The translations under genes were made by a program, and so were the position numbers. Positions 1-64,000 of a stretch of 64,000 nucleotides of DNA are shown one piece after another. Positions within the stretch are counted from its first letter, which is position 1. Every line of letters starts with the position of its first letter. The notes under the pieces were generated by a model, which searched no databases, was not told where the DNA came from, and saw only the letters and a program-made list of their open reading frames with translations. The stretch is from Pseudomonadota bacterium (GTDB lineage: Bacteria; Desulfobacterota; Desulfobacteria; Desulfobacterales; Desulfolunaceae), in the NCBI GenBank assembly GCA_018818835.1, contig JAHIRD010000141.1:4608-68607 (forward strand), in the 5' to 3' direction.

Positions 1-2292
1 GCCCCAACCGGTCTGTGATTCCAGGTCAAACGGAGTACTGATAAAACATCCCGAATCAATGGTGGGAACCAGATCCTCGGAGATATCAGTTTTCGTTGAG
101 TCATAGAGATAAAGGATTTTGATGCCGGCTGATCCATTGGCAAGGGTGATATAAGGTGTTTCATCGACCATGTTTGCTATAATTTCGGATACATGGGCCC
201 ATGAGCTGTAATGGGTGAGTTCCACCGGATTATCCGGTGTGCTGATATTAAGCACCAGAACGCCCTGATCGCCAATGGCCACATAGGCCTTGTCTTCAAG
301 AACAGAAATACCAGTGGCATTTATGTCAATGGCGGGCGTGACGATGGTAATGGTGTCATCGTCTTCCGTTACGGTGCCTTGGTCATCTGTTTCGGTAACC
401 TCAGCAATGGTTGTAAATGAAGCAGGTTCGGGCAGAGGCGATGAAAGATCGGAAATATTTAAAATTTTGACACCGGAGTTACCATCTGCCACAAGCAGAT
501 ATGTTTGATCCCCGCTGTGATAGGCAGCTATGGAATTGGCATTGTCCATAGGGGCAGATGCCTTCAGTACAGGGCTTGATGGTGTGGTGATATCGAAAAT
601 CTCTATGCCTGACGGGCCTTCAGCGATGTACGCGTGGTTATCCGAGATAAAGATGCCCTGGGCTGGTCCTGTCGTTGGGGTTGAGCCCAGGTCAACCGGA
701 TTTAAGGGGTCTTGAATATCCACAAGGTGCAATCCGGTGATACTATCTGCAATAGAAAGAATGTTTTCAGAGACACACAAGGCCATGGGGGCAGGTGATG
801 TGATGGAAACCCCTGTAAAAAAGGGATTGGAAGGGTCTGTCACATCAGCCACCTTAATATCACCGGCCTCAGCACTTAAATACGCATAATTCCCGGACAC
901 AACAACATCGGTTGATGGCTCAGAATCTTCAAGGAAACCTTTTAGCAAGGCATAAGAGTGCTCAGAGCTGTCAAAGATTCGAAGACCATTGTCATGGTCC
1001 AGCATGTAAGTATAATCACCCTCAACAAAGATATCATCGGCGGTCAAAGGCGAATCGATTTGGCTTGACAAGGTGGGTGCTGAGGGTGTGGACACATCCA
1101 GCTTGCTCAAGCCGCTTTGGACAGAGCCCATATACACCGAGGGTGGGTCTGCAAGGATGCTGTACGACATGCCCACATTCGTAGTGTACTCGCCGATGAC
1201 TTGATACTCAAGTACTTCATCACTTTGAGCAGGTTCGGCAAAGATGTCCACAATCTGAAGCCCTGAATCCCCGTCAGCCACATAGGCATAGGAGCCGGAA
1301 ATACTTAAACTCCGGGCATTGCCAGGCATAATACACCGACCGAAGTTTGTGATGGTAATGCCGTTGACATCTGAAATATCCATGCGTGATACGGCATAGC
1401 TTTTTTCATATTCGTAGGTCCCACTAATGTATACGGTGAGACGCCCCCCGGTTACTGTGACAAAAAGGTCTGACAACAGAGATATGGACCCATACCAGAA
1501 GCTGGTTAGTGTGTCTTTGATGACCGGGTCAAGGATCACCGCAGGATTGGTAACATCAAAAATTTTGATCCCATGATAAAAATCAAGAACAAAGGCATAG
1601 ACCTTCCCGCCAAAGGGATACAGATTCATGTTCACATACCCACCGGTGGCGGTGTAACTTCCATTGACGTCCGGCTGTTTATAGCCGGAAATTCTTTCAT
1701 CATCCTGAAGATCCTCAGGAAGAGTCAGAAGAATTTCGACGGGTTGGGATGGATCGGTAACATTTATGGCACGGAGCCCGAAGTTATCATCGGCTAGATA
1801 CAGTGTCCCATTGTAAAGACCCAGTGCACGGGCATCGATATCCGGAACATCCACACTTATTGTATCGCTTTCACGAAAGGCCCCCGGGTTGTCCGGTGCT
1901 TGATCAAAGGTGGTGACAAGAATAGGATCCGCAGGGTCAGTCAGTGAATAAATCTGAAGCCCTCCGGCTTGGTGCCGGGTGTCATATCCTGCTGCAATAT
2001 AAAGATTCGAATTTGGGTCATCAAAGAGCATATCCTGAATGCTTGTACTGGTCTCTATCCGAAAAATGCTGGAAACCGTATAGGAAGCTTTATCAATAAC
2101 AACAACTGTGTCCCCCAGTGCCCAGAAAATAAAATCCCCACCTGATTCAACGGCATTGACGCCCCCATGAAGAAAAAGTGTTGGGGGTGAAAAGGGCCAT
2201 TCGGCTGTTTTTCTCAGTGTCGTTGTTCCCCATGCCCCCATAGCATGGAAGATAATCAGGACTGACAGAATGATAATTTGTTTTAGTTTCAT
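1..2292 (-). CDS. Secreted LVIVD-repeat beta-propeller protein; the 3' end runs off the left window edge
   Basis: ATG at 2292-2290 is preceded by AAAGG. My translation starts MKLKQIIILSVLIIFHAMGAWG (signal peptide). The frame must stay open to position 1, because no closed minus-strand ORF is listed in the track. Repeated units GLQIVDIF, GLHLVDIQDPLNP, GIEIFDITTPSSP, GVKILNISDLSSP and GVLVLNISTPDNP match the LVIVD repeat signature. Confidence 0.75.
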   Translation of the reverse strand, partial: MKLKQIIILSVLIIFHAMGAWGTTTLRKTAEWPFSPPTLFLHGGVNAVESGGDFIFWALGDTVVVIDKASYTVSSIFRIETSTSIQDMLFDDPNSNLYIAAGYDTRHQAGGLQIYSLTDPADPILVTTFDQAPDNPGAFRESDTISVDVPDIDARALGLYNGTLYLADDNFGLRAINVTDPSQPVEILLTLPEDLQDDERISGYKQPDVNGSYTATGGYVNMNLYPFGGKVYAFVLDFYHGIKIFDVTNPAVILDPVIKDTLTSFWYGSISLLSDLFVTVTGGRLTVYISGTYEYEKSYAVSRMDISDVNGITITNFGRCIMPGNARSLSISGSYAYVADGDSGLQIVDIFAEPAQSDEVLEYQVIGEYTTNVGMSYSILADPPSVYMGSVQSGLSKLDVSTPSAPTLSSQIDSPLTADDIFVEGDYTYMLDHDNGLRIFDSSEHSYALLKGFLEDSEPSTDVVVSGNYAYLSAEAGDIKVADVTDPSNPFFTGVSITSPAPMALCVSENILSIADSITGLHLVDIQDPLNPVDLGSTPTTGPAQGIFISDNHAYIAEGPSGIEIFDITTPSSPVLKASAPMDNANSIAAYHSGDQTYLLVADGNSGVKILNISDLSSPLPEPASFTTIAEVTETDDQGTVTEDDDTITIVTPAIDINATGISVLEDKAYVAIGDQGVLVLNISTPDNPVELTHYSSWAHVSEIIANMVDETPYITLANGSAGIKILYLYDSTKTDISEDLVPTIDSGCFISTPFDLESQTGWG

Positions 2293-2326
2293 ATGATGAT
2301 GCCTTTGTTAAACGTCAGATCACTGC

Positions 2327-3202
2327 TTAAAAACGGCTTGTTACGTTGATTCCAAGACCTTTTTCATCTCCGGCCCTTATTTCGAGGCCCAGAGAGAATA
2401 ACTCCTTGATATTCATGGTCACCCCCACGAAATATCCAATGTTTTTAGACCATGTGATATCTTCTGTGTAATGAATGAACCCCTCATTAAAATAGAGGGT
2501 GCTGTAATTTCTGTTCGTATAATCCTCCGACCCGGTGATGCTGGCGACTTTTACTCCCATGTATGGAGAATAGGTTGGCATGTTTGCCGATAAACAGAAC
2601 GCCAGTTGAACCTCGTCAAGTGTGGATGCGTAGGATATTCCTTCTGACTTGAATCGGTCTTCTTCTATGGTTAATCGTCGGTAGGTGATATCCATTCCAA
2701 ATGTCACAGGGATATCACCTTTGTATTCTCCCCGGTGCATGACAAAACTTGCACCCATGCCATAATAAAGATCAGGCCCTGACTCGAAGGTATCATGGCT
2801 TGCATAGGACCTGCTGACGGTCCAGTCGCTGTAATCGAAATTAATGGTAGATGTGCTGGTCCCCAGAAGGGCGTAAATGATACTGCTGTCGTTGATGGGA
2901 GCACCGACTTTAAGCCCCATGGTATCCATGGTATTTTTTGATTTTCGTGTCTGGGGGTAATGGCGCTGCTCAGGAGGCGAAATGTTCGGATTGGTCCAGG
3001 GAAAACGCGTGATCTGTTCGGGAAGATCATTGACCTGCCTGTCAAAGGAAACCGTGGTGATGATTGATATTCCACCATCTTTCTGGAACGGACCTGGATT
3101 CCACAATGCCGGATCACCGATATTACCAACAGGAGCGGCACATACGGCAATGGGCAGTAAGATACAGAAGCAGATCAATAGCATGTAGGGTGTACGGTTC
3201 AT
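2327..3202 (-). CDS. Outer-membrane beta-barrel protein, possibly MOMP-like
   Basis: ATG at 3202 with a GGAGAAAAGGA RBS. Signal peptide LLICFCILLPIAVCA. Alternating-polarity strands and a C-terminal ...NVTSRF with terminal Phe, the typical BAM signal. The mature N-terminus PVGNIGDPALW weakly recalls the LPVGNPAEPSL start of chlamydial/Legionella major outer-membrane proteins (from memory). Confidence 0.6.
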   Translation of the reverse strand: MNRTPYMLLICFCILLPIAVCAAPVGNIGDPALWNPGPFQKDGGISIITTVSFDRQVNDLPEQITRFPWTNPNISPPEQRHYPQTRKSKNTMDTMGLKVGAPINDSSIIYALLGTSTSTINFDYSDWTVSRSYASHDTFESGPDLYYGMGASFVMHRGEYKGDIPVTFGMDITYRRLTIEEDRFKSEGISYASTLDEVQLAFCLSANMPTYSPYMGVKVASITGSEDYTNRNYSTLYFNEGFIHYTEDITWSKNIGYFVGVTMNIKELFSLGLEIRAGDEKGLGINVTSRF

Positions 3203-3279
3203 TCCTTTTCTCCGAATAAAACCTCGAACAAATCAGGACAAGCCAGGCAATGGACCGTTATTCCCACAGTTTATCATGA

Positions 3280-3317
3280 TGAAAAAATATCATGGGGGCG
3301 GGTTTTACTCCGCCCCA
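3280..3317 (-). terminator. Rho-independent terminator after the 166-aa secreted-protein gene
   Basis: Minus sense reads GGGGCGGAGTAAAACCCGCCCCC followed by ATGATATTTTTTCATC. It lies about 100 nt downstream of the stop at 3414. Confidence 0.5.
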
Positions 3318-3413
3318 TGCATCATGGTGTGCTTTAAATATACTGGGATTTTATAACGGACTGTTTTCTGACGAAAAAAAGGAGGTAAAAGAGTGGCTGG
3401 TATAACGGCCCCA

Positions 3414-3914
3414 TTAGTTGGTCGTTATTCGCACGTTTCCGCTGATCTGGGCATGATAGTCACGGATGCTGATACTCCCGAAACTGTTTCCTTCTCCTGG
3501 TTCCGTTCCCACGGTGATGGATCCGATGTCAAAATGATCGACGTCAATGGTGGCGCCGTTTAAGCTGACATTGATTCCTGTCATCATGGTATGGGAAAAA
3601 AGATCTTGCTCGGTTGTAACAGAAATGGATACGGGTTCTTGAAGGTTGATAACGCCCTGGAATGAAACGTCATTGACGCTTAAATACCCAGCAGTGCCAT
3701 CGGTCCCGTCCGAATCTCCGTAAACCATGCTTCCGATTTCCATGTTAAGGGCAATTTGATCTGCTGCTGTAATTGCAATTCCCGCCTGTGCTGTTGCTTC
3801 GCGCATTCCCGTCTCAGTAAGTGCAGACAAGACCGCATACCCTTTTGAAGGAGTGATGGCCATACCCATAGAAACACATAATACAATTGTCATTAGGAAA
3901 CTAAGCTTTTTCAT
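3414..3914 (-). CDS. Small secreted protein (166 aa) with an N-terminal TAQAG box; paralog family member a
   Basis: The best start is ATG at 3914 (MKKLSFLMTIVLCVSMGMA) with a GGAGA RBS; the longer track ORF to 4040 runs into the riboswitch array. After the signal peptide comes LTETGMREATAQAGIAI, a box shared with ORFs 10042..10746, 10793..11599 and 11812..12642. Confidence 0.7.
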   Translation of the reverse strand: MKKLSFLMTIVLCVSMGMAITPSKGYAVLSALTETGMREATAQAGIAITAADQIALNMEIGSMVYGDSDGTDGTAGYLSVNDVSFQGVINLQEPVSISVTTEQDLFSHTMMTGINVSLNGATIDVDHFDIGSITVGTEPGEGNSFGSISIRDYHAQISGNVRITTN

Positions 3915-3944
3915 TGAGATCTCCTTATCTGTCAACGTCCTACA

Positions 3945-4006
3945 GGCAACCCGGCTGTCCATGGAGGACCCGTGGCTTTCCGTCCCAGGATTGCTCCTGG
4001 TTTGGC
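3945..4006 (-). promoter_or_regulatory. c-di-GMP-I (GEMM-I)-like riboswitch aptamer, unit 1 (closest to the gene)
   Basis: Minus sense: GCCAAACCAGGAGCAAUCCUGGGACGGAAAGCCACGGGUCCUCCAUGGACAGCCGGGUUGCC. The blocks are CAAACC, a 6-bp stem with a GCAA (GNRA) loop, GGGACGGAAAGCC, a second hairpin, and GGGUUGCC. This order matches the GEMM-I aptamer architecture as I recall it. Confidence 0.8.
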
Positions 4007-4010
4007 ATAG

Positions 4011-4092
4011 GAGGCGGCTCGGCTGTCCATGAAATTGCAATGCAAAAAAATGGACCCGTGGCTTTCCGTCCCAGGGTTACCCCTGGTTTGGC
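4011..4092 (-). promoter_or_regulatory. GEMM-I-like aptamer, unit 2
   Basis: Minus sense: GCCAAACCAGGGGUAACCCUGGGACGGAAAGCCACGGGUCCAU[19-nt loop]AUGGACAGCCGAGCCGCCUC. GUAA tetraloop. The 3' end is the variant CCGAGCCGCC. Confidence 0.65.
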
Positions 4093-4119
4093 CTTGTACG
4101 TCTTCTGTTAACTGTTACA

Positions 4120-4197
4120 GGTAACCCGGCTATCCATTTTATCATAAAGAAAAAATGGACCCGTGGCTTTCCGTCCCAGGGTTACCCCTGGTTTGGC
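4120..4197 (-). promoter_or_regulatory. GEMM-I-like aptamer, unit 3
   Basis: Minus sense: GCCAAACCAGGGGUAACCCUGGGACGGAAAGCCACGGGUCCAU[AU-rich loop]AUGGACAGCCGGGUUACC, except that plus-strand tatcc at 4131-4135 gives GGAUAGCC in place of GGACAGCC. Nearly identical to unit 5. Confidence 0.8.
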
Positions 4198-4200
4198 TCT

Positions 4201-4270
4201 GGAGGCGGCCCGGCTGTCCACACAATTATGGACCCGTGGCTTTCTGTCCCAGGGTTACCCCTGGTTTAGC
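4201..4270 (-). promoter_or_regulatory. GEMM-I-like aptamer, unit 4
   Basis: Minus sense: GCUAAACCAGGGGUAACCCUGGGACAGAAAGCCACGGGUCCAUAAUUGUGUGGACAGCCGGGCCGCCUCC. Two point variants are present (CUAAACC, GACAGAAAGCC). It resembles unit 2. Confidence 0.65.
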
Positions 4271-4277
4271 AATAAAT

Positions 4278-4355
4278 GGTAACCCGGCTGTCCATTTTAT
4301 CATAAAGAAAAAATGGACCCGTGGCTTTCCGTCCCAGGGTTACCCCTGGTTTGGC
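4278..4355 (-). promoter_or_regulatory. GEMM-I-like aptamer, unit 5 (5'-most in the RNA)
   Basis: Same blocks as unit 3; 3' end GGACAGCCGGGUUACC. Confidence 0.8.
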
Positions 4356-4515
4356 GCGCTTGTCACCCTTTTACCTCCACGCCCACCCTTTTTTTACGAA
4401 AAGGGCAGGCATGGTCTGTCCCGACTTGTCAAAGAACATGAGCTCACCCCAACCATGCAGATAACCTAAGACGGATATCGACATGATACAGGGAAAACTT
4501 AACGATAATAATTGA

Positions 4516-6021
4516 TCAGTTCGATAAAGTGACAGTGATCCTGAAAAATTCCGGATCAGGATTATCCAGCACACTGATCAGATGAAGTTTATTTGAACCA
4601 TCAAAAACAAGGGGTATCCCATCAATAATGCTTTTAATCTTTAAATTAATTTCGTGGTCGTTAATTACCAGAATCACATTTTTCCCCTTTTCGGCCAGAT
4701 ACGCTATATTCATCCCATCCGGGCTGAACAGGGGATTGAAAATCCGTGAATAGCCACGTCCTTCAATCCCGTCAGTAACCAGAAAGATATTTTTTTTATC
4801 GAGAACTTCATAAAACATATGGTTTGAGTCATTACTGAAACATGGGCTTTTTACATCCATATATTTTTTACCGGGTTTACCGTCTAAAATCACCATGTTA
4901 TTTTTTTCAGTTTTGACTGTATAGGCAACGTGTTTTGAATCCGGGCTGAACACCGGAGTACCCACAAATGGATAAAATCCTTGTTCCTGCCCGTCACAAA
5001 TCACGGTAAACTTATTCTTTTTAATTCCGATATGGGCAAAACGATTGGAATCAGGACTGAAAATATATGTACCGAGAAGATCATATGCGGAACCTTCTTT
5101 CCTATCCATAACAAGTACCCATTTGTTTCCTTTTTTTGCAGGGTAGGCCATATGTTTTGAGTCGGGGCTGAATACGGGAAGGCCCACAGTAGGATATTTT
5201 TCATGTTCCTTACCATCTTCGACGATGAAGATTTTAAACTTTTTTTGGGCTGCATAGGTAAGTCTGGTGGAATCAGGGCTCCATGTAATGGTCAGAACAT
5301 TCTCATAGGGTTTCCCCGTGAATCCGTCTTTGAATAGGAACCATGCCCCGTCTTTGAGTACAGCGCCGGCCAGATGGTTTGAATCCGGACTGAAAATAAG
5401 CTCTTTGATTCCCAAAAATGTGCCGATCTTCCGGGAATTTTTGATAACAAACCATTCCTTACCTTTTACGGCGATATAAGCCAGGTGTTTTGAATCCGGG
5501 CTGAACAAGGGCCGGCTTTTAATTTGATCAAACGGTTCGCCTGCCCTGTGATTTAACACGACAAAGAGTTCATTTCCCATCTTGGCCTTATACGCAAACT
5601 GTTTGCCGTCCGGGCTGAAAATCAGGTCGGATACCCCATCGAAATCCGGTCCTTTTTTCCCATCGATCACCACACATTGCTTGGAACCTTGAACCGCGAT
5701 ATAAGCAAGCCGGTTTGTTTTCGGGCTGAAAAAAGGGGTCCCCTTGGCGATACCATCAAAATCCGGGCCTTTCTTCGTGTCCAGATGAACAGCCATTTTC
5801 TGGTTAACTCGCGTTGCATATGCCACATGCTCTGCATCAGGCTTGTTCGTAGTCAGTCCGAACAGTTTGGACTCTTTGGGGAGTTTTCCTAAAGAGGTTT
5901 TGGTGATTGATACAGTCGGTTTGTCGCTTTTTTGACCTGCAAAGACAGCCAGGGTATGTGAAAAAAAACCGATCAGGCAAATAGAAAACAATGTCATACT
6001 TATTTTTTGAAACAAAACCAT
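4516..6021 (-). CDS. Periplasmic PD40 (TolB-type WD40-like) beta-propeller repeat protein
   Basis: ATG at 6021 and signal peptide LFSICLIGFFSHTLAVFA. About ten repeats of roughly 45 aa carry FSPD(S/G)(K/N)xxAY (FSPDGKQFAY, FSPDSKHLAY, FSPDSNHLAG, FSPDSKHMAY, FSPDGMNIAY). Confidence 0.8.
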   Translation of the reverse strand: MVLFQKISMTLFSICLIGFFSHTLAVFAGQKSDKPTVSITKTSLGKLPKESKLFGLTTNKPDAEHVAYATRVNQKMAVHLDTKKGPDFDGIAKGTPFFSPKTNRLAYIAVQGSKQCVVIDGKKGPDFDGVSDLIFSPDGKQFAYKAKMGNELFVVLNHRAGEPFDQIKSRPLFSPDSKHLAYIAVKGKEWFVIKNSRKIGTFLGIKELIFSPDSNHLAGAVLKDGAWFLFKDGFTGKPYENVLTITWSPDSTRLTYAAQKKFKIFIVEDGKEHEKYPTVGLPVFSPDSKHMAYPAKKGNKWVLVMDRKEGSAYDLLGTYIFSPDSNRFAHIGIKKNKFTVICDGQEQGFYPFVGTPVFSPDSKHVAYTVKTEKNNMVILDGKPGKKYMDVKSPCFSNDSNHMFYEVLDKKNIFLVTDGIEGRGYSRIFNPLFSPDGMNIAYLAEKGKNVILVINDHEINLKIKSIIDGIPLVFDGSNKLHLISVLDNPDPEFFRITVTLSN

Positions 6022-6081
6022 GTTAAAACCTTTTCTTATTTACAAAATTATATGGTTGCATGATATCTCTGCACGGTCCAA

Positions 6082-7965
6082 TTAGTTGTATTCCGCTGAT
6101 AAACGCTCAAGATATCTGTTGAACTCTTCTTCTTCCGTTTCCTCGGTTGTATTCAATTTTGATTCATCCGATTCCGGATGTTTTTTCTTTTTAAAGGGAT
6201 TTAATTTATGAAACAGCTCTTTGATTTTATGGATGCTGTGCTTCATCATCATCTGTTGGTGGTGAAGCATCTCCATCTGGACTTCCAGGGGCATGGTCAC
6301 GCCGAATGTGACAAGATAGATGCTTAAATCCTGCTCGTAATCAAGGCCGGCAAAGGGATTTCCCATCTGGGTGAAATCCAGGGAGTTCATATTGGTGCTT
6401 TCGTTATTATAAATGGTGAAATGATTGCTCCACAGATATCCCAGGCCCAGGTCAAAATCGATGCCGTTGGGGAGTTTGAGGCCAATGCCCGCTCCCACGA
6501 AATCAGCGTCCGGGATAAAATACAGGGCATCGAACTGATCATGCTGCAAAGATGTGGGGCGTTTTTCGTACCCGCAGCGCAAGGTCAGTTTATCGTTGAC
6601 CTCGAATTCCATGGCAGTACTCCAGTGCCAGGTGTCTTTCATGTTTCTGTCCACCACAAAGGTATAGGCCCCATGCTGGTAGCCCAGCATTTTTGCAATA
6701 CGAAGAATCTGGATCCTTTGGTCAAACACAAATCGGTCTTCTTTGCCGGCTGCTGCCCAGTTGGCCCAATGAACATCAAAAAGAAATTTAATCCTGTCCA
6801 AGGGGCGGACCATAATCCCTGTTTGAACCCGTGCAGGAAAAATCTGAGTGGCTGTAACGGTTCCGCTCTGATAGGGCACGGCCTTGATGGGAAGGTCCAG
6901 CATGCCTGCCGATTCCATGGTCATGGGGGTCGAGGCATTCCAGGCCACCTGTTTTTGGAACTGCTTGCTGTATTCCCACATGTATTTTCCGGAAATTTCT
7001 CCTACGGATTCACTTTGATAGCAGAACCCGTAGGAAAACCAAGTCCGAGGGCGCCATAAAAGACCCAGGTTGTATGAGGGAACAAAATCGTCTCTAAGGT
7101 CCATGGTAATGCTGATGTTGTGCTCATAAGGCCCAAGGCCGCCTCCCAACCAAGGGGGCGGGAGGGTTTGCTCTGACACCACGGGAATTTCAAGATCCTT
7201 GGTAGCATCCCCGATAACACGGGTCATGGCCACGAGTTCGTTGGGTGTCCGTACATCCAATTCAAGGCCCATGGCTCGCTGGGCCATACCAATGGAAACA
7301 CCCAGGAAAAGCTGGTCAGATACAGCAAAACTGGCTGAAGGTGCTGCATAGATCAAATGTTGTGCATACAGGGACTTGCATCCGAACTGGAAGGGATCAC
7401 CCTCATCCCGGTGGGCCATTCCGCCAGCAAAGGGGGCATAGTTGGCGTATGCAAAGGTCCACTTGCTGTCCGGCTTTCGTGAGGCCAAGCCCAGGTTCGG
7501 ACCTGCTAAAAAATCAATGGGGCCGTAGAAGGGCAGGTACATACGTCCTGATGAGTTTGTACCCGATTTCCCGTTCAATGGGTCAGGCCCGCCGTGGTCG
7601 CTGTTGGGATCGGTTGCGGAATCGTAATATTCAGGATATTTATTCTCATCCGGCCCCCAGTAACCGTTCATGAACCCTTCAAAATCATCAGCGGTCTTAA
7701 ACCGTCCTGTTCGTTTGATGATGGGCAGGGCAAATCCGTTGCTGAAGGTCTTGCCTTCATCTAATAAAGACAATCCCGCAGGATTGTAATGAACGGACAT
7801 CAGGCCGGGCGGGTCGGCTGTGCAGGTATTGGCCAGGGACACGGCACGGGCATCCACGGCAAGCTGCTCATTAAAAACCGCATGGCTCAAGGAAGGCATC
7901 AGGAATATACAGATAGGTATGGTGAACAACCCGCTGTATTTTATTATGAGACAGAGAACGCGCAA
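6082..7965 (-). CDS. FadL/TodX-family outer-membrane channel with an unusual charged C-terminal tail
   Basis: After the signal peptide: DARAVSLANTCTADPPGLMSVHYNPAGLSLL, a FadL-type N-terminal motif. I prefer the TTG start at 7965 (AGGAGA, then 6 nt, then TTG, giving M-RVLCLIIKYSGLFTIPICIFLMPSLSHA). The track ORF start at 8046 would overlap the upstream gene by 52 nt. Confidence 0.7.
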   Translation of the reverse strand: MRVLCLIIKYSGLFTIPICIFLMPSLSHAVFNEQLAVDARAVSLANTCTADPPGLMSVHYNPAGLSLLDEGKTFSNGFALPIIKRTGRFKTADDFEGFMNGYWGPDENKYPEYYDSATDPNSDHGGPDPLNGKSGTNSSGRMYLPFYGPIDFLAGPNLGLASRKPDSKWTFAYANYAPFAGGMAHRDEGDPFQFGCKSLYAQHLIYAAPSASFAVSDQLFLGVSIGMAQRAMGLELDVRTPNELVAMTRVIGDATKDLEIPVVSEQTLPPPWLGGGLGPYEHNISITMDLRDDFVPSYNLGLLWRPRTWFSYGFCYQSESVGEISGKYMWEYSKQFQKQVAWNASTPMTMESAGMLDLPIKAVPYQSGTVTATQIFPARVQTGIMVRPLDRIKFLFDVHWANWAAAGKEDRFVFDQRIQILRIAKMLGYQHGAYTFVVDRNMKDTWHWSTAMEFEVNDKLTLRCGYEKRPTSLQHDQFDALYFIPDADFVGAGIGLKLPNGIDFDLGLGYLWSNHFTIYNNESTNMNSLDFTQMGNPFAGLDYEQDLSIYLVTFGVTMPLEVQMEMLHHQQMMMKHSIHKIKELFHKLNPFKKKKHPESDESKLNTTEETEEEEFNRYLERLSAEYN

Positions 7966-7993
7966 AAAAAATCTCCTGTTCCTGAACCTGCCA

Positions 7994-9100
7994 TTACAAT
8001 TCGTAGGCAAAAGGGACTCTAACCTGAAGGGAAAAATCAGAGTCATTATTGGTCAAACCGATTCCCAGCCGGACATTCACAGAACGTTTCGGTGTAATGT
8101 TCCAGCCTGTTCCTATGCTGAAAACCGAGGAAATAGATCCTTCGGAACGTGTTTCCCGTGGCCCTTCCGGTCTGACCCAGTCATAGGATGTTTTGGACTG
8201 GTATGAATACTGATAGCTCAAGGTCAGGGATGCTTTATAGGACAGGGAATAGCCGATACCCATGGAAAAGGAATAAACTTCTCCAGGCTTGACACCGGCG
8301 AGGAATATTCCGGCTTCACCTTGAGTCCCGGTTTTGGAATTCAAATGGGTGGTTTCAATCCCATGCTCCACATTTATACCACCAAAAGCAACCAGGGGGT
8401 CGATGGATTTGCTGACATTGCAGCCCATGCCGATGGAATAGGTTCCGTTGCCCGTCGACATTTCTTTGGTGCTGTCAATTTTATAGGGGCTTCTTCCTGT
8501 TGGGCATGTTAATGACCCCGAGACAATTATTGATGGCAGGTCCTTACCGCTTTTCACGGGTTGGAATTGGAGACCGAACGACGTATCTCCAAAATCTGAA
8601 ACATTCTTTGCTGACGTATTGGTCTGGCTGTTGTATTTGTAAACAAAGGGGATATTGCTGTTTACTGTCAGGTTTTCTTTGACAGGATACTCGATGAGAA
8701 ATGAATTGGTCACCGTGTGGTATGCGTTGTGTTTCACGGCCACAATACTATCTGCATTGGCGGTGACGTTATCATAAGAATCACCGGCATAGCGAATGCT
8801 GTATTCAAAACCCAGTTTCCCAGGCTTCATGAGGGTATAATCACGGCCTGCGGCTGAAAGAATCGCGTCATCTTCAGAACTTTTTTCTTCCTGGGTGGTT
8901 TCAAGACGCCGCCTAATATCATTTTCTTCTTCCATTTTCGTGAGCTTGTCTTCAAGTCGTTTGATCTGCTCCTTGAATTGCTCCATATCGCTTGAAGGCT
9001 GCGCCTGCACGTTCACCACAGGGGGGGCTTCGGCATAAACCGCAGAGGTGAGAGTTATCATGGCTAAAATGATCAGTAGTTTTGTAAAATGTTTTATCAC
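7994..9100 (-). CDS. Outer-membrane beta-barrel with an N-terminal coiled coil (FapF-like architecture)
   Basis: GTG at 9100 follows GGAGG at 8-nt spacing and gives the signal peptide IKHFTKLLIILAMITLTSAVYA. Alternative starts are 9127 and 9139. A heptad-rich segment MEQFKEQIKRLEDKLTKMEEENDIRRRLETTQEEK is followed by about 270 aa of amphipathic strands ending ...QVRVPFAYEL. Confidence 0.6.
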   Translation of the reverse strand: MIKHFTKLLIILAMITLTSAVYAEAPPVVNVQAQPSSDMEQFKEQIKRLEDKLTKMEEENDIRRRLETTQEEKSSEDDAILSAAGRDYTLMKPGKLGFEYSIRYAGDSYDNVTANADSIVAVKHNAYHTVTNSFLIEYPVKENLTVNSNIPFVYKYNSQTNTSAKNVSDFGDTSFGLQFQPVKSGKDLPSIIVSGSLTCPTGRSPYKIDSTKEMSTGNGTYSIGMGCNVSKSIDPLVAFGGINVEHGIETTHLNSKTGTQGEAGIFLAGVKPGEVYSFSMGIGYSLSYKASLTLSYQYSYQSKTSYDWVRPEGPRETRSEGSISSVFSIGTGWNITPKRSVNVRLGIGLTNNDSDFSLQVRVPFAYEL

Positions 9101-9147
9101 CTGGTTTCCCTCCGGACTCGGAACCATCTGGTCAGACAAAAATGGTT

Positions 9148-9912
9148 CTATTGTTTATACCGGTTAGTCTTTGTGTCTGTCGTAGTTCCATTATTATGAA
9201 AATCAGCTTCCCATTCCTGGGGAAGGTCAAATGGTCTGTCTACATCGAACATCAGAGTTTTTTCCATATCCTTATCTATAAACCGGAGATCCTGTTCTTT
9301 GAGGCTTAGGCAGGACAGGGCGTTCCCGTATTTCGGGTAGATTCTGAAAAGGATATTGTTATACCACATGCCCATAAACTGGTCCACCGGGTAACTCCCG
9401 TTTCCCCGCCAGGGATCGGCTACGAACACATGGCCTTTGTGAATGGCTTTCAAGACCACAAAATGACGGTAGCCGAACAGCTCTATGGGAACAATGCATG
9501 GCCAGAGTTCAGGATTTTTCAGGTCGGAAAGCTCCGCGTTGTAGCCACCGGCCTTGTACCCCAGAACATCCACGAACTTCTGCATGTCCCAGAGGGAAAA
9601 AGCTCTGAGTTTTTTAATTTGTTCTTTGTCCCCATACTCTAGAAGACCCTTGATAATTTGTTTTTCAGTAAAATTTTCTCCCAGGTAGTTGTTGAGGATG
9701 GTCCCTAAAGCCGCTGATCCGCAGCTGTAATCGTAATTTTGCTTCATCAGGCAGGCCTGGGAACTTTCGGAGAGAGGGATGACTTCAGGGTAGATGCGCA
9801 AGGCTTCATTAGTCCCCATGGCAATATTCAATTCACCTTTGGGGGATGAATGGAAGGGATGAAATCCTGAGATCAGTCCAGCAAAAATGATAAATGCAAA
9901 AACCACATGCAT
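9148..9912 (-). CDS. Secreted C39-family (bacteriocin-processing type) cysteine peptidase domain protein
   Basis: ATG at 9912 with an N-terminal hydrophobic signal. Q-x5-C motif in KQNYDYSCGSAALGTIL, His in YRHFVVLKAI, and Asp in HVFVADPW. This is the complete C39 Gln/Cys/His/Asp arrangement. Confidence 0.8.
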   Translation of the reverse strand: MHVVFAFIIFAGLISGFHPFHSSPKGELNIAMGTNEALRIYPEVIPLSESSQACLMKQNYDYSCGSAALGTILNNYLGENFTEKQIIKGLLEYGDKEQIKKLRAFSLWDMQKFVDVLGYKAGGYNAELSDLKNPELWPCIVPIELFGYRHFVVLKAIHKGHVFVADPWRGNGSYPVDQFMGMWYNNILFRIYPKYGNALSCLSLKEQDLRFIDKDMEKTLMFDVDRPFDLPQEWEADFHNNGTTTDTKTNRYKQ

Positions 9913-10041
9913 ATTATAACCCTCTATCCATCGCGCAGGAGAAATTTCCTGCCCACTGTTCCCAAAGTATTGAAACAGTACATATCAAAAAATATCGGAA
10001 AAGGCACTGTATTATTGCTGTGATATCCAGGTTCACGGCGG

Positions 10042-10746
10042 TCATGGAGAATCCCACCACGTTCCAATTGAACCCGATTTAATCTCAGTCTCATCATACC
10101 CTGCAACGACCTTGAGGCCGGGCGTTGATCCACTCTGGCCCAGGTCTAATATAAAAAAAAGACCCATGTTACTGGTTGGGCTTCCATCGGAATTGAAATT
10201 AAATGTGGTCTGCCCCAGGTTGGCTTTATCATATACGGTCGGGCTTCCACCACTTAAGGCGATGGCAGGATTGTATGTGCCGGAGTAGCTGAGCATGTTG
10301 GCGCTGATCGTCCCCTGGAGCCGATTGGATCCTATGACGATGCGTTCGAGAACAGGATTTGTGGCAGAGGTGTCATCAAAGTCGGCAATAAAGACCAAAC
10401 CGTCAATGGTCAGGGGGGTATCCGTAGATGTATCCCCCAAAATCACATTGTTCCATTGAATATCATAGTTTGCTGCTGCTCCGCTCCTTAAGCTGTCGAT
10501 GGTCGCGTAGGTTTCCATATGAATATCCAGAAAAAGTCGGGCCGTACTGTTGCTCATGGTGAAATTGGTTAAACCGGCCTGGCCGGTCGATGATTTGAGC
10601 GCGTTTTCGTCCATGGCTTTGAGCTCGGCATGGAGCGACGATGGTAAGAATATAAAACAGAAAATAACAAGCACCATTAACTGGTAAACCAGTTTATCTC
10701 TGAACAAAAGTCCATCGAATCGGTGTATGAAAATTACTCTGTTCAT
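10042..10746 (-). CDS. Secreted protein (234 aa) with an N-terminal TGQAG box; paralog family member b
   Basis: ATG at 10746. Signal LMVLVIFCFIFLPSSLHA, then ELKAMDENALKSSTGQAGLTNF. Ser/Thr/Gly/Asn-rich and beta-rich, with no Cys after the signal peptide. Confidence 0.7.
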   Translation of the reverse strand: MNRVIFIHRFDGLLFRDKLVYQLMVLVIFCFIFLPSSLHAELKAMDENALKSSTGQAGLTNFTMSNSTARLFLDIHMETYATIDSLRSGAAANYDIQWNNVILGDTSTDTPLTIDGLVFIADFDDTSATNPVLERIVIGSNRLQGTISANMLSYSGTYNPAIALSGGSPTVYDKANLGQTTFNFNSDGSPTSNMGLFFILDLGQSGSTPGLKVVAGYDETEIKSGSIGTWWDSP

Positions 10747-10792
10747 TATGCTGTATTCCTGCCTTACCCTATTTATTCGTTATGATAACGGC

Positions 10793-11599
10793 TTAAGGAT
10801 TTCCTAACCCACGGCCGGGGATCTCTATGTAAAGTTTTTGAACATTCATGCCGTCAATTGCAAATAGACCCAAGTCTGTCGTGCCTGAGTCAGGAGCATT
10901 GACCTGTATATTATCGATATGGAAGGAACCCGACATGGGCATGTTCAAGCTGATATGTGCATTAGATTCAGCTGAAATATCGATGGTTGCAGGCTTGTTA
11001 TTCGTAAGATCACCCACTTGAATATCAAAGGTGATACCGGAAAAGTTCAACGCGTCTGTCGTGTTGTACTTATAAGAGAGAGTGTCTATTGTGATTTTGT
11101 GGCCTAGTTCGTAGTCGATACCCATACTGCCGACATGGGGCCCAATGAACAGGTGAAAAGATGACAGGACCATGGATTCAGCGGTTAGAGAACCGATATT
11201 TGTTCCGGAAAAATCGATGGCGTCAATGGTCATATCCGTGGATATTGAAATATCAGGACTTTGGCTAAAAAACATGATTTGATCATTGTAAGTGCCCACA
11301 TCAATGCTCAAATGGTTGATTTTGCCGTCATCGTCCATGTCAGATGAACCTGTGTTTGTGTGGGTAAGAATATGGATGTCGTTGAAGCTTATATATTCAG
11401 TTTCATCATCGGGATTGTAAAAGGTCATGTTGTCACTGTGGACTTCTGTGATCATGTCACCAATGGCGATATCAATACCGGCCTGGGCCATGGTTTTTTT
11501 CATCTGTTGGTTGGACAGTGCTTCAAGGCAGCATCCGGTGTCCGGGATGATGCTTATGATGCTCAACACGATGAATAAGTATGTTAAGGCCTGGGTCAC
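10793..11599 (-). CDS. Secreted protein (268 aa) with an N-terminal MAQAG box; paralog family member c
   Basis: GTG at 11599 after AAGGA. Hydrophobic N-terminus LTYLFIVLSIISII, then LEALSNQQMKKTMAQAGIDIAIGD. Asp/Ser/Thr/Ile-rich. Confidence 0.65.
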   Translation of the reverse strand: MTQALTYLFIVLSIISIIPDTGCCLEALSNQQMKKTMAQAGIDIAIGDMITEVHSDNMTFYNPDDETEYISFNDIHILTHTNTGSSDMDDDGKINHLSIDVGTYNDQIMFFSQSPDISISTDMTIDAIDFSGTNIGSLTAESMVLSSFHLFIGPHVGSMGIDYELGHKITIDTLSYKYNTTDALNFSGITFDIQVGDLTNNKPATIDISAESNAHISLNMPMSGSFHIDNIQVNAPDSGTTDLGLFAIDGMNVQKLYIEIPGRGLGNP

Positions 11600-11641
11600 A
11601 GAGTTGTCCTTTAAAACATAATGTTTTGTATGTCACTCCAA

Positions 11642-11708
11642 GGCAACCCGACCATCCGGTGGGCACCGGACTCGAAGCTTTCCGTCCCCGGATTGCTCCG
11701 GGTTTGGC
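11642..11708 (-). promoter_or_regulatory. GEMM-I-like riboswitch aptamer in the leader of the 10793..11599 operon
   Basis: Minus sense: GCCAAACCCGGAGCAAUCCGGGGACGGAAAGCUUCGAGUCCGGUGCCCACCGGAUGGUCGGGUUGCC. Stem 1 is CCCGGA/UCCGGG with a GCAA loop (compensatory changes relative to the other copies). It ends 42 nt upstream of the start codon. Confidence 0.8.
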
Positions 11709-11732
11709 GTTTCTTGAAACATTTGATCCTAT

Positions 11733-11776
11733 GAAAAAGCCCCTTCCGGGAAACATCTATGTTCAGGGAAGGGGCT
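11733..11776 (-). terminator. Rho-independent terminator after the 276-aa gene
   Basis: Minus sense: AGCCCCTTCC-loop-GGAAGGGGCT (10-bp stem) followed by TTTTTCAT. It starts about 35 nt downstream of the stop at 11812. Confidence 0.65.
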
Positions 11777-11811
11777 CCACGTAAATCACTTATGAGGATT
11801 GTGCTAATTCA

Positions 11812-12642
11812 TTAGTGAGCAGCGATTTCAACAATTCCACCAAGGATAGCCATTGCGCTCTGGCCTTTGGAAATTTTGATGAAGTTTGCATTATTGTTGA
11901 TACCGGTTCCTGCAACACCAACTGAATATTCATCAGCTGTGGTGGAGATAAGAAGGGTCGGAAGACCAATCACAACACCAGTGACAGCCTGAGTGGTACC
12001 AATCGCAGTTGCTGTAGGATCAGCTGCAAGAGTAGCAACACCGGAACCTAAAAGAACGCCGGCTTCAGAGATGTCACGAACATCAGTATCTGCAGAAATA
12101 GTAGCAAGTGCAGTTGCTTTTGCAGTACCGAGAGCAATAAGGTTGGCCATAGAAGGATCGCCAGCATAGGTAGCAGCTGCTGTGGCAACAAGACCTGATT
12201 GAGTCAATACGGTAGTCAGGAGTGCACCGGCATCAGCATTAATGATGGCATTATTGGCATTAACTCCAGCTGCAAGGATTGAACAAGCTCCTACGTCAAT
12301 GTTAAGAGCAGCAGCTTCAACCCAAGTACCCTTGTTGACAACACCAGCTGCAGCAAGGAAGTCAGCTTCGTAATCAGTCTGTGAAGTCATGGCTAGGTAT
12401 TCTTTCACAACGTGTTTGTCACTGATAACGATTGAGCCTTCAACACCGTTTGTTCCGTCTTCATCCGTATAAGTGGTTGAACCTGTGAATTGTTCGATCA
12501 CAACGTTATCCAAAGTGATGCTCACACCAGCCTGACCAGTGGCGGATTTCATGTTGGCGTCAGTCATTGAAGTCAAAGCAAAGACTGAAGGAGCGATTGC
12601 GAGAGATGCACCAAGAACTAAACTCATAGCTAATTTTTTCAT
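11812..12642 (-). CDS. Secreted Ala/Gly/Thr/Val-rich protein (276 aa) with an N-terminal TGQAG box; paralog family member d
   Basis: ATG at 12642 with a GGAGAAGAAA RBS (the track start 12654 is a TTG). Signal MKKLAMSLVLGASLAIAPSVFA, then LTSMTDANMKSATGQAGVSITLDN. The rest is low-complexity A/G/T/V sequence. It has its own terminator and its own riboswitch-like leader. Confidence 0.75.
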   Translation of the reverse strand: MKKLAMSLVLGASLAIAPSVFALTSMTDANMKSATGQAGVSITLDNVVIEQFTGSTTYTDEDGTNGVEGSIVISDKHVVKEYLAMTSQTDYEADFLAAAGVVNKGTWVEAAALNIDVGACSILAAGVNANNAIINADAGALLTTVLTQSGLVATAAATYAGDPSMANLIALGTAKATALATISADTDVRDISEAGVLLGSGVATLAADPTATAIGTTQAVTGVVIGLPTLLISTTADEYSVGVAGTGINNNANFIKISKGQSAMAILGGIVEIAAH

Positions 12643-12686
12643 TTTCTTCTCCAAAGTAAAATTAAAAATTAATTTAATTTACCAGA

Positions 12687-12762
12687 GGCAACCCGACCAT
12701 CCCCATCGCAAGCATGATGCGGACTCGTTGGCTTTCCGTCCCTGGATTACTCCAGGTTTGGT
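12687..12762 (-). promoter_or_regulatory. GEMM-I-like riboswitch aptamer, variant with A at the selectivity position
   Basis: Minus sense: AUACCAAACCUGGAGUAAUCCAGGGACGGAAAGCCAACGAGUCC...GGAUGGUCGGGUUGCC. Stem 1 is CCUGGA/UCCAGG with a GUAA loop. The base two nt 5' of CAAACC is A here; it is G in the other six copies. Confidence 0.75.
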
Positions 12763-13765
12763 ATTTTCTTTGGCGGTTTTGCTTGCGCACCCTTGCGCAA
12801 GACAAATTGATTTGTAAAAACGATTTACCATTAAACAGATTCGTTTAACGTTCTTAAGAATTAGCCTCCTTTCCATATAAAAAGAAATGTCCCCACATTC
12901 CAGTTAATATTCATATCCCTAATGAGTCTTTTTAAAGATCTTAAGGGACACGCGACGACCTAACTAAAGCCGCCGGAAACAACATGTATGTAAATTTTAG
13001 AAAGAGCTGATTTATGCCTACCTCGTAAACCGGTTGGCTGTGCGGCCCATGTGTTCTCGTGTGTGGGCCTTGTCTTCGCATTCAATCATCGGATGAACCA
13101 TTCAAAAATTGAAAGACCGTAACAATGTTTTATAAAACGTACGAAGATAATCCTTATGTACGAAAGTAGTAGGGTCGAATGATGATTGTATATCCGCTGC
13201 CCTTTTGCTTTGTCAATTAAAAATTTTCGATTTTCTTAAAAATTAAATTGTACGAGTATAAAAAAAAGTACTTGAAACGATTGACAATAGTCATTGTGAA
13301 CGCTGTTCATCAGTTGTGCCAAATGTACTAAATAGGTCCATTCGGTTGTACAGCTGTTAAAATATCGAAATTTCAGGCATTTGAATTATAGCCCCGAAAA
13401 ATGATTTCGCGAAATCCTGCGAAAATATGGGCTTTTACCGAACAATGTTCATGTACTGGAATGGGATTTTGAGGAAAAAATATGATTTCTATTGAGTTTT
13501 TAAGGAACTTGCGCGTTTGGTAAGGTACCTTTTTGATAAATCGGGGGTCACCATGGGCGTTTGTCAGGTGAAAGTAATTCAATTATCCGATTTTAAAGGT
13601 ATTTTAACTGAATATATGTAAAAAAGTTCTTAGCTTTATTAAGTATTTTACCCAAGGAGAGAAACATAGTTTCAATAAATGGACATAGATCTTAATGACG
13701 ATCATGATACTCAGACCCTATGTTTTTAAGGGCTCGCAGGCGTTTAATTGAAGGATGGCATGGGA

Positions 13766-13781
13766 TGGCACGTATGTTGCT
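13766..13781 (+). promoter_or_regulatory. Sigma-54 (-24/-12) promoter, orphan
   Basis: TGGCACGTATGTTGCT is an exact match to the TGGCACG-N4-TTGCW consensus. There is no plus-strand ORF of 60 aa or more downstream before 19959. Confidence 0.5.
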
Positions 13782-14354
13782 ATTTTATCCATTATTATTC
13801 GAGGGGTCGGATAATACAAAAGATCATGTCATAGGATGTGGCAAAGAAAAGCACATTGGAAATTTTAAAGGCATCATAGGTCTCTTGGGTTTAAGCCGCT
13901 GAGACCGCATTATCGGGAAAGGTTATCCTTATTGGATTCCCGTTACACACATAAAGCCTGGTATACGCGTGTTGAACGGTAATCTGGGGAATGATTGTGA
14001 CATCCTGTAATGAATGGTTCTTCATTTGGCTTAAGCAAGGGGTACCCTTACATGCCCCAACGACGCTTATCTACGCGTCGTAGATCATACTTATTTTTCG
14101 CAAGTGTTTAACCAGAAGCCTTTCCGCGACGACTTCAAGGAATTTCTGCGATTTTTTTCAGCCTATTTGGCCATTTTATTCATCAGTGGCTCAGGGTTTT
14201 CTCTGTTTTAAATTTCCAAATTATACACTATAAAAAATTAGCCATGTGGTTTTCCCAAAGAGAGTCCTATATATAAGGTGCAAAATCTTATGATTTTCTC
14301 ACAGAGGTACAAAAATTCGGAGAACAACTCAGGGACAGGCCAATAATACACTCA

Positions 14355-14659
14355 CCACCCGGTCGCATAGCTCACTGAAAAACACAGCGTGGCAAAGCCA
14401 CACCCAAAAGCCTCGTCTCTCACGGTGGCACAAAGATTACGGAGAAGTGCCAAAAGCTGATTGCGATGTAAAAAGCCCCATATACAGCGTTATCGTGTTT
14501 AGCTGGGCTTAAATATACGACCAAGTATGCCTTCACGCCCGGCTAAACACTATGCCTTGCCTATGGACCTTGTTTCATAGCCATCCATCGACTTTTTATG
14601 AGTTCATCAAAGCTTGTGAATAATAGTTTTTTCTTTGTGATCTTTGTGCCTCTGTGGGA
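14355..14659. repeat. Composite MITE-like repeat: a family-A hairpin element with a family-B element nested in its loop
   Basis: Family A arms are tctcacggtggcacaaagattac (14417-14440) and gtgatctttgtgcctctgtggga (14637-14659), which are inverted. The interior 14465-14613 matches the family-B element at 58016-58175 (cgtgtttagctggg...cccggctaaacac hairpin, then ...ccatccatcg...gagttcatcaaagc). Confidence 0.7.
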
Positions 14660-14870
14660 AAAATTTGTGCACATCCCCCAACAGTTAAAACATACTTGCG
14701 CTCAATTTCTATCCTATGGACGCACAGATTAAACCTGTTTGGCAACCTTTTTAAAAGGTTGGCCCCCGGCAGGGGACTCATTTTGCCCTTCTTCGTGTTC
14801 TTCAGCGAACCACTAAGAGTGGGTGGTAGAAAAACAGATTTTGAGAAGTATGAAGAAAAAAATCCCTTCA

Positions 14871-15926
14871 TCAAATATGATCTTTGACCACATGAAAATG
14901 AAGGGTGGATTCTGTGACGGTGCTTTTCCCCATATACATAAATACGACGAGCCAAAGTCCCTGGACTGTCAGAATAACCAGGGGGTTCCACAAAAACAAA
15001 AGCCCTTGGGCAATGTCTGGAACCATGGGGCTGTTTTGCCTGAAGATCAGGGCGATGACAAGGGCGTAGGTTCCAGCGATTATGCCCATGATCTGGTAGG
15101 CGGAAAAAGTGCCTTCTCCCCGGTAATCGGCCCTGAAGAATTCCGAAAAACTTCGCCAGGTCTGGGTGACCCCAAGGGTCAGGACCAGGGCTGTGCCTGG
15201 GTGACCTGCAAAGAACAACCCCAATCCGATCAGGGCTGAAACGGCATAGATCACCGATGTCACTGCCTGAATGGGAAGAACTTTAACACCCTCAAGCCCT
15301 GACGCATAACATGCTTTGCGGGTAGCCCCCCGGTAAATAAAATGGTGCTTTGAAAAAAAACGTTGGAGCAGGGGATGGGTTTCGGAAAGGGCTTTCCCGT
15401 AACAGCATCCAAAACTGACACAGGACAGACGGCCCAAAGATTCACCCAGGCTGTATGAAATGGCAAAGGCGGCAAGCGTCTCTACAATGGGGAACCGAAA
15501 GCCAGGCACAGGTTCAAAATGATTGAATCCACAAATCACCCAGGGAGAGATGAGAATGCCCGTGAACACACTTCCGCCGATGGTGAAGGTGTGTTTCTTT
15601 TTTTCCACGATCCGGGCGATCCATCGGGCAGAGGGCAGGAGGACGGAAAGAAGCAGGGTGATCAGACAAAGGCTTGCCATGATGGGCGTTCCCATAGATG
15701 AACTGAGAATCAAAAACAAAATCACGGCCACGCATACCCCATTGGCAGACAACAGGCCGTACCAGGTGAAATTGACACCCTGGAAAAAACTGTCTTTGAT
15801 CCGTTGTTTGGGCATGGCCGCAAAAATCTGGCGGTTTTCAGCGGTAAGGCGGGTGAAGCCCCAGTACAAATAAAGGGCTGTGAACAGGCCTAAACATAAA
15901 ACAAATAAAATCTGGTAAATCATCAT
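14871..15926 (-). CDS. lgt: Prolipoprotein diacylglyceryl transferase (Lgt) family membrane protein; possibly a paralog
   Basis: Multi-TM protein. LGRLSCVSFGCCYGK aligns with the E. coli Lgt GRLGNFINGELWG block, VLPIQAVTS with LPRHPSQLYE, and WRSFSEFFRADYRG...FSAYQIMGI with FRIIVEFFRQPD...ISMGQILSI (E. coli sequence from memory). Confidence 0.7.
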   Translation of the reverse strand: MMIYQILFVLCLGLFTALYLYWGFTRLTAENRQIFAAMPKQRIKDSFFQGVNFTWYGLLSANGVCVAVILFLILSSSMGTPIMASLCLITLLLSVLLPSARWIARIVEKKKHTFTIGGSVFTGILISPWVICGFNHFEPVPGFRFPIVETLAAFAISYSLGESLGRLSCVSFGCCYGKALSETHPLLQRFFSKHHFIYRGATRKACYASGLEGVKVLPIQAVTSVIYAVSALIGLGLFFAGHPGTALVLTLGVTQTWRSFSEFFRADYRGEGTFSAYQIMGIIAGTYALVIALIFRQNSPMVPDIAQGLLFLWNPLVILTVQGLWLVVFMYMGKSTVTESTLHFHVVKDHI

Positions 15927-15941
15927 CTTCCTTTAATAGTT

Positions 15942-16964
15942 TTAGTTAGCGTCAGGTTTAATACCTTTTCCAATATCGCAACGGACGCATAGGTCCGTTT
16001 CAACCAATGGCTGGCCAAACCCCTTGGTGAATCTGCTTGTAACATCGTGCCGGGCTACGTTTTCCAGAAGATCCGGGCTGAATGTGAAACGGTTCTTCTG
16101 GAAAAGAAGAACCACCGTGGAGCTTCCCGGTCTGAAAAGGCTTTTGGGCTGGCCTTTTCTAAGGGTTTCTCCGATGCGGATCTCTCTGGGAGAATCATAA
16201 GCAACATCGCTGTATTGTTGGACAATATCCCCGATCATCAAAGCAACGATCTCGATCATGGCAACAAGGCCGGCGCCGGTACCTCCCGGGACATCCGTAT
16301 CGATGATGGTCACCACCCGTTTGTTTTTGGAATAGGGCGTCGCCACCTCAATGACGGCTGAGGGATTGCAGGAATGGTAGACTCCCCGGACGCCATAGAA
16401 ATCCATCACCGTCCCGGTGACGGGCATATGGTTGTAATGATATTTGTCCGGTGTCAAACGGAAAATCGCGTAATGCCCCTCTTCAAAGGCCGTGATCCAG
16501 TGTTGGTTTTCTCGTCCCAAAAGGTCTTGAACATCGAAGAATTTATCTTTGATGAAAAAGGTGGCCCCGTGATCCAGTGAGCCCGGTATCATCCTTGAAT
16601 CACAGGGGGAAACCACCTGATGGGGTGAGTGATGCATGGGGCGGGCCGTCCAGTATGTAATTTTTCTTTCAAAAAGTTGGCGGACCGAACGAATCGTTTC
16701 GGGCTCAAGGGCTTCATCCATATTCAGACCCAGGTCCCGGATGATGCGTTGGATTTTCTCCGGCCGGTGATTCAAGGGAAAATCGTAGTTGAAACAGGCC
16801 AGAAGATCCGAGGCCAATGATCCGGTCAAGGATTTGAATAGAAAGGACGCATTTTCACGGATACGGGAGTAGAGCATGCGGACCATCCGGTCTCCCAAAA
16901 GTTTTTCCGTTTTGATTTCACCGCTTCGTCGTTCAATGTATTGGTGGGGGTAACACAGGTCCAT
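15942..16964 (-). CDS. psd: Phosphatidylserine decarboxylase family (pyruvoyl-dependent) protein
   Basis: FRLTPDKYHYNHMPVTGTV matches the L-x-P-x-DYHR-x-H-x-P motif. LFRPGSSTVVLLF contains the G-S-(S/T) self-cleavage site. Confidence 0.75.
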   Translation of the reverse strand: MDLCYPHQYIERRSGEIKTEKLLGDRMVRMLYSRIRENASFLFKSLTGSLASDLLACFNYDFPLNHRPEKIQRIIRDLGLNMDEALEPETIRSVRQLFERKITYWTARPMHHSPHQVVSPCDSRMIPGSLDHGATFFIKDKFFDVQDLLGRENQHWITAFEEGHYAIFRLTPDKYHYNHMPVTGTVMDFYGVRGVYHSCNPSAVIEVATPYSKNKRVVTIIDTDVPGGTGAGLVAMIEIVALMIGDIVQQYSDVAYDSPREIRIGETLRKGQPKSLFRPGSSTVVLLFQKNRFTFSPDLLENVARHDVTSRFTKGFGQPLVETDLCVRCDIGKGIKPDAN

Positions 16965-16969
16965 GGGGC

Positions 16970-19483
16970 TTATCCTTTTGTCACTGTTTTTAATGACAGG
17001 TGGCTTTTTGATTTTTCCCGGAAAGGGGCGGAATGGGTCTGGGTTGAGTCGTCTTTGGCTTTTTTGTCAAAATAAATCTGAAGAATCAAAAGCCTGGCCA
17101 TGGCAAGGATGTCTTTTTCTGAGGCCCTGTCATTTAAAATGGGGTCTTTGATCCGGTTCAGAAAATCCACCGGGCTTTCCGAGCCAAGGATTGAACAGAC
17201 AACATCCTTGAAGACAGGCTCTCGGTAAGTGACCCAGAGTTCCATTTTCTCAATGTCCTGTTTCATTTGGCCCAGGGCCTCCTGGATGTGTTTTGTCCTC
17301 AACCCGTTTCTGTAATAGTCTTCGGCCATGCTGTTGAATTCTTCGGCCGGAATTTTCATGGGGTTTTTGATGGTTTTTTTCTTTTTACGGGAGATGTGAC
17401 CCATAATTCCCTGGCTGAGCTTTGATGAAACCGACGATTCAACATGATGTGTCAGGCGATTCTCAAGATCGGCCATGGTTTTTTCAAGGCCAAGTTCACG
17501 GATCAGCTCTTTTCCATCTTCTTTGAGCATGGACAGAAGACCCATGCGATATTCCTGATTTTTAACCCGGACATATCGGGGATACCGATTGCTTTTTCTG
17601 CTTTTTTTTGTGTGGCTGAGAATGTTCGAAAGAAAACGGTTTGTGCTGTCCATGGAGACGTAGAAGGTCGGTATGCCGATGGCCGTCCCAAAAAAGATCT
17701 GTCGCCTCTCACTTTCCGTGAATGGATCATCGGGGATATCCAGGTGATCGACCTGACCCGTGAGGATGTACTGATAGCACAAGGCCGTGATCAACATCTG
17801 AAGATTGATCGCATGGGTGAGGTCTTCTCCCGGATTGTCGAACATGCTGTAATAGCGACCTTCAAATCCGGAAAAACCCATGTCCGAGTGCTTGCGCATC
17901 CGATACAGAAGGTACATGGGCATTCTCATGTCAAAAATACCCATGTCGTCCAGGTCTTTTTTAAGGCGGGTATCATTTCCCGGGCGTCCGTCCAAAGCCG
18001 GACTTTCATCGGAACTCATCAGGCAGGCAAAATAGTCGATGAGCCTGAAGTCGGGGACCACATCACCTTTAAGGCCGAATATGCGGCTGGTCAGTCGGTC
18101 CACCCATTCGGGACCGAAGGGCGTGAGGGTCCGGCCCAGGATATTTAATGAGGCCTTTTTTTTCCATCGCCGCCATATCATCCGAAGATGTGTGAAATCA
18201 AGTTCATGGGGAAGAAAGCTCAGAACTTTTTCAGGATGAAAATCCTTGAAAGAAAGCCTGTAGGGGGCCGCACTGTAGGTGTTCACAAAAAGGGGGAGAA
18301 AATGTTCGGTGATTTTGATCACCAGATCACCCAGGTATTTTTCATGCTCTGCTGTGAACCCCGAGTTTTTATTTTCAAGGAGACGGGATAGTTTTTTGCT
18401 GCCCAGGCTCACATGGGTTCCGTTATTGGCAAGACTGATGTTGGACATGTTGGGCAAAACCACCAGATTCCGGGTGATAATGCCCGCATTTTTCAGTTTG
18501 GATACCGCATTCATCTGGCTTCGGGAAAGGACACGGTGGCAGAGTCCCATGTATTGTTTTTTTTCCTCGCCTTTATCCCAGCCCGAAAGGCAGGGGCTCA
18601 TGAATAATTCCCGGTAGAACGAATCCGGGATGATGTCATTGATCATTTTCTGACGTACGGGCGGGGTGGCAGCCGAATACGTGAAAACGGTTTGCCCGCT
18701 TTGGTTGAGGCCGAATTTTTTGTTGGCATACTGGGTGAGAATCTGTGTGAGGAGAAACCGTTTCACGGCCTCTCCTGATGCAGCTTCCCCGATGCTTGAT
18801 CCTTTGCTGTGCTGGGCCGTGTAAAAGGAAAAAATTTCAGGGGAGGAGTTATCGTTTAAAAAATGATGCATCAGGCTCTCTCCGGTCACTTTGATCACGC
18901 TGTGGGTGTCCGGCTCAGAGCCGATGATGTCGGCCAGTGACAGTTTCAGAAGATAGCTGACCGGGATGCGGAGCAGGCTCATGTCATCGTCTTTGATGAA
19001 AAAAGTGTGTGCATCACTGCGGCGGGGGGAGTCGGGTTTGGATTTATCGCTCAGAAGATCCTGGTTGAAAACAAGTTTTGCATAAGAGCTTAAACAGGAC
19101 ATATCCAGGCGAACCCAGCTGTTTTCCCAGATCTGGCTGTGATTATTTTCGATAAATTGCCGGAGTCTCTCTTGAAGTGATCTGTCATTGTCACCTGACT
19201 GGGCCCGTTTGATGACGTTTCTGTAATAGTTGGAGTTCCTGATCATCCGGGGCAGATCCACCCGGTCACCGGAACCCATGACAACAGTCTGGAATTCATT
19301 TTCAAGTCCTGCTGTTGTGTCGTTTGATGAAAAGGGCAGGGATTTAACAAGATTTTCCGGTGAACTGAAATCAATGCCCAACAAGTCGCAGAGTTGGGAT
19401 AAAAGGGAATTTGAGGTATCATGGGGTGTTTGAATTTTTATTTGAGTGTTAATTAGCACATGAATCCTTTTCTGAATAGACAC
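16970..19483 (-). CDS. Large (837 aa) cytoplasmic protein of unknown function; first gene of the psd/lgt-like operon
   Basis: Long uninterrupted ORF, 5 nt from the downstream psd-like start. No signal peptide or TM segment, and no motif I can assign. Confidence 0.6.
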   Translation of the reverse strand: MSIQKRIHVLINTQIKIQTPHDTSNSLLSQLCDLLGIDFSSPENLVKSLPFSSNDTTAGLENEFQTVVMGSGDRVDLPRMIRNSNYYRNVIKRAQSGDNDRSLQERLRQFIENNHSQIWENSWVRLDMSCLSSYAKLVFNQDLLSDKSKPDSPRRSDAHTFFIKDDDMSLLRIPVSYLLKLSLADIIGSEPDTHSVIKVTGESLMHHFLNDNSSPEIFSFYTAQHSKGSSIGEAASGEAVKRFLLTQILTQYANKKFGLNQSGQTVFTYSAATPPVRQKMINDIIPDSFYRELFMSPCLSGWDKGEEKKQYMGLCHRVLSRSQMNAVSKLKNAGIITRNLVVLPNMSNISLANNGTHVSLGSKKLSRLLENKNSGFTAEHEKYLGDLVIKITEHFLPLFVNTYSAAPYRLSFKDFHPEKVLSFLPHELDFTHLRMIWRRWKKKASLNILGRTLTPFGPEWVDRLTSRIFGLKGDVVPDFRLIDYFACLMSSDESPALDGRPGNDTRLKKDLDDMGIFDMRMPMYLLYRMRKHSDMGFSGFEGRYYSMFDNPGEDLTHAINLQMLITALCYQYILTGQVDHLDIPDDPFTESERRQIFFGTAIGIPTFYVSMDSTNRFLSNILSHTKKSRKSNRYPRYVRVKNQEYRMGLLSMLKEDGKELIRELGLEKTMADLENRLTHHVESSVSSKLSQGIMGHISRKKKKTIKNPMKIPAEEFNSMAEDYYRNGLRTKHIQEALGQMKQDIEKMELWVTYREPVFKDVVCSILGSESPVDFLNRIKDPILNDRASEKDILAMARLLILQIYFDKKAKDDSTQTHSAPFREKSKSHLSLKTVTKG

Positions 19484-19929
19484 TGTTTAGAGTTTTTAAC
19501 CGCTGCCTTAATTCGCTCAGGGCATCATGACTATGCCTTTGAATTGTTTGGATATAATGAGTGTTATGATATGGTTGTGTTAAGTCGTATTAGGGATGTG
19601 AAAATGATGGTTGTCATTTAAGGGTACATAAAGCCTACAAGATGACACCCATTGAAAAAAAATTGCGACGGGGTTCCATTCATTGATCCTCATAAAGAAT
19701 GTGTCGGATCTGCCTTAATCACTGAAATTAAAAACAATGTATACAATTGGTAACGGTGTGCGTTTAACATTCGGATAAATAAAATTGGTCGATTGGTGAA
19801 AGAAGCTTGACAGATTCCGTGATGTTAATTATTTCAAATAATATTCAGACTATACTTGAAATAATCATGCTCAGAAATGTATCGATGATCATCGTGTATT
19901 AATTTGAATCGAGCCCCTGGTAAGATGTC

Positions 19930-19944
19930 TGGCATCCCGTTTGC
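19930..19944 (+). promoter_or_regulatory. Candidate sigma-54 promoter of giant lipoprotein gene 1
   Basis: TGGCATCCCGTTTGC has GG-N10-GC spacing and lies 54 nt upstream of ATG 19998. Confidence 0.45.
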
Positions 19945-19997
19945 CCTGACAACGCAAGATGGTAACAATTAAATTCAATTTAGTGGTGGAGTTGAAT

Positions 19998-22900
19998 ATG
20001 AAAAAGCATTTATTGATATGGATAACGGCATTTTGTATTGGCCTTATGTTGACTGCATGTGGAACAATGACGGAAAATACGGATGAAGAGGTTGATGAGT
20101 TCCAGAGTAATGGAACCCTGGATCCGGAAATCTACGCAAACTTCAAACTCCTTGAAGTATTTGACGGAAGGGGAGCCCTGGAGGAAATCTGGGACAGCAT
20201 TGATGCCAAGCAAACCAACCCCCGCCTGGAATGCACCGTGGACAAGTATCCCGATGATTTTGTGACCTTCTCCAATGTGGCTGCTGGGATTCTTCGTGCC
20301 GACAGCCAACCTGTTGCCGGCATGTTGTCATCGGAAACGGCGAGTATTATCGGGCGCATTCAGGATGAAAGCCCGGCTTTTATGGACAGCCCTCCGGATG
20401 TCGGAGCCTTTTACACCAAGGGCACGGATGTTTATGCAGATGACTTTTATAGTTTTCTGGACAAACTCTGGGAAGGGGATCAGAATCCGGGTGATCAGGC
20501 CATGGCGGCCATTGCCAGCAAGGTGGTGAGCCGGATTCTGGCTAAAAAGACCGCGGCGGATATTCTTGCCGACATGCAGGAACTGGTTGATGATATCCTG
20601 GATGCCGATTTTGACAGGGATTTCAATGATCTGGCCTCTCTTCTCGGCAAGCTGCTTATCCAGGCAGACTATCCGCTCTGGGTGGATGCTGAAGGACATC
20701 CTGTGAGCAGGGATGCCATTGATCCAACACTGGATACCAACCTGGGCGTGGGAAATGCCGTTGAAGGCATGAACACCTTTGTAAACTGGTTCAATAAATT
20801 AATGGCCAATGCCCAGTCACGGGAACTTCTCTACGGTGTGATCCGTGAGTCTGTGAAAATGTTCGATCCTGATCCCGACTCCCCGAACAGCGAAAAAGTA
20901 AAAGCACTGCTTCGGAATCTGGAAGACCATTTTACAAAAGGCGGATCGGTTTACGAGTCCAACCCCCTTTACAAGAGTGCGCCGGATGATCCCACTTACA
21001 CCGATACGGAACTCGGGCAAACTGTCCGTGAATTCATGCCTTACCTGGCCCAGCTTCTGGCCCGGTCGGACCGGCCCATTTCCCTGGTCAAACATGATGA
21101 GGGTGAGGAGCCTGTGTATCTCTTGAGGGAGATGGTCCATGCCTTGAAGAGCGTCGGCTATGATCCGGATGCCCTGAACATGGAAGATTCCCTGACGATG
21201 ATGATGCAATACGACCTTCTTGGGCGTGATAGGACTGACAAGGATTCCGGAGCTTTCCCGGCATCATTCCTTGAAAGTATGATGTTTCTAACCTGTGCCA
21301 CAACAAATTTCGGATTTGCTGACGGTGGGCACACAGGGGAAACCACCCAGGTTACGAATCCCACCACCCAGCACGGCCACGGAGCATATCTGGAGGCTTT
21401 AACGCTCAACGATTCACTGATCAGCATGACCACGAACAAGACCATGGGGCTTCTCGGGATTTACGATATTTCATTCATGGCAAATGACAAGGAGTACATG
21501 TCCCGGAGTCTGGTGCCGTTCACCACGGATAACCGGAGTGACTATCAATTTGATTTTAATCAGGACTACGCTATTTTAAAGGCCCTTCCCACGAATTGTT
21601 CCGGAGATCTGGGTACACCGGACGGGGGGAATCCCAACGGTGTGAGTCCTGGGAAAAATATGTACACGCCCTATAATCCCACAGGCATTGGCGAAACCCA
21701 GCTGGCGGCATGGACGGTGAACTGGGTGGTCCGAAGTTGCTTCGGGGGAGAAGGACCTTATTACTATGCCGACCCGAATGCGGAAACCGTTACGGTGAAC
21801 GGAAAAGAATATTCTAAATTTTTGCGTCCCGACGGCCGTGTTTATGCCCTTGTCAATATGGCCACCGATCCCTGGGAATATATTTATCCCACAGACGGAG
21901 ACAGGGATGCCGAAGATATGGAAACTGCGGCTCTTGCCGATTATAACGGCCAACGCCAGCGTTTGAACCGGTTTAAATCAACCTGGCATTCGGATTATTA
22001 CATGTACCGGAGGAATAATCTGATCCGGACGGTGGACAACAGCAGCGGAAATTTTACAACCGTGGCATTGAGAGACGGAGACGCGGCACAAAGGCTTACC
22101 TATCATGAACTGATTCCCGAAGATGACCGGACCCATGTGCGAGCCTGCGCAAGTCCTGAAGAAGCATTTTTCAGAAACTATCAGTGGGTTTACATGGAAA
22201 AGAAAATGGTCTTGATCATTCCCCAGAGTTTGAGCCTCATGGGGCTTGGCTATGGCCATGTGTTCATGGTCCTGGAAGCCAATGGCTGGTCTGGACTTGC
22301 AAATATGAGGATTTTAGAAGAAAACCATGTGTGGGCCAAACAAAAAACCGATGGAATCTCGGATATCCCGGGTGATTACCGGGTTGAGTTGAAAGCCGAC
22401 ATGACAGCCATTACATCCGTTGCCGTAAACACAGGCTCTGTTTACAATGGAACATTGGGCAGGGGACATTCCACGCCGGCCATTGTTGGAAAAAATCTTC
22501 CGGCACTCTATCGGCTGGCCTTTCCTATCAGTCCTGAGATGGACCGGGGCAATGGTGTGATCGATGTTGAACTGGGATCCCGGGAATTTGAGGTGGGGGA
22601 TGAGATATGGCAGCGACGAAATGCCGTTGCACCGGCCTTTGTCTCATTGCTCTACGCCATTGATAAACACCGGGTACTCTATCCGGATTTTGACCCGTCC
22701 TCCCTGCAAAGCGGCATTCATGGTAACTTGAACAACCTGGTTCCCCTGATAAAGCCTTTGATGTTTTATGCAAAAAACGGTGAGGGGAACATTCCGCCAT
22801 ATGATGTCTGGAAAGTTCGCGTTCAGTCCGCACCCAACAGTGAAGATTGGGCTGGAGAACCCTATCTGAGACCCAGCATAGGCTTTTCGGGCAACCAGAG

Positions 22901-23999
22901 GTGGGATGGAACCGATGATGAATGGACCTATTACCAGCCTGCTGTGATGAAAAACTTTATCAATGTCTTGATTGACAGTGATATCATGGCATCGGTGACC
23001 CAGGGAAAACGCATGGACGGGATTCTGCCTGTCATGGCGGAAAACAGGGCTGTGACCAATCTTTTTAAAATTTTGATGAGCGATATCAACGATACCAATG
23101 AGCTGTACAGTGCTTTGGAGCAGATCACCGGGGCCGTAAAATACACCGAAGGCCAGTTGACAGCAATCAACCGCCCGATGGATTCAGCCAAGAAACTTTC
23201 CTTCCCCGACTGGATGTTCGCCCAGGGAACGGGTGCCGACGAATTCGGTTTTTATACGGAGTTTACAGGTGTGCGCCCCGAGGATATCATTCTTGACATC
23301 GGTCTGGACCGGCTTGTGGGCCATAATTCTTTTGATGATGGTGTGGAACATGAGGGCTATGGCCTTGCCTACTATGTGGATGACCAGGAAGCATTAAGCT
23401 GGGCTGATTTTGACAAGGATGTGGATGCCATGGAGGATTTACTGCATCCTGACAGTGAATACAGCATCGTGGAGTCCTTCATCGATATGCAGGATGCCAT
23501 CTTTGCAAGGGATTATCAGTATTCACAGGATCAGGTGGCAGGTCTCTTGTATACCCTGGGAAAGGTCTTTACCCGTTTTGATCATGACCAGAGTCGGTGG
23601 GTGGTCCAAGGGGAAGCCGGTTTTAATGATCTATACTCCATTTTAAAGCAGAGGGTCCCGGTTATCCACGATATGGTCAAGGACGAGACCGGAGCCAATT
23701 ATTGGTCCTTTATGAAAGTGAACAAGGACATGCTTGCCCAGATAAACGCGTGCGAATCCTCCAATGGAATGATGCCCTACCTTCTGAGTGCCATGAGCAG
23801 CGACGATGGGGCAGAAAAGATCATGACCGATTTCCACACCTTTTTGATGGATGACATCGTGTCCAAACCCGCCCCATTGTGGACCACTCTGGCTGATCTT
23901 CTGGCAGACATGGCCCAGGCCGTGGATAACTCCAATGAAGGGGAGCTGGTTGAAAAGGTTTTCGAGTCCTATGGGTTCCAGCGCAACGGGGATTATTGA
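19998..23999 (+). CDS. Giant lipoprotein (1333 aa), unknown function; paralog 1
   Basis: ATG at 19998 lies 7 nt after GGAG. MKKHLLIWITAFCIGLMLTAC carries a lipobox (LTAC). Acidic, no recognisable domain. Collinear with ORF 24664..28740 along its whole length; both end ...YGFQRNGDY. Confidence 0.85.
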   Translation: MKKHLLIWITAFCIGLMLTACGTMTENTDEEVDEFQSNGTLDPEIYANFKLLEVFDGRGALEEIWDSIDAKQTNPRLECTVDKYPDDFVTFSNVAAGILRADSQPVAGMLSSETASIIGRIQDESPAFMDSPPDVGAFYTKGTDVYADDFYSFLDKLWEGDQNPGDQAMAAIASKVVSRILAKKTAADILADMQELVDDILDADFDRDFNDLASLLGKLLIQADYPLWVDAEGHPVSRDAIDPTLDTNLGVGNAVEGMNTFVNWFNKLMANAQSRELLYGVIRESVKMFDPDPDSPNSEKVKALLRNLEDHFTKGGSVYESNPLYKSAPDDPTYTDTELGQTVREFMPYLAQLLARSDRPISLVKHDEGEEPVYLLREMVHALKSVGYDPDALNMEDSLTMMMQYDLLGRDRTDKDSGAFPASFLESMMFLTCATTNFGFADGGHTGETTQVTNPTTQHGHGAYLEALTLNDSLISMTTNKTMGLLGIYDISFMANDKEYMSRSLVPFTTDNRSDYQFDFNQDYAILKALPTNCSGDLGTPDGGNPNGVSPGKNMYTPYNPTGIGETQLAAWTVNWVVRSCFGGEGPYYYADPNAETVTVNGKEYSKFLRPDGRVYALVNMATDPWEYIYPTDGDRDAEDMETAALADYNGQRQRLNRFKSTWHSDYYMYRRNNLIRTVDNSSGNFTTVALRDGDAAQRLTYHELIPEDDRTHVRACASPEEAFFRNYQWVYMEKKMVLIIPQSLSLMGLGYGHVFMVLEANGWSGLANMRILEENHVWAKQKTDGISDIPGDYRVELKADMTAITSVAVNTGSVYNGTLGRGHSTPAIVGKNLPALYRLAFPISPEMDRGNGVIDVELGSREFEVGDEIWQRRNAVAPAFVSLLYAIDKHRVLYPDFDPSSLQSGIHGNLNNLVPLIKPLMFYAKNGEGNIPPYDVWKVRVQSAPNSEDWAGEPYLRPSIGFSGNQRWDGTDDEWTYYQPAVMKNFINVLIDSDIMASVTQGKRMDGILPVMAENRAVTNLFKILMSDINDTNELYSALEQITGAVKYTEGQLTAINRPMDSAKKLSFPDWMFAQGTGADEFGFYTEFTGVRPEDIILDIGLDRLVGHNSFDDGVEHEGYGLAYYVDDQEALSWADFDKDVDAMEDLLHPDSEYSIVESFIDMQDAIFARDYQYSQDQVAGLLYTLGKVFTRFDHDQSRWVVQGEAGFNDLYSILKQRVPVIHDMVKDETGANYWSFMKVNKDMLAQINACESSNGMMPYLLSAMSSDDGAEKIMTDFHTFLMDDIVSKPAPLWTTLADLLADMAQAVDNSNEGELVEKVFESYGFQRNGDY

Positions 24000-24057
24000 T
24001 GGCGTCGTAAAAAAGAAATTGTGATGGGCAAGCGAATCCTGCCCAATATTTATATCG

Positions 24058-24089
24058 AAAGGGCGGGTAATAACCCGCCCTTTGTTTTT
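24058..24089 (+). terminator. Rho-independent terminator of paralog 1
   Basis: AAAGGGCGGG-taataa-CCCGCCCTTT followed by GTTTTT. Confidence 0.65.
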
Positions 24090-24142
24090 GAAGTACTTCG
24101 CGTTGTGTAGCCGCAACCAAAAAAATAGATCTCTCAAAAAGA

Positions 24143-24270
24143 CACAGCGTGGCAAAGCCACAACCAAAAAGCCTCGTCTCTCACAGAGGCACAGAGATCA
24201 CGGAGAAGAGCTAAAAGCTTGGTAATGAAAGTTTTTCTTTGTGATCTTTGTGCCTCTGTGAGAAAAATTC
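24143..24270. repeat. Family-A MITE-like hairpin repeat, simple form
   Basis: cacagcgtggcaaagccacaaccaaaaagcctcg is followed by inverted arms tctcacagaggcacagagatcac (24179-24201) and gtgatctttgtgcctctgtgaga (24241-24263). Related copies lie at 14355-14659, 33160-33250 and 62635-62735. Confidence 0.7.
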
Positions 24271-24663
24271 TTCCTGTTGTCTGTGAAAGGGACGTACATG
24301 TTATCCACGGTCCCCATGGCCCCAAAATGCTGTCAGATATCCAAATTGTTTTTTTGATGGTAAACCCATGTCATGCCTTTCTTAGTTGTTGAAATCAATG
24401 AACAATGTACACCCAAGATAACGTTGTGAGTTTTGCACGTGTAAAATAAAGTGGGGGGCGTTGTTGAAAGATTCTTGACAGTCGCTTTAATGCCATTTAT
24501 TTCAATATAATAGTTAGATTGTATTGGGTGGGGGCCTTCTTGATTTTTTAGATGATCTCTGTTGTTTTTGCTTGCAAAGTACCTGCGTATGAAGTCTGGC
24601 GCCCCGGATGTCCCGAAATATTAAATGGTAACGTAAGATTCATTGACGAGCTGGAGTTTGAGA

Positions 24664-27600
24664 ATGAAAAAACGTTTATTCGTATGGGTAATGGCTATGG
24701 GGCTTGGCTTATTTTTAAGCGCCTGTGGAATGATGAGTGATGATTCAACAGACAATGGTGACGCATTTCAGAAAAATCAGACACAGAATCCTGATGATCC
24801 CTATCCGGAATTTAAGCTTCTTGAGATATTCGATGGTCGTGGCGCTCTTGAGGAAATTTGGGACAGCATTGATGCCAAGAAAACCAACCCGCCTTTGGAA
24901 TGTACGGTGGATCGTTACACCGATGAGTTTGTGACCTTTTCCAATGTAACGGCCGGAATTCTCCGTGCTGATAGCCAGCCCGCAGCCCATCTTTTATCCG
25001 TAGAAACAGCGAGTATTCTTGGGCTCATACGAAATGAGGACCCGTCTTTTATAGAAAGCCCCCCGGATATCGGGGCCTTTTACAGCAAGAGTTCTGATGT
25101 TTACGCCGATGATTTTTACGCCTTTCTGGACAAACTCTGGGAAGGGGATCATAACCCGGGAGACCAGGCCATAGCAGCTATTGCAGGCAAGGTTGTGAAC
25201 CGGATTCTGGCAAAAAAAGATGCCGGAGAAATCCTTGCAGACATGCAGGACATGATCGATGATATTCTGGATGATAAGTTTGACCGGGATTTCAATGATT
25301 TGGCTTCACTTCTGGGTAAGCTCCTGCTCCAGGCAGATTATCCCCTCTGGATAGATACTGACGGGAATCCGGTGGGCCGGGATTTAATTGATCCTTCTTT
25401 GGATACCAATCTGGGAGTGGGTAACGCCGTTGAAGGCATGAACACCTTTGTGAACTGGCTTAACAAAATGATGTCAAACGTCCAGTCACGGGAAATGCTC
25501 TATGGTGTGATCCGGGAATCCGTAAAAATGTTCGATCCCGATCCCGACTCTTTGAACAGTGAAAAAGTCAAAGTTCTGCTGCAAAATATCGAAGACCATT
25601 TTACCAAAGGCGGTTTGGTTTACGAGGCCAACCCCCTTTACAAAAGTCTGCCTGCTGACCCCACATACACCGATTCCGAACTGGGGCAGACCGTCCGTGA
25701 ATTCATGCCCTACCTGGCCCAACTCCTGGCCCGGTCAGACCGGCCCATTTCCCTGATCAAAAATGATCAGGACGAAGAACCGGTTTATCTTCTCAGGGAG
25801 CTTGTGAATTCCTTGAAAAGTATTGGATATGATCCGGATACCCTGAGCATGGAAGACTCTCTGACCATGATGATGCAACACGACCTTCTGGGGCGGGACC
25901 GGACCCAGGCTGATTCCGGTGCCTTCCCGGCATCAATGGCCGAAAGCCTGGTCTTTCTCACCTGCGCCACCACCCATTTCGGGTTTGAAGATGGGGGGAA
26001 TACGGGAGAAACGACTGCAGCTGTGAATCCCATTACTCAGCACGGTCATGGGGATTATACCGAGGCTATGAGCCTGAACGATTCATTGATCAGCATGACC
26101 ACCACGAAGACCGCGGGCCTTTTGGGTCTTTATGATATCTCTCTTTTGGATGGGGATGACGAGTATCTGTCCCGAAGCAGTGTTCCATTTACCACAGCCA
26201 CCCGGAGCAACTACAAGTACGATGTTGACCAGGATTACCCGATTCTTGGTGCCTTGCCCGGGACCTGCGCCGGGGATTTCGGAACGCCGGATGGTGGAAA
26301 TCAAGGCGGGGCGATTATCCCAAAAAATCAATACAAACCTTACAACCCCACCGGCCTCGGGGAAACCCAACTGGCGGCCTGGACCGTTAACTGGGCCGTT
26401 AGAAGCTGTTTCGGCGGAGAAGGCCCCTATTATTACGAGAATCCCAATGCAGACATTGTGACGGTAGACGGGAAAGACTTTTACGCGTATCTGCGTCCCG
26501 ATGGAAGGGTCTACGCCCTGGTCAACAAGGACAACGATGTCTGGGAATACATTTATCCTACGGATGAGAGAGATGCGGAAGATCCGGAAACATCTGTTCT
26601 TGGTGATTACAACAACCTGAGGCAGCGTTTCAATCGATATAAATCCACCTGGCATTCGGATTATTACATGTACCGTCGAAGCAATCAGATCCGTACGGTG
26701 GACAACAGCAGCGGCAATTTGGAAACCCGTGCACTGAATGACGGTGATTCTGCACGGTCCCTGACCTATAATGAATTGATCCCCGAGGACGATGAAACGC
26801 ATATGAGGGCCTGTTCCAGTCCTGAAGAGGCTTTTTTCAGGAATTATCAATGGGTGTACATGGAGAAAAAAATGGTGCTGGTTATCCCCCAGAGTCTGTC
26901 TGTGAATGTCTTGGGCCTGGGCTTGGGGTATGGCTCCGTGTTTATGGTTATGGAGGCCCATGGATGGTCCGGGCTGGCAAACTTGCGAATTTTTAATGGC
27001 AATCATGTCTGGGCAAAAAAAGGAACGAACGGGACTTCGGATATCCCCGGTGATTATCGGGTGGAGTTGATCGCCGATATGGTATTTCCAGCCTCATTGG
27101 CTGTGACGACCAATACGGTATATAATTCGACCCTGGGCCGGGGTAATGCCAATCCGGCCATCATCGGCAAGAACCTGCCGGCGCTGTACCGGTTGGCCTT
27201 CCCCCTCAGCCCGGGAATGGACCGGGGTAACGGCATTGTGGATGTGGAGCTGGGTTCCCGTGATTTCCAAGTGGATGATGCCATTTGGCAGGACCGAAGC
27301 GCTGTCGCGCCAGCCTTTGTTTCTTTGCTCCAGGCCATTGAAAAAAACCGGGTCAATTATTCGGATTATGATCGTAACTCACTGAAGAACGGAATTCTCG
27401 GAAATGTGAATAATTTGGCTCCCCTGATGAAGCCACTGATTTATTACAGTAAAAACACAGACGGAACCTTCCCCAAAGAAACCTGGAAAGTTCGAGTGCA
27501 GACGGCACCCAGTAGCGAAGATTGGTTTGGTGAGCCCTATTTGCAACCCAGCGTCGGTTTTGACACAGAAGAAGCACAGAGGTGGGATGGGACAGATCAC

Positions 27601-28740
27601 GAGTGGCAGCATTACCAGCCTGCGGTGATGAAAGATTTGATCAATGTCTTGATTGACAGTGATATCACCGCACCGGTGGCTGATGGAAAGAGAATGGACG
27701 GGATACTTCCGGTGTTGGCTGAAAACCATACGGTGACCAACCTTCTCAAGGTGCTGATGAGTGATACCAACGATAGCAATGATCTGTATAGTGCTCTGGA
27801 GCAGATTGTGGGAGCCGTTAAATACACTGAAGGGCAGATGACGAAAATCAATCGGGCAGCGGACGCCACAAAGAAAATTCCATTTCCTGACTGGATGTTC
27901 GCCCAGGGAACAGGTGCCGACGAATTTGGTTTTTATACGGATTATTCCGATGTGCGTGATGAGGATATCATTCTTGACATCGGTCTGGACCGGCTGATAG
28001 GGCATAACAGCTTTGAGGATGGCACCTTCCATGAGGGCTATGGCTTGGCCAACTACGTGGATGAACAGGAAAATCTCACCCCGGTTGCCTGGGCTGATTT
28101 TGACAAGGATGTGGACACCCTGGAAGATCTTCTCTACCCTGGCCCGGTAACCTATGATGGAGTGCCTTACGTTGAAAATCCCTATTGCATCGTAGAGTCA
28201 ATTATAGATATGCAGGATGCTATTTTTGCAAGGGATTCTCTGTATTCCCAAGATCAGGTTGCAGGTCTCTTGTACACGCTCGGCAAGATGTTTACCCGCT
28301 ATGACAGCGAACTGGGCCAATGGGTGGTTCAAGGAGACGCTGGATTCGCAGACCTATACACTATTCTGAAGGTCAGGGTTCCGGCCATTCATGATCTGGT
28401 CAAGGACGATACCGGAGCCAATTATTGGGCCTTTATGGTTGTGAACGGGGATATGCTTGTGAACAAGGATATGCTTGCCCTGGAAAATCCCTGCGGGATC
28501 TCCAACGGTATGATACCCTATCTTCTGGAAGCCATGAGCAGTGATGACGGGGCTGAAAACATCATGAGAGATGCTCACACCTTTTTGATGGATGATCTCG
28601 TCTCTGAACCTGCTCCTTTGTGGTCCACCTTGGCCGATCTATTGTCGGATATGGCAACGGCCACGAAGGAGGCCAAGGAAGGTAATCTGGTTGAAAAGGT
28701 ATTCGAAAACTACGGGTTCCAACGTAACGGGGATTATTGA
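24664..28740 (+). CDS. Giant lipoprotein (1358 aa), unknown function; paralog 2
   Basis: ATG at 24664 lies 7 nt after GGAG. MKKRLFVWVMAMGLGLFLSAC carries a lipobox (LSAC). Collinear with paralog 1; by eye well over half of the residues are identical. Confidence 0.85.
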   Translation: MKKRLFVWVMAMGLGLFLSACGMMSDDSTDNGDAFQKNQTQNPDDPYPEFKLLEIFDGRGALEEIWDSIDAKKTNPPLECTVDRYTDEFVTFSNVTAGILRADSQPAAHLLSVETASILGLIRNEDPSFIESPPDIGAFYSKSSDVYADDFYAFLDKLWEGDHNPGDQAIAAIAGKVVNRILAKKDAGEILADMQDMIDDILDDKFDRDFNDLASLLGKLLLQADYPLWIDTDGNPVGRDLIDPSLDTNLGVGNAVEGMNTFVNWLNKMMSNVQSREMLYGVIRESVKMFDPDPDSLNSEKVKVLLQNIEDHFTKGGLVYEANPLYKSLPADPTYTDSELGQTVREFMPYLAQLLARSDRPISLIKNDQDEEPVYLLRELVNSLKSIGYDPDTLSMEDSLTMMMQHDLLGRDRTQADSGAFPASMAESLVFLTCATTHFGFEDGGNTGETTAAVNPITQHGHGDYTEAMSLNDSLISMTTTKTAGLLGLYDISLLDGDDEYLSRSSVPFTTATRSNYKYDVDQDYPILGALPGTCAGDFGTPDGGNQGGAIIPKNQYKPYNPTGLGETQLAAWTVNWAVRSCFGGEGPYYYENPNADIVTVDGKDFYAYLRPDGRVYALVNKDNDVWEYIYPTDERDAEDPETSVLGDYNNLRQRFNRYKSTWHSDYYMYRRSNQIRTVDNSSGNLETRALNDGDSARSLTYNELIPEDDETHMRACSSPEEAFFRNYQWVYMEKKMVLVIPQSLSVNVLGLGLGYGSVFMVMEAHGWSGLANLRIFNGNHVWAKKGTNGTSDIPGDYRVELIADMVFPASLAVTTNTVYNSTLGRGNANPAIIGKNLPALYRLAFPLSPGMDRGNGIVDVELGSRDFQVDDAIWQDRSAVAPAFVSLLQAIEKNRVNYSDYDRNSLKNGILGNVNNLAPLMKPLIYYSKNTDGTFPKETWKVRVQTAPSSEDWFGEPYLQPSVGFDTEEAQRWDGTDHEWQHYQPAVMKDLINVLIDSDITAPVADGKRMDGILPVLAENHTVTNLLKVLMSDTNDSNDLYSALEQIVGAVKYTEGQMTKINRAADATKKIPFPDWMFAQGTGADEFGFYTDYSDVRDEDIILDIGLDRLIGHNSFEDGTFHEGYGLANYVDEQENLTPVAWADFDKDVDTLEDLLYPGPVTYDGVPYVENPYCIVESIIDMQDAIFARDSLYSQDQVAGLLYTLGKMFTRYDSELGQWVVQGDAGFADLYTILKVRVPAIHDLVKDDTGANYWAFMVVNGDMLVNKDMLALENPCGISNGMIPYLLEAMSSDDGAENIMRDAHTFLMDDLVSEPAPLWSTLADLLSDMATATKEAKEGNLVEKVFENYGFQRNGDY

Positions 28741-28771
28741 TCCCGGCAATTCCATGACATGATCTCTTGAT

Positions 28772-28804
28772 AAGGGCGGGTCCTTGACCCGTCCTTATTT
28801 TTTC
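28772..28804 (+). terminator. Rho-independent terminator of paralog 2
   Basis: AAGGGCGGGT-ccttg-ACCCGTCCTT followed by ATTTTTT. Confidence 0.6.
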
Positions 28805-29039
28805 TTAAACACTGGAAGATAATAGGACATATAAGTCCCATGGGTCCCATAGGTCCCATAAGACTTTTATGTCCTTTTTTTTAGAAAACCTGTGTTTTCC
28901 AGGGCGGAGTCCCCGGCTTTTCTTTTCAGGTTTGTTTGATCAAGGGATTGATCAAACAAATCACGATGTGATACATTTAATTCACGTATTTTTTATTCTG
29001 TGTCATGGCAATTCCCAGTTTAATTCACGAGGCCACTGT

Positions 29040-30470
29040 ATGTTTAGGCTATTGATGACATGGCGAACCATTCTTGACATTGTGCTCATCGCCGGAGCGC
29101 TTTTCTTTTTGTACAGGACTCTGATCCGCCTGGGAACCTGGAAGATCGTGTCCGGGATTCTAATTGCGGCCATTGTGTTTATCCTTTCAAGTTTTATGGA
29201 TTTGAAAGGCATTGAATGGATTTACCAAAATCTCAGCCATGTTGCCGTCATCAGCCTGGTGGTGATTTTTCAGCCAGAACTCCGAAAAATCTTGGAGAAA
29301 ACTGCCACCATGAGGCGGAACAAAGGCCTGGCCTATGATGAAGAATTTTCCAAGCTCATTGCCGGGAGTATTTGGGAAATGGCATCCAAGCGGATCGGGG
29401 CGATTATTGTCATCCCCGGCAATGAACCGGTGACACCCTGGTTGACCGGTGGCCTTCCCATCGACGCCATCCCAAGCCATTCATTGATTTTGAGTATCTT
29501 TGACCCCAACTCTCCTGGCCATGACGGCGCTTTGATTGTCAATCAAGGAAAGCTTTCCTCTTTTGGTGTCCGCCTGCCGATTTCAAGAAGCGGAAAACTT
29601 TCGGAGGATTTCGGCACTCGACATCAGGCTGCCATGGGTTTGAGTGAACGGTGCGATGCCCTGGTCATTGTCGCTTCGGAGGAGCGTGGGGTTGTCTCGG
29701 TGTTCTTTAACGGTGGAATCAGTACCATGGCCGGTGAACAGATGATTTTCGATGCCATTTGTTCTCACTGCAATGACGACGGAACCTCCCATCTGGATAT
29801 TCAGCCTGTGCATATGGGGCGGAAAATCATCAGGGATGGCGTGGGTTCCCTTCTGGTCGCCCTGATTTTCTGGTTGACGATGATTTATTCCCAAAGTGAA
29901 ATCTTGGAAAAAATTATTTCAGTGCCCATCGAATACACTGCCACGGCCCAGGACGTGGTCATGATCGGAGAAAAACCCAAGGAGATAAGGGCCCATCTTA
30001 CGGGTTCCAAGTCCGACCTGGACGCCTTGAACCCCGCCTCCCTGAGTGTCAAGCTCGACCTATCCAAATCCGAGGAGGGCAAGCAGACATTTCCCATCAA
30101 CGAAGACAATATCCAGCTGCCCAAAGGACTCCGGCTCATCGACGTGGAACCGTCCTCGGTTGATATCACCATGGCCAAGCTCATCATGAAAGAGGTTGGT
30201 ATCAACCCCCAGCTCGTGGGCAAACTGCCCGATGGGTTTGAACTGGTTTCGGTCAAAACCGTGCCGGAAAAAATAGCCGTGTCCCTGCCATCGGCAGAAA
30301 ACGGTCAGACAAGCCAACATGTGACCACCACACCGGTCTACCTCAGCACCATCCGGGAAACCACCACCTTGTTCTGCAAAATCGTGGCCCCGCCCACGGT
30401 GCAACTTCGTGAAAAACAATGGCCGGATGTGTCGGTGACCCTCACCGTCAAGGAGGTCAAACCGCGATAA
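29040..30470 (+). CDS. cdaA: Diadenylate cyclase CdaA fused to C-terminal YbbR (CdaR-like) domains
   Basis: The preferred start is ATG 29040 (MFRLLMTWRTILDIVLIAGALFFLYRTL). Three N-terminal TM segments, IFQPELRKILE, and DAC-domain motifs GHDGALIV and GTRHQAAMGLSE. A further TM follows, then YbbR-like repeats (ISVPIEYTA..., LSVKLDLS..., VEPSSVDITMAK). Confidence 0.8.
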   Translation: MFRLLMTWRTILDIVLIAGALFFLYRTLIRLGTWKIVSGILIAAIVFILSSFMDLKGIEWIYQNLSHVAVISLVVIFQPELRKILEKTATMRRNKGLAYDEEFSKLIAGSIWEMASKRIGAIIVIPGNEPVTPWLTGGLPIDAIPSHSLILSIFDPNSPGHDGALIVNQGKLSSFGVRLPISRSGKLSEDFGTRHQAAMGLSERCDALVIVASEERGVVSVFFNGGISTMAGEQMIFDAICSHCNDDGTSHLDIQPVHMGRKIIRDGVGSLLVALIFWLTMIYSQSEILEKIISVPIEYTATAQDVVMIGEKPKEIRAHLTGSKSDLDALNPASLSVKLDLSKSEEGKQTFPINEDNIQLPKGLRLIDVEPSSVDITMAKLIMKEVGINPQLVGKLPDGFELVSVKTVPEKIAVSLPSAENGQTSQHVTTTPVYLSTIRETTTLFCKIVAPPTVQLREKQWPDVSVTLTVKEVKPR

Positions 30471-30502
30471 CGGGGATTAATGGTCCCGCTTATTCTGTGA
30501 CA

Positions 30503-31081
30503 TTATAAAGAAAAAACCCCATGCCCATGGAGGATATTGATGCCGATGACGATCAGGACCAGTCCGCCCAGGATTTCGGTGTAACGGCTGAGCCGGGTCA
30601 TGTTGCCCAGTCTGGCCCCCATATTTATGCCCACGGCGGTGAACAGGGCCGCCACAATACCGATGACCAGGGCCGGATAAACAATGGACACATTCAAAAC
30701 AGACAGGGTGAAGCCAATGGCCAGGGCATCGATGCTGGTGGCCACGGAAAGAACAATCAGTTTGATTGATTTTGTCGGGTCCTTAGGGGGTGGGGCATCA
30801 TCATCCTTTTCAGCAAAAGCTTCTACCAGCATTTTTCCTCCCACCATCAAAAGCAGCCCAAAGGCGATCCAATGATCATATTTTTCGATGTAGGAGATCA
30901 CATGAACCCCCAGGCTCCATCCCAGAACAGGCATCAGGGCCTGGAATAGGCCAAAGTGCCAGGATAGCCGGAGGGTCTGACGCAAGCTGACCTTTTTTAA
31001 AATGATACCGGAGGCAATGGACACGGCAAAGGCATCCATGGCAAGGGCAACGGCAATGGCCATGATATTGAAAAGAGTCAT
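30503..31081 (-). CDS. mntP: Manganese efflux pump MntP
   Basis: MTLFNIMAIAVALAMDAFAVSIASG, HWIAFGLLLMVGGKML, SIDALAIGFTLS and EILGGLVLIVIGINIL align along the full length with E. coli MntP as I recall it. Confidence 0.85.
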   Translation of the reverse strand: MTLFNIMAIAVALAMDAFAVSIASGIILKKVSLRQTLRLSWHFGLFQALMPVLGWSLGVHVISYIEKYDHWIAFGLLLMVGGKMLVEAFAEKDDDAPPPKDPTKSIKLIVLSVATSIDALAIGFTLSVLNVSIVYPALVIGIVAALFTAVGINMGARLGNMTRLSRYTEILGGLVLIVIGINILHGHGVFSL

Positions 31082-31434
31082 TGTTTTTCCTCTTGTTTGA
31101 CAATAAAAAGCGGATTATAGACGTAATGAAGGGGATTGGCAACGATCATAATCCAATGTTTAATGGTTTATGCTGAGACGGATACGTCATGTATTTCGTA
31201 TCAGCAAGAATAACTTAATCGTTTTTTTTATTGATTCTTGTTTTGAAATATGGGACTGTTACCATGATTTAAGGTGGGGTAGATTCTTTCATATGGTTAT
31301 GATATTACCGGTAATGTGAAACTAACCGGAGAACAGTATATCCGAAAAATACGGCATCCTTCAATCTCATGAGAGTGTTTGGCGGTATCTGGGCTTTCCG
31401 GCCAAAGGGTTTTACGGGCGTTCATGGGGAGAAA

Positions 31435-31827
31435 ATGGTGATGTTAACAGAAAACAGGCTTGATCGACGTTTCTTTGAACGATTCAAAGTATTGGGCCCT
31501 GCCTATGCGGCCATTGGACCGGGTTTCGAGCGGATGGGCCACATTATCAACATCAGCAGAAGCGGAATTGCCTTCAATTATATCCAGCATGCAGGTACAC
31601 CCGCGATTTTGGGTGAAAGCTTTATACAGATCAGCGACAACTTTCAGGTGATCAGTGTCATGCCCTTTATTTCAATCCTTGATGACAGCGGTGATTTGCC
31701 TGATCCTCACAGTTCAGTTGAAATCAGATGCCACCGGGGACGTTTCGGCCCCCTTTCCCGAAACCAGCTGGATACCCTGATCGGGTTCCTCGAAGAAAAA
31801 ACACAGTTTGAACTGATCAAGAACTGA
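31435..31827 (+). CDS. Single-domain PilZ protein (c-di-GMP receptor type)
   Basis: ATG at 31435 after GGGGAGAAA. RRFFERF (RxxxR) is followed by INISRSGIAF, the (D/N)xSxxG motif. Confidence 0.65.
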   Translation: MVMLTENRLDRRFFERFKVLGPAYAAIGPGFERMGHIINISRSGIAFNYIQHAGTPAILGESFIQISDNFQVISVMPFISILDDSGDLPDPHSSVEIRCHRGRFGPLSRNQLDTLIGFLEEKTQFELIKN

Positions 31828-32266
31828 ATAAAATGGCCGGCACTAAGGGCTCTGTGAGACTGCCTTGTAAAATTTAGTTGCTCTTGCTGGAAATTAGAAG
31901 ACGCGTTTCATAACATTCTCAACATTCGATGCTTCAGAGCCCATCGTCAAAATTTATCTTATTTCCTCAAATAAATCTGTCAGGATCCTCAAGAATCTTT
32001 CTGTCGTGATGATCACCATCTATTCCTATCTTTGCGGTTTTGCGAGAGTCAACCCTTGTAAACCCATTCCCAGTCTTCATATTCCGGGAGCAAGGCCTGA
32101 TTTACATGATGTAAAAAAGCCTGACATACCCGGGTTCCCCTTTGATTTAAAATCCAACTCTTAAGAACAATTCCTTAGGTTTTGCGACGGCGTTCGTGCT
32201 CCAAAACAGTGTCGTGGGGCAATGCACAGGTGTTTCTCGGTTTTCTTCACGTGGGCCATGGGGCCA

Positions 32267-32282
32267 TGGCATATCTTTTGCT
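32267..32282 (+). promoter_or_regulatory. Candidate sigma-54 promoter
   Basis: TGGCATATCTTTTGCT has correct GG-N10-GC spacing and lies about 105 nt upstream of ATG 32387. Confidence 0.45.
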
Positions 32283-32386
32283 TTTATAAAGAGAAAACGC
32301 CATCATGCAACGGCCCAAAATGGACCGGGCAGCCGTATCCCTATAACAAAAACCCAATAGCATAGTGGGTTTAAAAGGAGGCCACC

Positions 32387-33133
32387 ATGACTCACCATAT
32401 AGATTTATCCGATTATAAACCGGGTGATTACAGAAAGAAACGGGTGAAACCCTCGGACTGGCTCAATGCCCAATTCCAGAAATGGTGCAGTGCACAGGAA
32501 GAGCACAAGAGACAAAAAATAGCGAAGATCATGGTTCCCACTGTGTGTATTTCGAGAAAAATCGGAGTGGGTGCCCTTGAGGTCGCCGACCACCTTTCGA
32601 ATATGATCGACTACAAAGTGGTGGATCGACAGATTTTGGAGCATATGGCTGCTGACGGGCAGCTGTCCGAAAAAACAGTCAATATTTTTGATGAACGGTA
32701 TCCTGGAAAAATGAAGGAATTTTCAGCCCTTCTTTTTGCGGAAAAATCTTTTATCAAAAGTGATTACGCTCGGCAGCTTGCCAAATCCGTAATCGCGTTG
32801 GCTAACCTTGAACCCACCATCTTTGTTGGACGGGGCACGCATCTGGTGCTTCCCAGGGAAAATGTCATGGCAGTGCGTCTGATCGGAAGCCCGGCTTACC
32901 GAATCAAACGTCTGGCCGGTATCATGGAGGTGAGCGAGGCTGAAGCGGAAAAACGTATGGCCATAATTGACAAGGAACAGCGGGAATTTTTCAAGACTAT
33001 GTATAATAAAAAAGACGCGGTTCCCTATGAATTTGATCTTGTGATTAACATGGATTACATCCCAGAGCCAAAAAAGGTAGCGAATATCATCGCCTGTGCC
33101 TTTGATGAAAAATTTGAGGACCGGAAGGTCTGA
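32387..33133 (+). CDS. Cytidylate-kinase-like family (AAA-type) protein
   Basis: VCISRKIGVGALEVADHLS resembles the ISREyGSGG N-terminal motif of the cytidylate-kinase-like family. RBS AAGGAGG. Confidence 0.55.
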   Translation: MTHHIDLSDYKPGDYRKKRVKPSDWLNAQFQKWCSAQEEHKRQKIAKIMVPTVCISRKIGVGALEVADHLSNMIDYKVVDRQILEHMAADGQLSEKTVNIFDERYPGKMKEFSALLFAEKSFIKSDYARQLAKSVIALANLEPTIFVGRGTHLVLPRENVMAVRLIGSPAYRIKRLAGIMEVSEAEAEKRMAIIDKEQREFFKTMYNKKDAVPYEFDLVINMDYIPEPKKVANIIACAFDEKFEDRKV

Positions 33134-33159
33134 TTGCCAACGTAATCATTGGCCCAACC

Positions 33160-33250
33160 CGTTCGCGTAGCTCACCGGGAGCGGGTGGTATACATTAAAC
33201 TGTTTTTAGACCTTCTCCGTACTCTTTGTGCCTCCGTGTACGGAAAATTC
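33160..33250. repeat. Family-A repeat fragment overlapping the 3' end of the pterin dehydratase gene
   Basis: cccaacccgttcgcgtagctcaccgggagcgggtgg ... cttctccgtactctttgtgcctccgtgtacgga. The same building blocks occur at 62635-62735 and 24143-24270. Confidence 0.5.
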
Positions 33251-33580
33251 ATCAAAGGCATTATCGACTTTGGCGGCAAAGATAAAATCGCTTTCCACCA
33301 GACCCTTGATTTTGTGGGTGGTGATCTCAATACCCAATCGTCCCCAGCTGATGTGAAGATCCGGGTGGTGGTTTTCCGCCTCGGCTATGTCCCCGATTTT
33401 TATGGCAAGGGCCATGGCGTCCTTGAAGTTTTTAAAGCGGAAGTTGCGCGTCAGGTGCGTGCTGTCGTCTTTCAGGTCCCAGTCCGGGTGAACCTGCTTC
33501 TTCATGGCCTGGGCCTGTTCAGGGGAAAAGGGCTTGACACCGCCCTGGCAGGGAATGCATGTTTTTTGGAATAATTCCAT
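33206..33580 (-). CDS. phhB: Pterin-4a-carbinolamine dehydratase (PCD/DCoH family)
   Basis: ATG at 33580 after GGAGG (MELFQKTCIPCQGG). The catalytic block is EAENHHPDLHISWGRLGIEITTH. Confidence 0.8.
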   Translation of the reverse strand: MELFQKTCIPCQGGVKPFSPEQAQAMKKQVHPDWDLKDDSTHLTRNFRFKNFKDAMALAIKIGDIAEAENHHPDLHISWGRLGIEITTHKIKGLVESDFIFAAKVDNAFDEFSVHGGTKSTEKV

Positions 33581-33748
33581 GGGAGCCTCCTTGTTTGAAA
33601 AAACGAATCTCATCGGCTTTCGGATATGCTGCCCTAAGCCCTTTGTGTCTCAACTAATCTTAGAATATAATCACTGTTTGAAGCAAGGGCAAGGCCATGG
33701 AATGAGGAAGGGAGCGTCTCGGAACATTCCCGGACGCTCCCTTTTAAT

Positions 33749-34204
33749 TTATTTAAGGTCGTAGGTGAATTCGTCCGTGAGGTTTTTCCCATCGGCAGTG
33801 ACTTTGGTTTTAATGGTATACGTCCCTGGATTCATCATGCTGATGTCGGCACCGAACCCATCTCCCATGGCCATACACATGGCTTTCTGGGTCTTTCCAT
33901 CCGGGCCGGTGACCATATAACCGGCCTGGCCCTTCACGGGTCCATTGGGGCCCTTGACCGTGACCATCAAGTGATGGGTGGCTTTCATGTCCATGCCTTC
34001 CATATGCCCCATTTTTTTCATGTTTTCACGCATGTCCATCATGCGGTAGTCCATGGTGTAGCCATCAACCTTTCCGGTGTGAATGGCGTCTCCATCATGG
34101 CTCATATCCATGGCCGGGGCCTGGGCTGCGAAAAGAAAGAGGGTTGCAATCAGGATTGCGAGTTTATGTGTTATTTTGTTCATGGTGTTCTCCTTTAACG
34201 TCAA
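33749..34204 (-). CDS. Periplasmic Met/His-rich metal-binding protein; last gene of the cus operon
   Basis: Signal peptide LAILIATLFLFAAQAPA, then MDMSHDGD...MMDMRENMKKMGHMEGMDMKATHH and a beta-rich C-terminal half. Its start lies 4 nt after the cusA stop. Confidence 0.55.
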   Translation of the reverse strand: MTLKENTMNKITHKLAILIATLFLFAAQAPAMDMSHDGDAIHTGKVDGYTMDYRMMDMRENMKKMGHMEGMDMKATHHLMVTVKGPNGPVKGQAGYMVTGPDGKTQKAMCMAMGDGFGADISMMNPGTYTIKTKVTADGKNLTDEFTYDLK

Positions 34205-34207
34205 TAT

Positions 34208-37200
34208 TTATAGTGGTTTATGAATTTCCCGGTGCTTCACGATAAAGTAAATGGCCGGGATAATGACCAGTGTTAAAATGGTGGAGGAAATCAGTCCCCC
34301 CACCATGGGTGCTGCAATCCGTTTCATGATTTCCGAACCTGTTTCGCTTCCCCACATGACGGGCAGAAGACCGATGAGGGTGGTTGAAACGGTCATCAGT
34401 TTGGGCCGGACCCGATCCACGGCTCCTTCCATGATGCCCTGGTGCAGGTCCTTATCGTTTGTCATGGTGCCTTCGGCTTTTTTCCGGTCAAAGACATCGT
34501 CCAGATAAACCAGCATGACCACGCCGGTTTCCGATGCCAGGCCGGCCAGGGCGATGAACCCCACCACCACGGCCACGGATATATGGTAATCCAAAAGATA
34601 GATCAGCCAGATTCCCCCCACCAGGGCAAAGGGCAGGCTGGCCATGACAATGACGGCCTCGGTGATGTTTTGAAAGTGAAGGTATAAAAGGATAAAAATA
34701 ATCACCAGGGTGGCCGGAACGATCAGGTTCAGGGTTTTTCTGGCTTTTTCCATGTATTCGAACTGGCCGGACCAGACCATGGAATAGCCGGGGGGCAAGG
34801 GAACTTTTTGATCGATCAGGACTTTGGCCTTGTGCACATAGGACCCCAGGTCCACGCCTTTGATATCCACATAGACCCAGGCTGTTCTCCTGGCGTTTTC
34901 ACTTTTGATTCCGGCAGGCCCTTTGTGGATGGACAGATCCGCCAGTTGGGCCAGGGGAATCTGGGCTCCTGTGGGGCTTAAGACCAGGACCCGTTTCAGG
35001 GCATCGAGATTGTCCCTGAGTTCCCGGTTGTAGCGGAGGCTCACCGGATAACGTTCCAGGCCTTCCACGGTGTAGGTCACATTGGTCCCTCCAATGGCGG
35101 TCATGATCACCTCTTCCACATCGGCAATGGTCAGGCCATATCGGGCAATGGCCTCCCTTTGGATGGTGAAATCCAGATAATTGCCGCCGGTGATCCGTTC
35201 GGAAAAGGCGGAAAGGGTTCCGGGCACAGCCTTGATTTCAGCCTCGACTTTTTCACCCAGGCGGGTGAGCACATCAAGATCAGGTCCCATGATTTTGATG
35301 CCCACCGGGGTTTTGATGCCGGTGGCCAGCATGTCGATGCGGGTCTTGATGGGCATGGTCCAGGCATTGGTGACACCGGGAAACATGATGGCGCTGTTCA
35401 GATCATCAATCAGTTCGCCTATGGTGATGTGCCGCTCAAGGGGAAGCACGAGGGACAGGGGTTTTTTAAGAAAACCGGGCCAGGTTTCAAAAAATCGGGG
35501 AATGGCTTTTTTTCGCCATTCATGAACAATCCGACCTTTTTTCATCTCGGGGAAAACAAGAGAAAGGGGCGCTTTGAGCCAGTCCGGCCAGCTGGGAAAA
35601 AACCGTTTAACCGGAATCATTTCATACTCCACCTGGGGACGGAGCATGATGGTGGTCTCGATCATGGAAAGGGGCGCGGGGTCCGTGGGTGTTTCGGCCC
35701 GTCCTATTTTTCCCAGGGTATGGTGGACTTCGGGAAAGCTCTGGATGATTTTGTCGGTCTGCTGCAATAGTTCCCGTGCCTTGGTGATGGAAATCCCAGG
35801 CAGGGTGGTGGGCATATACAAAAGATCCCCTTCGTTCAAGGGAGGCATGAACTCACTGCCCAGTTTTGACAGGGGGAAAAGGCTCAGGACCATGAGGGCC
35901 AGGGCAACGGCCACGGTGGTTTTTCGAAAACGTAAGACCAGATGGATCACCGGGGTGTAGATACGGATAAAAAACCGGCTGATGGGGTTGGCAGATTCGT
36001 CCAGGATTTTCTGGTGCAGCATCAATGAAAAAATCATGATGGCTACCACAAGGGCAAGGATCAGGCTCCAGTCGGGCAGGGCCACTCCAAGAAAACCTAA
36101 CATCAGCACCAGAGCCACCGGCAGTGTTGAAAATAAAAACAGGTACCGCTTTTTTGCTTTTTGGCCCGGCAACTGTCCAAGGCCTTCTTCCCGGATAAAA
36201 AAGGTCATCAAAACCGGGATCACGGTGATGGCCAGCACAGAAGACGCGGCCATGGCAAAGGTCTTGGTAAAGGCCAGGGGCTTGAACAGACGGCCGGACT
36301 GTTCTTGGAGGGTGAATACGGGCAGAAAGGACACGGTGATGATCAACAAGCTGTAAAACAGGGCGGGCCCCACTTCCTTGGACGCCTTGATAATCAGGTC
36401 CGTATGATTCAGCTTATCGGGGTTGTTCTTGATGTGTTTGTGGGCGTTTTCAACCAGCACCACCGAGGCGTCCACCATGACCCCGATGGCAATGGCAATG
36501 CCACCCAGACTCATGATATTGGCGTTGATATTCATGGCATACATGATGATCAGCGAGATCAGGATACCCACGGGCAAGGTGAAAATCGCCACAAAGGCCG
36601 ACCTGAAATGGAGCAGGAAAAGAACGCAGATCAGGGCCACCACAGTCATTTCTTCCACGAGTTTGCTCGAAAGGGTGGAGACGGCCCTGTGGATCAGGTC
36701 CGAACGATCGTAGCCCATCTCAATGGTCACGCCATCTGGAAGCCCTTTTTCAAGGTCCTTTAATTTTGTTTTGACCCGGTCAATGGTTTTAAGGGCATTT
36801 TCCCCGAATCGCATCAGGACGATGCCGCCGACAATTTCCCCTTCCCCGTTCCATTCCAGGATGCCCCTCCGAAGCTCGGGGCCTGTATGGATGGATGCTA
36901 CATTTTTCAGTAAGATGGGCGTTCCTGCTTTATCGACTCCCAGGGCAATATTTTCAAGGTCATGAATGGATTTTATATAACCCAGGCCCCGGACCATGAA
37001 TTCGGTTTCGGCCATTTCCACCAGCTTGCCGCCCACATCGTTGTTGGACCGTTTGATGGCCTCTTTGACTTTGGGAATGGATAGATTATAGGCCCAGAGG
37101 CGGTTGGGGTCCACCTCCACCTGGTACTGTTTGACAAAGCCACCGATGCTGGCTACTTCGGACACACCGGGCACGGCTGTCAGTTCATAGCGAAGGTACC

Positions 37201-37684
37201 AGTCCTGGATGCTTCGCAGCTGCTGAAGATCATGCTTGCCCGACGAGTCTTTCAGAACATATTCATAAACCCAGCCCACACCGGTGGCATCGGGTCCCAA
37301 ACTTGGTGTGACGCCCTGGGGCAGCCGCTGTGAGACCCCGTTCAGATATTCAAGAACCCTGGACCGTGCCCAGTAAAGATCCGTGCCGTCTTCAAAAATG
37401 ATGTACACAAAGGACAGGCCGAAAAAGGAGTATCCACGAACCACCTTGGCATAGGGTACGCTGAGCATGGCTGTGGTCAGAGGGTAGGTGACCTGATCCT
37501 CCACAACCTGGGGGGCCTGACCCGGATAATCGGCGGAGATGATCACCTGGACATCGGACAGATCCGGGATGGCATCCAGGGGCATGTTTTTCATGGCGAT
37601 AAGACCGCCCGCCACGATGAACACCATGGCCACGATGACCAGGAATCTGTTTTTCACTGACCATTCAATGATATGTTCTATCAT
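34208..37684 (-). CDS. cusA: Cu(I)/Ag(I) RND efflux pump CusA (heavy-metal efflux family) with two insertions
   Basis: Full-length collinearity with CusA (MIEHIIEWSVKNRFLV..., GGIAIAIGVMVDASVVLVEN, AIPLAQLADL...). 1158 aa, against about 1047 aa in E. coli. Confidence 0.9.
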   Translation of the reverse strand: MIEHIIEWSVKNRFLVIVAMVFIVAGGLIAMKNMPLDAIPDLSDVQVIISADYPGQAPQVVEDQVTYPLTTAMLSVPYAKVVRGYSFFGLSFVYIIFEDGTDLYWARSRVLEYLNGVSQRLPQGVTPSLGPDATGVGWVYEYVLKDSSGKHDLQQLRSIQDWYLRYELTAVPGVSEVASIGGFVKQYQVEVDPNRLWAYNLSIPKVKEAIKRSNNDVGGKLVEMAETEFMVRGLGYIKSIHDLENIALGVDKAGTPILLKNVASIHTGPELRRGILEWNGEGEIVGGIVLMRFGENALKTIDRVKTKLKDLEKGLPDGVTIEMGYDRSDLIHRAVSTLSSKLVEEMTVVALICVLFLLHFRSAFVAIFTLPVGILISLIIMYAMNINANIMSLGGIAIAIGVMVDASVVLVENAHKHIKNNPDKLNHTDLIIKASKEVGPALFYSLLIITVSFLPVFTLQEQSGRLFKPLAFTKTFAMAASSVLAITVIPVLMTFFIREEGLGQLPGQKAKKRYLFLFSTLPVALVLMLGFLGVALPDWSLILALVVAIMIFSLMLHQKILDESANPISRFFIRIYTPVIHLVLRFRKTTVAVALALMVLSLFPLSKLGSEFMPPLNEGDLLYMPTTLPGISITKARELLQQTDKIIQSFPEVHHTLGKIGRAETPTDPAPLSMIETTIMLRPQVEYEMIPVKRFFPSWPDWLKAPLSLVFPEMKKGRIVHEWRKKAIPRFFETWPGFLKKPLSLVLPLERHITIGELIDDLNSAIMFPGVTNAWTMPIKTRIDMLATGIKTPVGIKIMGPDLDVLTRLGEKVEAEIKAVPGTLSAFSERITGGNYLDFTIQREAIARYGLTIADVEEVIMTAIGGTNVTYTVEGLERYPVSLRYNRELRDNLDALKRVLVLSPTGAQIPLAQLADLSIHKGPAGIKSENARRTAWVYVDIKGVDLGSYVHKAKVLIDQKVPLPPGYSMVWSGQFEYMEKARKTLNLIVPATLVIIFILLYLHFQNITEAVIVMASLPFALVGGIWLIYLLDYHISVAVVVGFIALAGLASETGVVMLVYLDDVFDRKKAEGTMTNDKDLHQGIMEGAVDRVRPKLMTVSTTLIGLLPVMWGSETGSEIMKRIAAPMVGGLISSTILTLVIIPAIYFIVKHREIHKPL

Positions 37685-37696
37685 AGTTTTGTCCTT

Positions 37697-39127
37697 TTAA
37701 TTCATATCCTTGAAAAAATCATCGGCTTCGGGTTCTGTTTTCACAGGCTCCGGCATTTTCTCAGGTTCGGTCATTTTCCGGAGGGATTCCTTGAGTTTGG
37801 ATTCCGAATCCAGAAGGAACTGTCCGGATACCACCACCCGGTCTCCGGGGACAATGCCGCTGATAATGTGAATGGTGCCATGGTCCATGGCAACTCCTGG
37901 CACGACGCGTCTTGGACTGAATTTACCATTACCCCTGTCAACGAAGACCAGGTTCGTCTCGCCCGAGCGCAGGACCGCTTCCTCGGGAATGATGGTTCCG
38001 GTCTCACCTTTCTGTGTGCGAATGCTCACATCCGTGAACATGTCGGGCTTTAACATCTGGTCGGCATTTTCGAATTCAAGGCGGACCACCACATCCCGGG
38101 TTTTTTGTTGAAGATAAGGATAGATATAGGTCACTTTTCCCCTAAAAATTTTACCGGGATGGTAAGGCAGGGTGATTTCGGCGTCTTGCCCCAGTTTGAC
38201 CAGATCAAGCTCGTATTCATAGATGTGGGCTTCCACCCAGATGTTGGACAGATCGGAAATGCTGTAAACCTTGGTGCCCGCATTGAAGTAACTCCCTTCC
38301 ACAAGGGGTTTGTCCATGACAATACCGTCAAGGGGCGAGTAGATGGTCAAGCTTGTCTTGGGGGAATTGCGTTTTTCCATATCCCTGATTTCATTGAGGG
38401 GAATGTCATAATTCAGGAGTCGTTGACGGATGGCGGAAAGCATGGACCCGGAGTTATGACTCCGGTACACGTTCAGGTATTCTTCCTGGGCTGAAATCAG
38501 CTCGGGGGAATAGACGGTGAACAGGGCCTGGCCCTTGGATACGCTCTGGCCCGTGACGTTGGCCATCAGTTTTTCAACCCAGCCGCTGAACCTGGGATTG
38601 ATCTGGGCGGTGCGCGTTTCGTCAACGGTCACATGGCCGTATGTTCGTATGGTATGGACCAGGGGGCCGCTTTGGGCGACTTCCACGCGGATACCCATGG
38701 ATTGCTGGGTCACGGGATCAATGCGGATATCAACACCCCCTTTGAGTTCATCCTCGTAAACAGGGACAAGATCCATGCCCATGGCACTTTTTCCGGGCTG
38801 TTTGTAGATTTCCCGGGGGTTCATGGGAGCTTTCCAGTACGCTATTTTTCGCTCACCTGTTGCCTCGGTGGGTGCGTCCTTTGTCTTGGGGACCAGGGTC
38901 ATGCCGCAAATGGGGCAGTTTCCCGGTTCTTTCTGGATGACAAAGGGATGCATGCTGCAGGTGTAAAGGGTTTCTGCCCCATGGTCATGATTGGTTTCCG
39001 TTTCCTGAACGCCCCTGCTTCCGGACATGGTGATGTAAAAAAAAGCGAAACACAGGGCAGAGGTGATCAGAGCCGTTACGAGTACGACCCGGGCCGGGAA
39101 TCCTTGCTTAGGGTTGAGGTTTGTCAT
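37697..39127 (-). CDS. cusB: Periplasmic adaptor (membrane fusion protein) CusB with an N-terminal Cys-rich metal-binding motif
   Basis: YTCSMHPFVIQKEPGNCPICGMTLV (heavy-metal-binding domain) followed by barrel-sandwich/lipoyl HlyD-type regions. Overlaps cusC by 4 nt. Confidence 0.85.
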   Translation of the reverse strand: MTNLNPKQGFPARVVLVTALITSALCFAFFYITMSGSRGVQETETNHDHGAETLYTCSMHPFVIQKEPGNCPICGMTLVPKTKDAPTEATGERKIAYWKAPMNPREIYKQPGKSAMGMDLVPVYEDELKGGVDIRIDPVTQQSMGIRVEVAQSGPLVHTIRTYGHVTVDETRTAQINPRFSGWVEKLMANVTGQSVSKGQALFTVYSPELISAQEEYLNVYRSHNSGSMLSAIRQRLLNYDIPLNEIRDMEKRNSPKTSLTIYSPLDGIVMDKPLVEGSYFNAGTKVYSISDLSNIWVEAHIYEYELDLVKLGQDAEITLPYHPGKIFRGKVTYIYPYLQQKTRDVVVRLEFENADQMLKPDMFTDVSIRTQKGETGTIIPEEAVLRSGETNLVFVDRGNGKFSPRRVVPGVAMDHGTIHIISGIVPGDRVVVSGQFLLDSESKLKESLRKMTEPEKMPEPVKTEPEADDFFKDMN

Positions 39128-40437
39128 GGCATGGTCCTCGTCAAGGTGTTGGGGGTTAACGGCAGGCCCACAAGCTCATTGAGCTCCGCCCGCTTTTTTT
39201 TAATGAGAAAAAGGAAATTTGTTGCCTCAAGCTCCAGGGTCAATGCTTTGATTTGGGAAGAAATCAGGGTGCTGAATTCGCTTTTCCCCACCTCATAATC
39301 TGATTGAGCAGAACGGGCAATGTCCTTTGCTGTGGGTATCAGTTTGTTTGTGTAAAGGGTGTACCGCCTAATTGTTTCCCGGATATCGGTGGCCAGACGA
39401 TCCACATCGTGGGGGATTCGGCTCTGGAGGTTCCGAAGCTTTAGTGTTGCGGATTGCACAGCCGATTCCTGGGCCGCCAGATTTTTATCCTGCCTGCTAT
39501 GCTTCCACAAGGGAATGGACAGGCCTGCGGACAAGGACACGAAATCCGTTCGGGTTTTGCCCATGGGATCATCGTCCCTCTGGCCGTAGGTGAGCCTCAT
39601 ATCCACATCCGGATAATAGTCCTTCTGGGCAAGCATCCGCTGGGCTTTGTTTTTTTCAATATCCAGCTTTAATACGGCAAGTTCCGGGTTGTTTTCAAGG
39701 GCCTGCTCCACAAGATCCGGGATGTGTGGCAGACTCTCTGAAACACCGGGTGTATCATTATGGGCCACCGGTAAGTAATTGCTCCGGTTCAAGAGGCCGT
39801 TGATGCGGTCTTCGATCTGACGGTATGCGTTTTCAAGCATAATCCGTTCATCCTCACGCTTGTCCAGCTCCATGCGGGCCATCAGGATGTCCTGGCGGTT
39901 TCCTTTTCCCGAGGTGTATCGGGTTTCTGCCACCTGGATCAGTTTTTGGACCAGCTCGTAGATGTTTCGGTTCAGGACAAGGCTTTGTCCAATAAAACCG
40001 AGATCATAGTAGTTTTCGGTAAGGGTTCGGATCATGGATAGTTTTTTGGATCGGAGTTGATGTTCGAGCTTTTTCGCATCAAAGTCAACCGATTGAGATT
40101 TCAGTGCCCGTTTTCCCGGCCAGGGAAATTTCTGGCCCACAAATATCTGCTTCTGAGTCATGGCTTCATCCCGGAAACTTAACGAATCAATGGGGACGTT
40201 TGACAGGGAAAATCCAATCTGGGGATCGGTCAAGGCACCTTCAAAAGAGGCCTTTGACCTGAGGCTGTCAATGGCCGACTCCATGGCCTTTATGTCCTGG
40301 TTTTTTTCAAAGGCTTCCTTGATAAGCAGAGAAAGGCCTGAACCACGCCCAGGGGTTTCCATGGCAAAGGACCCCATGGGTTGCGAAAGGGAGACAACCA
40401 GAGTGAAGGCAATAAAGAATGGGTAATAAATATTCAT
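39124..40437 (-). CDS. cusC: TolC-family outer-membrane factor CusC
   Basis: Signal peptide, then two tandem alpha-helical/coiled repeats typical of the OEP family. First gene of a three-gene RND operon. Confidence 0.8.
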   Translation of the reverse strand: MNIYYPFFIAFTLVVSLSQPMGSFAMETPGRGSGLSLLIKEAFEKNQDIKAMESAIDSLRSKASFEGALTDPQIGFSLSNVPIDSLSFRDEAMTQKQIFVGQKFPWPGKRALKSQSVDFDAKKLEHQLRSKKLSMIRTLTENYYDLGFIGQSLVLNRNIYELVQKLIQVAETRYTSGKGNRQDILMARMELDKREDERIMLENAYRQIEDRINGLLNRSNYLPVAHNDTPGVSESLPHIPDLVEQALENNPELAVLKLDIEKNKAQRMLAQKDYYPDVDMRLTYGQRDDDPMGKTRTDFVSLSAGLSIPLWKHSRQDKNLAAQESAVQSATLKLRNLQSRIPHDVDRLATDIRETIRRYTLYTNKLIPTAKDIARSAQSDYEVGKSEFSTLISSQIKALTLELEATNFLFLIKKKRAELNELVGLPLTPNTLTRTMP

Positions 40438-40526
40438 AGCGATTCCTCGATAATGTCTTGATGCCGTGAACCATCTTTAATCTTTTTATGAGTTCAACAG
40501 GGTGTAATGGCCCTTGGATACAGGAT

Positions 40527-40542
40527 AGCAGGGATCATGCCA
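40527..40542 (-). promoter_or_regulatory. Candidate sigma-54 promoter of the cus operon
   Basis: Minus sense TGGCATGATCCCTGCT has GG-N10-GC spacing and lies about 90 nt upstream of ATG 40437. Confidence 0.35.
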
Positions 40543-40889
40543 TAAAAGGCTGCCGGTATGTTCGCGTGTGATTCCAGATGATTAAAGAATAAGACTGGGC
40601 TTGTCTTTGGGCGGCACTGTGTGTATAGTAAAGAATAATCAACAGTGGCTTTAAAGAATAATCTTCATATCAGAAAAAATCAATGAAAATAAAAATGTTT
40701 CAATTTTATATCTTCTCATGTATTTTATAGGTGAGATTAATCGCCATTCCCGTTGATACCTAACGCAGTAAGCGAAAATAATGATCAGTTTCAATTACAT
40801 CTAAAGGTAATGAAAGATAAGCGGGCTTTTCTTTTTATACGTTTCTTTCCATGAATGAACATTGAATGGAGGCATCATGAAGGAGAACC

Positions 40890-41639
40890 ATGGAGTTTGA
40901 CGACTTGTTTGGTCTTGAGGAGAAAATCATTCGTCATGGGGAAAAAATCATGAGCTTGGACTCACCCCAAGGGACCATGTGGAAGGATGAGTATGCAACA
41001 CTCCTGAAACACTATGAAAAAATGTATAAGCAGTTGACCCGATTGATCAAGATTAACGACAGGCAGCAGAGTAAACTTTCCCAGGCCAACACCATCCTTG
41101 AAAAACACTCCAAATACGATGAGCTGACCGGGATATGCAACCGGCGAATGTTCAATGAGATGTACGAACGTGAGTGGCGTCGATGTATCCGTTATAAACA
41201 AACCATGTCAATTCTGATATTTGATATCGATCATTTCAAGCAGGTTAATGATGAATACGGTCACCAGGCAGGGGATGAGATTCTGAAAATAACGGCCAAA
41301 AAAATTGATAAGGTGGCGCGACGTGTCGGGGATCTGGCCGCGCGATATGGCGGAGAAGAGTTTATCCTTCTTCTCCCGGACACTGAGAAAATGGGTGCCT
41401 TTAAGATGGCCGAAGAGATCCGCAAGGATATTTCGAAAATACGGTTCCCCTATGAGGACAAGACCATTGGCATTACCATCAGTGCCGGGCTTGCCTTCAT
41501 GGTTCCTGATATGGGCAATGATCCTGAAAAATTGATCCGGAGATCTGACGATGCCTTGTACATGGCCAAACGGACGGGTCGAAATCGCGTGTGTATCTTT
41601 GAGGACATTCGGATGGAGGGGGCGGATCATGCTGGATAA
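40890..41639 (+). CDS. Diguanylate cyclase (GGDEF) with an N-terminal helical module and intact I-site
   Basis: DIDHFKQVNDEYGHQAGDEIL, and RVGD-LAARY-GGEEF (RxxD I-site five residues before GGEEF). No TM segment and no sensor domain other than an N-terminal module of about 75 aa. Confidence 0.9.
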   Translation: MEFDDLFGLEEKIIRHGEKIMSLDSPQGTMWKDEYATLLKHYEKMYKQLTRLIKINDRQQSKLSQANTILEKHSKYDELTGICNRRMFNEMYEREWRRCIRYKQTMSILIFDIDHFKQVNDEYGHQAGDEILKITAKKIDKVARRVGDLAARYGGEEFILLLPDTEKMGAFKMAEEIRKDISKIRFPYEDKTIGITISAGLAFMVPDMGNDPEKLIRRSDDALYMAKRTGRNRVCIFEDIRMEGADHAG

Positions 41640-42189
41640 ACTCTATGGTATGGTGGAATATTTCAAAGACCATGAGCTGGTTTTCTGGTATAATGGACCC
41701 GTATCCCAGGTTCTTGTGGTGGAGATAGGAGACATCATCAAGAAAAGCATTGATACGTCATCGGATAAAAAGGTCATCACCAGGATATTCGGCATCCTGG
41801 TGGAACAGATGCAGAACATTATTAAATATTCAGTTCAAAAAACACCACGTATGGACAAAGTAAACCGTTTTTTCATGAGTTCCGGCCTGATTGCCGTAGG
41901 CATTGAAAATGAATTCTATTCGGTGGTCAGTGGAAATCCAGTCAAAAACAAGGATATTAAACGCATTAGTGAGCGTTTGGACAGAATTATCGCCATGGAC
42001 CGGGAGGGCCTGAAAGACTATTACAAAACCATGAGGAGACAGGAGCCAGACGAACAAAGCCTTGGAGCAGGTCTGGGTTTTATCGAGATGGCAAAAAAAG
42101 CCAGCATGCCCCTGGAATACAGATTTACAGCCATTGATGAGAATCATAGTTTTTTTTCCATGAAAGCGCTTGTTAAGATGGAGCCATGA
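41629..42189 (+). CDS. SiaB-like (GHKL-type) partner-switch protein kinase
   Basis: ATG at 41629 after GGAGGGGG, overlapping the GGDEF stop. LVFWYNGPVSQVLVVEIGDIIKK and GAGLGFIEMAKKASMPLEYRF resemble the SiaB family blocks F-x-GP-x-S and GAGLGL...P-L-x-Y-x-F (from memory). Confidence 0.6.
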   Translation: MLDKLYGMVEYFKDHELVFWYNGPVSQVLVVEIGDIIKKSIDTSSDKKVITRIFGILVEQMQNIIKYSVQKTPRMDKVNRFFMSSGLIAVGIENEFYSVVSGNPVKNKDIKRISERLDRIIAMDREGLKDYYKTMRRQEPDEQSLGAGLGFIEMAKKASMPLEYRFTAIDENHSFFSMKALVKMEP

Positions 42190-42569
42190 TGGATGATCTG
42201 ATCATAAACGCTACCCCGTTCACACCTGAAATCCGATTTTATTACTCGAAAGATTGCCTTGAAATCTCAGGGGAATCCTATCCCGAAAACACGTCGGAAT
42301 TTTACGGCCCGGTGTTTCGGAGTCTTTCCACCTACCTGGACGGTATCATTGACCGAACCGTGACCGTAATCGTGCGTATGAAATATTTTAACAGTAGCTC
42401 CTCTAAAATATTGATCAATCTGTTTGATCAGCTTGACGATGCCTGCGAAAAGGGAAATGATATCACCGTAAACTGGTTTTATAGAAACGGCGACGATGAT
42501 TCACGTGAATTTGGCGAAGAATTCTCAGAAGATCTTCAGTACCTGCATTTCAATATCGTGCCTGAATGA
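42186..42569 (+). CDS. SiaC-like DUF1987 protein (partner-switch component)
   Basis: ATGA overlap with the upstream gene. TPFTPEIRFYYSKDCLEISGESYPENTSEFYGPV...KYFNSSSSKILINLF...ITVNWFY matches the DUF1987 pattern tP.v.f......l.isG.S.PEn...FY.P...yfNTsSsK (from memory). Confidence 0.75.
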   Translation: MMDDLIINATPFTPEIRFYYSKDCLEISGESYPENTSEFYGPVFRSLSTYLDGIIDRTVTVIVRMKYFNSSSSKILINLFDQLDDACEKGNDITVNWFYRNGDDDSREFGEEFSEDLQYLHFNIVPE

Positions 42570-42627
42570 GAGGGGTTAAGAATACACAGGGGGTTAAGAT
42601 CTCCTGAATGTATCCTTATGAAAAAAT

Positions 42628-44439
42628 ATGAGTGACGATCTACTATTTAGTCTTGAAGAAACGATAATCACTGAGGCAGAAGACGTCTTGAAACACATGT
42701 CTTCTTCGGACGCCTCTTTGAATAAGCATTACGCTAAGCTCCTAAAACAATACAAGAAAATTTTCAAAAATCATAAAAAACTCATCAAGATCAATGATAT
42801 TCAACAGAAAAAACTCAATGAAGTGATCAAGGAGGTGGAGCAGGCCAAAGAAGCCGCTGAAACAGCGAATAAATCCAAAAGCAGCTTTCTTGCCAACATG
42901 AGCCATGAGATCCGGACACCCATGAATGGCATTATTGGAATGACTGGCCTTCTCCTTGAAACACCCCTTAACGTGGAACAGATCGATTATGCCCGGACGA
43001 TTCAGTTCAGCGCGGATTCCCTACTGACCATAGTCAACGATATCCTTGATTTTTCTAAAATTGAAGCCAAAAAACTTGAACTGGAAATGACTGATTTTGA
43101 TCTCCGGCAATCCATGGAGGATGTGGTGGAGCTCATCTCTGTCAACGCCCATGAAAAAGAGTTGGAGCTTATTTTGAACATCGCCGTTGACGTGCCTTGC
43201 TTTTTAATTGGTGACCCGGGACGATTGCGTCAAATCCTGTTCAATCTTGCAGGAAATGCCGTGAAGTTCACTGAAAAAGGTGAGGTGGCCATCAGGATAT
43301 CCACGGAAGATGATGATGGAAAAACCGTTAGGCTAAGATTTGAGGTGTCGGATACCGGTATGGGAATTCCTGAAAATCGTTTGAATCGGCTTTTCAAATC
43401 CTTTTCCCAGGTGGACGAATCCACCACTCGAAAATACGGCGGTACAGGTCTTGGGCTTGCCATATCAAAAGAACTGTCCGAAATGATGGGTGGGGCAATC
43501 GGGATTATTCCGAATCCGGGTCAGGGTGTGACCTTCTGGTTCACTGCTGTGTTTGAAAAACAGGCCCAGGGGCAGGAATGTCTACCGGTGATTCCCTCGT
43601 CCGTTTCCGGGAAAAAGATTCTGGCCGTGGAAGATAATGAGACCAATCGCCTGGTCCTGGAGGGATATCTCAAATCATGGGGCTGCAGGTGTATTTCGGT
43701 CCCGGGTGCAAAACAGGCGCTTTCGATGATGAAAGAGGCCCTGGCCGCAGGAGATCCCTTCCATCTGGCTGTGATCGATCACATGATGCCTGGTATGGAT
43801 GGCGAAATGCTTGGGAAAATGATAAAGGCGGATCCCTCCTTGTCCGGTACCCGGTTGGTGATTCTGGGATCTCGTGGTTTGAGGGGCGATGCTGATGCCT
43901 TGGAAAAGGCCGGATTTGATCGGGTCATTACCAAACCAGTGCGCCAAAATCAGCTTCTGGAATGCATATCGCTCCTTCTCGGGGATGTTCCAGGCACACA
44001 GGTTGACAGTAGTATCCTCCCTGGGGAGGATAGAGTCATGGGCAGAATCAGGCCCAAACGGAAAATGCGAATTCTTCTTGCCGAAGACAACATCGTCAAC
44101 CAGAAACTGGCTTTGGTTCTGTTGAGAAAATTCGGGTTCAATGTCGATGCCGTGGCCAACGGTAAGGAAGCTGTGGAATCCCTGAAAAAAATACCCTACG
44201 ACCTCGTTCTCATGGATGTCCAGATGCCTGAGATGGATGGTTTTGAAGCTACCGGAATCATTCGTGATCCACGTTCAGGGGTCCTTAATAACGAGGTCAT
44301 GATCATCGCCATGACAGCCCATGCCATGAGGGGTGACAGGATGCGGTGTATTGAGGCAGGGATGAACAGCTATGTGTCAAAACCCATTGACCCCCGGACA
44401 CTGATTGACGTGATCCAGGAGGTTTTCCAGGGGGGGTGA
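42628..44439 (+). CDS. Cytoplasmic hybrid histidine kinase with two receiver domains
   Basis: H-box [18 protein letters not shown]. HATPase blocks [17 protein letters not shown] and [11 protein letters not shown]. Two REC domains ([13 protein letters not shown]...DHMMPGMDG and [13 protein letters not shown]...[10 protein letters not shown]). Confidence 0.9.
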
Positions 44440-44449
44440 GCAGGTGTTA

Positions 44450-47400
44450 TCACGCCGGAATAGAATAGCTTGTAATATCAATCATGGTTCGATCATCAAT
44501 GGGCATGTCAAATTTTAGGTGAAGGGAAAAATGAGTTCCTTTTTGTTCTCTGGCACTGATGATGGTCCCCACCCCAGCCACTTCGATGGGTTTGCTCCGG
44601 GTCAGTATGGCGATGGCCATGTTGAGCTTTCGGCCAAGCAGAAGACGAGCCGTTTCCTTTTTCGTTGTCTTGATCATGAATGAAATCCCCCCGATGGAAA
44701 AATCCAGGAGTTTGCCCTTAAATGGCTTTCCAATGGGCTTTTCGTGTGTATCCAGAAGCTGAACCAGAGTTTTCCCGTTTAGATTCAGTCGTTTTTGCTG
44801 GCGACGATCAAGTCCTGTTTTCGTGACCAGGGTGTTAATCCCATCCCCCAGAGCACAATAATCCATCAGTTTTTTTTCCAGTTCGGGATGTTTGAAACAC
44901 AGATTTTTCAAAGTGTCCCGATCCAGATAACTCACTTTGACCTGGGACAGGGTGATAAGGGACACCGTGGACACCGAGATTGCGAAAAAGGTGTCGTCAC
45001 CGGCAATATCTCCGGCACCTAACATTTTTAAAAAAAACTCGTTGTCCCCATGGGTATAGACAATTTTCAGCTGACCCCGGTTGATGAAATAGAGCCTTGC
45101 GTTTTTTTGATGCTGGGTGATGATGGTTTCATCCGAGGCGTATTCGGCTACTTTTAAGCTGTAAAAAAGATCATTGGCTTCTTCGTTGTTCAGCCGTTCA
45201 TACAGATTCCCCCAGATATTCATGTAATCGTTGATAATGGCATTGTTTTTTTCTTCTTCGATCACATCGCCGGTTTTCACAATTTCATTGAGGGCCATGG
45301 GATCCACTTCAAAAAGTTTTTCCCGGAGTTCTTCGGCTTTGGTGAAATTTTTCTCCCTGGCAAATTTGACAGTCATTCGGTAAAGGAGCCGGACGGCTTC
45401 AGCCGTGTTTTTTTGTCTGACATACTCATCCACCAGTGCCTCAAGGCGCGCGGGATCCGCAGTGAGCAGATCTTCGGTTTTTGCGTCGCCCCGGGTACGA
45501 CTTTTTTTCGTGTTTGAGTCGGTTTTGTTTTTTTCCGCCTCATCTTTTGCCCCTTTCGTGGGCAGACTCTGTAGGTATTTTAATGTCAGGGATGCAGACT
45601 GCCGTAATTCCGGTCCATAACTATTGATTCCCAGGATTCCTTTCTGGGTGACAATGGAGCTGAGTGTGGGGATGGCTTTTTTGGAGCCGATTCGTTTCAA
45701 GGCAGCGCATATGGTCAGATCAAGCTCATTTTTCGCTTCAGCAGACTCTGCTGCTTTTGCCTTGAGGACCTGTGTCAGGGGAAAGACACCCTCGTCACTT
45801 TCAGTTTTTCCAATCAGATCAGCGGCCAGACGTTTGATGCTGTCATCCGGAATGGCAAGGGCTTGGATAAAAAATTTGACTCTTTCCTTGCCTCCGATAT
45901 CAAAGGCACAGTTCAGAGCCGCTTTGGGGACCTTCTCATTTTTATGTTTCAAAAGAGGTCTGAGTATGTCCAAGTGCTCTTCGGAACCCATGTCGCTGAG
46001 AAGTTTGATGAGGTTCCTCATATAGAACCATGAACTACCTTGCTGGAGGCGTAGCACAATGGCGGGCAGGGCCGGTGTCCCGATTTCTGTGAGAGCATTG
46101 ATGGTGCGCACCCGTTGGGACATGTCTTCACTGGTTCTAAGCAGGTCCAGAAGGGGGATAACCGAGATTTCGCTCAATCGAATTAGCGTGTAATAGGCGT
46201 TTTTACCTTCATTTTTTTCATTATCACGAAATTCAGAGAACACCAGATCAAAGGTCGCTTCATTGGCAATGTCGCTAAGAATCCTTGCTGCGATGTCTTT
46301 GATTTCCGTGTTTTTTCTGAGACGCCCATCGGTGATGAAGCTGAATGTTTCAAGGATGGTGTTGGCCTCGGAGAATTGATAGTTGTGGATGAGCTGCCGG
46401 GTATGGCTCTGTAGCATCTTGCAGGCCGCTTTAAAGTTGAAGGTGGCCTCGGTTTCAAATTTAATCCAGAGGTTAAGCTTGTGGGCGAGTTTGTTGATTT
46501 CATCCTGTTTGTTTTCGGAAATGAACGTCTCCATGATGGAAAGGAGAGCTGAAGACGCTAAGGACCTGATCTTCAAGGATTCATTGAGAAGACCATCGGC
46601 TATTCTGTTGATAAGGTTATGGGCCGAATCTACCTTGCCCGAATTGAACCAGAATCCTATCCGACCTGAAATACTCTCCATGATAAGGGGGTCGGCCAAA
46701 GACATAAAATCTCCCTGGAGGATTTTGTTTATTCCTTTCTGCTGATGGACCTTGTCCAGGGCGATCCTTTTTTTTTCTGTCAGGATTTTTTGTTTGATTT
46801 CTTCCCGGAGTACTCGGGTTTTCTGATTTTTTTTAAGCAGGCTCATGACGCTTGCAAACTGAGCGCTTTCTTCGGTCGTCAGTTGTTTGTCTGCATAGGC
46901 ATGGTTTTCGTTGATTCGGTTGATTTCGGAGAAAAAATCCACATACTGATCATCGGAAAGGGTTTTGACCAAGGTGTCAAAGAGGTTGCCAGCCTGGTTT
47001 TTCGCCATGACAACCGTGAGGAGTTCCTTATCGTTGTCAGACAAAGCACGGGTGATGCTGGAGGACACCCGGTCCCAGTTTTCCCGGGGTGTGGACCGGC
47101 CAAAGGCTTGAACCATTTTGCTGATGGTGTCGGGAAGAAGACTGTCAGCAAGGTTGATCCCCTGGCGCTTGATCAGTTGGATGCCTGTCTTGAAAAATTC
47201 ATTCACCCATTGGGAATCCGACGATTTTTCCCCAATACGCAGAAAATCGGTTTCCATGATACGCCGTTCACCCAGAAATGATTTGATCAGATCAATGTCT
47301 GTGCTGTCAAGCAAGGATGATTGAATTTGAGCGGTTTCAGGAATAAACAGGGAAGGGGAGATGGAGATGGAGCTTAAACCAGCCCCTGCCGCTATTTTTT

Positions 47401-47782
47401 GAATGCCACCCTCCAGATCGACCTCATCGCTGTTTTTGCTCAGGATATACAGCAAGTTTCTGAATTCAGTCGGGCTCGTTTCTTTTTTAAGAATGATGCT
47501 TTTAATCCTGAGATCGGACAAGATGTTCCTGAACGACGCCACCTGAGGAAACTGCTGGTGTTTGAAGCTTAATGGCTCTCCTGAAATCAGAAGGCTCTTT
47601 TCCGATTCTGCGATGAGAAGGGGCGTGTTCGACGTAATGGCATTTTGAATTCCGTTAAAGGCCTTATCGATGGAATTTGCGATCAGTGCACTTGATGGAG
47701 GATAAAGTCGAATATTATTTATGGCTGCAATCATGGCTGCAAGAATGTTAATAATTTTATCCATTGGAATCGAATTGGGCAT
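44450..47782 (-). CDS. 1110-aa HEAT-repeat / cNMP-binding / PilZ multidomain protein
   Basis: The helical N-terminal 700 aa contain HEAT-like units (RVRTINALTEIGTPALPAIV, ICAALKRIGSKKAIPTL). A cNMP-binding-like segment follows (LYFINRGQLKIVY...GAGDIAGDD). The C-terminal PilZ has RRQQKRL (RxxxR) and DFSIGGISF (DxSxxG). Confidence 0.75.
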   Translation of the reverse strand: MPNSIPMDKIINILAAMIAAINNIRLYPPSSALIANSIDKAFNGIQNAITSNTPLLIAESEKSLLISGEPLSFKHQQFPQVASFRNILSDLRIKSIILKKETSPTEFRNLLYILSKNSDEVDLEGGIQKIAAGAGLSSISISPSLFIPETAQIQSSLLDSTDIDLIKSFLGERRIMETDFLRIGEKSSDSQWVNEFFKTGIQLIKRQGINLADSLLPDTISKMVQAFGRSTPRENWDRVSSSITRALSDNDKELLTVVMAKNQAGNLFDTLVKTLSDDQYVDFFSEINRINENHAYADKQLTTEESAQFASVMSLLKKNQKTRVLREEIKQKILTEKKRIALDKVHQQKGINKILQGDFMSLADPLIMESISGRIGFWFNSGKVDSAHNLINRIADGLLNESLKIRSLASSALLSIMETFISENKQDEINKLAHKLNLWIKFETEATFNFKAACKMLQSHTRQLIHNYQFSEANTILETFSFITDGRLRKNTEIKDIAARILSDIANEATFDLVFSEFRDNEKNEGKNAYYTLIRLSEISVIPLLDLLRTSEDMSQRVRTINALTEIGTPALPAIVLRLQQGSSWFYMRNLIKLLSDMGSEEHLDILRPLLKHKNEKVPKAALNCAFDIGGKERVKFFIQALAIPDDSIKRLAADLIGKTESDEGVFPLTQVLKAKAAESAEAKNELDLTICAALKRIGSKKAIPTLSSIVTQKGILGINSYGPELRQSASLTLKYLQSLPTKGAKDEAEKNKTDSNTKKSRTRGDAKTEDLLTADPARLEALVDEYVRQKNTAEAVRLLYRMTVKFAREKNFTKAEELREKLFEVDPMALNEIVKTGDVIEEEKNNAIINDYMNIWGNLYERLNNEEANDLFYSLKVAEYASDETIITQHQKNARLYFINRGQLKIVYTHGDNEFFLKMLGAGDIAGDDTFFAISVSTVSLITLSQVKVSYLDRDTLKNLCFKHPELEKKLMDYCALGDGINTLVTKTGLDRRQQKRLNLNGKTLVQLLDTHEKPIGKPFKGKLLDFSIGGISFMIKTTKKETARLLLGRKLNMAIAILTRSKPIEVAGVGTIISAREQKGTHFSLHLKFDMPIDDRTMIDITSYSIPA

Positions 47783-47867
47783 AACTTACCTAAAATGAAA
47801 CGAAAATAGTGTATTAGAAGAAAAATTATTTTTCATAAAATTACAACGCCAAAGCAAACCACTTACG

Positions 47868-47896
47868 AATATAAGGATTTTGCATGGAATTGTCAA
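47868..47896 (-). promoter_or_regulatory. Sigma-70-type promoter of the 1110-aa gene
   Basis: Minus sense TTGACA, 17 nt (ATTCCATGCAAAATCCT), then TATATT. About 85 nt upstream of ATG 47782. Confidence 0.4.
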
Positions 47897-47965
47897 ACCA
47901 ACATACAGAAATCAAGGGAAAGATTTAGATGTGGCTGAAAAAAATGTAAAATTAAAAACTTATAT

Positions 47966-48634
47966 TCATGGGCCGGTGAATAGGAAAGGGATAAGGTCCG
48001 GGAAGAGACGGGTTACCAGTGCAGTGGAAAATAATAGAAGGAGTGAGTAGGTGACAAAGGTGCTGAATATGTCATTCCCCACAAGTTTCAATGCGCTTCC
48101 TGAGGAACGTTTGACCACCACGATGAAACCGAATTTGAGGCTCATGGCGTGGAGCTCGTCAAGGATAAGATGGGACAGGCAGCCGCAGAATACGGACAGG
48201 CTCCCGTAAAAGGCGATAAACTTACCCGAGCTGTCCAAGAGAATATAAGCCGCTTCCGCAGACAAAAAGGCAAAGGGAAGACTGTGCATCATGCCCCTGT
48301 GCCGAGTCATTTTTTTGACCATAGGGCAGGCCAGGTAATTGATAAAAAGATAAAAAATAGGAAAATAGCAGAGCTGAAAAGTTATATCCGTTACGAGACC
48401 CGGCTTGACATGGGGATAAACCAGAATGGGGATTAATACTGAAACCAATTGAAAGAGAAGAGCCAGGGGTTTTCCAGAGTCACTGTCGATGTCAGGAAGA
48501 AGACCTCCCGTGGCTCCAAGGATCAAAACAGCTCCAGCCTGGATTGGATCAAGGTCATGGCCGATGAAACCCGCCGTGGCCATGGCCGTTCCGGTGAGTA
48601 CCCCGGCAGTAAGATGTATGTTGAAATCCGGCAT
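47966..48634 (-). CDS. Membrane-bound metal-dependent hydrolase-like protein (YdjM/DUF457 type)
   Basis: Polytopic membrane protein. N-terminal NIHLTAGVL, and PDIDSDSGKP after TM2 as in the YdjM family. Assignment is weak. Confidence 0.45.
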   Translation of the reverse strand: MPDFNIHLTAGVLTGTAMATAGFIGHDLDPIQAGAVLILGATGGLLPDIDSDSGKPLALLFQLVSVLIPILVYPHVKPGLVTDITFQLCYFPIFYLFINYLACPMVKKMTRHRGMMHSLPFAFLSAEAAYILLDSSGKFIAFYGSLSVFCGCLSHLILDELHAMSLKFGFIVVVKRSSGSALKLVGNDIFSTFVTYSLLLLFSTALVTRLFPDLIPFLFTGP

Positions 48635-48975
48635 GGATATTCCTTCTCCTTATGTTTTCTTTCAGATACCAGTACGGCCCCATATGTGGCAAGGAAAAAA
48701 CATCATGGATTGTCTGTTATGTTCAAACAGGGGTTTTTACTCAGAAGTGAAGGCCCATTTACTTTAAATTATTTGGTTTTTTAGTGTGACAAACCCCGAG
48801 GCTCATCTCTTGGTGCTCGATTTTTCTAATTGACAGCTTTGCTGAGAAAACGTTATAGTTTGAAGGTAAACGAATACTATTTGGAGTGTCTCATTGACTG
48901 TCCGTCCTGAACTTGGGGATGGTGTTTCTTTTTATCAGCCTTATGAATCATGGGTGCGCATGGAGATATTAAATT

Positions 48976-50313
48976 TTGAGCGACAGCGATAAGGACAATA
49001 AATTCAAGGAAGAGCTGGAAAAAGAACTTGAAACCGGTTTGCATAATACGTCAGACGATGGTGGTGCAGATGATTTCACTGTCAAAGTCCGCCGTGAGGA
49101 ATATATCGTCAAGCGGCGGTTTTATGATAAAGATAAGGCCCTTGAGGCCGCTGAATCCTTGCGAAAAGACAAGCGGAATCTTGTTGAGGACAATATCCAG
49201 GGTCAGGCCCTCTCATCTGATGAGGACGTAGAAGATGAAAAGGTGGACTGGGATAAGCTGGTGGATGCCGGCCTGGTGTTTGACCCACCCATTGCCCAGG
49301 CTGTGGAAAAGAAACCCGGTGAAGCCGTGCTGGTAGTGGCCCAACGGGTGACAAAGGCTGTCATTGATGACAAGGAACTGGAAAAAACCCTGGTGGTCAG
49401 GCGGCCGAAAGTTGTACCTCTTTCCGAAACGGATGATGAGGATGAGGACGGGGAATTTGAGGATGACGAGACCGAATTGGATCAGGATACATCGGCCGCT
49501 CAAAAATCAAGACGTCTATGGTTGGTTTTGGTCCTCCTTGTTCTGGCTCTGGGGGGAACCCTGTTTTATGTTATGCAACAGTCTCCTGAAAAGGCGGCCC
49601 TGAATTCCACAGATACGAGATTAGATAAGGCCGAGCCCAAGGACCTTGGGCATAAAACCACACCCCTGACTCCCAATGCAAAAAATGACGAAAAACAGGT
49701 GTCAAAAACGTTGGACAATCAGGCGAAACCCGTGGCGGCCCCTAAACCAAAACCCCCGGCTATGGTCACGACCCTGGCGGATAATGCCCCGTATCACGTT
49801 GAGAAAACCCCCCCTGTTTCTTCCAAACCGGATAAAATCAATACAGACGTGACGCAACATTTTACCCATACGGTTCATGTGAGTTCTTACAGGGATAACA
49901 AACGTTCGACCACAGCCGTTGCCCAGTTGAAGAAAAAAGGGTTTAACGCCTTTTCAGGTGTGATTCGAATCCCCGGTAAAGGGGACTGGTACAGGGTTTA
50001 TGCCGGCTATCTCACGAATCTCGATGAGGCCAGGACCCTTGCAAATAAAATTAAGAAGACACTCCGTGAGGACGCCGTACCACGTAAAACCCCCTGGGCA
50101 ATCCAGGTGGGAGACACAGTGCCTTTGTCACAAACCAAGGAACTTATTTCCCGTTTACAGAAAAAAGGGTATTCGGTAAACACAGTGCCCGTATCCAAGG
50201 ATAATGACGTGGTCCGTATTCTTGCCGGTGCCTTCATGTCTGAGTCAGAAGCATCGACCATGAAATCGTTTCTGGCCAAAGATGGATTTTCCGTAAAGAC
50301 TGTTCAACGATGA
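48976..50313 (+). CDS. SPOR-domain (septal peptidoglycan-binding) protein with an acidic N-terminus and one TM segment
   Basis: TTG start 9 nt after GGAGA. TM segment LWLVLVLLVLALGGTLFYV. Two C-terminal SPOR-like units (HVSSYRDNKRS...WYRVYAGYLTNLDEARTLANKI and a second unit ending RILAGAFMSESEASTMKSFL). Confidence 0.75.
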   Translation: MSDSDKDNKFKEELEKELETGLHNTSDDGGADDFTVKVRREEYIVKRRFYDKDKALEAAESLRKDKRNLVEDNIQGQALSSDEDVEDEKVDWDKLVDAGLVFDPPIAQAVEKKPGEAVLVVAQRVTKAVIDDKELEKTLVVRRPKVVPLSETDDEDEDGEFEDDETELDQDTSAAQKSRRLWLVLVLLVLALGGTLFYVMQQSPEKAALNSTDTRLDKAEPKDLGHKTTPLTPNAKNDEKQVSKTLDNQAKPVAAPKPKPPAMVTTLADNAPYHVEKTPPVSSKPDKINTDVTQHFTHTVHVSSYRDNKRSTTAVAQLKKKGFNAFSGVIRIPGKGDWYRVYAGYLTNLDEARTLANKIKKTLREDAVPRKTPWAIQVGDTVPLSQTKELISRLQKKGYSVNTVPVSKDNDVVRILAGAFMSESEASTMKSFLAKDGFSVKTVQR

Positions 50314-50839
50314 TCCTGATAACCATTCAGGTTCTTTGATTATAAACCACTCGGGTTACTCAGCGTGACAAACAATCTAACTATCGCCAAGGATCACTGG
50401 TGCGAAGACTTAGCGTCCGGTGCATCCGTTTGTTTGGATTAAGTTTCTTCGGGATCGGAATCGATTTGCTCAAATCCACAGACCCGGGAGTCTTCTTTGA
50501 TCCCGCGCGGGTCGGTGGACGCCGCTTAGATTTCCGGCTTTCTCGAAAATTCGGGCGACATAGCCGATTGAAAGGCCTTAGGCATCACGCTTTTCGTGTC
50601 CAAGTGTCATTTCGATTGCACTCCCGATTATCCCAACATATTCGTTCATCCACGAAGGATATTCGCTCAGCAAATCTATAATAAAAATGCACAAAACATT
50701 CTATGATATGCCCGGGCCGGGGTTAAGTGCATGGGCTGCCTTATAATTTTTTGACACAAGTCTGGTTTTCGGTTATGAAGTAATGGACGTCACGAGTGAA
50801 TGATTTATCGAAAGGGCTTAGAAGACAAGGAGAAGAGGA

Positions 50840-51997
50840 ATGAGTGATAAACTCACAAAAGAGCCGTCTGTTTTTATTCAGTTTGCCGGTCAAGGTGTTA
50901 AATACATGGAGGATCTTCGCAGGATGTATACAACATGCCCGGATATCCGTCCGTTTATTCACGCATCCATTGCTGAGATTAAGGCCCAGGCCTCTTTGTA
51001 TGATGATTCACAGACCCACTTTTTTACCAAGGGACTGGACGTGGATGTTTGGATCGAAAAGCCTGAAACAACACCGGAGTTGAGTTATCTTTTGTCTTCC
51101 CCCCTGTCCCATCCCCTTATCAGTCTGACCCAGATGGCGTCGTATATGTCGGCTTTAACAGAGGGGATAGACCAGGACAGACTTCTGGCACAGACACACA
51201 GCGCAACAGGATTTTCAACAGGTATTGTGGCCGCTATCCTGGTGTCCATGGGGCTGCCCTATGATGATTTATGCCGCATGGCCATCAAGGTCCAAGCCAT
51301 GTTCTTCTGGCAGGGGGTTCGGTGTCAGGAATCCATGCTCACCTTTGGCGTGAATCCAAAACTCGTCACTGAACTTTATCATTCGGTGGAGGGGAGTCCC
51401 AGTTGTATGGCCAGTATCACCAATTTGACCCGGAGCAAGTTGGAGACCGCCATACACTCTTTTTCAGGAAACGGAAACTGCAACATCTATCCTGCCTATG
51501 AGCTTTTCCCTGGTCGATGGATCGTATCCGGACTTCCCGACGACCTTTCGGTGCTCAATCAATACCTCAAGAAGGAAGAAGCCCAGGCCACATGGCGTTA
51601 CATTCCTTCCACCATCGGTGCCCATTCGCCTTTTCTTGCCCATGCTTATGAAACATCTCCCAGGGATGCCAAACGACTGGGGCTGTCATTTAATGGGAAG
51701 GACATGAAAATTCCAGTCTTGTCCAATGACAAAGGTGAAGACCTGAGGGCTCTGGATGACATTATTGATGAGGTGATGCGGGCCTATTTCCTCTGTCCGG
51801 CCATATGGAGAAAACAGATTTCTCCGATTTTGCCTCCCACGAAAATTCGTTATGTACTGGATTTTGGGCCAGGGACAGGTGTGGCCAGCCTGACAGAGAA
51901 CCATAGTGCCAGTTCAGGCATTCAGGTGGTTCGGTGTTCCATTCCCCTTGGGCGCAAGAAACTCATGGAAGAGATCCGGCCGCAACTGGGATTGTGA
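50840..51997 (+). CDS. Acyltransferase-fold protein related to FAS/PKS malonyl-acetyl transferases, with an atypical active-site motif
   Basis: RBS AAGGAGAAGAGGA. FAGQGVKYMEDL resembles the F-G-G-Q-G-x-x-(W/Y) AT start. HSATGFSTGIVAAI takes the place of the GHS(L/Q)G nucleophile elbow (His replaced by Phe). Confidence 0.45.
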   Translation: MSDKLTKEPSVFIQFAGQGVKYMEDLRRMYTTCPDIRPFIHASIAEIKAQASLYDDSQTHFFTKGLDVDVWIEKPETTPELSYLLSSPLSHPLISLTQMASYMSALTEGIDQDRLLAQTHSATGFSTGIVAAILVSMGLPYDDLCRMAIKVQAMFFWQGVRCQESMLTFGVNPKLVTELYHSVEGSPSCMASITNLTRSKLETAIHSFSGNGNCNIYPAYELFPGRWIVSGLPDDLSVLNQYLKKEEAQATWRYIPSTIGAHSPFLAHAYETSPRDAKRLGLSFNGKDMKIPVLSNDKGEDLRALDDIIDEVMRAYFLCPAIWRKQISPILPPTKIRYVLDFGPGTGVASLTENHSASSGIQVVRCSIPLGRKKLMEEIRPQLGL

Positions 51998-52099
51998 CCG
52001 TTTTGATGGCCCTAACGAAATTTTAACCTAATTCTTATCTGATCCATATCACGGAGGCCTAAAAATGCATTAAAACATAATTTAAGGAGAAAAAAATAC

Positions 52100-52480
52100 A
52101 TGGGTAAACACTCACAAAAGGAAGCCCTCCAGCGAGCCCTGGATTATCTGCAGTCACTTCACGATGAATTCATTGACGAAATAGAATCTAAAACCCGTGA
52201 CATCAGTATCCATCGGGCCAGACGTGAACACCTGAACGACATATGCAAAGAACCTCCGGATATGATACGCCAATTGCAAGCATGGCGACGGACCAGTTTT
52301 GCTCTGCACCAGAGGCGATCCAAACTAAAGACCATGGATGATAACCTTGTTCGTCAGATCAATGAGGTGAAAATGACACTGGACCGCCTGGAAGACATGA
52401 CAGCCCGGATGTCAGTATCCCATGAGGGGGTGTCCATAAACAGACCCAACCTGTCAATGCCCCTTCAGGATTTTATCTGA
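52100..52480 (+). CDS. Hypothetical 126-aa helical protein
   Basis: ATG follows a strong AAGGAGA RBS. Charged helical sequence with no recognisable family. Confidence 0.5.
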   Translation: MGKHSQKEALQRALDYLQSLHDEFIDEIESKTRDISIHRARREHLNDICKEPPDMIRQLQAWRRTSFALHQRRSKLKTMDDNLVRQINEVKMTLDRLEDMTARMSVSHEGVSINRPNLSMPLQDFI

Positions 52481-52841
52481 ATAATCCGATTTCGATTTAT
52501 CATTGCCTGCAAACGTGGCCCATTCTCGGAGCTGACTTTTGCTTACGCTCACTTCGGAGCAAGTCTGAGAATTAAATTTGACACAGAACTCTGAACACTC
52601 CCCCAATTCTCACCTGTGAAAATCCCATAAGTATCCCTTCGTGTTTTTATATTCATGATATCCGGTTGATTAATTATCACCACTCCAAGGTTGAACACAA
52701 TTTGGGGTGTTTAAATATCATCTGGGTTTTTGATCAATGCCATGCCAATTCTTTTTTCCCCATGGAAGATGGTTTCGGTTATGTACTCCAAAGGCCTTAT
52801 AATAGCGAGACTTGGCCGCTTGCATGGAATTGTGTCTGTGT

Positions 52842-52857
52842 TGGCACGAATATCGCT
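52842..52857 (+). promoter_or_regulatory. Candidate sigma-54 promoter
   Basis: TGGCACGAATATCGCT has GG-N10-GC spacing and a perfect -24 box; the -12 box is TCGC. About 130 nt upstream of ATG 52986. Confidence 0.4.
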
Positions 52858-52985
52858 AATAGATGTTAGAAGATCATAAAAAAATCACGCCTTGAAGAAA
52901 CGTGCCCGTTTCCTTTAAGGGAAAAAACATAAAAGAATCATAAATAATCCTGATGACAGGGATGCATTGAGTTGGAGCCATTTTT

Positions 52986-53891
52986 ATGAACAAGGTCAGC
53001 AGCAGATGGCAGGAAGATAAGAGTCTTTCGGAATCCTATTTTGGGGAGGATTCTTCATTGTGTGGTGGATATTCATTGATCCCGTATGAGATTGGCAGTA
53101 CAGGGTGTGGGCCTGTGTTTGAATTTTTTGGGTGCTGGTTTGATTTGTATAAAGATATGAGCACCGAAGAACTGGGAGTATTTAACAGCATCCTTCAATC
53201 AAGAACATACGACCGCGAGACAGCCCTGATGACTCAGGGCATGGTGAGCGACCGGCTATATTTCATAAACAAGGGCCATGTCAAAACAATTTTCAATGAA
53301 AAGGGAGCCCGGCTCATGGGGGCGTCCATGGGCATGGGGGACATCACCGGTGTGGAAACGTTTTTTGGCGGGGGACTCAGCAAACGTTCTGTCCTGGCTG
53401 AACAGGGCACACGGGTGGATTTTCTTGAAAAAGATGATGTTCTGGAACTTTTTGCCCATGTTCCGGGACTGATTGGGAAATTGAAATCATTTTGTTTGAA
53501 AAGGAAAAACGATATGCATGCCATTCAATTGTCAACAATGGAAAAACGAGCCCAGAAACGGTATGCCGTGTCCGGATTGACCGCTGCAAAAATTCTGGAT
53601 ACCGAAGGCATTCCAACGGGAAAACCATTCCGCGGTGAGCTTCTGGACATTTCCCCGGGTGGATTCTCCTTTAACCTCCGGCTGACCGAAGAGAATATGG
53701 CTCAGCGGCTCCAGGGTCGGAGTATCGTGTCCCTGCTCAAGATTCATCAGTCCCGTCCCGGTGAGGATGTGTTCTGGGGCGGGCGCATTGTCAAAGTATG
53801 CAGGCGCAGTGGCCTCAATTATTCGGTGCACCTCAAGGGCGATGTCACATCCAGTCATGTGTCGTCCATGCTTGAGAATTTGTGTGATTGA
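52986..53891 (+). CDS. cNMP-binding domain / PilZ fusion protein
   Basis: LYFINKGHVKTIF...GMGDITG (cNMP-binding-like beta-roll), then RAQKRYA (RxxxR) and DISPGGFSF (DxSxxG). The same two-domain C-terminus occurs in the 1110-aa protein. Confidence 0.75.
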   Translation: MNKVSSRWQEDKSLSESYFGEDSSLCGGYSLIPYEIGSTGCGPVFEFFGCWFDLYKDMSTEELGVFNSILQSRTYDRETALMTQGMVSDRLYFINKGHVKTIFNEKGARLMGASMGMGDITGVETFFGGGLSKRSVLAEQGTRVDFLEKDDVLELFAHVPGLIGKLKSFCLKRKNDMHAIQLSTMEKRAQKRYAVSGLTAAKILDTEGIPTGKPFRGELLDISPGGFSFNLRLTEENMAQRLQGRSIVSLLKIHQSRPGEDVFWGGRIVKVCRRSGLNYSVHLKGDVTSSHVSSMLENLCD

Positions 53892-53989
53892 AGTTGATGG
53901 GAAGGCTTAAGCCTTGCCCATCTCATTCACTGCAATATGGTATCGGGTAAAATGCATCATGTCCACCATCAGTGACATATCGACAGTGT

Positions 53990-55120
53990 CTACCGGGTCG
54001 TTTTCAAAAGTGCCTGATGGATTTCTTCCCCAACCGGATTTTCAGAGGTCATGTTCCGACTGAACTGTTCCAGGGCCTTCCGGGCCTCTTTCCCTCCGAT
54101 TCTTCCCAGTGCCCAGGCGATCATCCCCTTAACCCGCTCATCGGTGTTTTCTTCAAATGCCCTTGTTAAATCGGGAATGTAAACCGGATCCAGGCTGTTT
54201 CCCATGACCCGCGCAACATTCATCCTCCACCGCCAGATATCCTCATAAGACATGTAAAACATATGGGGCCATATTTTATTCTCAAAATAGTCTTTGTCCA
54301 TATGGAGCAGACGTGAAAGATCAAAATCATCGGCTTTGACCACCACGTTTTCGTTGACCGGAAGGTCTTTGGCCAGCCAGGCCAGGTTCCGGGGACAGAC
54401 ATTCTGGCAGCGGTCGCACCCGTATACAAACATCCCCATGGGTTCACGGAGCTCTGTGGGCGTGATGCCCTGGCCAAAATAGCTGAGGTAAGAGATACAT
54501 TTTCTGGGGTCGATCCGGCTGTTGCCTTTGAGAGCCCGGGTGGGGCAGGCCGCGATGCATGCATTCCTGCACCAGTCCGGGCAGTTCGTTTCAATGGTTG
54601 GGATACCCGGCTCAAAGACATGGTCAACCACAAGGGCAATGGGAAGGGTCCAGGAACTCTGCCGGGCCACCTTGCTTGAGTAAAACAAACAGTTTTTCCC
54701 AAAGGTCCCCATGCCTGCACGGGCAGCAGCCACCCGGTGGGGGAGGTTGAAGGGCACCTTGGACGCGATGCCCTGGTCCCGAAGATAGGACCTGAATGCT
54801 TTGATTCTGAGGCTGAGGCCGTCTTTGGTCACACGGTCGTCATCCAGGTAGCAGCGCCCGAAGGTCCCTTCCATTTTCCTTGGATAGGATTTTTTAAAAT
54901 AAAGTTCCAGAAGCACAATAATGGACTGGGCCCCTTTAAGAATGGTCTTGGGGTCTGTGCCGTTTATAAGGTCTATGCCCGCAGCCTGGGTCCATCCGTA
55001 TTCGTCCGGCATGGACTCAAGCAGTTTTTTGTGATCATCAAAGGCCTCGGCCGTGGTGAATCCAATATCTTCGAACCCCAGTTCCCGTGCTTTGGCGATA
55101 ATATCCGAATTTGTGACCAT
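53990..55120 (-). CDS. queG: Epoxyqueuosine reductase (QueG)-like Fe-S protein
   Basis: Two ferredoxin-type clusters (CRNACIAACPTRAL and CDRCQNVCPRN) and a C-terminal HEAT-like unit ERVKGMIAWALGRIGGKEA, as in QueG. Confidence 0.65.
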   Translation of the reverse strand: MVTNSDIIAKARELGFEDIGFTTAEAFDDHKKLLESMPDEYGWTQAAGIDLINGTDPKTILKGAQSIIVLLELYFKKSYPRKMEGTFGRCYLDDDRVTKDGLSLRIKAFRSYLRDQGIASKVPFNLPHRVAAARAGMGTFGKNCLFYSSKVARQSSWTLPIALVVDHVFEPGIPTIETNCPDWCRNACIAACPTRALKGNSRIDPRKCISYLSYFGQGITPTELREPMGMFVYGCDRCQNVCPRNLAWLAKDLPVNENVVVKADDFDLSRLLHMDKDYFENKIWPHMFYMSYEDIWRWRMNVARVMGNSLDPVYIPDLTRAFEENTDERVKGMIAWALGRIGGKEARKALEQFSRNMTSENPVGEEIHQALLKTTR

Positions 55121-55487
55121 TTATGTTCTCCCTTTTATATGGGGTAACCCCAATCCCCGAACAAAAACGCGCGATCTACCCAATTGGTATGTTGGTAGCC
55201 ATAAGATATATTTGGTATAATAGAAATTTCATCTTATTAATATAGAACAAGATGAAATTTTGCCTATAAAACGGTTTATCGCATGCATATGGAATATGAC
55301 AACGTATTTTTTGTCAGATTATTTAACAATAAATAATTTGTTAAAATAATTAGGGACGAATAAATGGAGCCATTAATAACATTTGGCCTACCTTGCTTAA
55401 AATTCTTTCACCGCAGATGCTTAACCGTGTTTTGCGATTCATTACTCCCTAAACCCCAAATACCCCAAGGCGAAAATGAGCCCTGTT

Positions 55488-56957
55488 TCAGGGGTGCCCG
55501 GAATTGACATTCAGTGAATCCAACAGGTCCTTGACCATGATCCAGACGAAGCCCACGGGAAAGAGCAGGGGGAAGACCACGGTCCATTGGCGGGTTTGCC
55601 ACAGGAACCAGACCGGGAACAGGGTGTAGATGAAGATGGGGAGATTGATCGCCATGGCGCCGAGGGAAGGACGCTGGTACACCCGGAACAAGCCGGACAG
55701 GCGGGTCCGGCTGGGTACACCGTATTTGGGGGTTCGTACAAAGGTTCCGCCACGGGTAAACAGGCCCGATATCACGGAAAGGGAAAGGACCGGGGCCATG
55801 CCGATGGACAGCAGCGGGATCAGGGGCAGGATCCGGACCGACGACTTGTGGTAAGTCAGGGCGAACACCAGGAAATAAAACAACACGGCCCCGCTTGAGA
55901 AAAAAAACAGACCGATTCCCACCTGAAGCAGGAGCGGCGGGATCAAGGTTCGACTCATGGTCACGGCCGGGTAGAGGGTCAACGTCATGATCAGGCACAG
56001 GAGCCAGCCCAGATTGGCCAGGAGATGGGCCGTTGCTTCCAGTTTGGCCGTGGGGGTCAAGGTGTTTGAGAAAACAATGCGTGGCAGGAGTTTCCGTGCG
56101 GTCTGGATGGACCCTTTGGTCCAGCGTTTCTGCTGGTTTCTAAAGGCGTCCAGGGTGGTTGGAAGTTCGGACGGCACGGTGTAATCATCCACATACACAA
56201 AACGCCAGCCCTTGAGTTGGGCCCGGTAGCTGATGTCCAGATCCTCGGTCACCGTGTCCGCCTGCCAGCCTCCGGCATCAATCAGAGCTTCTTTTCTCCA
56301 GATCCCTGCCGTGCCGTTGAAATTGAAGCACATCCCAAAATGATGGCGGACCCGGTGTTCGATCCGGAAGTGGGAGGCCAGCATGATTGCCTGAATCCGG
56401 GTGAGCCAGGAGTGATCTTCGTTTAAAAACCCCCAGCGGCACTGGACCATGCCGATATCCTTGTGTGAAAAACAGGGCACGGTCCTAAGTAGAAAATCCG
56501 TTCCCGGAACAAAATCCGCATCAAACACGGCGATGAGCGACCCCTTGGCCTGCTGAAGCCCCTGGGCCAGGGCTCCGGCCTTGAATCCCATTCGGTTGGT
56601 TCTTCGAAACACCCGGATATCCACACCCTGGTCCCTGAAGTGGGTTACACGCTCGTCCACAATGGATCGGGTGTGGTCCGTGGAATCATCGAGAACCTGA
56701 ATTTCCAGACGGTCCCTGGGCCAGGTCAGGGCGGCGGTGGCGTCGATAAGCCGTTTGGCCACGAATCGTTCGTTGTACAGGGGCAGTTGGATGGTTACCC
56801 ATGGAACCGATGCGTCACAAACCATGGCCGGAGGACTCGGTTGCGGGGGAAGCCGCCGCCAGAGGATCAAAAGCCAGATGCGGTGGACGCCGTAAAGGGC
56901 CAGGCCGCACAGGGCTGTCATGTGAACCAGCCAAAGGCCGTATGTGGTTGAATCCAT
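55488..56957 (-). CDS. Family-2 glycosyltransferase, processive membrane type (cellulose-synthase-like fold)
   Basis: VLDDSTD, AVFDADF, TEDLD and QQKRWTKG (QxxRW) motifs. N-terminal TM segments and four or more C-terminal TM segments. Confidence 0.8.
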   Translation of the reverse strand: MDSTTYGLWLVHMTALCGLALYGVHRIWLLILWRRLPPQPSPPAMVCDASVPWVTIQLPLYNERFVAKRLIDATAALTWPRDRLEIQVLDDSTDHTRSIVDERVTHFRDQGVDIRVFRRTNRMGFKAGALAQGLQQAKGSLIAVFDADFVPGTDFLLRTVPCFSHKDIGMVQCRWGFLNEDHSWLTRIQAIMLASHFRIEHRVRHHFGMCFNFNGTAGIWRKEALIDAGGWQADTVTEDLDISYRAQLKGWRFVYVDDYTVPSELPTTLDAFRNQQKRWTKGSIQTARKLLPRIVFSNTLTPTAKLEATAHLLANLGWLLCLIMTLTLYPAVTMSRTLIPPLLLQVGIGLFFFSSGAVLFYFLVFALTYHKSSVRILPLIPLLSIGMAPVLSLSVISGLFTRGGTFVRTPKYGVPSRTRLSGLFRVYQRPSLGAMAINLPIFIYTLFPVWFLWQTRQWTVVFPLLFPVGFVWIMVKDLLDSLNVNSGHP

Positions 56958-57169
56958 GGATAGACTCCCGGGTGATGGTTATTGCCTGAAACCATGGGTT
57001 ATCGCTGAATCAGCGGTTGGGGTCAAATCAAAATTTCCGATAGAAGGTATCGAAATCATCCGGAATATCGATTTGCATTTAGGTCTATGGCAAGATACCT
57101 TGCTTTTTTCCATGACAAAAAAATAAGTAAGGGTTGTTAGGAGAGAACTCCAAATTGAAGGTGACTGTG

Positions 57170-58018
57170 ATGAAAAAAAGGGTGACAAACCTTATCCTGG
57201 CGGCAGGATGGGCGGGGGTGATGCTGATCGTTATACCGGTGATGTGTTTTGCCGGGGCCTGGACCCAGGAAAAGGGGGCCTCGTATCATCAGTTCACACT
57301 GAACTGCTATTATGCGGACCGGTATTTTGATGATGACGGGCATGATCAAACCATGGCTGACCAGGGAGAATTCAGGGATATCCATGTCAGTTATTACGGG
57401 GAATACGGCCTTGGGGAACGGCTGACAGTGCTGACGTCCCTTTCTTTCAAATATCTGAAATTTGAAGACAACACGGTGGAATCCGATTCTTACGGGGTGT
57501 CGGATATTGATCTGGGACTTAAGTACAAACTCGTGGATTCACCCCTGGGTATCGTATCTGTCCAGGGGCTGGTGAAGATCCCCGAAGCCTACGACGAGGA
57601 TGACGCGGTACCTCTGGGCAACGGCCAGTATGATCTGGAGTGCCGTCTCCTTTACGGAAAATCTCTGTATCCCTTTATTCCGGGGTATATGAACCTGGAA
57701 GCCGGATATAGGTGGCGGGCCGATTTCCCTGCCGATGAATTCAGGTATCTCGCGGAATTCGGAGTAAACGTCACATCGAAAATCTATGGCCGTATGAAAC
57801 TCGACGGCATTTGCAGCATGGGCAACAGCGATACCCTGGACGCAGCCGGAAACAATCCCAGTGTGACTCCGGAGTTTGATCTTGGAAAACTCGATTTGGC
57901 TGTGGGATATAAGGTTACGGAATCCTGTCTGGTGGAAGTGGGTTTCAGGCCGGAAATCTACGGCCAGAACACGTCCAAAGGGAACAATGCCTCGGTTTCG
58001 GTAGCTTTCAAACGGTGA
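57170..58018 (+). CDS. Outer-membrane beta-barrel protein
   Basis: ATG at 57170 (MKKRVTNLILAAGWAGVMLIVIPVMCFAGA signal). Alternating strands with Y/G-rich turns. No family assigned. Confidence 0.55.
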   Translation: MKKRVTNLILAAGWAGVMLIVIPVMCFAGAWTQEKGASYHQFTLNCYYADRYFDDDGHDQTMADQGEFRDIHVSYYGEYGLGERLTVLTSLSFKYLKFEDNTVESDSYGVSDIDLGLKYKLVDSPLGIVSVQGLVKIPEAYDEDDAVPLGNGQYDLECRLLYGKSLYPFIPGYMNLEAGYRWRADFPADEFRYLAEFGVNVTSKIYGRMKLDGICSMGNSDTLDAAGNNPSVTPEFDLGKLDLAVGYKVTESCLVEVGFRPEIYGQNTSKGNNASVSVAFKR

Positions 58019-58175
58019 TGGCGTCGTAAAAAGATCCATATGCGGCGTTATAGTGTTTGGCCGGACGTTCGACATACGCTCGTGTATGCCTTCACGCCCG
58101 GCCAAACACTATGCCTTGCCTATGGACCTTTTTCCATAGCCATCCATCTGTAGCCTTTTTACGAGTTCATCAAAC
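58016..58175. repeat. Family-B MITE-like hairpin repeat
   Basis: tgatggcgtcgtaaaaag..., then a tagtgtttggccgg/cccggccaaacacta hairpin, then ccttgcctatggacc...ccatccatc...gagttcatcaaac. Matches 14465-14613. The first 17 nt also occur at 23997-24015. Confidence 0.65.
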
Positions 58176-59483
58176 GGTGGATGATTTTCCAAAGGCTTTG
58201 ACCAGATACCCGGCAAAGCAGGCCCCAAGGGGCCCTGCCCAGATCAGATTGATGGACAGGGGATCCTCGGTCCAGGCCCCGGTGAGGACATAGGGAATCT
58301 GAACGGAATAGGCCAGAAACACGGACCAGCTCAGAATGACGCCGGCCATGCCCGGAACAAAGGGCAGCATGGCGGTCATGTACAGGGCGTACCAAGGGTG
58401 AAGGGTGGGCGTTAAAAAAAGAAAGGCCAGGTTGATCAGATAAAACGGATAAAAGACCCGGTGTGTGAAATCTCCCGGACCCAGGGCGTACCTGCAAACG
58501 ATCCCGGTAAGGGCCAGGACAAAGGCCGAGCCGAGGATCACCCGGGAAAGATCCCCGGATAAGCCCCACTGCCTGAGCCAGAAAAAGGAAAAACCGGAAA
58601 ACTCCCAGTGTCGGGTATAGGTCCCAAGGGTGCCAAACATGTGAGGCAGATCGGGCAGAAAGGGATGGCATAACAGCAGGGTGCCGGATACCGCGCCCGC
58701 GAGAAAGAGAATCCGTTGGCGTTTGTGAAGACTGAAGAAAAATAAGGGAAAAAAGACCAGGGGAAACAGCTTGACCAGGCAGGACCAGGCGAATAACCCG
58801 CCGGAAAGCCCCAGGCACAAGGGCCTTATTTTTGAATTCCAAATGGTCTGGGCCAGGGTCAGAGATAAAAACAGAAAAAAGATTCCGGCCCCGTCAATAT
58901 GGCCGGACCCCGCGATTTCAAGGACGGCCAGGGGATGCCAGGCATAGATCAGACTCCGGGTGACGGGCTGCCCCAGTTGGCGGAGCCATTGGATGATCAG
59001 GGCGCAGGTGGCCAGGTCCATCAGGACGAGAAGGGTTTTCAGAACGATGGGCCAAGGACCGATGAGGGCTGCGGCAAAAAAGACGACCTGGGCTCCGGGA
59101 GGGTACACGGTGATCAGACCGGGATGATTGACCAGGGGCAAAAGCGTCCGGGCCGCCTGGCTACCGGAAACGACCTGGGCCGGAGCCAGCTGGTAGGGAT
59201 TGTGCCCCGAAACTGTTTGGAGCCCGTCCCAGAGATAGCGGAAGATATCATCGGACAATTCCGGAGCCCGGAACAGGACCATGATCCGTATGATGGCGGC
59301 CACAGTAAGGATCAGGCCCGGTGACAGGTCCTGGTCTGTGTAAATGCTCACCAAAATGAGAACCATCACCCAGGCCGTGGCAAACACGACAAGGGGCAGA
59401 GAAAGACGCAGGTCCTGCGCAAAGGCCATCATGGCGTATAAACCGAGGACTCCGGCGCTTATGGAGAACGTGGATAATTTCAC
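58170..59483 (-). CDS. Polytopic GT-C-type glycosyltransferase-like membrane protein (DUF2029/GT87-like)
   Basis: GTG start. About 11 TM segments. The loop DDIFRYLWDGLQTVSGHNPY resembles the DUF2029 family N-terminal loop motif. Confidence 0.5.
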   Translation of the reverse strand: MKLSTFSISAGVLGLYAMMAFAQDLRLSLPLVVFATAWVMVLILVSIYTDQDLSPGLILTVAAIIRIMVLFRAPELSDDIFRYLWDGLQTVSGHNPYQLAPAQVVSGSQAARTLLPLVNHPGLITVYPPGAQVVFFAAALIGPWPIVLKTLLVLMDLATCALIIQWLRQLGQPVTRSLIYAWHPLAVLEIAGSGHIDGAGIFFLFLSLTLAQTIWNSKIRPLCLGLSGGLFAWSCLVKLFPLVFFPLFFFSLHKRQRILFLAGAVSGTLLLCHPFLPDLPHMFGTLGTYTRHWEFSGFSFFWLRQWGLSGDLSRVILGSAFVLALTGIVCRYALGPGDFTHRVFYPFYLINLAFLFLTPTLHPWYALYMTAMLPFVPGMAGVILSWSVFLAYSVQIPYVLTGAWTEDPLSINLIWAGPLGACFAGYLVKAFGKSSTV

Positions 59484-59612
59484 TCAGTACCTTGCATGGT
59501 TAGCGTTAAACGCGGAAAGCTCTCGGCAGGATCGCCCGAAGCAAAAATACTATTAAGCTACAAAAAACCTTTTGTCAAAGATAGATGAACACGAACGCTA
59601 TAGGAGATGAGA

Positions 59613-62540
59613 ATGATGAAGAAAACGTTTCGGTTATACCAACAGCTCGCCATGATGGTCTTGCTGGCTGCCCTGGTCTCGGGCTGTAACAGTTCCACCC
59701 ATGTGAAAGAAACGGGAACCCCCATAACGACCGTCTCTGACCCCCAGACCGGCGATGTGTCCCTGTTTCCCAATTCGACTCTCCTGGCTTCGGCCAAGGA
59801 TATCCAAGATAACCCGGACGGGCTGATTCTGATCGATACCCGGTCTGGGGACGCCTATGCCGCAGGGCATATACCGGGAGCCATTTCCATGGATTGGAAA
59901 GAGTATGTTCTCTGGAATGATCCGCCCCAGAAAGCCGTACTCAAATCAGTGGCCAACCTGGAGTCCGCTTTGGGCAATAAGGGATTGACTCGTCTGTCTC
60001 ATATCGTGATCTACGATGACACCGTGACCTCCTGGGGTTCGGCGGGTCGGATTTTCTGGATGCTGGAAACTCTGGGCTGCACCCATGTCCGAATTCTCAA
60101 TGGCGGCTGGGATAAATGGATTACCGACGGTCTCGGGACCGAAACCACGGCCAGCACCCTGGACCGGGCGAAATTCGAGGCGGACCTGACCTTGTTTAGC
60201 GGGAACAGCGTGGATAAAGCGTATATTAAAAGCCGTCTTTCCGATGATGATTTTGCCGTGGTGGATACGCGGACCGATGCGGAATATATCGGCTGGAAAC
60301 TTTATGGAGAGGCCCGTGGCGGTCACATCCCCGGCGCGGTTCAGCTTCCCTATGAATCCTATTACAATGCAGATCATACCCTTCTTGGATACGATGATCT
60401 AAAAGCCATGCTTGACGCCCACGGGATCACTGCGGACAAGGAAGTGACGGCCTACTGCACCGCCGGAATCCGGTCCGGATTTTTTTATTTCCTGGGGCGG
60501 CTCATGGGCTTTCACCGGATCGCTAACTATGATGGGTCCATGTGGGACTGGTCTGCGGCCGATGAAGCCGACTATCCCATGGATACCATGGCTCATTATC
60601 AGGCGTTGGTGTCTCCTTCCTGGCTCGATACCCTGATCAAGGGTGAGGAAACCCCGGAAACGTTTCCGGCAGGCCAGGACTATGTGATTCTGTTTACGTC
60701 CTATGCGGCCCGTTACAGTGAAAACCGCACGGATTACGTGGGAACACCCTATGAAACCGGGCATATTCCCGGTGCCATTTTTCTCGATACCTATTCCATT
60801 GAAAACGGCCCATCTTCTGAATACGGGGACGGCTACCAGTCTCCCGAAGAAGGCAACGCCAAACCCATAGCTGACCTTCAGGACCTGTTCGGTTCTCTGG
60901 GTATTGCCCATGACACCACCGTGATTGTGTATGCGGATGATGAGATTTCCATGATGACCGCCGGGCGAGTGGCCTGGTCCCTGCTGCTGGCCGGAGTGGA
61001 GGATGTGAGAGTGTTAAACGGGAATTTTAAGGCCTGGGTGGCTTACGGTGGCGCGACGGAAACCGCTGTGAATGTCCTTGATCCGGTGGCCTTCGGCCAT
61101 GTCCCCGGCCGGGCGGATGTGCTGGCCGACATGGATGATCTAAACGATGTGATTGACGGCACAACCCCCGATGCCCTCATCGTGGATGACCGGGAATGGG
61201 CCGAATATGTGGGGTCATCCAATTCCTATTATCCCTATTTCAGCGAATACGGGCGGATTCCCACGGCCCAGTGGATCGGTGACTGGGTCAAGGTGGTCAG
61301 CGATGATATGCAATTTTTGAAAAGCCCCTATGCCGTGGATAAAGACTGGCGCGACGCCGGATTCACCCCGGCCAAAACCATGTATTTTTACTGCGGCACG
61401 GGCTGGCGCTCGGGCCTTTATACGTTCTATGCCTATCTGATGGGATGGCCCGCGGCCAACTTCGACGGGGGCTGGTTTCAATGGTCGTCTGTGGAGGGAA
61501 ATGACAGGGAGACCGGAAACTCAGATAAGCTCGTTACAGCATCCTGGGTCAAGACCATGGTCGACACGGAAAACGACGGGAATCCCTATGTGATCGTCGA
61601 AACGGGATGGGGCCAGCCTCCGGCGTCTTATTTAGACGGCCATATTCAAGGCGCCATCTGGGTAAACACCGATGAAATCGAATACGACTGTTTCAACGCC
61701 CGGAACGACTGGCCCGTGGATGAGGGTTACCCGGCCTGCATGGACCGGAGTACCACAGAAGAGGAAGACCTGGCCAAAGGATTGGGCCCTGATGATGCCC
61801 TGCCGAGAAATTGGTGGAACATCTATCCGGATCGCTACCTGCTTCCGGCCATCACCAACATGGGTATCGACAAGAACACCACGGTGGTGGTGTACGGCAA
61901 AGGCGGTTCCGCTGCCGCCAGGGTACTCTGGACCCTGATGTACGCCGGGGTTTCGGACGTGCGGTTCCTGAACGGCGGGAAGACCGCCTGGACAAGCGCC
62001 GGATACACTCTTGAAACCGGCTCCGTCACCCGGACACCGGTGGACTTTTTTGATCCGGATGACCAAGCGCGCGATACGGCCCTGCATCCCGAATACAAGG
62101 TGGATATCCCCTATGTCCGTGACGTGGTGAACGGGGTGTATCCCGACGATGTTTTGGTGGATATCAGGTCCCAAGACGAGTTCATCGGTGCCAGCCGTCC
62201 CTACCGCTACATCCCCACCGACGGCCGGGTTCCCGGAGCGGTCTGGGGCACCGATGATTTTACAAACACCGACGGCACCCTGGTCTCACCGGCGGAGATC
62301 TACCCCTACTGGCGGTCCTTGGGCATCACCCAGCGTGTCCACTCAAGCTACTACTGCGGCACGGCCTGGCGCTCCAGCCTGGCCTGGTTTTACGCTTACC
62401 TGATGGGTTACCCCGACATCAGCAACTTCGACAGCTCCTGGTTTGAATGGAGTATGGGCCTAGGGTCTGACTACAACGGGGACGATCCCGTGCTGAACCC
62501 CATTGAGGATGACAGCCCCACCTTGCCTGAACTGGAGTAG
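59613..62540 (+). CDS. Lipoprotein with six rhodanese domains (three tandem thiosulfate/polysulfide sulfurtransferase modules)
   Basis: AGGAGA RBS and lipobox LVSGC. GHIPGA occurs four times, plus GHIQGA and GRVPGA. Active-site loops CTAGIRS, CGTGWRS and CGTAWRS are in domains 2, 4 and 6. Confidence 0.85.
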   Translation: MMKKTFRLYQQLAMMVLLAALVSGCNSSTHVKETGTPITTVSDPQTGDVSLFPNSTLLASAKDIQDNPDGLILIDTRSGDAYAAGHIPGAISMDWKEYVLWNDPPQKAVLKSVANLESALGNKGLTRLSHIVIYDDTVTSWGSAGRIFWMLETLGCTHVRILNGGWDKWITDGLGTETTASTLDRAKFEADLTLFSGNSVDKAYIKSRLSDDDFAVVDTRTDAEYIGWKLYGEARGGHIPGAVQLPYESYYNADHTLLGYDDLKAMLDAHGITADKEVTAYCTAGIRSGFFYFLGRLMGFHRIANYDGSMWDWSAADEADYPMDTMAHYQALVSPSWLDTLIKGEETPETFPAGQDYVILFTSYAARYSENRTDYVGTPYETGHIPGAIFLDTYSIENGPSSEYGDGYQSPEEGNAKPIADLQDLFGSLGIAHDTTVIVYADDEISMMTAGRVAWSLLLAGVEDVRVLNGNFKAWVAYGGATETAVNVLDPVAFGHVPGRADVLADMDDLNDVIDGTTPDALIVDDREWAEYVGSSNSYYPYFSEYGRIPTAQWIGDWVKVVSDDMQFLKSPYAVDKDWRDAGFTPAKTMYFYCGTGWRSGLYTFYAYLMGWPAANFDGGWFQWSSVEGNDRETGNSDKLVTASWVKTMVDTENDGNPYVIVETGWGQPPASYLDGHIQGAIWVNTDEIEYDCFNARNDWPVDEGYPACMDRSTTEEEDLAKGLGPDDALPRNWWNIYPDRYLLPAITNMGIDKNTTVVVYGKGGSAAARVLWTLMYAGVSDVRFLNGGKTAWTSAGYTLETGSVTRTPVDFFDPDDQARDTALHPEYKVDIPYVRDVVNGVYPDDVLVDIRSQDEFIGASRPYRYIPTDGRVPGAVWGTDDFTNTDGTLVSPAEIYPYWRSLGITQRVHSSYYCGTAWRSSLAWFYAYLMGYPDISNFDSSWFEWSMGLGSDYNGDDPVLNPIEDDSPTLPELE

Positions 62541-62560
62541 TGACAGTAAACCCCATGGAA

Positions 62561-62594
62561 TCCGGCTGCCTGTAACTTCAGGCAGCCGGATTTT
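62561..62594 (+). terminator. Rho-independent terminator of the rhodanese gene
   Basis: TCCGGCTGCCTG-taacttc-AGGCAGCCGGA followed by TTTT. Confidence 0.8.
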
Positions 62595-62634
62595 ATGCGT
62601 TCATGGGGTAAATCATACGCCTATGCTTTTTATT

Positions 62635-63110
62635 AACCACCCGTTCGCGTAGCTCACTGAAGGGCACGAAGAACACAGCGCGGCATAGCCACAACTAAAA
62701 AGCCTCGTCTCTCACGGAGAGGCGCACAAAGAACCTGATGACGTGTCAATGGGAATATGGCCTTGGGCGGAACATAGTTTTTTTATCAACCACCCACTCC
62801 CGTTGGTCGTTTGCGAACACGAAGAACAAGCGCGGCAGACAGTGTTCCAATGTCCGTGTCAGTCCGTGGTCGTCTGTGTTCGTCCACGAAAGAAATAGCC
62901 TGGACAAACACGGACTGTCACAGACAAACACGGACATGTTCCACAGACGGTGTTGCAAGGTTAAACTGCTTTTTTTCAATCCCAGGCAAGGACTGGGATT
63001 TTTATAATCACCATGAAGGTCATGAAGTTTAGGGTGGATATGTTTTCTTTTTTTAAACCACCCGTTCGCAACGCTCACTGAAGGACACGAAGAAAAAGAA
63101 ATAATTTTCC
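62635..63110. repeat. Cluster of intergenic repeats (family-A left half, three accacccgttcgc-type heads, gtccgtg-rich palindrome)
   Basis: accacccgttcgcgtagctcactgaagggcacgaagaacacagcgcggcatagccacaactaaaaagcctcgtctctcacggagagg at 62635-62735. Related heads lie at about 62789 and 63055. An imperfect palindrome gtccgtgtcagtccgtg...cacggactgtcacagacaaacacggac is at 62851-62936. Confidence 0.6.
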
Positions 63111-63130
63111 TGACCTTACCCATTTAAGTT

Positions 63131-63907
63131 TTACGACTTTTTTGCCCTTTGTTTTCTGACGATAAGGGGAATGGATGACACGATTCCGATCAGAACCCCT
63201 CCGGCAACGAAGGCGGGTGAAACATGACCACGGAGAATGTCAGGAAGAGAGCTTGAAAAAACAATGAAGGCGATGCATGCCGGAAGCATGCAGAAAAATG
63301 ACGTGACCGCATAGTGAATAAAGCTGATTTTGGTAAGACCAAAGGCATAGTTCAGCAGGTTGTAGGGGAAAACCGGAATAAGGCGTGTGAACGCGACGAT
63401 TTTCCATCCCTGACGTCCCACGTCCTCATCAAGGCGTTTCAGCCGGGGATGGGCCATCAGCATGGTTTCAGCCCAGGACCTTGCCCCGTATCGTGCAATA
63501 AGAAACGACACGCAGGCACCCAGGGTGGCCCCGGTGATGGCGTACACCACGCCCCAGAATGGCCCGAACAGTATGCCTCCCACGATTGTAACAGGTAGCC
63601 CCGGAAGAAACAGGGCAGGGGATATGGAATAGATAAGTATATAAATAAGGGGTGCAAAAACGCCCCCGCGTTCTACCCAGGCTTTCAGAGTTTCCGTTTC
63701 AAGGTAGCCGGACGCACCAGAGAATTTTAAGGCCAGTATTGCACTGATGATCAGGGACACAATGAAAAATCCCCGCGCTGCTCCGTGTTTGCGGCCATTA
63801 TCGTCGGCTCTGAACCGTCTCTCTCTGGTGATTGCCCCAGGATAGTCTTTTTTTATCCGGCGTTTCACAATCAGACGGTTTATGTATGTGACAGGAGATG
63901 ATGACAC
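63131..63907 (-). CDS. TVP38/TMEM64 (DedA-related) family membrane protein
   Basis: PGLPVTIVGGILFGPFWGVVYAITGATLGACVSFLIARY is the family signature. The listed start 63907 is a GTG, and the frame stays open to the window edge (63908-64000), so the 5' end is uncertain. Confidence 0.75.
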   Translation of the reverse strand: MSSSPVTYINRLIVKRRIKKDYPGAITRERRFRADDNGRKHGAARGFFIVSLIISAILALKFSGASGYLETETLKAWVERGGVFAPLIYILIYSISPALFLPGLPVTIVGGILFGPFWGVVYAITGATLGACVSFLIARYGARSWAETMLMAHPRLKRLDEDVGRQGWKIVAFTRLIPVFPYNLLNYAFGLTKISFIHYAVTSFFCMLPACIAFIVFSSSLPDILRGHVSPAFVAGGVLIGIVSSIPLIVRKQRAKKS

Positions 63908-64000
63908 CTTGGATTTCCCGGCAATAGCCTTATCGGTATCAAAAATAATGTCAAGGATATGGGAGATGTTTGACGGTCCTTTGAGATAATTTGAGCACCC

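Follow-up and report, generated by a model that had tools for sequence, protein, structure and literature searches.

The secretion of Fap amyloids needs stand-alone C39 peptidases located in the periplasm. In this system, the catalytic Cys of the periplasmic C39 peptidase FapD is required for Fap secretion, FapF-type barrels export their substrates in the unfolded state, and cleavage of the FapF linker by FapD has been proposed (PMC5557850); the substrate of FapD is still unidentified (PMC12459412). A second described system is the Fil fimbria. FilA was named as the component of the deduced Fil fimbriae of Acinetobacter sp. Tol 5 (PMC3498257), and proteome data of Tol 5 list it, at the protein level, with the reported surface fibre proteins (PMC11784438). 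Neither the recognition sequence of the stand-alone periplasmic C39 peptidases, nor the FapD substrate, nor a function for DUF6160, the Pfam family of the subunits considered here, was found described in the literature consulted. An Edman N-terminus of Tol 5 FilA is said to have been reported by Hori et al. in 2011. From a biochemical perspective, C39 peptidases are known to cut double-glycine leaders, whose consensus is LSxxELxxIxGG with hydrophobic residues at P4, P7, P12 and P15.

The window analyzed here, which is the whole stretch of 64,000 nucleotides from a Pseudomonadota bacterium, contains a Desulfobacteraceae locus that, judged by sequence, is distantly homologous to the Fil fimbria operon of Acinetobacter. 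Its DUF6160 proteins, putative fibre subunits by analogy with their Fil homologues, carry a short box past the signal peptide; this box lies outside the subunit fold, has the periodicity of a double-glycine leader and is linked in the operon to an intact C39 peptidase.

Gene content of the locus

All the features described below lie on the minus strand. The FilA-like major subunit (subunit 4, 11812-12654) scores 37.2 bits with the Pfam DUF6160 model and E=5e-6 with NCBIfam FilA; its true start is probably the ATG at 12642, as indicated by the orthologues, the alignment of which displays conserved N- and C-terminal blocks, a variable helical middle and a C-terminus ...EIAAH. The DUF6160 paralogues are subunit 3 (10793-11599, 28.0 bits), with a C-terminus ...GNP, subunit 2 (10042-10746, 30.6 bits), a distinct conserved type (...NSTARLFLDIHMETYATI...) whose orthologues are found directly upstream of the C39 gene also in the related loci L001-L003, and the small subunit 1 (3414-3914, 166 aa, 36.8 bits). 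A lipobox considered in subunit 3 was rejected, since its ...DTGCC... does not match L-[AS]-[GA]-C.

The machinery genes encode a FilB-like stand-alone C39 cysteine peptidase of 254 aa (9148-9912; Pfam PF03412, E=5e-15), a FilC-like, FapF-homologous outer-membrane barrel that carries a coiled coil at its N-terminus (7994-9139; E about 2.5e-15 against PDB 5O65/5O67), and a FilD-like outer-membrane protein of the OmpP1/FadL/TodX family (6082-8046; Pfam Toluene_X, E=2e-30). A PD40 beta-propeller protein with a signal peptide (4516-6021) and a putative outer-membrane beta-barrel protein (2327-3202), tentatively assigned on a weak Pfam match and with equivalently placed counterparts in L002, L003 and L016, complete the list. 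The order box subunit, C39 peptidase, FapF-like barrel and FadL-like protein is shared by the window, by the A. baumannii locus L081 and by 34 of 62 related loci. The motif GQEG in the FilC of Marinobacter, tried as a further box, was discarded because it is the signal-peptidase site, and it is missing both in Bermanella and in the window.

The best NCBIfam matches of the machinery proteins are FilB, FilC and FilD, all of them below the curated cut-offs of models that are of the 'exception' type and tuned to Acinetobacter (NF050077-NF050080; score/cut-off for FilA 26.1/220, FilB 183.7/475, FilC 191.2/630 and FilD 279.1/970). The corresponding Fap models gave 114 bits for FapD (equivalog cut-off 330) with the window C39 and 77 bits for FapF (cut-off 700) with the barrel. 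By these scores the window proteins are homologues of the Fil components, not equivalogs.

Several subunit genes are preceded by c-di-GMP-I riboswitch aptamers. One was found in the leader of subunit 4 (12684-12772; 53 bits, gathering score 35), one in that of subunit 3 (11639-11718; 61.7 bits), and three tandem aptamers of the same class (4009-4365) in that of subunit 1, namely 4275-4365, 4117-4207 and 4009-4101 with 64.9, 64.1 and 62.7 bits, respectively. These riboswitches are predicted to gate the expression of the subunit genes.

The box, its periodicity and its boundary with the fold

In the six-frame translation of the whole window, a strict regular expression for the box matches exactly four ORFs, all on the minus strand, with a chance expectation of 0.005 matches per shuffle; a loose pattern yields 0.2 matches per shuffle (200 block shuffles in both cases). 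The sequence-only reading had described four paralogues with the box immediately after a Sec signal, and these are the only four retrieved. All of them exceed the gathering cut-off (27 bits) of Pfam DUF6160 (PF19657), with 28-37 bits over a match that spans the signal peptide and the box. As a sequence feature, the box is thus already known, being the DUF6160 signature and the N-terminus of FilA. At the N-terminus of each ORF there is a hydrophobic stretch that resembles a signal peptide and closes with a small-x-small motif. Both the signal peptides and their cleavage sites were assigned by eye; the putative signal-peptidase sites are GYA↓V, LHA↓E, LEA↓L and VFA↓L, and the box starts 1-5 residues further on. 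It reads LTETGMREATAQAG-IAI in subunit 1, MDENALKSSTGQAG-LTN in subunit 2, LSNQQMKKTMAQAG-IDI in subunit 3 and MTDANMKSATGQAG-VSI in subunit 4. Over positions -14 to +5, subunit 4 has LTSMTDANMKSATGQAGVSI (12517-12576, aa 27-46), with the counterparts LEALSNQQMKKTMAQAGIDI in subunit 3 (11468-11527, aa 25-44), LKAMDENALKSSTGQAGLTN in subunit 2 (10564-10623, aa 42-61) and LSALTETGMREATAQAGIAI in subunit 1 (3771-3830, aa 29-48). A box-spanning peptide that could serve as a candidate FilB substrate is LTSMTDANMKSATGQAGVSITLD.

The statement that the proteins diverge strongly past the box is true only in part. In fact, three of the four keep a weaker block, [IV]x[IL]xxxD...Y/F-x-D/P-x-D, and among the orthologues of subunit 4 the conservation is unbroken from the box into the first strands.

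The family consensus of the amphipathic part of the box is [LM]xx[MLIV][DST][DE]xx[LM]xx[VI]T[GA]Q. The conserved hydrophobic residues are at -14, -11, -6 and -3 counted from the central Q (79-207 family members), a 3-5-3 spacing identical to P15/P12/P7/P4 of the double-glycine consensus; the P11-equivalent is [DST] and the P8-equivalent is acidic in 39% of the boxes. When 207 boxes were aligned without forcing the Q, position -1, equivalent to P2, was found to be G in 154 and A in 53 (74% and 26%) and nothing else, and position 0, equivalent to P1, was Q in 192 (93%); only 6 boxes had G, A or S there. These rare residues restore the canonical GG, GA and GS, and the relative P0311, which reads ITDKEMNDITGG↓AGI, is a textbook double-glycine leader. 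The resemblance to such leaders perceived in the four window sequences is therefore upheld across the family by the hydrophobic spacing and by P0311. The box agrees with them at P2 (G/A) and in spacing and departs from the canonical Gly, Ala or Ser at P1; we know of no characterized C39 peptidase that accepts Gln in this position. The leader models of NCBIfam and Pfam gave no match to the box.

The limit between the box and the fold is placed by relatives with tandem domains, which surfaced in an exhaustive HMM search in which sequence weighting had turned the profile into a full-length, FilA-like one; when proteins were searched with a 48-aa profile of the box, one match was obtained, the word index being ill suited to a profile that short. 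In these relatives, the fold that repeats begins at the G of QAG and extends to the C-terminus. A single copy of the amphipathic part is present per polypeptide, directly past the signal peptide. All 13 internal junctions of nine such proteins have the form ...E[ILVF]x[PA]H-xxx-G[MIVLF][DNS][ILM]xxDD, and none of them contains an amphipathic segment. Conservation of T, [GA] and Q is confined to the N-terminal copy and, likewise, Pfam DUF6160 matches these proteins once each, at the N-terminus. Being single-copy and absent from the internal units, the amphipathic part is therefore an N-terminal extension and not a part of the fold. Moreover, both AlphaFold models assign low confidence to this region, in agreement with a location outside the fold. 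In that of subunit 4 (mean pLDDT 87.6), where a helical region is inserted into a beta core, block means in the box are 51-75 compared with >90 in the core, a short helix at 32-38 has low pLDDT, and the first strand is formed by residues 44-46. In that of a tandem protein, residues 1-43 are below 50 and strands cross the unit junctions as hairpins. A Foldseek comparison of the subunit model with the PDB found no relative at E <= 0.001.

These data also speak against the cleavage site that had been suggested, located after QAG: the repeating fold unit begins with the G of this motif, and that Gly is retained in 13/13 leaderless junctions. The leader register sets P2-P1 on [GA]-Q, which predicts a cut at Q↓x or perhaps at G↓Q; if the box is cut, the scissile bond is probably G-Q↓x-G, two residues upstream of the former proposal.

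The C39 peptidase and the possible role of the box

The C39 peptidase of the window carries an N-terminal hydrophobic export or anchor segment, and its residues Q58, C64, H150 and D166 show no variation across 19 homologues and the full set of 81 locus copies. In the PDB it matches LahT150 and PCAT1, with which the His and Asp motifs align. When co-occurrence was counted from C39-anchored loci, 49 of the 80 were found to have box genes directly preceding the C39 gene on the same strand, with a spread from Desulfobacterota to Pseudomonas and Moraxellaceae. The coupling of the box with an adjacent, exported and catalytically intact C39 peptidase, initially noticed in this locus, is thus a recurrent one. 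Among the 62 loci with adequate flanks, box genes are near the C39 gene in 37, three of which (L011, L020 and L024) have neither FilC nor FilD; the C39 gene is followed by those of FilC and FilD in 59; and 25 combine C39 with FilC and FilD and have no box gene at a distance of up to 10 kb. No column of the C39 alignment was found to separate box-linked from box-less loci. Given such box-less loci, the conserved partner of C39 may be the barrel or another component. Within a genome, the boxes of paralogues are only marginally more similar than expected (0.34 versus 0.30, p about 0.016, for pairs that are not independent).

In our judgement there is an even chance that the box is a Sec-exported, propeptide-like signal, recognized and probably cut by the periplasmic C39 peptidase of a Fil-type fimbria. 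According to this scheme, derived from the sequences, the DUF6160 subunit would be exported by Sec and processed by signal peptidase I, leaving an amphipathic extension of 12-17 residues before the first beta-strand (G-[IV]-[ST]-I). The extension, mimicking a double-glycine leader, would then be bound by the membrane-tethered or periplasmic FilB and most likely removed at [GA]-Q↓x-G. Once it is removed, the unfolded subunit would be licensed to cross the FapF-like barrel FilC, and the freed N-terminal strand could pair with the C-terminal ...E-I-A-A-H strand of a neighbour, with the geometry seen in the covalently fused tandem-domain relatives. Counting against a propeptide are the prevalence of Gln at P1 (93% of the boxes), the 25 box-less loci with C39 and barrel, and the conservation that continues across the putative cut site. 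The more specific claim that the DUF6160 box and the FilB-type peptidases form a previously unrecognized sorting pair, in which a cut after Gln licenses FapF-type export and head-to-tail polymerization, is tentative and falls somewhat short of an even prospect.

The main rival to a propeptide is a secretion tag that stays on the subunit, read, as in CsgA, by FilC (through its periplasmic coiled coil or plug) or by FilD, with C39 processing the machinery instead, for example the FilC linker, as proposed for FapF (PMC5557850), or FilE. The 59 loci with FilC and FilD after C39 compared with the 37 with box genes, and the intact C39 kept by box-less filBCDE modules, as found for example in Marinobacter litoralis Sw-45 and M. 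lipolyticus SM19, speak for such a tag; the Gln at the would-be P1 is non-canonical for C39, and an N-terminal box outside the fold suits a threading signal equally well. However, a retained tag leaves unexplained the double-glycine pattern, the G/A at P2 and the occasional GG, GA or GS, and three loci join box genes with C39 in the absence of FilC or FilD. Moreover, in the tandem proteins only three residues separate the C-terminal His of a unit from the first Gly of the next, so that a retained extension of 14-17 residues would have to loop out of this interface. Taken together, we regard this alternative as rather unlikely.

It is improbable that the box is instead a structural element of the assembled fibre, that is, a retained N-terminal helix and turn making subunit contacts, comparable to the N-terminal extensions active in donor-strand or helix-packing polymerization, and carrying no signal for an enzyme. 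The unbroken conservation from the box into the first strand and the combination of conserved termini with a variable middle, a pattern typical of filament subunits such as flagellins and pilins, would be in line with this role, and a low pLDDT in the monomer is expected where order arises only in the polymer. On the other hand, the tandem-domain relatives stack their units without any such element in between, very different paralogues (166-280 aa, with different C-termini) keep the same extension, and both the leader-like periodicity and the adjacent C39 gene would find no explanation. Least probable of all is a periplasmic anti-polymerization or chaperone-binding segment unrelated to C39, which would hold subunits in an unfolded or soluble state up to their export and bind the PD40 propeller or another periplasmic factor: the export of unfolded substrates by FapF-type barrels (PMC5557850) does call for a holding mechanism and a secreted propeller is encoded in the locus, but while the box occurs throughout the family, just 8 of 62 related loci retain the propeller.

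The DUF6160 box provides a concrete, family-wide candidate for the substrate of a periplasmic C39 peptidase, with the boundary between signal and fold placed by the tandem-domain relatives. If the sorting-pair reading is true, it would define the substrate class of FapD and FilB, sought since 2017, and also a new route of pilus assembly, for subunits of a fold without a solved relative; if cleavage after Gln holds, the known specificity of the C39 family would widen. Furthermore, the Acinetobacter Fil fimbriae are tied to systems across Desulfobacterota and Gammaproteobacteria, many of them in hydrocarbon or lipid degraders.

Comparison with known systems

Short N-terminal segments outside the fold of Sec-exported fibre subunits are found in other assembly systems. 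In curli, a segment of 22 residues at the N-terminus of CsgA directs the subunits to CsgG, and polymerization is enabled by propeptide removal in FimA (type V), through gingipain, and in type IV prepilins, through PilD. With respect to the box, these cases are an analogy only, without homology in sequence or machinery, and they employ other proteases and channels.

Compared with the double-glycine leaders processed by ComA, LahT and PCAT1, the box is likewise amphipathic, about 15 residues long, with hydrophobic residues at P15/P12/P7/P4, an acidic and Ser/Thr-rich N-terminal half and a small P2, and it is encoded beside a C39 peptidase with the Q/C/H/D catalytic set. It differs in lying behind a Sec signal peptide (4/4 ORFs) and in having Gln, rather than Gly, Ala or Ser, at P1. 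The C39 of those leaders is a cytoplasmic domain of an ABC transporter, whereas that of the window is stand-alone, exported and without ABC domains; their cargo is a small peptide, while that of the box is a fibre subunit of 15-30 kDa.

The Pseudomonas Fap system has Sec-exported substrates secreted across the outer membrane, as predicted for the window; the periplasmic C39 peptidase and the coiled-coil barrel of the trimeric type are clear homologues of FapD and FapF, with scores below the Fap equivalog cut-offs. The Fap substrates contain Q/N-rich amyloid repeats, whereas the window subunits belong to DUF6160, are predicted to adopt a globular beta/helical fold and have no match to a Fap family in Pfam and NCBIfam. 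No DUF6160-type box is reported for Fap, and the FadL-like partner is a feature of the window.

Acinetobacter Fil (filABCDEF) has the same gene order as the window, i.e., subunit(s), C39, FapF-like barrel and FadL-like protein, and the same N-terminal box, which in A. baumannii FilA reads MDDAALSAATGQDGI, with a C-terminus ...ISGH. The differences concern the number of subunits, one in Acinetobacter and four paralogues in the window; FilE and FilF, replaced in the window by the PD40 propeller and an extra outer-membrane protein; the c-di-GMP riboswitches carried by the subunit genes of the window; and the host, which here belongs to the Desulfobacteraceae.

The box genes and their surroundings

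A minus-strand gene cluster, at ~2.3 to 12.8 kb of the window, includes four ORFs (3414-3914, 10042-10746, 10793-11599 and 11812-12654, all on the minus strand) in which a signal-peptide-like start is followed by the box, whose amphipathic part has the family pattern [LM]xx[MLIV][DST][DE]xx[LM]xx[VI]T[GA]Q. When all six reading frames of the 64-kb window were searched with a strict regular expression, exactly four copies were found, those of the four ORFs, against a chance expectation of 0.005 per shuffle, so that the box exists as the sequence-only reading had described it. It is already catalogued as the signature of DUF6160, the FilA N-terminus, and each of the four ORFs scores above the gathering threshold of this Pfam family, with a match spanning signal peptide and box. 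On the same strand, 9148-9912 encodes a stand-alone C39 peptidase, 7994-9139 a barrel whose N-terminal part is a coiled coil, and 6082-8046 a FadL/TodX-family protein; their best NCBIfam matches are FilB, FilC and FilD, respectively. The close relatives of the window proteins are found in Desulfobacteraceae (e.g., Desulfatiferula and Desulfoluna). Two further proteins, a secreted PD40 beta-propeller (4516-6021; weak TmcD-family similarity) and a putative outer-membrane barrel (2327-3202), accompany the locus in its closest relatives (loci L002, L003 and L016) and are missing in most Fil-like loci.

Five c-di-GMP-I class aptamers were identified with Rfam, every one of them within the 5' leader of a box gene. 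All lie on the minus strand, two of them singly (12684-12772 and 11639-11718) and three as a tandem array (4275-4365, 4117-4207 and 4009-4101) ahead of 3414-3914; the third of this array scores as the GGC variant, RF03167. In L002, L003 and L016, too, box genes are preceded by similar aptamers, and the arrangement is consistent with a fibre used in biofilms or adhesion. An AT-rich stretch of ~1.7 kb (12880-14590; GC 0.405 in the 12-14 kb bin) lies upstream of the riboswitch and the first subunit gene; neither an ORF of at least 80 aa nor an Rfam family besides the riboswitch was found in it.

Anatomy of the box and boundary of the fold

Of 80 loci from reference genomes, anchored on C39 (592 relatives in total), 49 gave DUF6160-box ORFs in a profile search; each of these has 1-7 copies, nearly all of them on the strand of the C39 gene and directly upstream of it. 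When 79 unique boxes were aligned on the central Q (position 0), hydrophobic residues were conserved at -14 [LM], -11 [MLIV], -6 [LM] and -3 [VIA], polar or acidic ones at -10 [DST], -9 [DE] and -2 (T/S), and a core of G/A at -1, Q at 0, G at +2, [IV] at +3 and I at +5; past +6 the columns carry about 1 bit of information each, and a second, weak block (Y/W-x-D-x-D-G) follows the box. Among 207 unique boxes collected without forcing Q, position 0 was occupied by Q (192), R (4), E (4), S (3), A (2), N (1) or G (1), and position -1 by G (154) or A (53).

An exhaustive HMM search, giving 395 clusters at E <= 1e-3 with matches that nearly always begin at residue 1, retrieved nine relatives in which the subunit domain occurs two or three times in tandem (three in P0260, P0269, P0273 and P0287; two in P0293, P0299, P0308 and P0311, among others), which Pfam DUF6160 matches once each, at the N-terminus. 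All 13 internal junctions consist of ...E-[ILVF]-x-[PA]-H, three residues, and G-[MIVLF]-[DNS]-[ILM]-x-x-D-D. Judging from these alignments, the repeat unit of the fold is the stretch from G(+2), the G of 'QAG', through the C-terminal His. Each tandem protein has a single copy of the amphipathic segment (-14 to 0), behind the signal peptide. The internal linkers do not conserve T(-2), [GA](-1) and Q(0), which thus belong to the signal; G(+2), conserved in the internal units, belongs to the fold. Both AlphaFold models agree with a box outside the fold. In the model of 11812-12654 (mean pLDDT 87.6), the box is predicted as a short low-confidence helix (residues 32-38), with the first strand from 44; in the best model of the three-unit P0260, where pLDDT 67.8 and pTM 0.67 make confidence only moderate, residues 1-43 are below 50 pLDDT and hairpin strands cross both junctions (197-216 with 221-241; 367-387 with 392-412). 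No PDB relative of the subunit fold was found at E <= 0.001. The cleavage after QAG that had been proposed from the window was therefore not borne out, since this G is conserved in units without a leader; signal-fold boundary and scissile bond are predicted instead between Q and x of G-Q-x-G. The tandem relatives, with a three-residue linker between C-terminal His and first Gly, amount to fibre segments joined covalently, and offer a template for the interface between subunits.

The C-terminal His (GH, AH or PH) is a second signature of the family, present in 52/85 box ORFs of L001-L080 (61%) and in 174/204 proteins of the protein-search set; subunit 11812-12654 ends in ...GGIVEIAAH (11812-11838, minus strand). 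A second class, including window subunits 2 and 3, ends in Pro. The subunit directly upstream of the C39 gene (10042-10746) represents a distinct, well conserved paralogue type (equivalents: L001 7598-8359, L002 9087-9947, L003 8178-8960) with the motif ...N-T-A-R-L-F-L-D-I-H-M-E-T-Y-A-T-I... and a Pro end, without Y-x-D-x-D-G block or riboswitch, and may be an adaptor or tip subunit.

C39 substrate leaders have the consensus LSxxELxxIxGG. The box hydrophobics at -14, -11, -6 and -3 show the same 3-5-3 spacing, equal to P15, P12, P7 and P4, and the best register, [ML][DST][DE]xx[LM]xx[VI]T[GA]Q over this consensus, places [GA] at P2 and Q at P1. Moreover, rare natural variants recreate canonical leader motifs (slash after position 0): ITDKEMNDITGG/AGI in P0311, ...SGA/GGI in L014, ...TGS/SGI in L059 and ...CGS/AGV in L019. 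Since variant and Q-type boxes occur together in single loci (e.g., L014, L020 and L059), position 0 can be Q, E, S or A for one and the same machinery. The analogy with double-glycine leaders is better founded than the sequence-only reading could know. The cleavage motif of C39 substrates is GG or GA (PMC5557850), and canonical membership of the box fails at P1, Sec dependence and peptidase architecture.

The C39 peptidase and the candidate role of the box

Residues Q58, C64, H150 and D166 of the C39 protein are invariant in 19 homologues and all 81 locus copies, and its His and Asp motifs align with LahT150 and PCAT1. From the N-terminus MHVVFAFIIFAGLISGF, a conserved hydrophobic segment, the catalytic domain probably faces the periplasm; this orientation was demonstrated experimentally for FapD, whose catalytic Cys is required for FapC secretion (PMC5557850). 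The FilB-like C39 also matches weakly (E about 5e-3) a C39-like domain in PDB chains 8ssm_B and 12aj_A, named 'Contact-dependent inhibitor A'.

Linkage was counted in the 62 loci whose C39 gene is flanked by 3 kb or more on either side. FilC and FilD are each near it in 59, and at least one box gene in 37; 25 have C39, FilC and FilD with no box gene within 10 kb, and three (L011, L020 and L024) have box genes and C39 without FilC or FilD, L024 showing four subunit genes, then the C39 gene, then unrelated genes. As box-less loci and these three all keep C39, it is the common denominator. The best explanation, with about an even chance of being right, is that the box is a propeptide: FilB would recognise and remove it, the subunit would then be exported by a FapF-type route, and head-to-tail polymerisation would follow.

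The strongest argument that C39 may have another substrate, or that subunit genes can be unlinked, comes from the 25 box-less loci, filBCDE-like modules of Marinobacter, Bermanella, Oleiphilaceae and similar taxa. No distinguishing difference was found between their C39s and those of box-linked loci. Such gammaproteobacterial modules (L027-L030, L032-L035, L037-L039, L041-L045, L047, L048, L050-L052, L056, L060, L062, L063, L067-L069 and L077) encode a C39 with intact catalytic residues, a FapF-like barrel, a FadL-like protein and a DUF4124/MalM-like lipoprotein, with no DUF6160 gene within 10 kb.

A box retained as a targeting tag for the barrel is a possible but distinctly less probable alternative. 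That the box is a structural element of the fibre seems improbable, and a periplasmic holding segment is less probable still.

Relation to the Fil and Fap systems

Hydrocarbon or lipid degraders are common among Fil-like hosts by the record titles of L001-L081 (Desulfatibacillum alkenivorans, Desulfatiferula olefinivorans, Marinobacter, Oleiphilus, Bermanella, Thalassolituus, Pseudomonas citronellolis and P. nitroreducens). Acinetobacter sp. Tol 5 produces Fil fimbriae when growing on triacylglycerol, and FilA was identified as their component via Edman degradation (PMC3498257); in the Tol 5 proteome it was detected along with FilC, FilD, FilE and FilF (PMC11784438). Degrader hosts, growth on triacylglycerol and the FadL-like FilD hint that the fibres play a part in contact with hydrophobic substrates. 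In the accessible literature, no study of the mechanism or structure of Fil or of DUF6160 was found.

The three machinery proteins of the window match best FilB, FilC and FilD of the 'putative pilus system' of NCBIfam. FapD and FapF, from the functional amyloid system of Pseudomonas, come next, and every score is far under the equivalog cut-off; the barrel directly matches the FapF crystal structures 5O65/5O67 (E about 2.5e-15). The A. baumannii reference operon (L081), filA, filB, filC, filD, filE, filF, has the same order as the window, and its FilA has the same box, MDDAALSAATGQDGI. FilE and FilF stand where the window has the PD40 propeller and the putative barrel.

Follow-up and report, generated by a model that had tools for sequence, protein, structure and literature searches.

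The window, as the whole 64,000-nucleotide stretch of DNA analysed here is called, was found to carry on its minus strand a riboswitch aptamer of the GEMM-I (c-di-GMP-I) fold in which the nucleotide equivalent to G20 of the Vc2 aptamer is an A. With A20, A47 and C92 (Vc2 numbering), the pocket is, by its sequence, of the GEMM-Ib (c-AMP-GMP) type. The chances that this riboswitch would respond to cGAMP in vivo, be it selectively or dually with c-di-GMP, appear about even. The aptamer, its key nucleotides and the gene behind it are located as follows.

12683 to 12772, minus strand: GEMM-I (c-di-GMP-I fold) aptamer with A at the G20 position, found with RF01051 and with our own covariance model.
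12762, minus strand: A, at the place of the partner of the ligand alpha base (Vc2 G20, Gs1761 A14), from covariance and MAFFT alignments.
12735, minus strand: A equivalent to Vc2 A47 and Gs1761 A41, between the two ligand bases (column 38 of alignments A2 and A3).
12687 to 12689, minus strand: G-C-C equivalent to Gs1761 G74-C75-C76, from covariance and MAFFT alignments.
11812 to 12642, minus strand: gene for a 276-aa DUF6160 protein with a signal-peptide-like N-terminus (Pfam PF19657, E = 3.8e-9).

When the window was searched with the Rfam c-di-GMP-I model RF01051 (gathering score 35), positions 12684-12772 of the minus strand were matched with 53.0 bits (E = 1.6e-7) over the full model (1-87 of 87), and a covariance model of our own (R1), which was built from the seven window copies and then run on all loci, gave the aptamer at 12683-12772 a score of 83.3 bits. 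In the RF01051 alignment A12762 falls with top posterior probability on model position 11, the last unpaired nucleotide 5' of the 2-bp helix that flanks CAAA, where the consensus is G. The original prediction had counted seven aptamers in the window, and seven were found, five of them head to tail; it had also read an A two nucleotides upstream of CAAACC in this copy and a G in the six others, and inspection of the sequence confirmed the A at 12762 (minus strand) as well as the G at 4355, 4270, 4197, 4092, 4006 and 11708, with UAAACC taking the place of CAAACC in the 4270 copy. Its assignment of the A to the G20 position of Vc2 was borne out by three alignments that agree with one another. These were the RF01051 alignment, a MAFFT alignment of the seven window copies, where one column holds A solely in the 12683-12772 copy and G in the other six, and a MAFFT alignment with the G. 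metallireducens pilM cGAMP riboswitch and the C. difficile Cd1 c-di-GMP riboswitch (both as given in the PMC9262584 supplement), where the window A lies beneath the A of pilM and the G of Cd1. The window copy and Gmet pilM have the J1/2 string AAUAC in common. A covariance-model alignment that put the A outside the ligand pocket had been named as grounds for rejecting the idea, and no such placement was obtained.

The P2 and P3 helices have covariation support among relatives. Across 62 distinct related aptamers, standard pairs occupied 97.5% of cells in an alignment that is model-fitted and leans towards structure, and in P2/P3 changes on both sides were seen in 13 of 18 pairs, with none of 500 shuffles reaching the observed values. 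The aptamer lies in the 5' UTR, on the same strand as the gene and 40 nt upstream of the ATG at 12642; it had been described as controlling the gene for a 276-aa secreted protein with a terminator of its own, and a signal-peptide-like N-terminus and the terminator were both seen.

A sequencing or assembly error as the source of A12762 was excluded by 13 other distinct sequences that have the same A and come from independent assemblies. Membership of RF03167, the c-di-GMP-I-GGC variant, was likewise considered and rejected: this model aligns to the 12683-12772 aptamer only under permissive thresholds, and the aptamer was placed outside the family because its score of 53.3 bits is below the gathering score of 59 and because it retains A47, the sequence being GGAAAGCC with an A where RF03167 has a G.

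The aptamer lacks the G20 of the c-di-GMP-selective RF01051 members, having A at 12762, and keeps the GEMM-Ib features of A20 within a GEMM-I fold, C92 (C12688) and A47 (A12735). C12688 is the middle C of the GCC and corresponds to Vc2 C92, the Watson-Crick partner of the beta guanine, while column 38, the A47 equivalent, is A in all aptamers of alignments A2 and A3. In the Vc2 structure A47 is stacked between the two ligand bases, and this place was assigned to A12735. The contacts made with cGAMP in PDB 4YAZ involve G8, A11, A12, U13, A14, C15, A41, A42, G74, C75 and C76 (PMC7288161), and the window copy is identical to Gs1761 at 11 of these 11 nucleotides (alignment A2 columns 5, 8-12, 38-39 and 89-91); since the base is the same as in Gs1761 at each contact column, the A is placed in the pocket.

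[quoted passage not shown] The A47-equivalent A intercalates between both ligand bases (PMC5888326). In the window copy, the Hoogsteen edge of the cGAMP adenine would pair with the Watson-Crick edge of A20, as in the Geobacter structures, C92 would pair with the ligand guanine and A47 would be stacked between both ligand bases. Binding of c-di-GMP to the A20 pocket would proceed via an N1-protonated A and would be far weaker than binding to the G20 pocket.

Position 20 had been put forward as the main specificity switch, and published work backs this view (PMC6140456, PMC6456294). Wild-type Vc2 has picomolar affinity for c-di-GMP and binds cGAMP at 10 uM, and its G20A variant is bispecific, with 53 nM for c-di-GMP and 120 nM for cGAMP (PMC6140456). 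In the opposite direction, A20G in Gmet_0970 changes cGAMP selectivity to c-di-GMP selectivity (PMC6456294). The cGAMP selectivity of Gm0970 is ~1600-fold. Gs1761 was reported to show 0.53 nM for cGAMP vs 660 nM for c-di-GMP by in-line probing, and a selectivity of only ~3-fold by ITC in another buffer (PMC6140456). In the literature cited, every reported A20 aptamer binds cGAMP, and some favour c-di-GMP, among them the natural A20 aptamer Cbe 1-2 with 30 nM for c-di-GMP vs 463 nM for cGAMP, a ~15-fold c-di-GMP preference (PMC6140456). Selectivity is also shifted by lower-P2 mutations (PMC9262584) and by P1 stability (PMC6140456). A20 is necessary and not sufficient for cGAMP selectivity; by analogy with these aptamers, the A20 pocket very likely binds cGAMP in the nanomolar range, with c-di-GMP binding strongly weakened.

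Another interpretation of these data is that no cGAMP is made and that A20 merely lowers c-di-GMP affinity by orders of magnitude, in which case the riboswitch would be a c-di-GMP sensor with a shifted threshold and the first DUF6160 gene would be turned on at higher c-di-GMP than the genes behind the G20 copies. We regard this as a strong contender that falls somewhat short of an even chance. Both the loss from picomolar affinity to 53 nM in Vc2 G20A and the fact that Cbe 1-2 holds c-di-GMP more tightly than cGAMP are in keeping with it (PMC6140456). Affinity could, however, be tuned in other ways, such as P1 strength or the expression platform, and yet it is exactly the cGAMP-pocket substitution that has been kept; the full set of Gs1761 contact nucleotides in the window copy likewise stands against a simple shift of threshold.

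Conservation of the A was studied in loci of DUF6160 homologues, 21 from reference genomes and 38 from metagenomes, plus exact look-ups; the window itself lies within the 157.7-kb metagenome contig ERZ27247128 k141_1157839. Position 20 in the 63 loci was A in 15 aptamers (14 distinct) and G in 62, and A47 and C92 were invariant across all A20 and G20 aptamers found. The A20 copies form one clade, a grouping that persists when column 20 is dropped from the distance. Every one of them lies 40-50 nt upstream of an orthologue of the 276-aa gene (49-82% identity), and it is always the closest orthologue in Desulfobacteraceae that an A20 copy precedes. Carriers include Desulfatiferula olefinivorans, with two copies, a Desulforapulum autotrophicum MAG, another Desulforapulum MAG, a Desulfobacteraceae MAG and several metagenome contigs. 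In the loci of distant homologues (<=40% identity over the full length), from Desulfoluna, Desulfobotulus, Desulfamplus and others, position 20 is G.

The A-clade signature reads CA[AUC]AGAAAA[AGU]-A-CCAAA[CG]C ... GCCA[AU]CGA[GA]UC ... GGUCGGGUU[AG]CCUCUG. Members of the clade have U, A or G as the unpaired neighbour of A20, one P1 position is variable, P2 carries compensatory changes and the P3 tip is different in nearly each sequence, with A20 invariant throughout. One event seems to lie behind all the A copies, which therefore do not amount to 15 independent observations, and the pattern points to a single origin of A20 followed by retention under selection. Conservation across an orthologous riboswitch lineage makes a stronger case that the A is functional; as it was kept in all orthologous copies found, the A20 variant is surely functional, a real tuning of the sensor, so far as comparison of sequences can tell.

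It could be that the A is simply tolerated, or that the aptamer no longer binds a ligand. The A20 copy does score below its sister copies on RF01051 (53 bits vs 62-65), and it has an additional bulged A (GCCA-A-CGAG) and a G.G mismatch in distal P3, all of which would fit a neutral or decaying variant. The bulged A is present in many G20 copies as well, however, and 14 distinct sequences all have the A at position 20, with identity between the proteins encoded behind them down to ~50%. The unpaired positions next to it and the P3 tip change freely whereas the A does not, and the helices, A47, C92 and the expression platform have all been retained. We consider neutrality or decay very improbable.

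Pairings between the aptamer and the leader of the gene suggest how binding might be coupled to expression; they are listed here with two flanking transcript elements.

12768 to 12774, minus strand: P1 5' strand GCCAAAG, which can base-pair, apart from one A.C mismatch, with CUCUGGU at 12681-12687 (read from the sequence).
12649 to 12687, minus strand: alternative hairpin formed by the P1 3' strand CUCUGGUAAA with UUUAC..UGGAG (MFE fold and RNAalifold).
11734 to 11775, minus strand: terminator-like hairpin GCCCCUUCC ... GGAAGGGGC followed by UUUUU, which ends a monocistronic unit (read from the sequence).
12782 to 12801, minus strand: GC-rich hairpin CUUGCGCAAGGGUGCGCAAG directly 5' of the aptamer, seen in most of 12 inspected A-clade orthologues.

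All A-clade orthologues could form the inferred P1 pairing, with that mismatch again at its centre. The alternative hairpin hides the Shine-Dalgarno sequence GGAG at 12649-12652, seven nt 5' of the ATG, and is present both in the MFE fold of the leader and in the RNAalifold consensus of 11 orthologues. In those orthologues 10 of 10 pairs are kept and none is variable, so the anti-Shine-Dalgarno hairpin has conservation on its side and no covariation support. This arrangement suggests a translational ON switch for the 276-aa gene. Ligand binding would close P1 (GCCAAAG with CUCUGGU), the closed P1 would pull CUCU out of the hairpin over GGAG and free the ribosome-binding site, and translation of the DUF6160 protein would thereby be turned on. 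The terminator at 11734-11775 was missed by a pattern scan because its loop exceeds 8 nt, and a promoter scan of the minus strand gave nothing usable. Of the 12 A20 orthologues looked at, most retain the hairpin at 12782-12801, with compensatory changes; it could serve as a stabilising 5'-terminal stem of the transcript or have a regulatory role of its own.

The remaining six aptamers of the window, all with G20, lie in two places.

11638 to 11718, minus strand: next riboswitch, with G20 (RF01051, 61.7 bits), before a second DUF6160 gene and an operon for a C39 peptidase and a FadL-like protein.
3941 to 4367, minus strand: five head-to-tail G20 aptamers before a 166-aa DUF6160 gene at 3414-3914 (RF01051 and own model).

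The further RF01051 matches over threshold were at 4275-4365, 4117-4207, 4009-4101 and 11639-11718, and two more aptamers, at 3941-4008 and 4208-4269, were recovered by permissive settings or by our own model with filters off. That model, with filters off, delimited the array as 4274-4365, 4208-4269, 4116-4207, 4009-4102 and 3941-4008. Within the array, one aptamer has UAAACC with a compensating A in GACAG. For the c-di-GMP-I class the most that is generally described is a triple tandem, and five tandem aptamers may be a record. At the place of the window's five, the syntenic locus L062 has three copies (L062:18419-18667), so copy number differs among relatives. A separate G20 subgroup (A3 rows L019, L021, L035, L037, L040-L043, L049 and L050; for example L021:4850-4951) has CACACC, and once CACCCC, for CAAACC, together with GGGCCGG or GGGUCGG where others have GGGACGG. 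The change, from A..A to C..C/U, thus affects two nominally unpaired positions at once and suggests that they form a tertiary contact or a non-canonical pair.

The riboswitch that follows the A20 copy has G20 and precedes the second DUF6160 gene in all nine loci that extend far enough (9/9). As the A has been kept by selection and the neighbouring riboswitches keep G, the first gene of the cluster would have an input function different from theirs. A c-di-GMP threshold could be what differs, and there would then be three graded modules, governed by a single A20 aptamer, a single G20 aptamer and three to five tandem G20 copies; riboswitch architecture that differs from gene to gene within the cluster fits such tuning.

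Response to cGAMP, the reading in which the pocket would act in vivo as it does in Geobacter, calls attention to the source of the ligand. The lone GGDEF protein of the window, encoded at 40890-41639 on the plus strand, is a stand-alone domain whose best structural relatives are WspR-type cyclases. It had been noted to keep Asp, and Asp was indeed found at the PleD-D344 position (AGDEIL), along with a GGEEF motif. The Hypr signature is Ser/Thr at PleD-D344 plus GGDE[F/Y] (PMC6456294, PMC9140294), and because it has Asp and GGEEF the protein was assigned as a canonical diguanylate cyclase and not a Hypr enzyme. The statement that no local cGAMP source is evident was upheld for the 64-kb window, and when the window and 61 loci (~0.43 Mb) were translated in six frames and scanned by regex, they gave one GGDEF protein, which is canonical, and no cGAMP synthase. 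A 1110-aa protein with HEAT, cNMP-binding and PilZ domains is encoded at 44450-47782 (minus strand). A canonical diguanylate cyclase and a PilZ protein in a window without a cGAMP synthase, together with the rarity of Hypr enzymes (0.17% of GGDEF domains; PMC9140294), favour a c-di-GMP sensor with a shifted threshold; set against this, the absence of a synthase covers 64 kb of the source contig and ~0.39 Mb of related flanks.

Hypr-type proteins were also sought by homology. The Hypr domain of GmGacA was partly recovered from PDB 6d9m with a query that was a chimera of T4 lysozyme and GGDEF, and a homologue search with the 104-aa GmGacA piece returned short fragments only. When the query was padded to 390 aa, GacA orthologues were retrieved, and the best 120 with an organism name were mostly from Geobacter or Desulfuromonadales, the exceptions being one 'Deltaproteobacteria bacterium' and one Verrucomicrobiae fragment. 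When representative clusters were searched exhaustively with G. sulfurreducens GacA, 80 of the best 150 (50% identity; P0231-P0379) had Ser/Thr plus GGDE[F/Y], the motif being GGDEY in ~29 of these 80 clusters of GacA-like Rec-GGDEF proteins. From these sequences, the GacA-like Hypr family looks far more diverse in metagenomes than its few characterised members suggest. The searches seeded with GmGacA and GsGacA gave no Hypr-type protein attributable to Desulfobacteraceae, and as the GsGacA clusters carry no organism names, none of them was linked to this family either way. The in vivo ligand is divided between an even chance for cGAMP and the somewhat smaller one for c-di-GMP at a shifted threshold because some A20 aptamers favour c-di-GMP and a synthase was neither found nor excluded.

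A CdaA-type c-di-AMP synthase (DAC plus YbbR) is encoded at 28869-30470 on the plus strand, and the A20 pocket accepts adenine at the alpha site, which together could hint at another ligand, such as c-di-AMP or a linear dinucleotide. At the beta site, however, each copy has C92, which is Watson-Crick to guanine, and c-di-AMP would need a change there; nor is any A20/C92 GEMM-I variant reported as c-di-AMP-preferring in the literature cited. On the strength of the retained C92, c-di-AMP was ruled out, and a ligand other than the two guanine-containing cyclic dinucleotides seems to us a slim prospect. Even taken jointly, a neutral variant and another ligand would account for only a small share of the probability.

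A broader proposal, which we find rather unlikely, is that Desulfobacteraceae have an unrecognised Hypr-type 3',3'-cGAMP pathway and that control of the DUF6160 cluster is split between two messengers. If so, cGAMP would act via the A20 aptamer to gate the monocistronic first, and probably major, subunit, and c-di-GMP would act via the single and the 3-5-fold tandem G20 aptamers to gate the export and processing operon and the small paralogue.

The cluster under this control is conserved and spans 2327-12642 (minus strand) in the window, L002:2470-12297 and L062:10001-20162. It has three or four DUF6160 members, which are very divergent (the first two are 19% identical), and its other products are a C39 peptidase, a Phenol_MetA_deg-like protein, a FadL/TodX-like outer-membrane protein, one PD40-repeat protein and one beta-barrel protein. 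By its gene content, the cluster looks like a dedicated secretion or surface-structure system under riboswitch control. For the 276-aa protein 78 homologues were found, the named ones being from Desulfobacteraceae, and in its AlphaFold model (pLDDT 73) residues 121-207 form a helical bundle that is inserted into a beta core. A Foldseek search of this model against the PDB gave no match below E = 1, and a mention of DUF6160 was found in one paper, in passing. Elsewhere in the window, two adjacent paralogous ORFs of ~1350 aa without a Pfam match lie at 19959-23999 and 24643-28740 (plus strand) and share long identical stretches, for example ...FPDWMFAQGTGADEFGFYT....

In the literature cited, it is chiefly in Geobacter that cGAMP-responsive riboswitches are described, and there they define an entire regulon. 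If the window riboswitch does respond to cGAMP, its presence with the same pocket in the sulfate-reducing Desulfobacteraceae would mean that riboswitches read cGAMP in a further class of bacteria. If the A merely lowers c-di-GMP affinity, the locus would clearly illustrate how riboswitch variants can grade a threshold, which is of narrower interest. The A20 aptamer beside its G20 sisters in one cluster offers a natural side-by-side test of re-routing or re-tuning by one nucleotide, and the arrangement of adjacent A20 and G20 riboswitches on paralogous genes is conserved across genera, including the cultured Desulfatiferula olefinivorans with its two A20 copies. The DUF6160 cluster gains its first regulatory handle.

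Among known systems, the window aptamer shares with the Vc2 and Cd1 members of RF01051 all helices, a GNRA-type loop (GUAA), A47 and C92, and it belongs to the same clan as RF03167 (c-di-GMP-I-GGC). Compared with its sisters it is essentially a G to A change in the pocket, as in Vc2 G20A; that variant is engineered and bispecific (PMC6140456), whereas the window A is natural and conserved, the natural RF01051 consensus being G. By its description, Cbe 1-2 of Clostridium beijerinckii is also similar, with a natural A20 in a non-Geobacter host without a demonstrated cGAMP pathway. With the Geobacter GEMM-Ib riboswitches (Gs1761 upstream of pgcA, Gmet_0970 and Gmet pilM; PDB 4YAZ) the window copy has in common the GEMM-I fold, A20, A47, C92 and the C:G pair beside the A, and the ON logic of pilM (PMC9262584) is inferred for it too. 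The differences lie in the host, which is a Desulfobacteraceae member (class Desulfobacteria) and not Geobacter, in the platform, which is apparently translational, by Shine-Dalgarno sequestration, whereas pilM has a transcription terminator, and in the regulated gene, which encodes a DUF6160 protein and not the cytochrome or pilus component of the Geobacter examples. What is new about the A20 riboswitch is the lineage of its host and the gene that it is associated with; its type, GEMM-Ib, is a known one, and it is not a new mechanism.

Follow-up and report, generated by a model that had tools for sequence, protein, structure and literature searches.

A conserved ligase, decarboxylase and transferase gene trio as a candidate pathway for a phosphorus-free cysteine glycerolipid

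The operon analysed here belongs to a conserved module of three genes that is carried by hundreds of mostly anaerobic bacterial species. We lean towards reading the trio as a self-contained pathway for a phosphorus-free, sulphur- and nitrogen-containing glycerolipid, most likely the 'butyramide cysteine glycerol' (BACys) lipids, which according to Ding et al. 2024 (PMC11181052) replace the phospholipids of Desulfatibacillum alkenivorans PF2803T under phosphate limitation. We infer this link between the trio and the BACys lipids from the enzyme families, their synteny and the genes beside them in relatives.

Results

The window, that is the whole stretch of 64,000 nucleotides of DNA, was analysed for the layout of the operon. 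The three tightly spaced minus-strand genes of the original prediction are real, and the ORF coordinates gave gaps of 5 nt and 15 nt between them. The features are as follows.

16970-19483, minus strand: gene of the large soluble protein, ORF of 837 aa from a GTG start
15942-16964, minus strand: PSD-like gene, ORF of 340 aa
14871-15926, minus strand: Lgt-like gene, ORF of 351 aa
19484-19958, no strand: intergenic region upstream of the operon, presumed promoter, common to the operon and a divergent giant-lipoprotein gene

The gene neighbourhood of the trio was checked in the relatives and was found to be conserved. The same order and strand (ligase-like, PSD-like, Lgt-like) were kept in 66 of 69 assessable loci, from Desulfobacterales, Syntrophales, Geobacteraceae, anammox bacteria and Acidobacteriota, and in nearly all related loci the PSD-like gene immediately followed the ligase-like gene. 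The trio is also carried by D. alkenivorans DSM 16219 (locus L043), the species in which the BACys lipids are produced.

The large protein had been described as a soluble orphan with no placeable motif. It is not an orphan, as the search gave more than 2,900 homologues, spread over at least about 590 species, with identities of up to 68%, and the protein falls into a conserved family that has no name. The remainder of the description agreed with the analysis in that the searches of Pfam, NCBIfam and PDB sequences gave no match and no hydrophobic segment was found in the sequence. The length of the protein is 803-837 aa with a start between 19381 and 19483, which is uncertain because the start of a database entry of 100% identity (P0001) lies at about 19381. 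The AF2 model (pLDDT 90, pTM 0.92) made the protein placeable by its fold. Among the PDB matches given by Foldseek, 10 of the top 13, ranks 1-10 included, were GshA/GCL, GshF, PafA or Dop, with probabilities of 0.44-1.00 (0.94-1.00 for the top seven), TM-scores of up to 0.50 on the target and E-values of 7e-3 to 0.3, and these were the best and the only consistent fold matches. Glutamate-cysteine ligase belongs with PafA and Dop to the ATP-dependent carboxylate-amine ligases.

Residues E27, E29, H323, E507 and R509, which are conserved in the family, lie on beta-strands of the model. Aligned by eye, they follow the succession of the metal- and phosphate-binding residues in GshA and line up with its motifs GLERE, GVHYNFS and IEVR. 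The protein differs from GshA, PafA and Dop in having no detectable sequence relationship with them (the profile comparison of the family with GshA was not significant, probability <1%), in standing outside every named family and in exceeding their length by about 300 residues, with large insertions and a helical domain at the C-terminus (residues ~608-781 in the model). The model gives the large protein a glutamate-cysteine-ligase/PafA-like fold plus this extra domain, and it is proposed to be an ATP-dependent ligase that would couple glutamate, through its gamma-carboxylate, to the amino group of cysteine in an amide bond.

The motifs DKYHYNHMP and PGSST quoted for the 340-aa protein were found in its translation. 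This protein matched Pfam PS_Dcarbxylase at 2.3e-38 and scored 138.8 against the NCBIfam PSD equivalog with its cut-off of 371, lying under every PSD equivalog cut-off. It aligned with the beta chain of E. coli PSD at 5.7e-9 with H144 and H147 aligned, and the motifs sPaD, KYHYNH and PGSS (the self-cleavage site) were kept in 60 orthologues. The likeness to E. coli Psd (PDB 7CNW/6L06; Pfam PF02666) extends to the pyruvoyl-enzyme architecture with the self-cleavage site GS(S/T), to the catalytic Asp and His-x-x-His, and to an N-terminal region like that of the long bacterial PSDs, whereas the motif DKYHYNH differs from RDYHRVH in PSD. Judged by these motifs and scores, the protein is a predicted pyruvoyl-type decarboxylase of the PSD family and a divergent paralogue. 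An Arg occupies the phosphate-contacting Y137 position, as it does in 15% of PSDs. Everything needed by a true PS decarboxylase is retained, this Arg included, and the protein may therefore act on PS; pssA was not found among the annotated neighbour families recurring in at least three loci (about half of such families are annotated). The proposed reaction is the alpha-decarboxylation of a gamma-glutamyl moiety to a 4-aminobutanoyl group, so that the substrate would be a gamma-glutamyl head group and not phosphoserine.

Lgt is the phosphatidylglycerol:prolipoprotein diacylglyceryl transferase. The motifs GRLSCVSFGCCYG and SEFFRADYRG quoted for the 351-aa protein were likewise found in the translation, and this protein matched Pfam LGT (PF01790) at 2.5e-8, with 34 bits against a cut-off of 24.9, and scored 22.4 against the NCBIfam Lgt equivalog with its cut-off of 334. 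With both proteins far under the equivalog cut-offs, the view that the psd-like and lgt-like genes are something other than ordinary housekeeping copies was upheld, and it is further supported for the Lgt-like gene by Ca. Wunengus, in which a canonical Lgt (282 aa) is encoded about 2 kb away from the trio. E. coli Lgt (PDB 5AZB) was the only meaningful Foldseek match of the AF2 model (pLDDT 89.8), with probability 1.00 and TMt 0.58. About nine TM helices were predicted, comprising the Lgt core and one extra helix per end, and a beta-sheet is formed by both termini in the model. Across 59 orthologues Y26, R143, G154, R239, E243 and R246 (E. coli numbering) were invariant, whereas H103, D129 and Y235 were replaced throughout the family. 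The kept residues are those that bind phosphatidylglycerol (PG) in Lgt. Unlike Lgt, the Lgt-like protein is always encoded with the ligase-like and PSD-like genes. Since fold, above-threshold Pfam match and invariant residues are shared with Lgt, the chemistry is probably the same, in which the glycerol C3 of PG is attacked by a thiol and glycerol-1-phosphate is released.

The distribution of charged residues revealed a further difference from Lgt. In the homologues of the cytoplasmic Lgt loops the K+R counts were 0/1/0 against 4/4/3 in E. coli, while those in the periplasmic-loop homologues were 4/7/2 against 1/3/1; for 52 orthologues the corresponding values were 0.9 and 17.2. The bias is also opposite to that of the canonical Wunengus Lgt. 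By the positive-inside rule the topology is predicted to be inverted relative to Lgt, and the active site would thus face the cytoplasm, on the same side as cytosolic Glu and Cys and the ATP-dependent enzymes. The acceptor is therefore probably a cytosolic small molecule and not an exported protein, and the enzyme is proposed to transfer diradylglyceryl from PG to the thiol of a small Cys-containing head group at the cytoplasmic face.

The neighbours of the trio in relatives were analysed for phosphate-starvation genes. One or more of pstS, pstC/A, phoU, phoH, alkaline phosphatase, Zn-phospholipase C and phnL lay within 8 kb in 27 of 79 loci, and the number rose to 43 of 79 when the PHP-GT4 glycosyltransferase fusion was counted too. 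In some loci other genes stood inside the trio. In L023 the ligase-like gene was separated from the PSD-like gene by phoU and two histidine kinase genes, and in L033 and L057 the PHP-GT4 gene parted the PSD-like gene from the Lgt-like one. A direct-repeat box, T[TCG]TAA[CT]-N5-T[TCG]TAA[CT], had only 30 exact matches in 1.25 Mb on both strands. These stood upstream of the trio in eight loci, with a ninth (L015) about 160 bp ahead of the ligase-like gene; others preceded alkaline phosphatase, pstS and LMW phosphatase genes. With a PWM built from the non-trio sites only, 24% of trio promoters scored 14 bits or more, compared with 2.3% of shuffles. This PhoB-like box is common to the promoters of the trio and of alkaline phosphatase and pstS in relatives; the trio promoter of D. 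alkenivorans gave a modest match of 11 bits. No Pho genes were found near the operon in the window, and 19484-19958 yielded no convincing regulatory site. The box derived from relatives had its best match there at only 5.9-7.7 bits, which ranked 38th in the window. A weak Pho-box-like site of the E. coli type, CTGTCAAGCTTCTTTCAC (19813-19796, minus strand), agreed at 11 of 14 positions, which is within chance, and sigma-70-like matches were at chance level only.

Discussion

In PMC11181052 the BACys lipids are described as appearing only under phosphate limitation, with a head-group ion of C7H13O3N2S+ (m/z 205.064) and a structure assigned tentatively from mass spectrometry alone. Their cores are the same DAG, acyl/ether and diether cores as those of PG and PE, and they rise as PG and PE vanish, which fits the transfer of a whole diradylglyceryl unit from PG. 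No genes for these lipids are assigned in the searchable literature, and none are proposed in that paper. The product predicted from the trio enzymes, N-(4-aminobutanoyl)cysteine, is C7H14N2O3S, and its cation minus the thiol H computes to 205.0641, which is in accordance with the published head-group formula. The 'butyramide' of the tentative name would be of the carbamoyl type, whereas the enzymes of the trio suggest the isomeric 4-aminobutanoyl amide; the thioether link and the 4-aminobutanoyl connectivity (against the isomeric carbamoylpropyl) are tentative.

The results above show the family or fold to which each protein belongs, the conserved catalytic residues, the synteny, the phosphate-starvation genes beside the trio in relatives and the reversed charge bias. 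From these we infer the substrates, the product and the regulation in this organism, and the steps may run in another order than the one given here. The GCL/PafA-fold protein would activate the gamma-carboxylate of Glu with ATP and join it to the amino group of Cys, which may be free or already lipid-linked. The PSD-like pyruvoyl enzyme would bind the gamma-glutamyl unit through its free alpha-amine as a Schiff base and remove the alpha-carboxylate, leaving a 4-aminobutanoyl amide as the 'butyramide' part; the PSD architecture suggests that this decarboxylation takes place on a lipid-bound head group. At the cytoplasmic face the Lgt-like enzyme would transfer the sn-1,2-diradylglyceryl unit of PG to the Cys thiol as a thioether, and the glycerol-1-phosphate freed would make its phosphate recoverable. 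The amide, the C4 amine unit lacking the Glu alpha-carboxylate and the glycerol-joined Cys of the head group thus map onto the ligase fold, the pyruvoyl decarboxylase and the Lgt-fold transferase, respectively.

The logic is that of the known phosphorus-starvation systems (PlcP and Agt glycolipids, the betaine lipid DGTS of BtaA/BtaB, the ornithine lipids of OlsB/OlsA or OlsF, and SQDG synthesis), in which P-free lipids replace phospholipids under Pho control. The trio resembles them in standing beside pst, phoU, alkaline phosphatase and phospholipase C genes in relatives with a PhoB-like box, and the PHP-GT4 fusion beside or inside it recalls the PlcP and Agt pair. Its enzyme families are entirely distinct from theirs, its proposed product has a thioether-linked dipeptide-like head group, and the proposed donor is a phospholipid used by Lgt-type transfer and not free diacylglycerol or an acyl carrier.

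The family assignments fix only the reaction types, namely amide ligation, pyruvoyl decarboxylation and diacylglyceryl transfer, and the same three enzymes might build or remodel another head group (N-glutamyl or N-aminoacyl PE/PS, or a non-Cys diacylglyceryl-amino acid), still as a stress or phosphate response. This is a minority possibility of some weight, given that the PSD-like protein keeps the PSD catalytic residues along with those aligned with the E. coli PSD phosphate contacts, and that many lineages have the trio without any BACys report (none is on record from the carriers Geobacter, anammox bacteria and Acidobacteria). A PE- or PS-based product would, however, save no phosphorus although the neighbours in relatives are phosphate-starvation genes, and BACys is the only P-limitation lipid with unassigned genes in a trio species, with a head group that is an exact fit to the three chemistries. 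A soluble thiol or dipeptide (gamma-Glu-Cys or 4-aminobutanoyl-cysteine) acting as redox buffer, with a separate role of the Lgt-like protein such as anchoring or exporting a fraction, would suit the GCL fold, which is the classical first enzyme in thiol cofactor pathways. We regard it as improbable, with the Lgt-like gene fixed in its operon position in 66 of 69 loci, its PG-binding and catalytic residues kept, and the neighbours being phosphate-scavenging and lipid-degrading genes and not redox genes.

The original prediction had the Lgt paralogue lipidating special exported lipoproteins, notably the two giants encoded divergently, with the other two enzymes modifying the anchor. Good lipoboxes (LTAC|G and LSAC|G) are present in the giant ORFs as claimed, the intergenic region is common to giants and operon, and the Lgt fold is kept with key Arg, Tyr, Gly and Glu residues. 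The linkage failed in the relatives, where giant homologues adjoined the trio in 0 of about 80 loci. The reversed charge bias places the predicted active site on the wrong membrane side for Sec-exported prolipoproteins, which would be out of its reach; the partner enzymes are cytosolic or peripheral, one probably requiring ATP, and Ca. Wunengus has its canonical Lgt alongside. What endures of the dedicated module is a strongly conserved and most plausibly lipid-acting trio, and the lipoprotein role is very unlikely. The chance of housekeeping psd and lgt genes standing beside a conserved hypothetical gene by accident is equally slight: the public annotation of the 351-aa protein is 'prolipoprotein diacylglyceryl transferase' and both proteins exceed the Pfam thresholds, but the equivalog scores, the family-wide replacement of the three Lgt residues, the reversed topology bias and the Wunengus Lgt all speak against it, as does a three-gene order kept across phyla, unlike ordinary psd or lgt contexts.

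Conclusion

The trio is the best candidate so far for making BACys, the lipid that replaces phospholipids when phosphate runs out.

Operon organization and conservation

The trio under study consists of three genes on one strand, separated by spacers of 5 nt and 15 nt, and comprises the following features:

16970-19483 (-), ligase-like ORF, 837 aa counted from a GTG start
15942-16964 (-), PSD-like ORF, 340 aa
14871-15926 (-), Lgt-like ORF, 351 aa

The original prediction of three close-set minus-strand genes with PSD and Lgt motifs was borne out, every quoted motif being found. It had described the 837-aa protein as an orphan, yet the scored candidates include over 2,900 homologues of this protein. 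Carriers were scanned using one genome per GTDB species; at least 592 loci encode a relative, and the best 80 of these (related loci, designated by L-numbers) were analysed. The window proteins were searched against these 80 loci by tblastn, which revealed a near-constant single-strand order of ligase-like, PSD-like and Lgt-like genes. Among these best 80, the trio was complete in 66 of the 69 loci having enough downstream sequence, 61 being contiguous and 5 having other genes inserted; one further locus has the first two genes only, one has the ligase-like gene alone, and one lies on a contig too short for completeness to be judged. The carriers include Desulfobacterales, Syntrophales and Syntrophobacterales, the Geobacteraceae Citrifermentans bremense and Trichlorobacter thiogenes, the anammox bacteria Ca. 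Brocadia and Ca. Wunengus, Acidobacteriota (Blastocatellales), one Bacteriovoracaceae MAG and one MAG labelled Heliomicrobium. The module is present in at least about 590 species when one genome is counted per GTDB species.

The Lgt-like gene had been expected to be a paralogue, and this is indirectly supported by Ca. Wunengus, where the trio coexists with a canonical 282-aa Lgt encoded some 2 kb upstream. The tblastn searches of the window with canonical Lgt, GshA, a fusion of PHP phosphoesterase and GT4 glycosyltransferase (PHP-GT4), a radical SAM protein, DUF2062 and a DksA-like protein gave no match besides the trio.

Two giant ORFs are arranged divergently from the trio:

19959-23999 (+), giant predicted lipoprotein, 1346 aa
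24643-28740 (+), giant predicted lipoprotein, 1365 aa

They are paralogues with near-identical N-terminal regions and are devoid of Pfam or NCBIfam domains. Their earlier designation as predicted lipoproteins agrees with the lipoboxes LTAC|G and LSAC|G. The proposed tie between them and the trio was not upheld, as their homologues adjoin the trio at none of the best 80 of at least 592 loci. Homologues of cdaA were likewise absent beside the trio in the tblastn analysis of these 80 loci. The trio forms a single conserved module that does not include the neighbouring lipoproteins.

The large ligase-like protein

The large protein gave no match to Pfam, NCBIfam or PDB sequences and has no hydrophobic segment, and a Pfam scan of 42 members of its family stayed negative with the threshold relaxed to E<=10. 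The closest named homologue among the scored candidates is from Desulfatiferula olefinivorans, with 67% identity. An exhaustive search of 1.84-billion-protein representatives yielded 716 clusters at 50% identity, all forming one compact family with no bridge to any named family in that search. The AF2 model, built with 73 homologues as input, had a pLDDT of 90 and a pTM of 0.92. When this model was compared with the PDB using Foldseek, 10 of the top 13 hits, including ranks 1-10, were carboxylate-amine ligases, namely GshA of Francisella and E. coli, the GCL domain of GshF, yeast GCL, PafA and Dop. The probabilities of the ligase hits were 0.44-1.00 (0.94-1.00 for the top seven) with TM-scores normalised to the target (TMt) of 0.27-0.50, and no rival fold appeared among the Foldseek PDB hits. 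As modelled, the protein has the fold of the GCL/PafA carboxylate-amine ligase superfamily, and its assignment as a ligase is at the level of fold only.

Homology to PF04262, PF04107 and PF03136 was undetectable by sequence or profile, and a PDB profile search with the large protein returned nothing relevant. The hhalign probabilities against E. coli GshA, taken alone and as a 14-sequence alignment, were 0.3% and 0.1%, the GshA profile being poor since its homologue search gave only sequences at least 82% identical. The Mg/ATP-binding residues of E. coli GshA are E27, E29, E67, H150, E328 and R330. Comparison by eye matched four family-conserved motifs with GshA: AG-L-E27-N-E29 with GLERE, W-E86-N-S with LLEF, G-T-H323-I-S with GVHYNFS, and F-E507-G-R509 with IEVR. 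By the same inspection, the four motifs sit on predicted beta-strands in the same order as in GshA. They may be the equivalents of the metal- and phosphate-binding motifs of GshA. In contrast to GshA, the large protein is about 300 residues longer, and this includes a C-terminal helical domain.

The PSD-like protein

The second protein belongs to Pfam PS_Dcarbxylase (2.3e-38, 132 bits against a cut-off of 22), while its best NCBIfam Psd equivalog score of 138.8 is below the cut-off of 371. It aligns with the beta chain of E. coli PSD at 5.7e-9, and H144 and H147 fall at matching positions. The catalytic and self-cleavage roles of PSD residues have been described (PMC7952604). The Asp (sPaD), KYHYNH and the PGSS(T) self-cleavage site are kept in 60 orthologues of the PSD-like protein, and from these conserved residues it is expected to be active as a pyruvoyl decarboxylase.

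The phosphate contacts in E. coli PSD are Y137 and S166 (PMC7952604), and the corresponding positions of the PSD-like protein hold Arg and Ser. Since Arg at the Y137 position is also found in 15% of PSDs, judged by these residues the protein may act on phosphatidylserine. The PS synthase gene pssA was absent from the neighbour families annotated with Pfam/NCBIfam, which cover about half of the families that recur in 3 or more loci.

The Lgt-like protein

The third protein belongs to Pfam LGT (2.5e-8, 34 bits against a cut-off of 24.9), and its NCBIfam Lgt equivalog score of 22.4 bits is below the cut-off of 334. No PDB Lgt was matched by phmmer. The AF2 model (pLDDT 89.8) had E. coli Lgt (5azb) as its sole real PDB match in Foldseek, with a probability of 1.00 and TMt of 0.58; as modelled, the protein has the seven-TM Lgt fold and differs from Lgt in an extra TM helix at each end.

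The catalytic and PG-binding residues of E. coli Lgt (PG, phosphatidylglycerol), known from mutagenesis and structural work, are Y26, H103, R143, N146, E151, G154, Y235, R239 and E243. When 59 Lgt-like orthologues were aligned to two references, E. coli Lgt and the canonical Wunengus Lgt, the positions equivalent to Y26, R143, G154, R239, E243 and R246 did not vary among the orthologues. Other positions have changed: the orthologues have V/L/A/T at H103, A/S at D129 and T at Y235. At N146 and E151 they have C, as does the canonical Wunengus Lgt. The cysteines of GRLSCVSFGCCYG are not diagnostic, being present in the canonical Wunengus Lgt too. The conserved arginines of Lgt bind the phosphate of PG, and their retention makes PG a plausible donor for the Lgt-like protein.

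The distribution of positively charged residues in the loops was compared between Lgt and the Lgt-like protein.

Table. Number of K+R residues in homologous loops of Lgt and Lgt-like proteins
Loops homologous to the three cytoplasmic Lgt loops: E. coli Lgt 4/4/3; Wunengus Lgt 4/3/4; window Lgt-like protein 0/1/0
Loops homologous to the periplasmic Lgt loops: E. coli Lgt 1/3/1; Wunengus Lgt 1/3/1; window Lgt-like protein 4/7/2

Across 52 orthologues the active-site side carried 17.2 K+R and the opposite side 0.9. Lgt has a periplasmic active site, an N-out and C-in arrangement and cytoplasmic loops rich in K/R, whereas the Lgt-like protein shows the opposite K+R bias. The positive-inside rule predicts a cytoplasmic catalytic face for this protein, which is probably inverted. 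Such an orientation would disfavour exported lipoproteins as substrates and would favour a cytosolic small-molecule thiol. In public records P0270, a database Lgt-like protein, and other Lgt-like homologues are named 'prolipoprotein diacylglyceryl transferase'; as the topology bias is reversed and the operon conserved, the name is probably a systematic misannotation. The MYXO-CTERM 'Lgt-like' enzyme postulated in the literature was also considered and has no relation to the trio module.

Phosphate-starvation neighbourhood in relatives

The ORFs of the related loci (best 80 of at least 592) were clustered and the recurrent families annotated. PstS was found in 8 of these loci (409 bits against a cut-off of 205), PstC/PstA in 6, PhoH in 6, alkaline phosphatase in 7, zinc phospholipase C in 7 and a low-molecular-weight phosphatase in 7, and histidine kinases and response regulators in 25. 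PhoU (198 against 130) and a PhnL-type ATPase (278 against 256) also occur near the trio in relatives. The Citrifermentans bremense operon is interrupted between the ligase-like and PSD-like genes by phoU and two genes for histidine kinases. A classical Pho-regulon gene was present within 8 kb of the trio in 27 of 79 loci (among the best of at least 592), where as a rough expectation a random locus would show one at a few per cent.

A fusion of about 810 aa, the PHP-GT4 protein, was found in 23 of the best 80 of at least 592 loci and is often accompanied by a 450-aa radical SAM protein. If it is counted as a Pho-type neighbour, the figure rises to 43 of 79 loci, again among the best of at least 592. 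In L033 and L057, both from Trichlorobacter, its gene interrupts the operon after the PSD-like gene and before the Lgt-like gene; examples of the fusion are L033 13669-16122, L027 70-2505 and 3996-5348, L071, L075 and L076. The module is widespread and, in relatives, associated with phosphate starvation. Within the window itself there are no Pho genes.

Three other neighbours were observed in the related loci. In 16 of the best 80 of at least 592 loci the Lgt-like gene is followed by one for a DUF2062 membrane protein. Four Geobacteraceae loci have, within the operon, a gene for a 735-aa protein that matches nothing in Pfam, and in four Desulfotignum-type loci the trio is followed by a DksA-like gene that has a PhoB-like box of its own. 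Examples of these neighbours are found at L033 11313-13520 and 17131-17646 and at L036 12425-12952.

Promoter analysis

Regions upstream of the trio were not clearly enriched in the E. coli Pho-box consensus, the best scores averaging 9.4 against 9.1. This consensus was replaced by a box derived from the pstS and alkaline phosphatase promoters of related loci; the pstS promoters contain 11-bp-phased half-sites of TGTAAC/TGTCAT type. The pattern T[TCG]TAA[CT]-N5-T[TCG]TAA[CT] had 30 exact occurrences in 1.25 Mb on both strands, nearly all intergenic. The exact box precedes the ligase-like gene in 8 loci and lies about 160 bp upstream of it in a ninth (L015). It also precedes alkaline phosphatase, with three phased copies in L012, as well as pstS, the low-molecular-weight phosphatase and the DksA-like gene. 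With a weight matrix trained on non-trio sites only, 24% of the 76 trio promoters reached 14 bits or more compared with 2.3% of shuffled controls, an enrichment of about 10-fold at the trio promoters of related loci, and both anammox loci were among the positives. The box, a direct repeat, looks like the site of an OmpR/PhoB-type regulator.

The best box match in the trio promoter of the window scored only 5.9-7.7 bits, and the promoter and terminator scans of the window were at chance level. As this promoter has no good box and the window no Pho genes, phosphate control of the trio in this organism is an extrapolation from its relatives.

The strongest box matches of the window lie elsewhere. 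Three phased half-sites at 52011-52038 score 15-17 bits. The box-like sites of this region are at 52011-52069, between a SAT-domain gene (50840-51997) and a 126-aa ORF (52100-52480), and at 52865; no recognisable phosphate gene was found near the sites at 52011-52069. The stretch of nearly 2 kb at about 12820-14590, just downstream of the Lgt-like gene, has on both strands only ORFs of up to about 70 aa and contains no Rfam family, and could consist of decayed genes or an unannotated RNA. PhoB-like box matches occur in it at 13592 (14.5 bits), 14286 and 13931.

Other features of the window

The remaining features observed in the window are as follows:

12683-12771 (-), c-di-GMP-I-type riboswitch aptamer, directly upstream of the next gene
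11812-12654 (-), DUF6160-family gene
10793-11599, 10042-10746 and 3414-4040 (all -), DUF6160 paralogues
9148-9912 (-), C39 peptidase gene
6082-8046 (-), FadL/TodX-type outer-membrane protein gene
28869-30470 (+), one 533-aa ORF with the CdaA N-terminal TM domain, the diadenylate cyclase (DAC) domain and a YbbR domain
34208-40437 (-), CusA/CusB/OMP-type heavy-metal RND efflux operon
40890-47782, GGDEF protein, hybrid histidine kinase and 1110-aa HEAT/cNMP-binding/PilZ protein

The aptamer matches the Rfam RF03167 GGC variant with an E value of 1.1e-10 and 53.3 bits, below the gathering score of 59. Together with the signalling genes at 40890-47782, it makes the window rich in c-di-GMP components. 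The 533-aa ORF appears to join a c-di-AMP cyclase to a domain of CdaR, the cyclase's usual partner.

Proposed role in the synthesis of BACys lipids

According to Ding et al. (PNAS 2024, PMC11181052), phosphate-limited Desulfatibacillum alkenivorans PF2803T replaces PE, PG and cardiolipin almost completely. The replacements described are glucuronosyl glycerolipids and new sulfur-containing aminolipids, tentatively N-butyramide cysteine glycerols (BACys). As given there, the BACys head-group ion has m/z 205.064 (C7H13O3N2S+), the cores are diacyl, acyl/ether and diether as in phospholipids, and the structure is known from mass spectrometry only (PMC11181052). The paper proposes no genes for BACys (PMC11181052). 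In the searchable literature on Lgt paralogues, BACys and sulfur aminolipid genes, no assignment of BACys genes was found elsewhere. The genome of D. alkenivorans DSM 16219, the type strain, identical to PF2803T, carries the trio (locus L043). N-(4-aminobutanoyl)cysteine is C7H14N2O3S, and as a cation lacking the thiol hydrogen it computes to 205.0641.

The features of the N-(4-aminobutanoyl)cysteine head group can be paired one to one with the enzymes of the trio. Its amide would be made by the GCL-like ligase, the C4 amine, which is a glutamyl group minus its alpha-carboxylate, would come from the PSD-like decarboxylase, and the bond between cysteine and glycerol would be formed by the Lgt-like thiol diacylglyceryl transferase. 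The last enzyme would move the whole diradylglyceryl unit from PG onto the cysteine, which would account for the match between BACys and phospholipid cores. Such a transfer would free glycerol-1-phosphate for phosphate recovery and convert a phospholipid directly into a phosphorus-free lipid. Decarboxylation may take place on a lipid-bound head group, as the PSD-type architecture suggests. The proposal predicts a thioether link and a 4-aminobutanoyl connectivity rather than the carbamoylpropyl isomer. The PHP-GT4 fusion is a candidate for making the co-induced glucuronosyl lipids.

Another route, the decarboxylation of S-diacylglyceryl-cysteine itself, was rejected because the BACys head group retains three oxygens; the carboxyl must then stay on the cysteine, and the lost CO2 comes from the C5 partner. 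For most of the trio-carrying lineages there are no reports of BACys. We consider it probable that the trio is a pathway dedicated to some kind of lipid head group. It is the best available candidate for the BACys pathway, and we give this assignment slightly better than even chances. The most specific reading, in which the trio is the complete pathway to thioether-linked BACys and an inverted Lgt paralogue S-diacylglycerylates a small-molecule cysteine compound in the cytoplasm with PG as donor, is evenly balanced.

Significance

The trio provides a concrete, testable three-gene hypothesis for BACys, a lipid class reported in 2024 from a sulfate reducer. If it is true, the Lgt fold would have a new use in which a metabolite is lipidated at the cytoplasmic face in place of an exported protein, the PSD-type pyruvoyl enzymes would gain a new substrate class, and the large protein would found a new family of the GCL/PafA superfamily. 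The genes would also serve as a marker for sulfur-for-phosphorus lipid substitution in metagenomes of sediment, aquifer, wastewater anammox reactor and soil. The substitution of sulfur and nitrogen for phosphorus would then be widespread and overlooked in anoxic sediments and soils, and its carriers would include relatives of Geobacter, syntrophs, anammox bacteria and some Acidobacteria.

Follow-up and report, generated by a model that had tools for sequence, protein, structure and literature searches.

Analysis of a 64-kb window (the whole stretch of DNA studied here) and of homologous loci revealed that a tandem gene pair in the window encodes two very large, acidic predicted lipoproteins, which belong to a rare, previously undescribed protein family that lacks any known domain or fold. 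In the majority of other genomes, the family gene stands directly before the gene of a channel for oily compounds, and on this ground the products of the window genes are tentatively regarded as accessory lipoproteins in the uptake of hydrophobic substrates by a FadL/AupA-type route, an assignment by analogy that we consider plausible rather than probable.

The first gene of the pair (paralog 1, 19998..23999, + strand) encodes a predicted lipoprotein of 1333 aa with a mature mass of 147 kDa and a pI of 4.4, and the second (paralog 2, 24664..28740, + strand) one of 1358 aa, with corresponding values of 149 kDa and 4.3. The initial annotation had described two adjacent plus-strand genes of these lengths, in agreement with the ORF list, where the open frames on the + strand span 19959..23999 and 24643..28740, and with the likely ATG starts at positions 19998 and 24664. 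Each start is preceded at 7-8 nt by GGAG, within GGTGGAG in paralog 1 and GCTGGAG in paralog 2, representing Shine-Dalgarno sites. The lipoprotein signals reported earlier are present: the signal peptide of paralog 1 with its lipobox LMLTAC occupies positions 19998-20060 (+), the lipobox LFLSAC of paralog 2 lies at 24709-24726 (+), and the lipobox Cys is residue 21 in both. Using the pattern [LVI][ASTVI][GAS]C at the end of an N-terminal signal peptide, both elements were found in the two paralogs, MKKHLLIWITAFCIGLMLTAC and MKKRLFVWVMAMGLGLFLSAC.

Each gene also has, as had been claimed, its own terminator and its own copy of the upstream region. The terminator-like hairpin 3' of paralog 1 (24058-24083, +) consists of 11 pairs, 7 of them GC, with the sequence AAAGGGCGGGTAATAACCCGCCCTTT followed by a T run, while that of paralog 2 (28769-28799, +) has 14 pairs, 7 of them GC. 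Alignment of the two upstream regions revealed blocks in common over approximately 300 nt, the region being partly conserved. The common block TGAAAGAnnCTTGACAG...ATTTATTTCAA is found about 190 nt before each start, at 19806 and 24474. The blocks of paralog 1 extend over 19733..19860 (+; AACAATGTA at 19733 and TGAAAGAAGCTTGACAG...ATTTCAAATAATA from about 19796), and those of paralog 2 over 24401..24530 (+; AACAATGTA at 24401 and TGAAAGATTCTTGACAG...ATTTCAATATAATA from about 24464). These blocks are promoter-like and may serve as promoters. A CdaA gene is located downstream of the pair, and long antisense ORFs are found inside both paralog genes.

Collinear paralogy of the two proteins was confirmed by BLASTP, with 991/1360 identities (73%), 84% positives and 2% gaps from end to end. 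The longest run of identity comprises 26 aa, and all identical strings quoted in the initial annotation (ADYPLW, GVGNAVEGMNTFVNW, YLAQLLARSDRPISL, NYQWVYMEKKMVL, DGILPV(M/L)AEN and the terminal YGFQRNGDY) were located at matching positions in both proteins. The protein is hydrophilic (GRAVY -0.38) and very acidic, and the description as Asp/Glu-rich with few Cys holds for both copies (D+E 15.4 and 15.7%, K+R 8.0 and 7.8% for paralogs 1 and 2, respectively, with 8 Cys in each). The private insertions ascribed to paralog 2 were traced to positions 28138-28185 (PGPVTYDGVPYVENPY) and 28450-28479 (DMLVNKDMLA), and hhalign comparison between five segments of the protein detected no internal repeats. 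The pair is a lineage-specific duplicate. The dN/dS comparison proposed with the initial annotation gave a value of 0.12, at a near-saturated dS of about 1.4, indicating purifying selection on both window copies. The possibility that the window carries one or two functionless copies, either decaying duplicates or mis-called ORFs, to which the antisense ORFs could point, is effectively refuted by this ratio, by the intact state of both frames over more than 4 kb, by the Shine-Dalgarno site, terminator and conserved upstream blocks of each copy, by full-length homologues across three phyla, and by the confident structural model described below.

Scans of both paralogs against Pfam and NCBIfam yielded nothing at E<0.1, the best matches falling in signal-peptide or unrelated regions. 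A Pfam scan of 34 family members with E up to 1 produced no recurring family, six distant relatives had no Pfam or NCBIfam match, and the family profile searched against PDB sequences returned only noise (best E 0.54, tryptophan synthase). The AF2 model of residues 134-1333 of paralog 1 (1200 residues) reached a pLDDT of 82.4 and a pTM of 0.84, and a separate core-domain model of 516 residues a pTM of 0.76. The best Foldseek E values were 2.1 for the 1200-residue model against PDB, 1.2 for the same model against BFVD, and 0.49, with TM below 0.1, for the 516-residue core model against PDB. The window lipoproteins matched SusD, TPR and CBM neither by sequence nor by fold. The absence of recognisable domains or folds noted at first was thus upheld by the Pfam, NCBIfam and PDB-sequence profile searches and by Foldseek with two confident models, and no clear match to a characterised family, which would have removed the novelty of the pair, turned up.

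The term "orphan", applied to the two proteins at first, had to be abandoned, since an exhaustive HMMER search retrieved 245 representative proteins (clusters), with no Pfam domain among the members tested. The family comprises proteins of 1100-1700 aa from Desulfobacterales, from Leptospirales and other Spirochaetota, and from one Myxococcota MAG, and its hosts include the anaerobic alkane/alkene degraders Desulfosudis oleivorans and Desulfatiferula olefinivorans. No homologue of the lipoprotein was found in the plasmid collection, a literature search with the D. oleivorans accessions retrieved no paper mentioning the D. oleivorans protein, and a search for FadL-plus-lipoprotein systems in strain Hxd3 or Leptospira yielded no specific result. 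Tandem copies are also present in at least 10 other loci, and a third paralog is encoded in the same MAG as the window (locus L062). Of 21 family members, at least 90% retain the lipobox Cys, a lipobox-like motif being visible in 19 of the 21 N-termini and the remaining two being truncated. Directly after the lipobox come a short acidic tether and then an FQxN motif, both conserved across the family.

Approximately 60-70 invariant positions, the number varying with the sequence set, persist down to 25% identity, with a concentration in residues 400-800 (42 out of 71). The invariant residues include many polar or charged ones: H461 (in an HGHG motif), N471, D472, R503, D637, R655, R658, D666, R715, E722, E734, K736, E760, S788, D793 and R795. 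Such a density is seen more often in active sites than in passive binders, and the core persists even in a remote subfamily (about 1150 aa) that includes proteins of Leptospira fluminis and L. fletcheri. Both features would suit an enzyme with a new fold that acts outside the cytoplasm, such as a hydrolase for lipids, waxes or some other polymer, with entry of the product via the neighbouring barrel being optional. Given that the Pfam, NCBIfam, PDB and Foldseek searches found no known catalytic motif or fold, and that the invariant charged residues may equally be structural or located at an interface, we regard an enzymatic role as quite improbable.

An accessory role in uptake is suggested by the genomic context. 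Phyletic and neighbourhood analysis, likewise proposed at the outset, brought out recurrent tandem duplication and a conserved FadL-type barrel neighbour, both beyond the reach of single-window reading. Among 52 eligible loci, those with 1.6 kb or more of sequence downstream, 31 encode a dedicated FadL-like barrel on the same strand within 1 kb 3' of the lipoprotein gene (28/49 after dropping three loci fetched twice), and 19 lack it. It is the sole neighbour conserved across phyla. Two or three lipoprotein genes may stand before one barrel gene, and in D. oleivorans no terminator-like site was found between the lipoprotein and barrel genes. A pair of this kind in D. oleivorans consists of the lipoprotein WP_012175359 and a 447-aa barrel encoded downstream of it. 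The partner barrels consist of 447-512 aa and share 36-84% identity among themselves. The sole Pfam match, where there was any, was Toluene_X (PF03349), recorded for the barrels of loci L001, L003 and L005, which places this conserved neighbour among the FadL/TodX channels; the window lipoproteins themselves, in contrast, are not barrels. TodX was also the best PDB sequence match of the barrel (E 1e-3). Among curated families, the best was the alkane uptake protein AupA (E 1e-27 to 2e-10), with 40-97 bits against an equivalog cut-off of 840, followed by weak secondary matches to the BamG, PorV/PorQ and FilD models. The conserved N-terminus of the barrels, FGDTFGFSxxGMxLGNAMTAxxDDWSxxYYNxAGL, contains a segment that we take to resemble the FadL hatch.

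AupA and AupB constitute the alkane uptake system of Marinobacter hydrocarbonoclasticus, in which AupA is tied experimentally to the neighbouring envelope protein AupB by co-immunoprecipitation, identical mutant phenotypes and multi-copy operons (Mounier et al. 2018, PMC5989066); according to the account of the literature given there, canonical FadL works without an accessory protein (PMC5989066). In both this system and the family described here, the gene of a FadL-family outer-membrane barrel stands beside that of a giant envelope protein with no recognised fold, several non-identical copies occur per genome, and hydrocarbon degraders are found among the hosts. A presumptive AupB homologue of Marinobacter adhaerens, named from the position of its gene, which follows that of a close AupA homologue (719 bits) at 13 nt on pHP-187, is likewise an acidic lipoprotein (1086 aa, D+E 14%, lipobox LLLTAC), the design at the level of the system being the same. 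Homology between the two lipoproteins was considered and rejected, hhalign of the family alignment A1 against the single sequence of the presumptive AupB giving a probability of 0.2%. The systems also differ in gene order (barrel followed by AupB there, lipoprotein followed by barrel here) and in their hosts, which are marine aerobic Gammaproteobacteria in the case of AupA/AupB and anaerobic Desulfobacterales and Spirochaetota in the case of the present family, whose barrels are no more than distantly related to AupA, with none adjoining the window pair.

In the uptake route proposed here, alkanes, alkenes, long-chain fatty acids or lipids would be candidate substrates, passing through a FadL-family (AupA-like) channel. 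As predicted from the sequence, the lipoprotein would be exported via Sec, lipidated at Cys21 and anchored to a membrane by its short acidic tether. The folded body of 145 kDa, with its conserved polar residues clustered in residues 400-800, would then dock on or beside the barrel and capture, process or pass on the hydrophobic substrate, as suggested by the gene neighbourhood and by analogy with the role proposed for AupB towards AupA. Repeated tandem duplication may diversify the lipoprotein and possibly the range of substrates. Besides the barrel neighbour, the conserved lipobox and tether, the hydrocarbon-degrading hosts, scattered lipid-related neighbours and the purifying selection on the window copies speak for this route. 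Weighing against it are the low scores of the barrels towards AupA, the lack of detectable homology between the lipoprotein and the presumptive AupB, the loci without a barrel, among them those of the window copies, the housekeeping surroundings of the pair in one Spirochaete clade, and the hydrophilic, very acidic character of the lipoprotein, in which no fold for lipid binding was recognised.

The same gene arrangement could also reflect a structural or adhesive lipoprotein of the cell surface, for which the FadL-like barrel would be a docking platform or export device instead of a nutrient channel, the lipidated N-terminal tail wrapping round the barrel and the barrel holding the 145-kDa body at the surface. 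A precedent is provided by BamG-BamH of the Bacteroidota BAM complex, where a surface lipoprotein is physically attached to a FadL-family 14-strand barrel through its lipidated N-terminal tail, indicating that FadL-type barrels can act as lipoprotein docks (PMC12611786). The weak secondary matches of the partner barrels to BamG, PorV/PorQ and FilD, the conservation of the tether and FQxN directly after the lipobox, the occurrence of several lipoprotein genes before a single barrel gene, and a strong negative charge suited to an exposed surface layer all point in this direction. However, AupA is by far the best match of the barrels, over BamG or PorV; the barrels carry the conserved, presumably hatch-like N-terminal segment; many copies have no adjoining barrel, including all three in the MAG of the window; and sequence searches found neither adhesin-type repeats nor Ig-like domains in the lipoprotein. 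BamH is much smaller and has a carbohydrate-binding-type fold, while BamG is essential and part of BAM (PMC12611786). The barrels of the present family match BamG weakly (E 1e-5 to 5e-3), and the window lipoprotein has no similarity to any PDB chain. Overall, we consider a structural or adhesive surface role unlikely.

Outer-membrane barrels and cognate lipoproteins are also encoded side by side in SusC/SusD systems, in which the lipoprotein is often duplicated and diversified, as in the present family. SusC, however, is a 22-strand TonB-dependent barrel and thus belongs to another barrel family, and the TPR-like fold of SusD has no counterpart in the window lipoproteins. To our knowledge, SusC/SusD systems are restricted to Bacteroidota. 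Neither a SusC nor a BamG gene adjoins the window pair.

Returning to the uptake route, the passage of alkanes, alkenes and long-chain fatty acids through the outer membrane and periplasm is poorly understood in anaerobic degraders, and even in aerobes the sole accessory factor described is AupB, a protein with no known mechanism. It is conceivable, although we advance it as a doubtful extension, that a giant lipoprotein of new fold and a dedicated AupA-like FadL barrel form a two-component envelope machine that imports extremely insoluble substrates in anaerobic hydrocarbon/fatty-acid degraders and Leptospirales, with the 400-800 core as a novel binding or catalytic site and partnerless tandem copies, such as the window pair, as specialised derivatives. 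If so, with a second giant lipoprotein family, unrelated to the first, tied to AupA-like barrels, a large accessory protein might be a common requirement of FadL-type channels where the substrates are the least soluble, and a concrete gene pair would be available for study in the cultured Desulfosudis oleivorans Hxd3 and Desulfoluna limicola. The family also marks a gap in databases, with about 250 representative clusters and a confident model yet no Pfam entry and no PDB neighbour.

In the window itself, tblastn detected no partner-type barrel anywhere in the 64 kb, and none adjoins either paralog, their closest relatives (loci L008 and L009) or the third paralog (L062), suggesting that any partner is encoded elsewhere or that this clade is now barrel-independent. 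The sole FadL-family gene of the window (6082-8046) was rejected as partner; it is FilD-like, unrelated to the partner subfamily, and sits in a separate Fil-type cluster with FilA- and FilB-like genes. The divergent upstream LGT-like, PSD-like and 837-aa genes were likewise discarded, since the orthologous locus L008 lacks them. In one Spirochaete clade, a lipoprotein pair is conserved within a usp-rpoN-hpf-hprK neighbourhood; the conserved neighbours there (rpoN, hpf, hprK, pyrG and mfd) are housekeeping genes, which indicates synteny rather than function, and they were dismissed as functional partners. Scattered lipid-related neighbours of the family include a TetR regulator, acyl-CoA dehydrogenases, CoA-transferases and a fatty-acid desaturase, as well as an AraC regulator with a desaturase, and an alpha/beta-hydrolase neighbour is present in 14 Spirochaete loci.

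Examination of the reading frames confirmed in full the initial annotation, which had described a tandem pair of acidic lipoproteins of about 1350 amino acids with no recognisable domain. The two genes (locus tags KKD44_20285 and KKD44_20290) lie in long plus-strand frames at 19959..23999 and 24643..28740, with probable ATG starts at 19998 and 24664, preceded by the Shine-Dalgarno sequences GGTGGAG and GCTGGAG, respectively (GGAG core 7-8 nt ahead in both); the chosen starts are supported by homologues opening at the same MKK. The deduced proteins of 1333 (paralog 1) and 1358 (paralog 2) amino acid residues proved to be collinear paralogs, as proposed, with 73% identity, 84% positives and 2% gaps from end to end (BLASTP). 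Every shared peptide string quoted for them was found, at matching positions in both proteins, and the two private insertions of paralog 2 were located at 28138-28185 and 28450-28479 (plus strand). Both proteins possess a typical signal peptide and a lipobox, LMLTAC in paralog 1 and LFLSAC in paralog 2, with the cysteine at position 21. Their mature masses are 147 and 149 kDa and their pI values 4.4 and 4.3, respectively; Asp and Glu exceed 15%, and each contains eight Cys. Each gene is followed by its own strong terminator-like hairpin (24058-24083 and 28769-28799) and preceded by its own copy of the upstream region, with several exact blocks in common, one of them with TTGACA about 190 nt before each start.

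The dN/dS comparison suggested in the initial annotation gave a dN of 0.17, a dS of about 1.4 (near saturation) and a dN/dS of 0.12 over 1331 aligned codons (Nei-Gojobori), with dN/dS not exceeding 0.18 in any computable segment along the paralogs and dS saturated in one segment. Purifying selection therefore maintains both copies, which stem from an old duplication. In the neighbour-joining tree the two paralogs are sisters and P0003 branches off next; this is the single-copy orthologue from the related contig L008, whose flanks match those of the window (Fil-like cluster upstream, CdaA and MntP downstream); the duplication is thus lineage-specific. A third, older paralog with 60% identity, KKD44_02935, is encoded in the same MAG.

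A word-indexed search of 5.8 billion proteins retrieved only about 21 clusters, all named 'hypothetical', while an exhaustive HMMER search of 1.84 billion representatives with a trimmed profile returned 245 proteins at E up to 1e-3, 211 at 1e-10 and 159 at 1e-30. Members are mostly 1300-1700 aa long; a distant subfamily of about 1100-1200 aa, to which hypothetical proteins from Leptospira fluminis and L. fletcheri belong, has mainly the central core in common with the rest. A scan of one genome per species yielded 52 loci, in Desulfobacterales, Desulfobacteraceae and Desulfolunaceae (including the Desulfoluna limicola chromosome), in many Spirochaetota and Leptospirales MAGs (24-31% identity) and in one MAG of Myxococcota. 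Further named members belong to Desulfosudis oleivorans Hxd3 (WP_012175359) and Desulfatiferula olefinivorans. The family is neither an artefact nor an ordinary annotated gene, and no report on it was found in the literature searched.

All-against-all clustering of neighbouring ORFs revealed that the sole neighbour conserved across phyla is an outer-membrane barrel. In D. oleivorans, a Thermodesulfobacteriota MAG and a Desulfolunaceae MAG, a Toluene_X/FadL barrel of 447-456 aa is encoded 86-183 nt 3' of the lipoprotein gene, and no terminator-like site was detected between the two genes in D. oleivorans. At other loci the counterpart proteins (463-512 aa) have no Pfam match and are 36-55% identical to these barrels; judged by their sequences, the partner barrels form one dedicated subfamily. 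Of the 52 loci whose downstream sequence extends for 1.6 kb or more, 31 have a partner barrel gene on the same strand and less than 1 kb 3' of the lipoprotein gene (28 of 49 without three loci counted twice). The best PDB sequence relative of the partner barrel is TodX (E 1e-3), and the best NCBIfam family is the alkane uptake protein AupA (E 1e-27 to 2e-10), to which the D. oleivorans barrel aligns over nearly its own full length, with partner barrel scores far below the equivalog cut-off. From this gene context, the family members may tentatively be regarded as accessory lipoproteins to a route of FadL/AupA type by which very hydrophobic substrates are taken up, which is the best supported reading; for such a route we infer physical contact between lipoprotein and barrel, the membrane side, the substrate, and a capture or transfer step. 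In the main rival reading, the lipoprotein would sit on the cell surface and the barrel would provide its docking or export, as BamG does for BamH (PMC12611786); the BamG model matches the partner barrels, as do those of PorV/PorQ and FilD, but all only weakly and ranked after AupA, and we consider this alternative unlikely.

The uptake-accessory reading has a counterpart in the known but poorly understood AupAB system of Marinobacter hydrocarbonoclasticus, in which AupA and AupB are encoded in one operon, co-immunoprecipitate, give identical mutant phenotypes and are needed for uptake of interfacial and micellar alkanes, and of which some Alcanivorax strains harbour up to six operon copies (PMC5989066). 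On plasmid pHP-187 of M. adhaerens, 13 nt separate the gene of a close AupA homologue (719 bits) from the next one, which encodes a 1086-aa protein with the lipobox LLLTAC, 14.1% Asp and Glu, and 6.3% Lys and Arg, so the presumptive AupB is also a giant acidic lipoprotein. Both systems thus share the design of a FadL-type barrel with a giant lipoprotein, but the family studied here would be analogous to AupB rather than homologous, as hhalign detected no homology between it and the presumptive AupB (probability 0.2%). The family is of interest for its apparently new fold for a testable link between it and the uptake of hydrophobic substrates by anaerobes and Leptospirales, and for the cultured hosts available for such tests.

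At least 90% of members keep the lipobox cysteine, after which come a short acidic tether and the conserved motif FQxN. The number of positions that stay invariant down to 25% identity varies with the sequence set from 57 to 71; in the set with 71, residues 400-800 hold 42 of them. The invariant positions are often polar or charged, as in HGHG (459-462), GEGPYYY (584-590), RAC..EEA..RN.QW...EKK (715-736) and IPGDYR (790-795). Such a dense set would suit a new extracytoplasmic enzyme, a second rival reading that we regard as quite improbable. The absence of a recognisable domain held throughout: Pfam and NCBIfam scans of both paralogs gave no match better than E 0.1, Pfam scans of 34 members taken singly gave no recurring family even at E up to 1, six distant relatives had no Pfam domain, and the family profile against all PDB chain sequences produced noise only (best E 0.54). 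The family is missing from Pfam, NCBIfam and PDB. AlphaFold2 gave a confident model of residues 134-1333 (mean pLDDT 82.4, pTM 0.84, 21 sequences), in which the N- and C-terminal parts are predicted to be helical, around a mixed middle that includes a beta-rich section. Foldseek best E values for this model were 2.1 against PDB and 1.2 against BFVD, and a model of the core 560-1075 (34 sequences, pLDDT 76, pTM 0.76) reached 0.49 against PDB, with a TM below 0.1; hhalign among five segments of the protein detected no internal repeats. Within the PDB and BFVD libraries, the predicted fold has no known relative. The members P0016 and P0018 (L005, Desulfolunaceae) and that of L022 (Desulfoluna limicola) reach about 1530-1570 aa, and P0016 and P0018 have a mid-protein insertion of about 200 aa after the GEGPYYY region, absent from other members.

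No member of the partner barrel subfamily was detected by tblastn across the 64-kb window, and it is likewise missing at the closest relatives' loci, L008 and L009, and at the third-paralog locus L062, which is flanked by genes for acyl-CoA dehydrogenases, CoA-transferases, a fatty-acid desaturase and corrinoid methyltransferases. Since no barrel adjoins the window's pair, confidence in the uptake-accessory reading is lower for these two copies, which either use a barrel encoded elsewhere or have become barrel-independent. Directly upstream of paralog 1, a divergent minus-strand operon (14871-19483) encodes an 837-aa product with no Pfam or NCBIfam match, a phosphatidylserine-decarboxylase (PSD)-like product of 340 aa and a 351-aa product that distantly resembles prolipoprotein diacylglyceryl transferase (LGT; 34 bits), none of them at the orthologous position in L008. 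Downstream of paralog 2, a CdaA-type diadenylate cyclase of 533 aa (28869-30470, plus strand) combines the CdaA N-terminal transmembrane domain, DAC and YbbR in one chain, as does its L008 orthologue.

Two or three lipoprotein copies occur in tandem at no fewer than ten other loci. Some are lineage-specific duplications, as in the window, and others are ancient position-conserved pairs (siblings 31-33% identical, positional orthologues 45-55%), at one of which the last base of one gene is the first of the other. In MAGs of one Spirochaete clade (L037, L039, L042, L043 and L054), a conserved pair of anciently diverged copies with 31-33% mutual identity occurs without a FadL-like barrel, its genes adjoining each other or sharing a few bases wherever both were seen, between pyrG/mfd and usp-rpoN-hpf-hprK where flanks were read; such a stable pair would fit a heterodimer. 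Near the lipoprotein-barrel pair, 14 loci (L025, at 15746-16837, L030, L031, L044, L056 and others) also encode a protein of about 355 aa, which has a transmembrane segment at its N-terminus and weakly resembles Peptidase_S9 (alpha/beta-hydrolase).

The window's only FadL-family gene (6082-8046, minus strand) was rejected as a partner: its 654-aa FilD-like product belongs to a separate Fil-type cluster for a putative pilus or amyloid-like structure (4516-12654, minus strand), also found upstream of the L008 orthologue. This cluster further comprises three tandem DUF6160/FilA-like genes (10042-12654), a FilB-like and FapD-like C39 peptidase (9148-9912), a Phenol_MetA_deg-type outer-membrane protein (7994-9139) and a PD40 beta-propeller protein (4516-6021). 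Five minus-strand c-di-GMP-I riboswitch aptamers score above the Rfam gathering threshold, three of them tandemly arranged at 4009-4365, while the single ones at 11639-11718 and 12684-12772 each lie upstream of a different DUF6160 (FilA-like) gene, so the cluster appears to be under c-di-GMP riboswitch control. Between this cluster and the LGT-like gene, about 2.2 kb (12655-14870) contain no ORF above 131 aa, one riboswitch and a palindromic repeat element, and G+C drops to its lowest value in the window (0.405) in the 12-14 kb bin. In the spacer between the paralogs (24179-24263), the repeat (TTTGTGATCTTTGTGCCTCTGTGAGA and its complement) forms a hairpin whose arms are 34 nt long and adjoins a 47-nt imperfect direct repeat (24100-24193); it recurs as an inverted pair near 14.4-14.7 kb (14418-14659). 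With three matches in the window against 0 expected by chance, the element is similar to REP or MITE sequences. A Cus-type heavy-metal RND efflux operon (34208-40437, minus strand) encodes an outer-membrane factor of 437 aa, a membrane-fusion protein of 476 aa with two heavy-metal-binding domains and an AcrB/CusA-type pump of 1158 aa.
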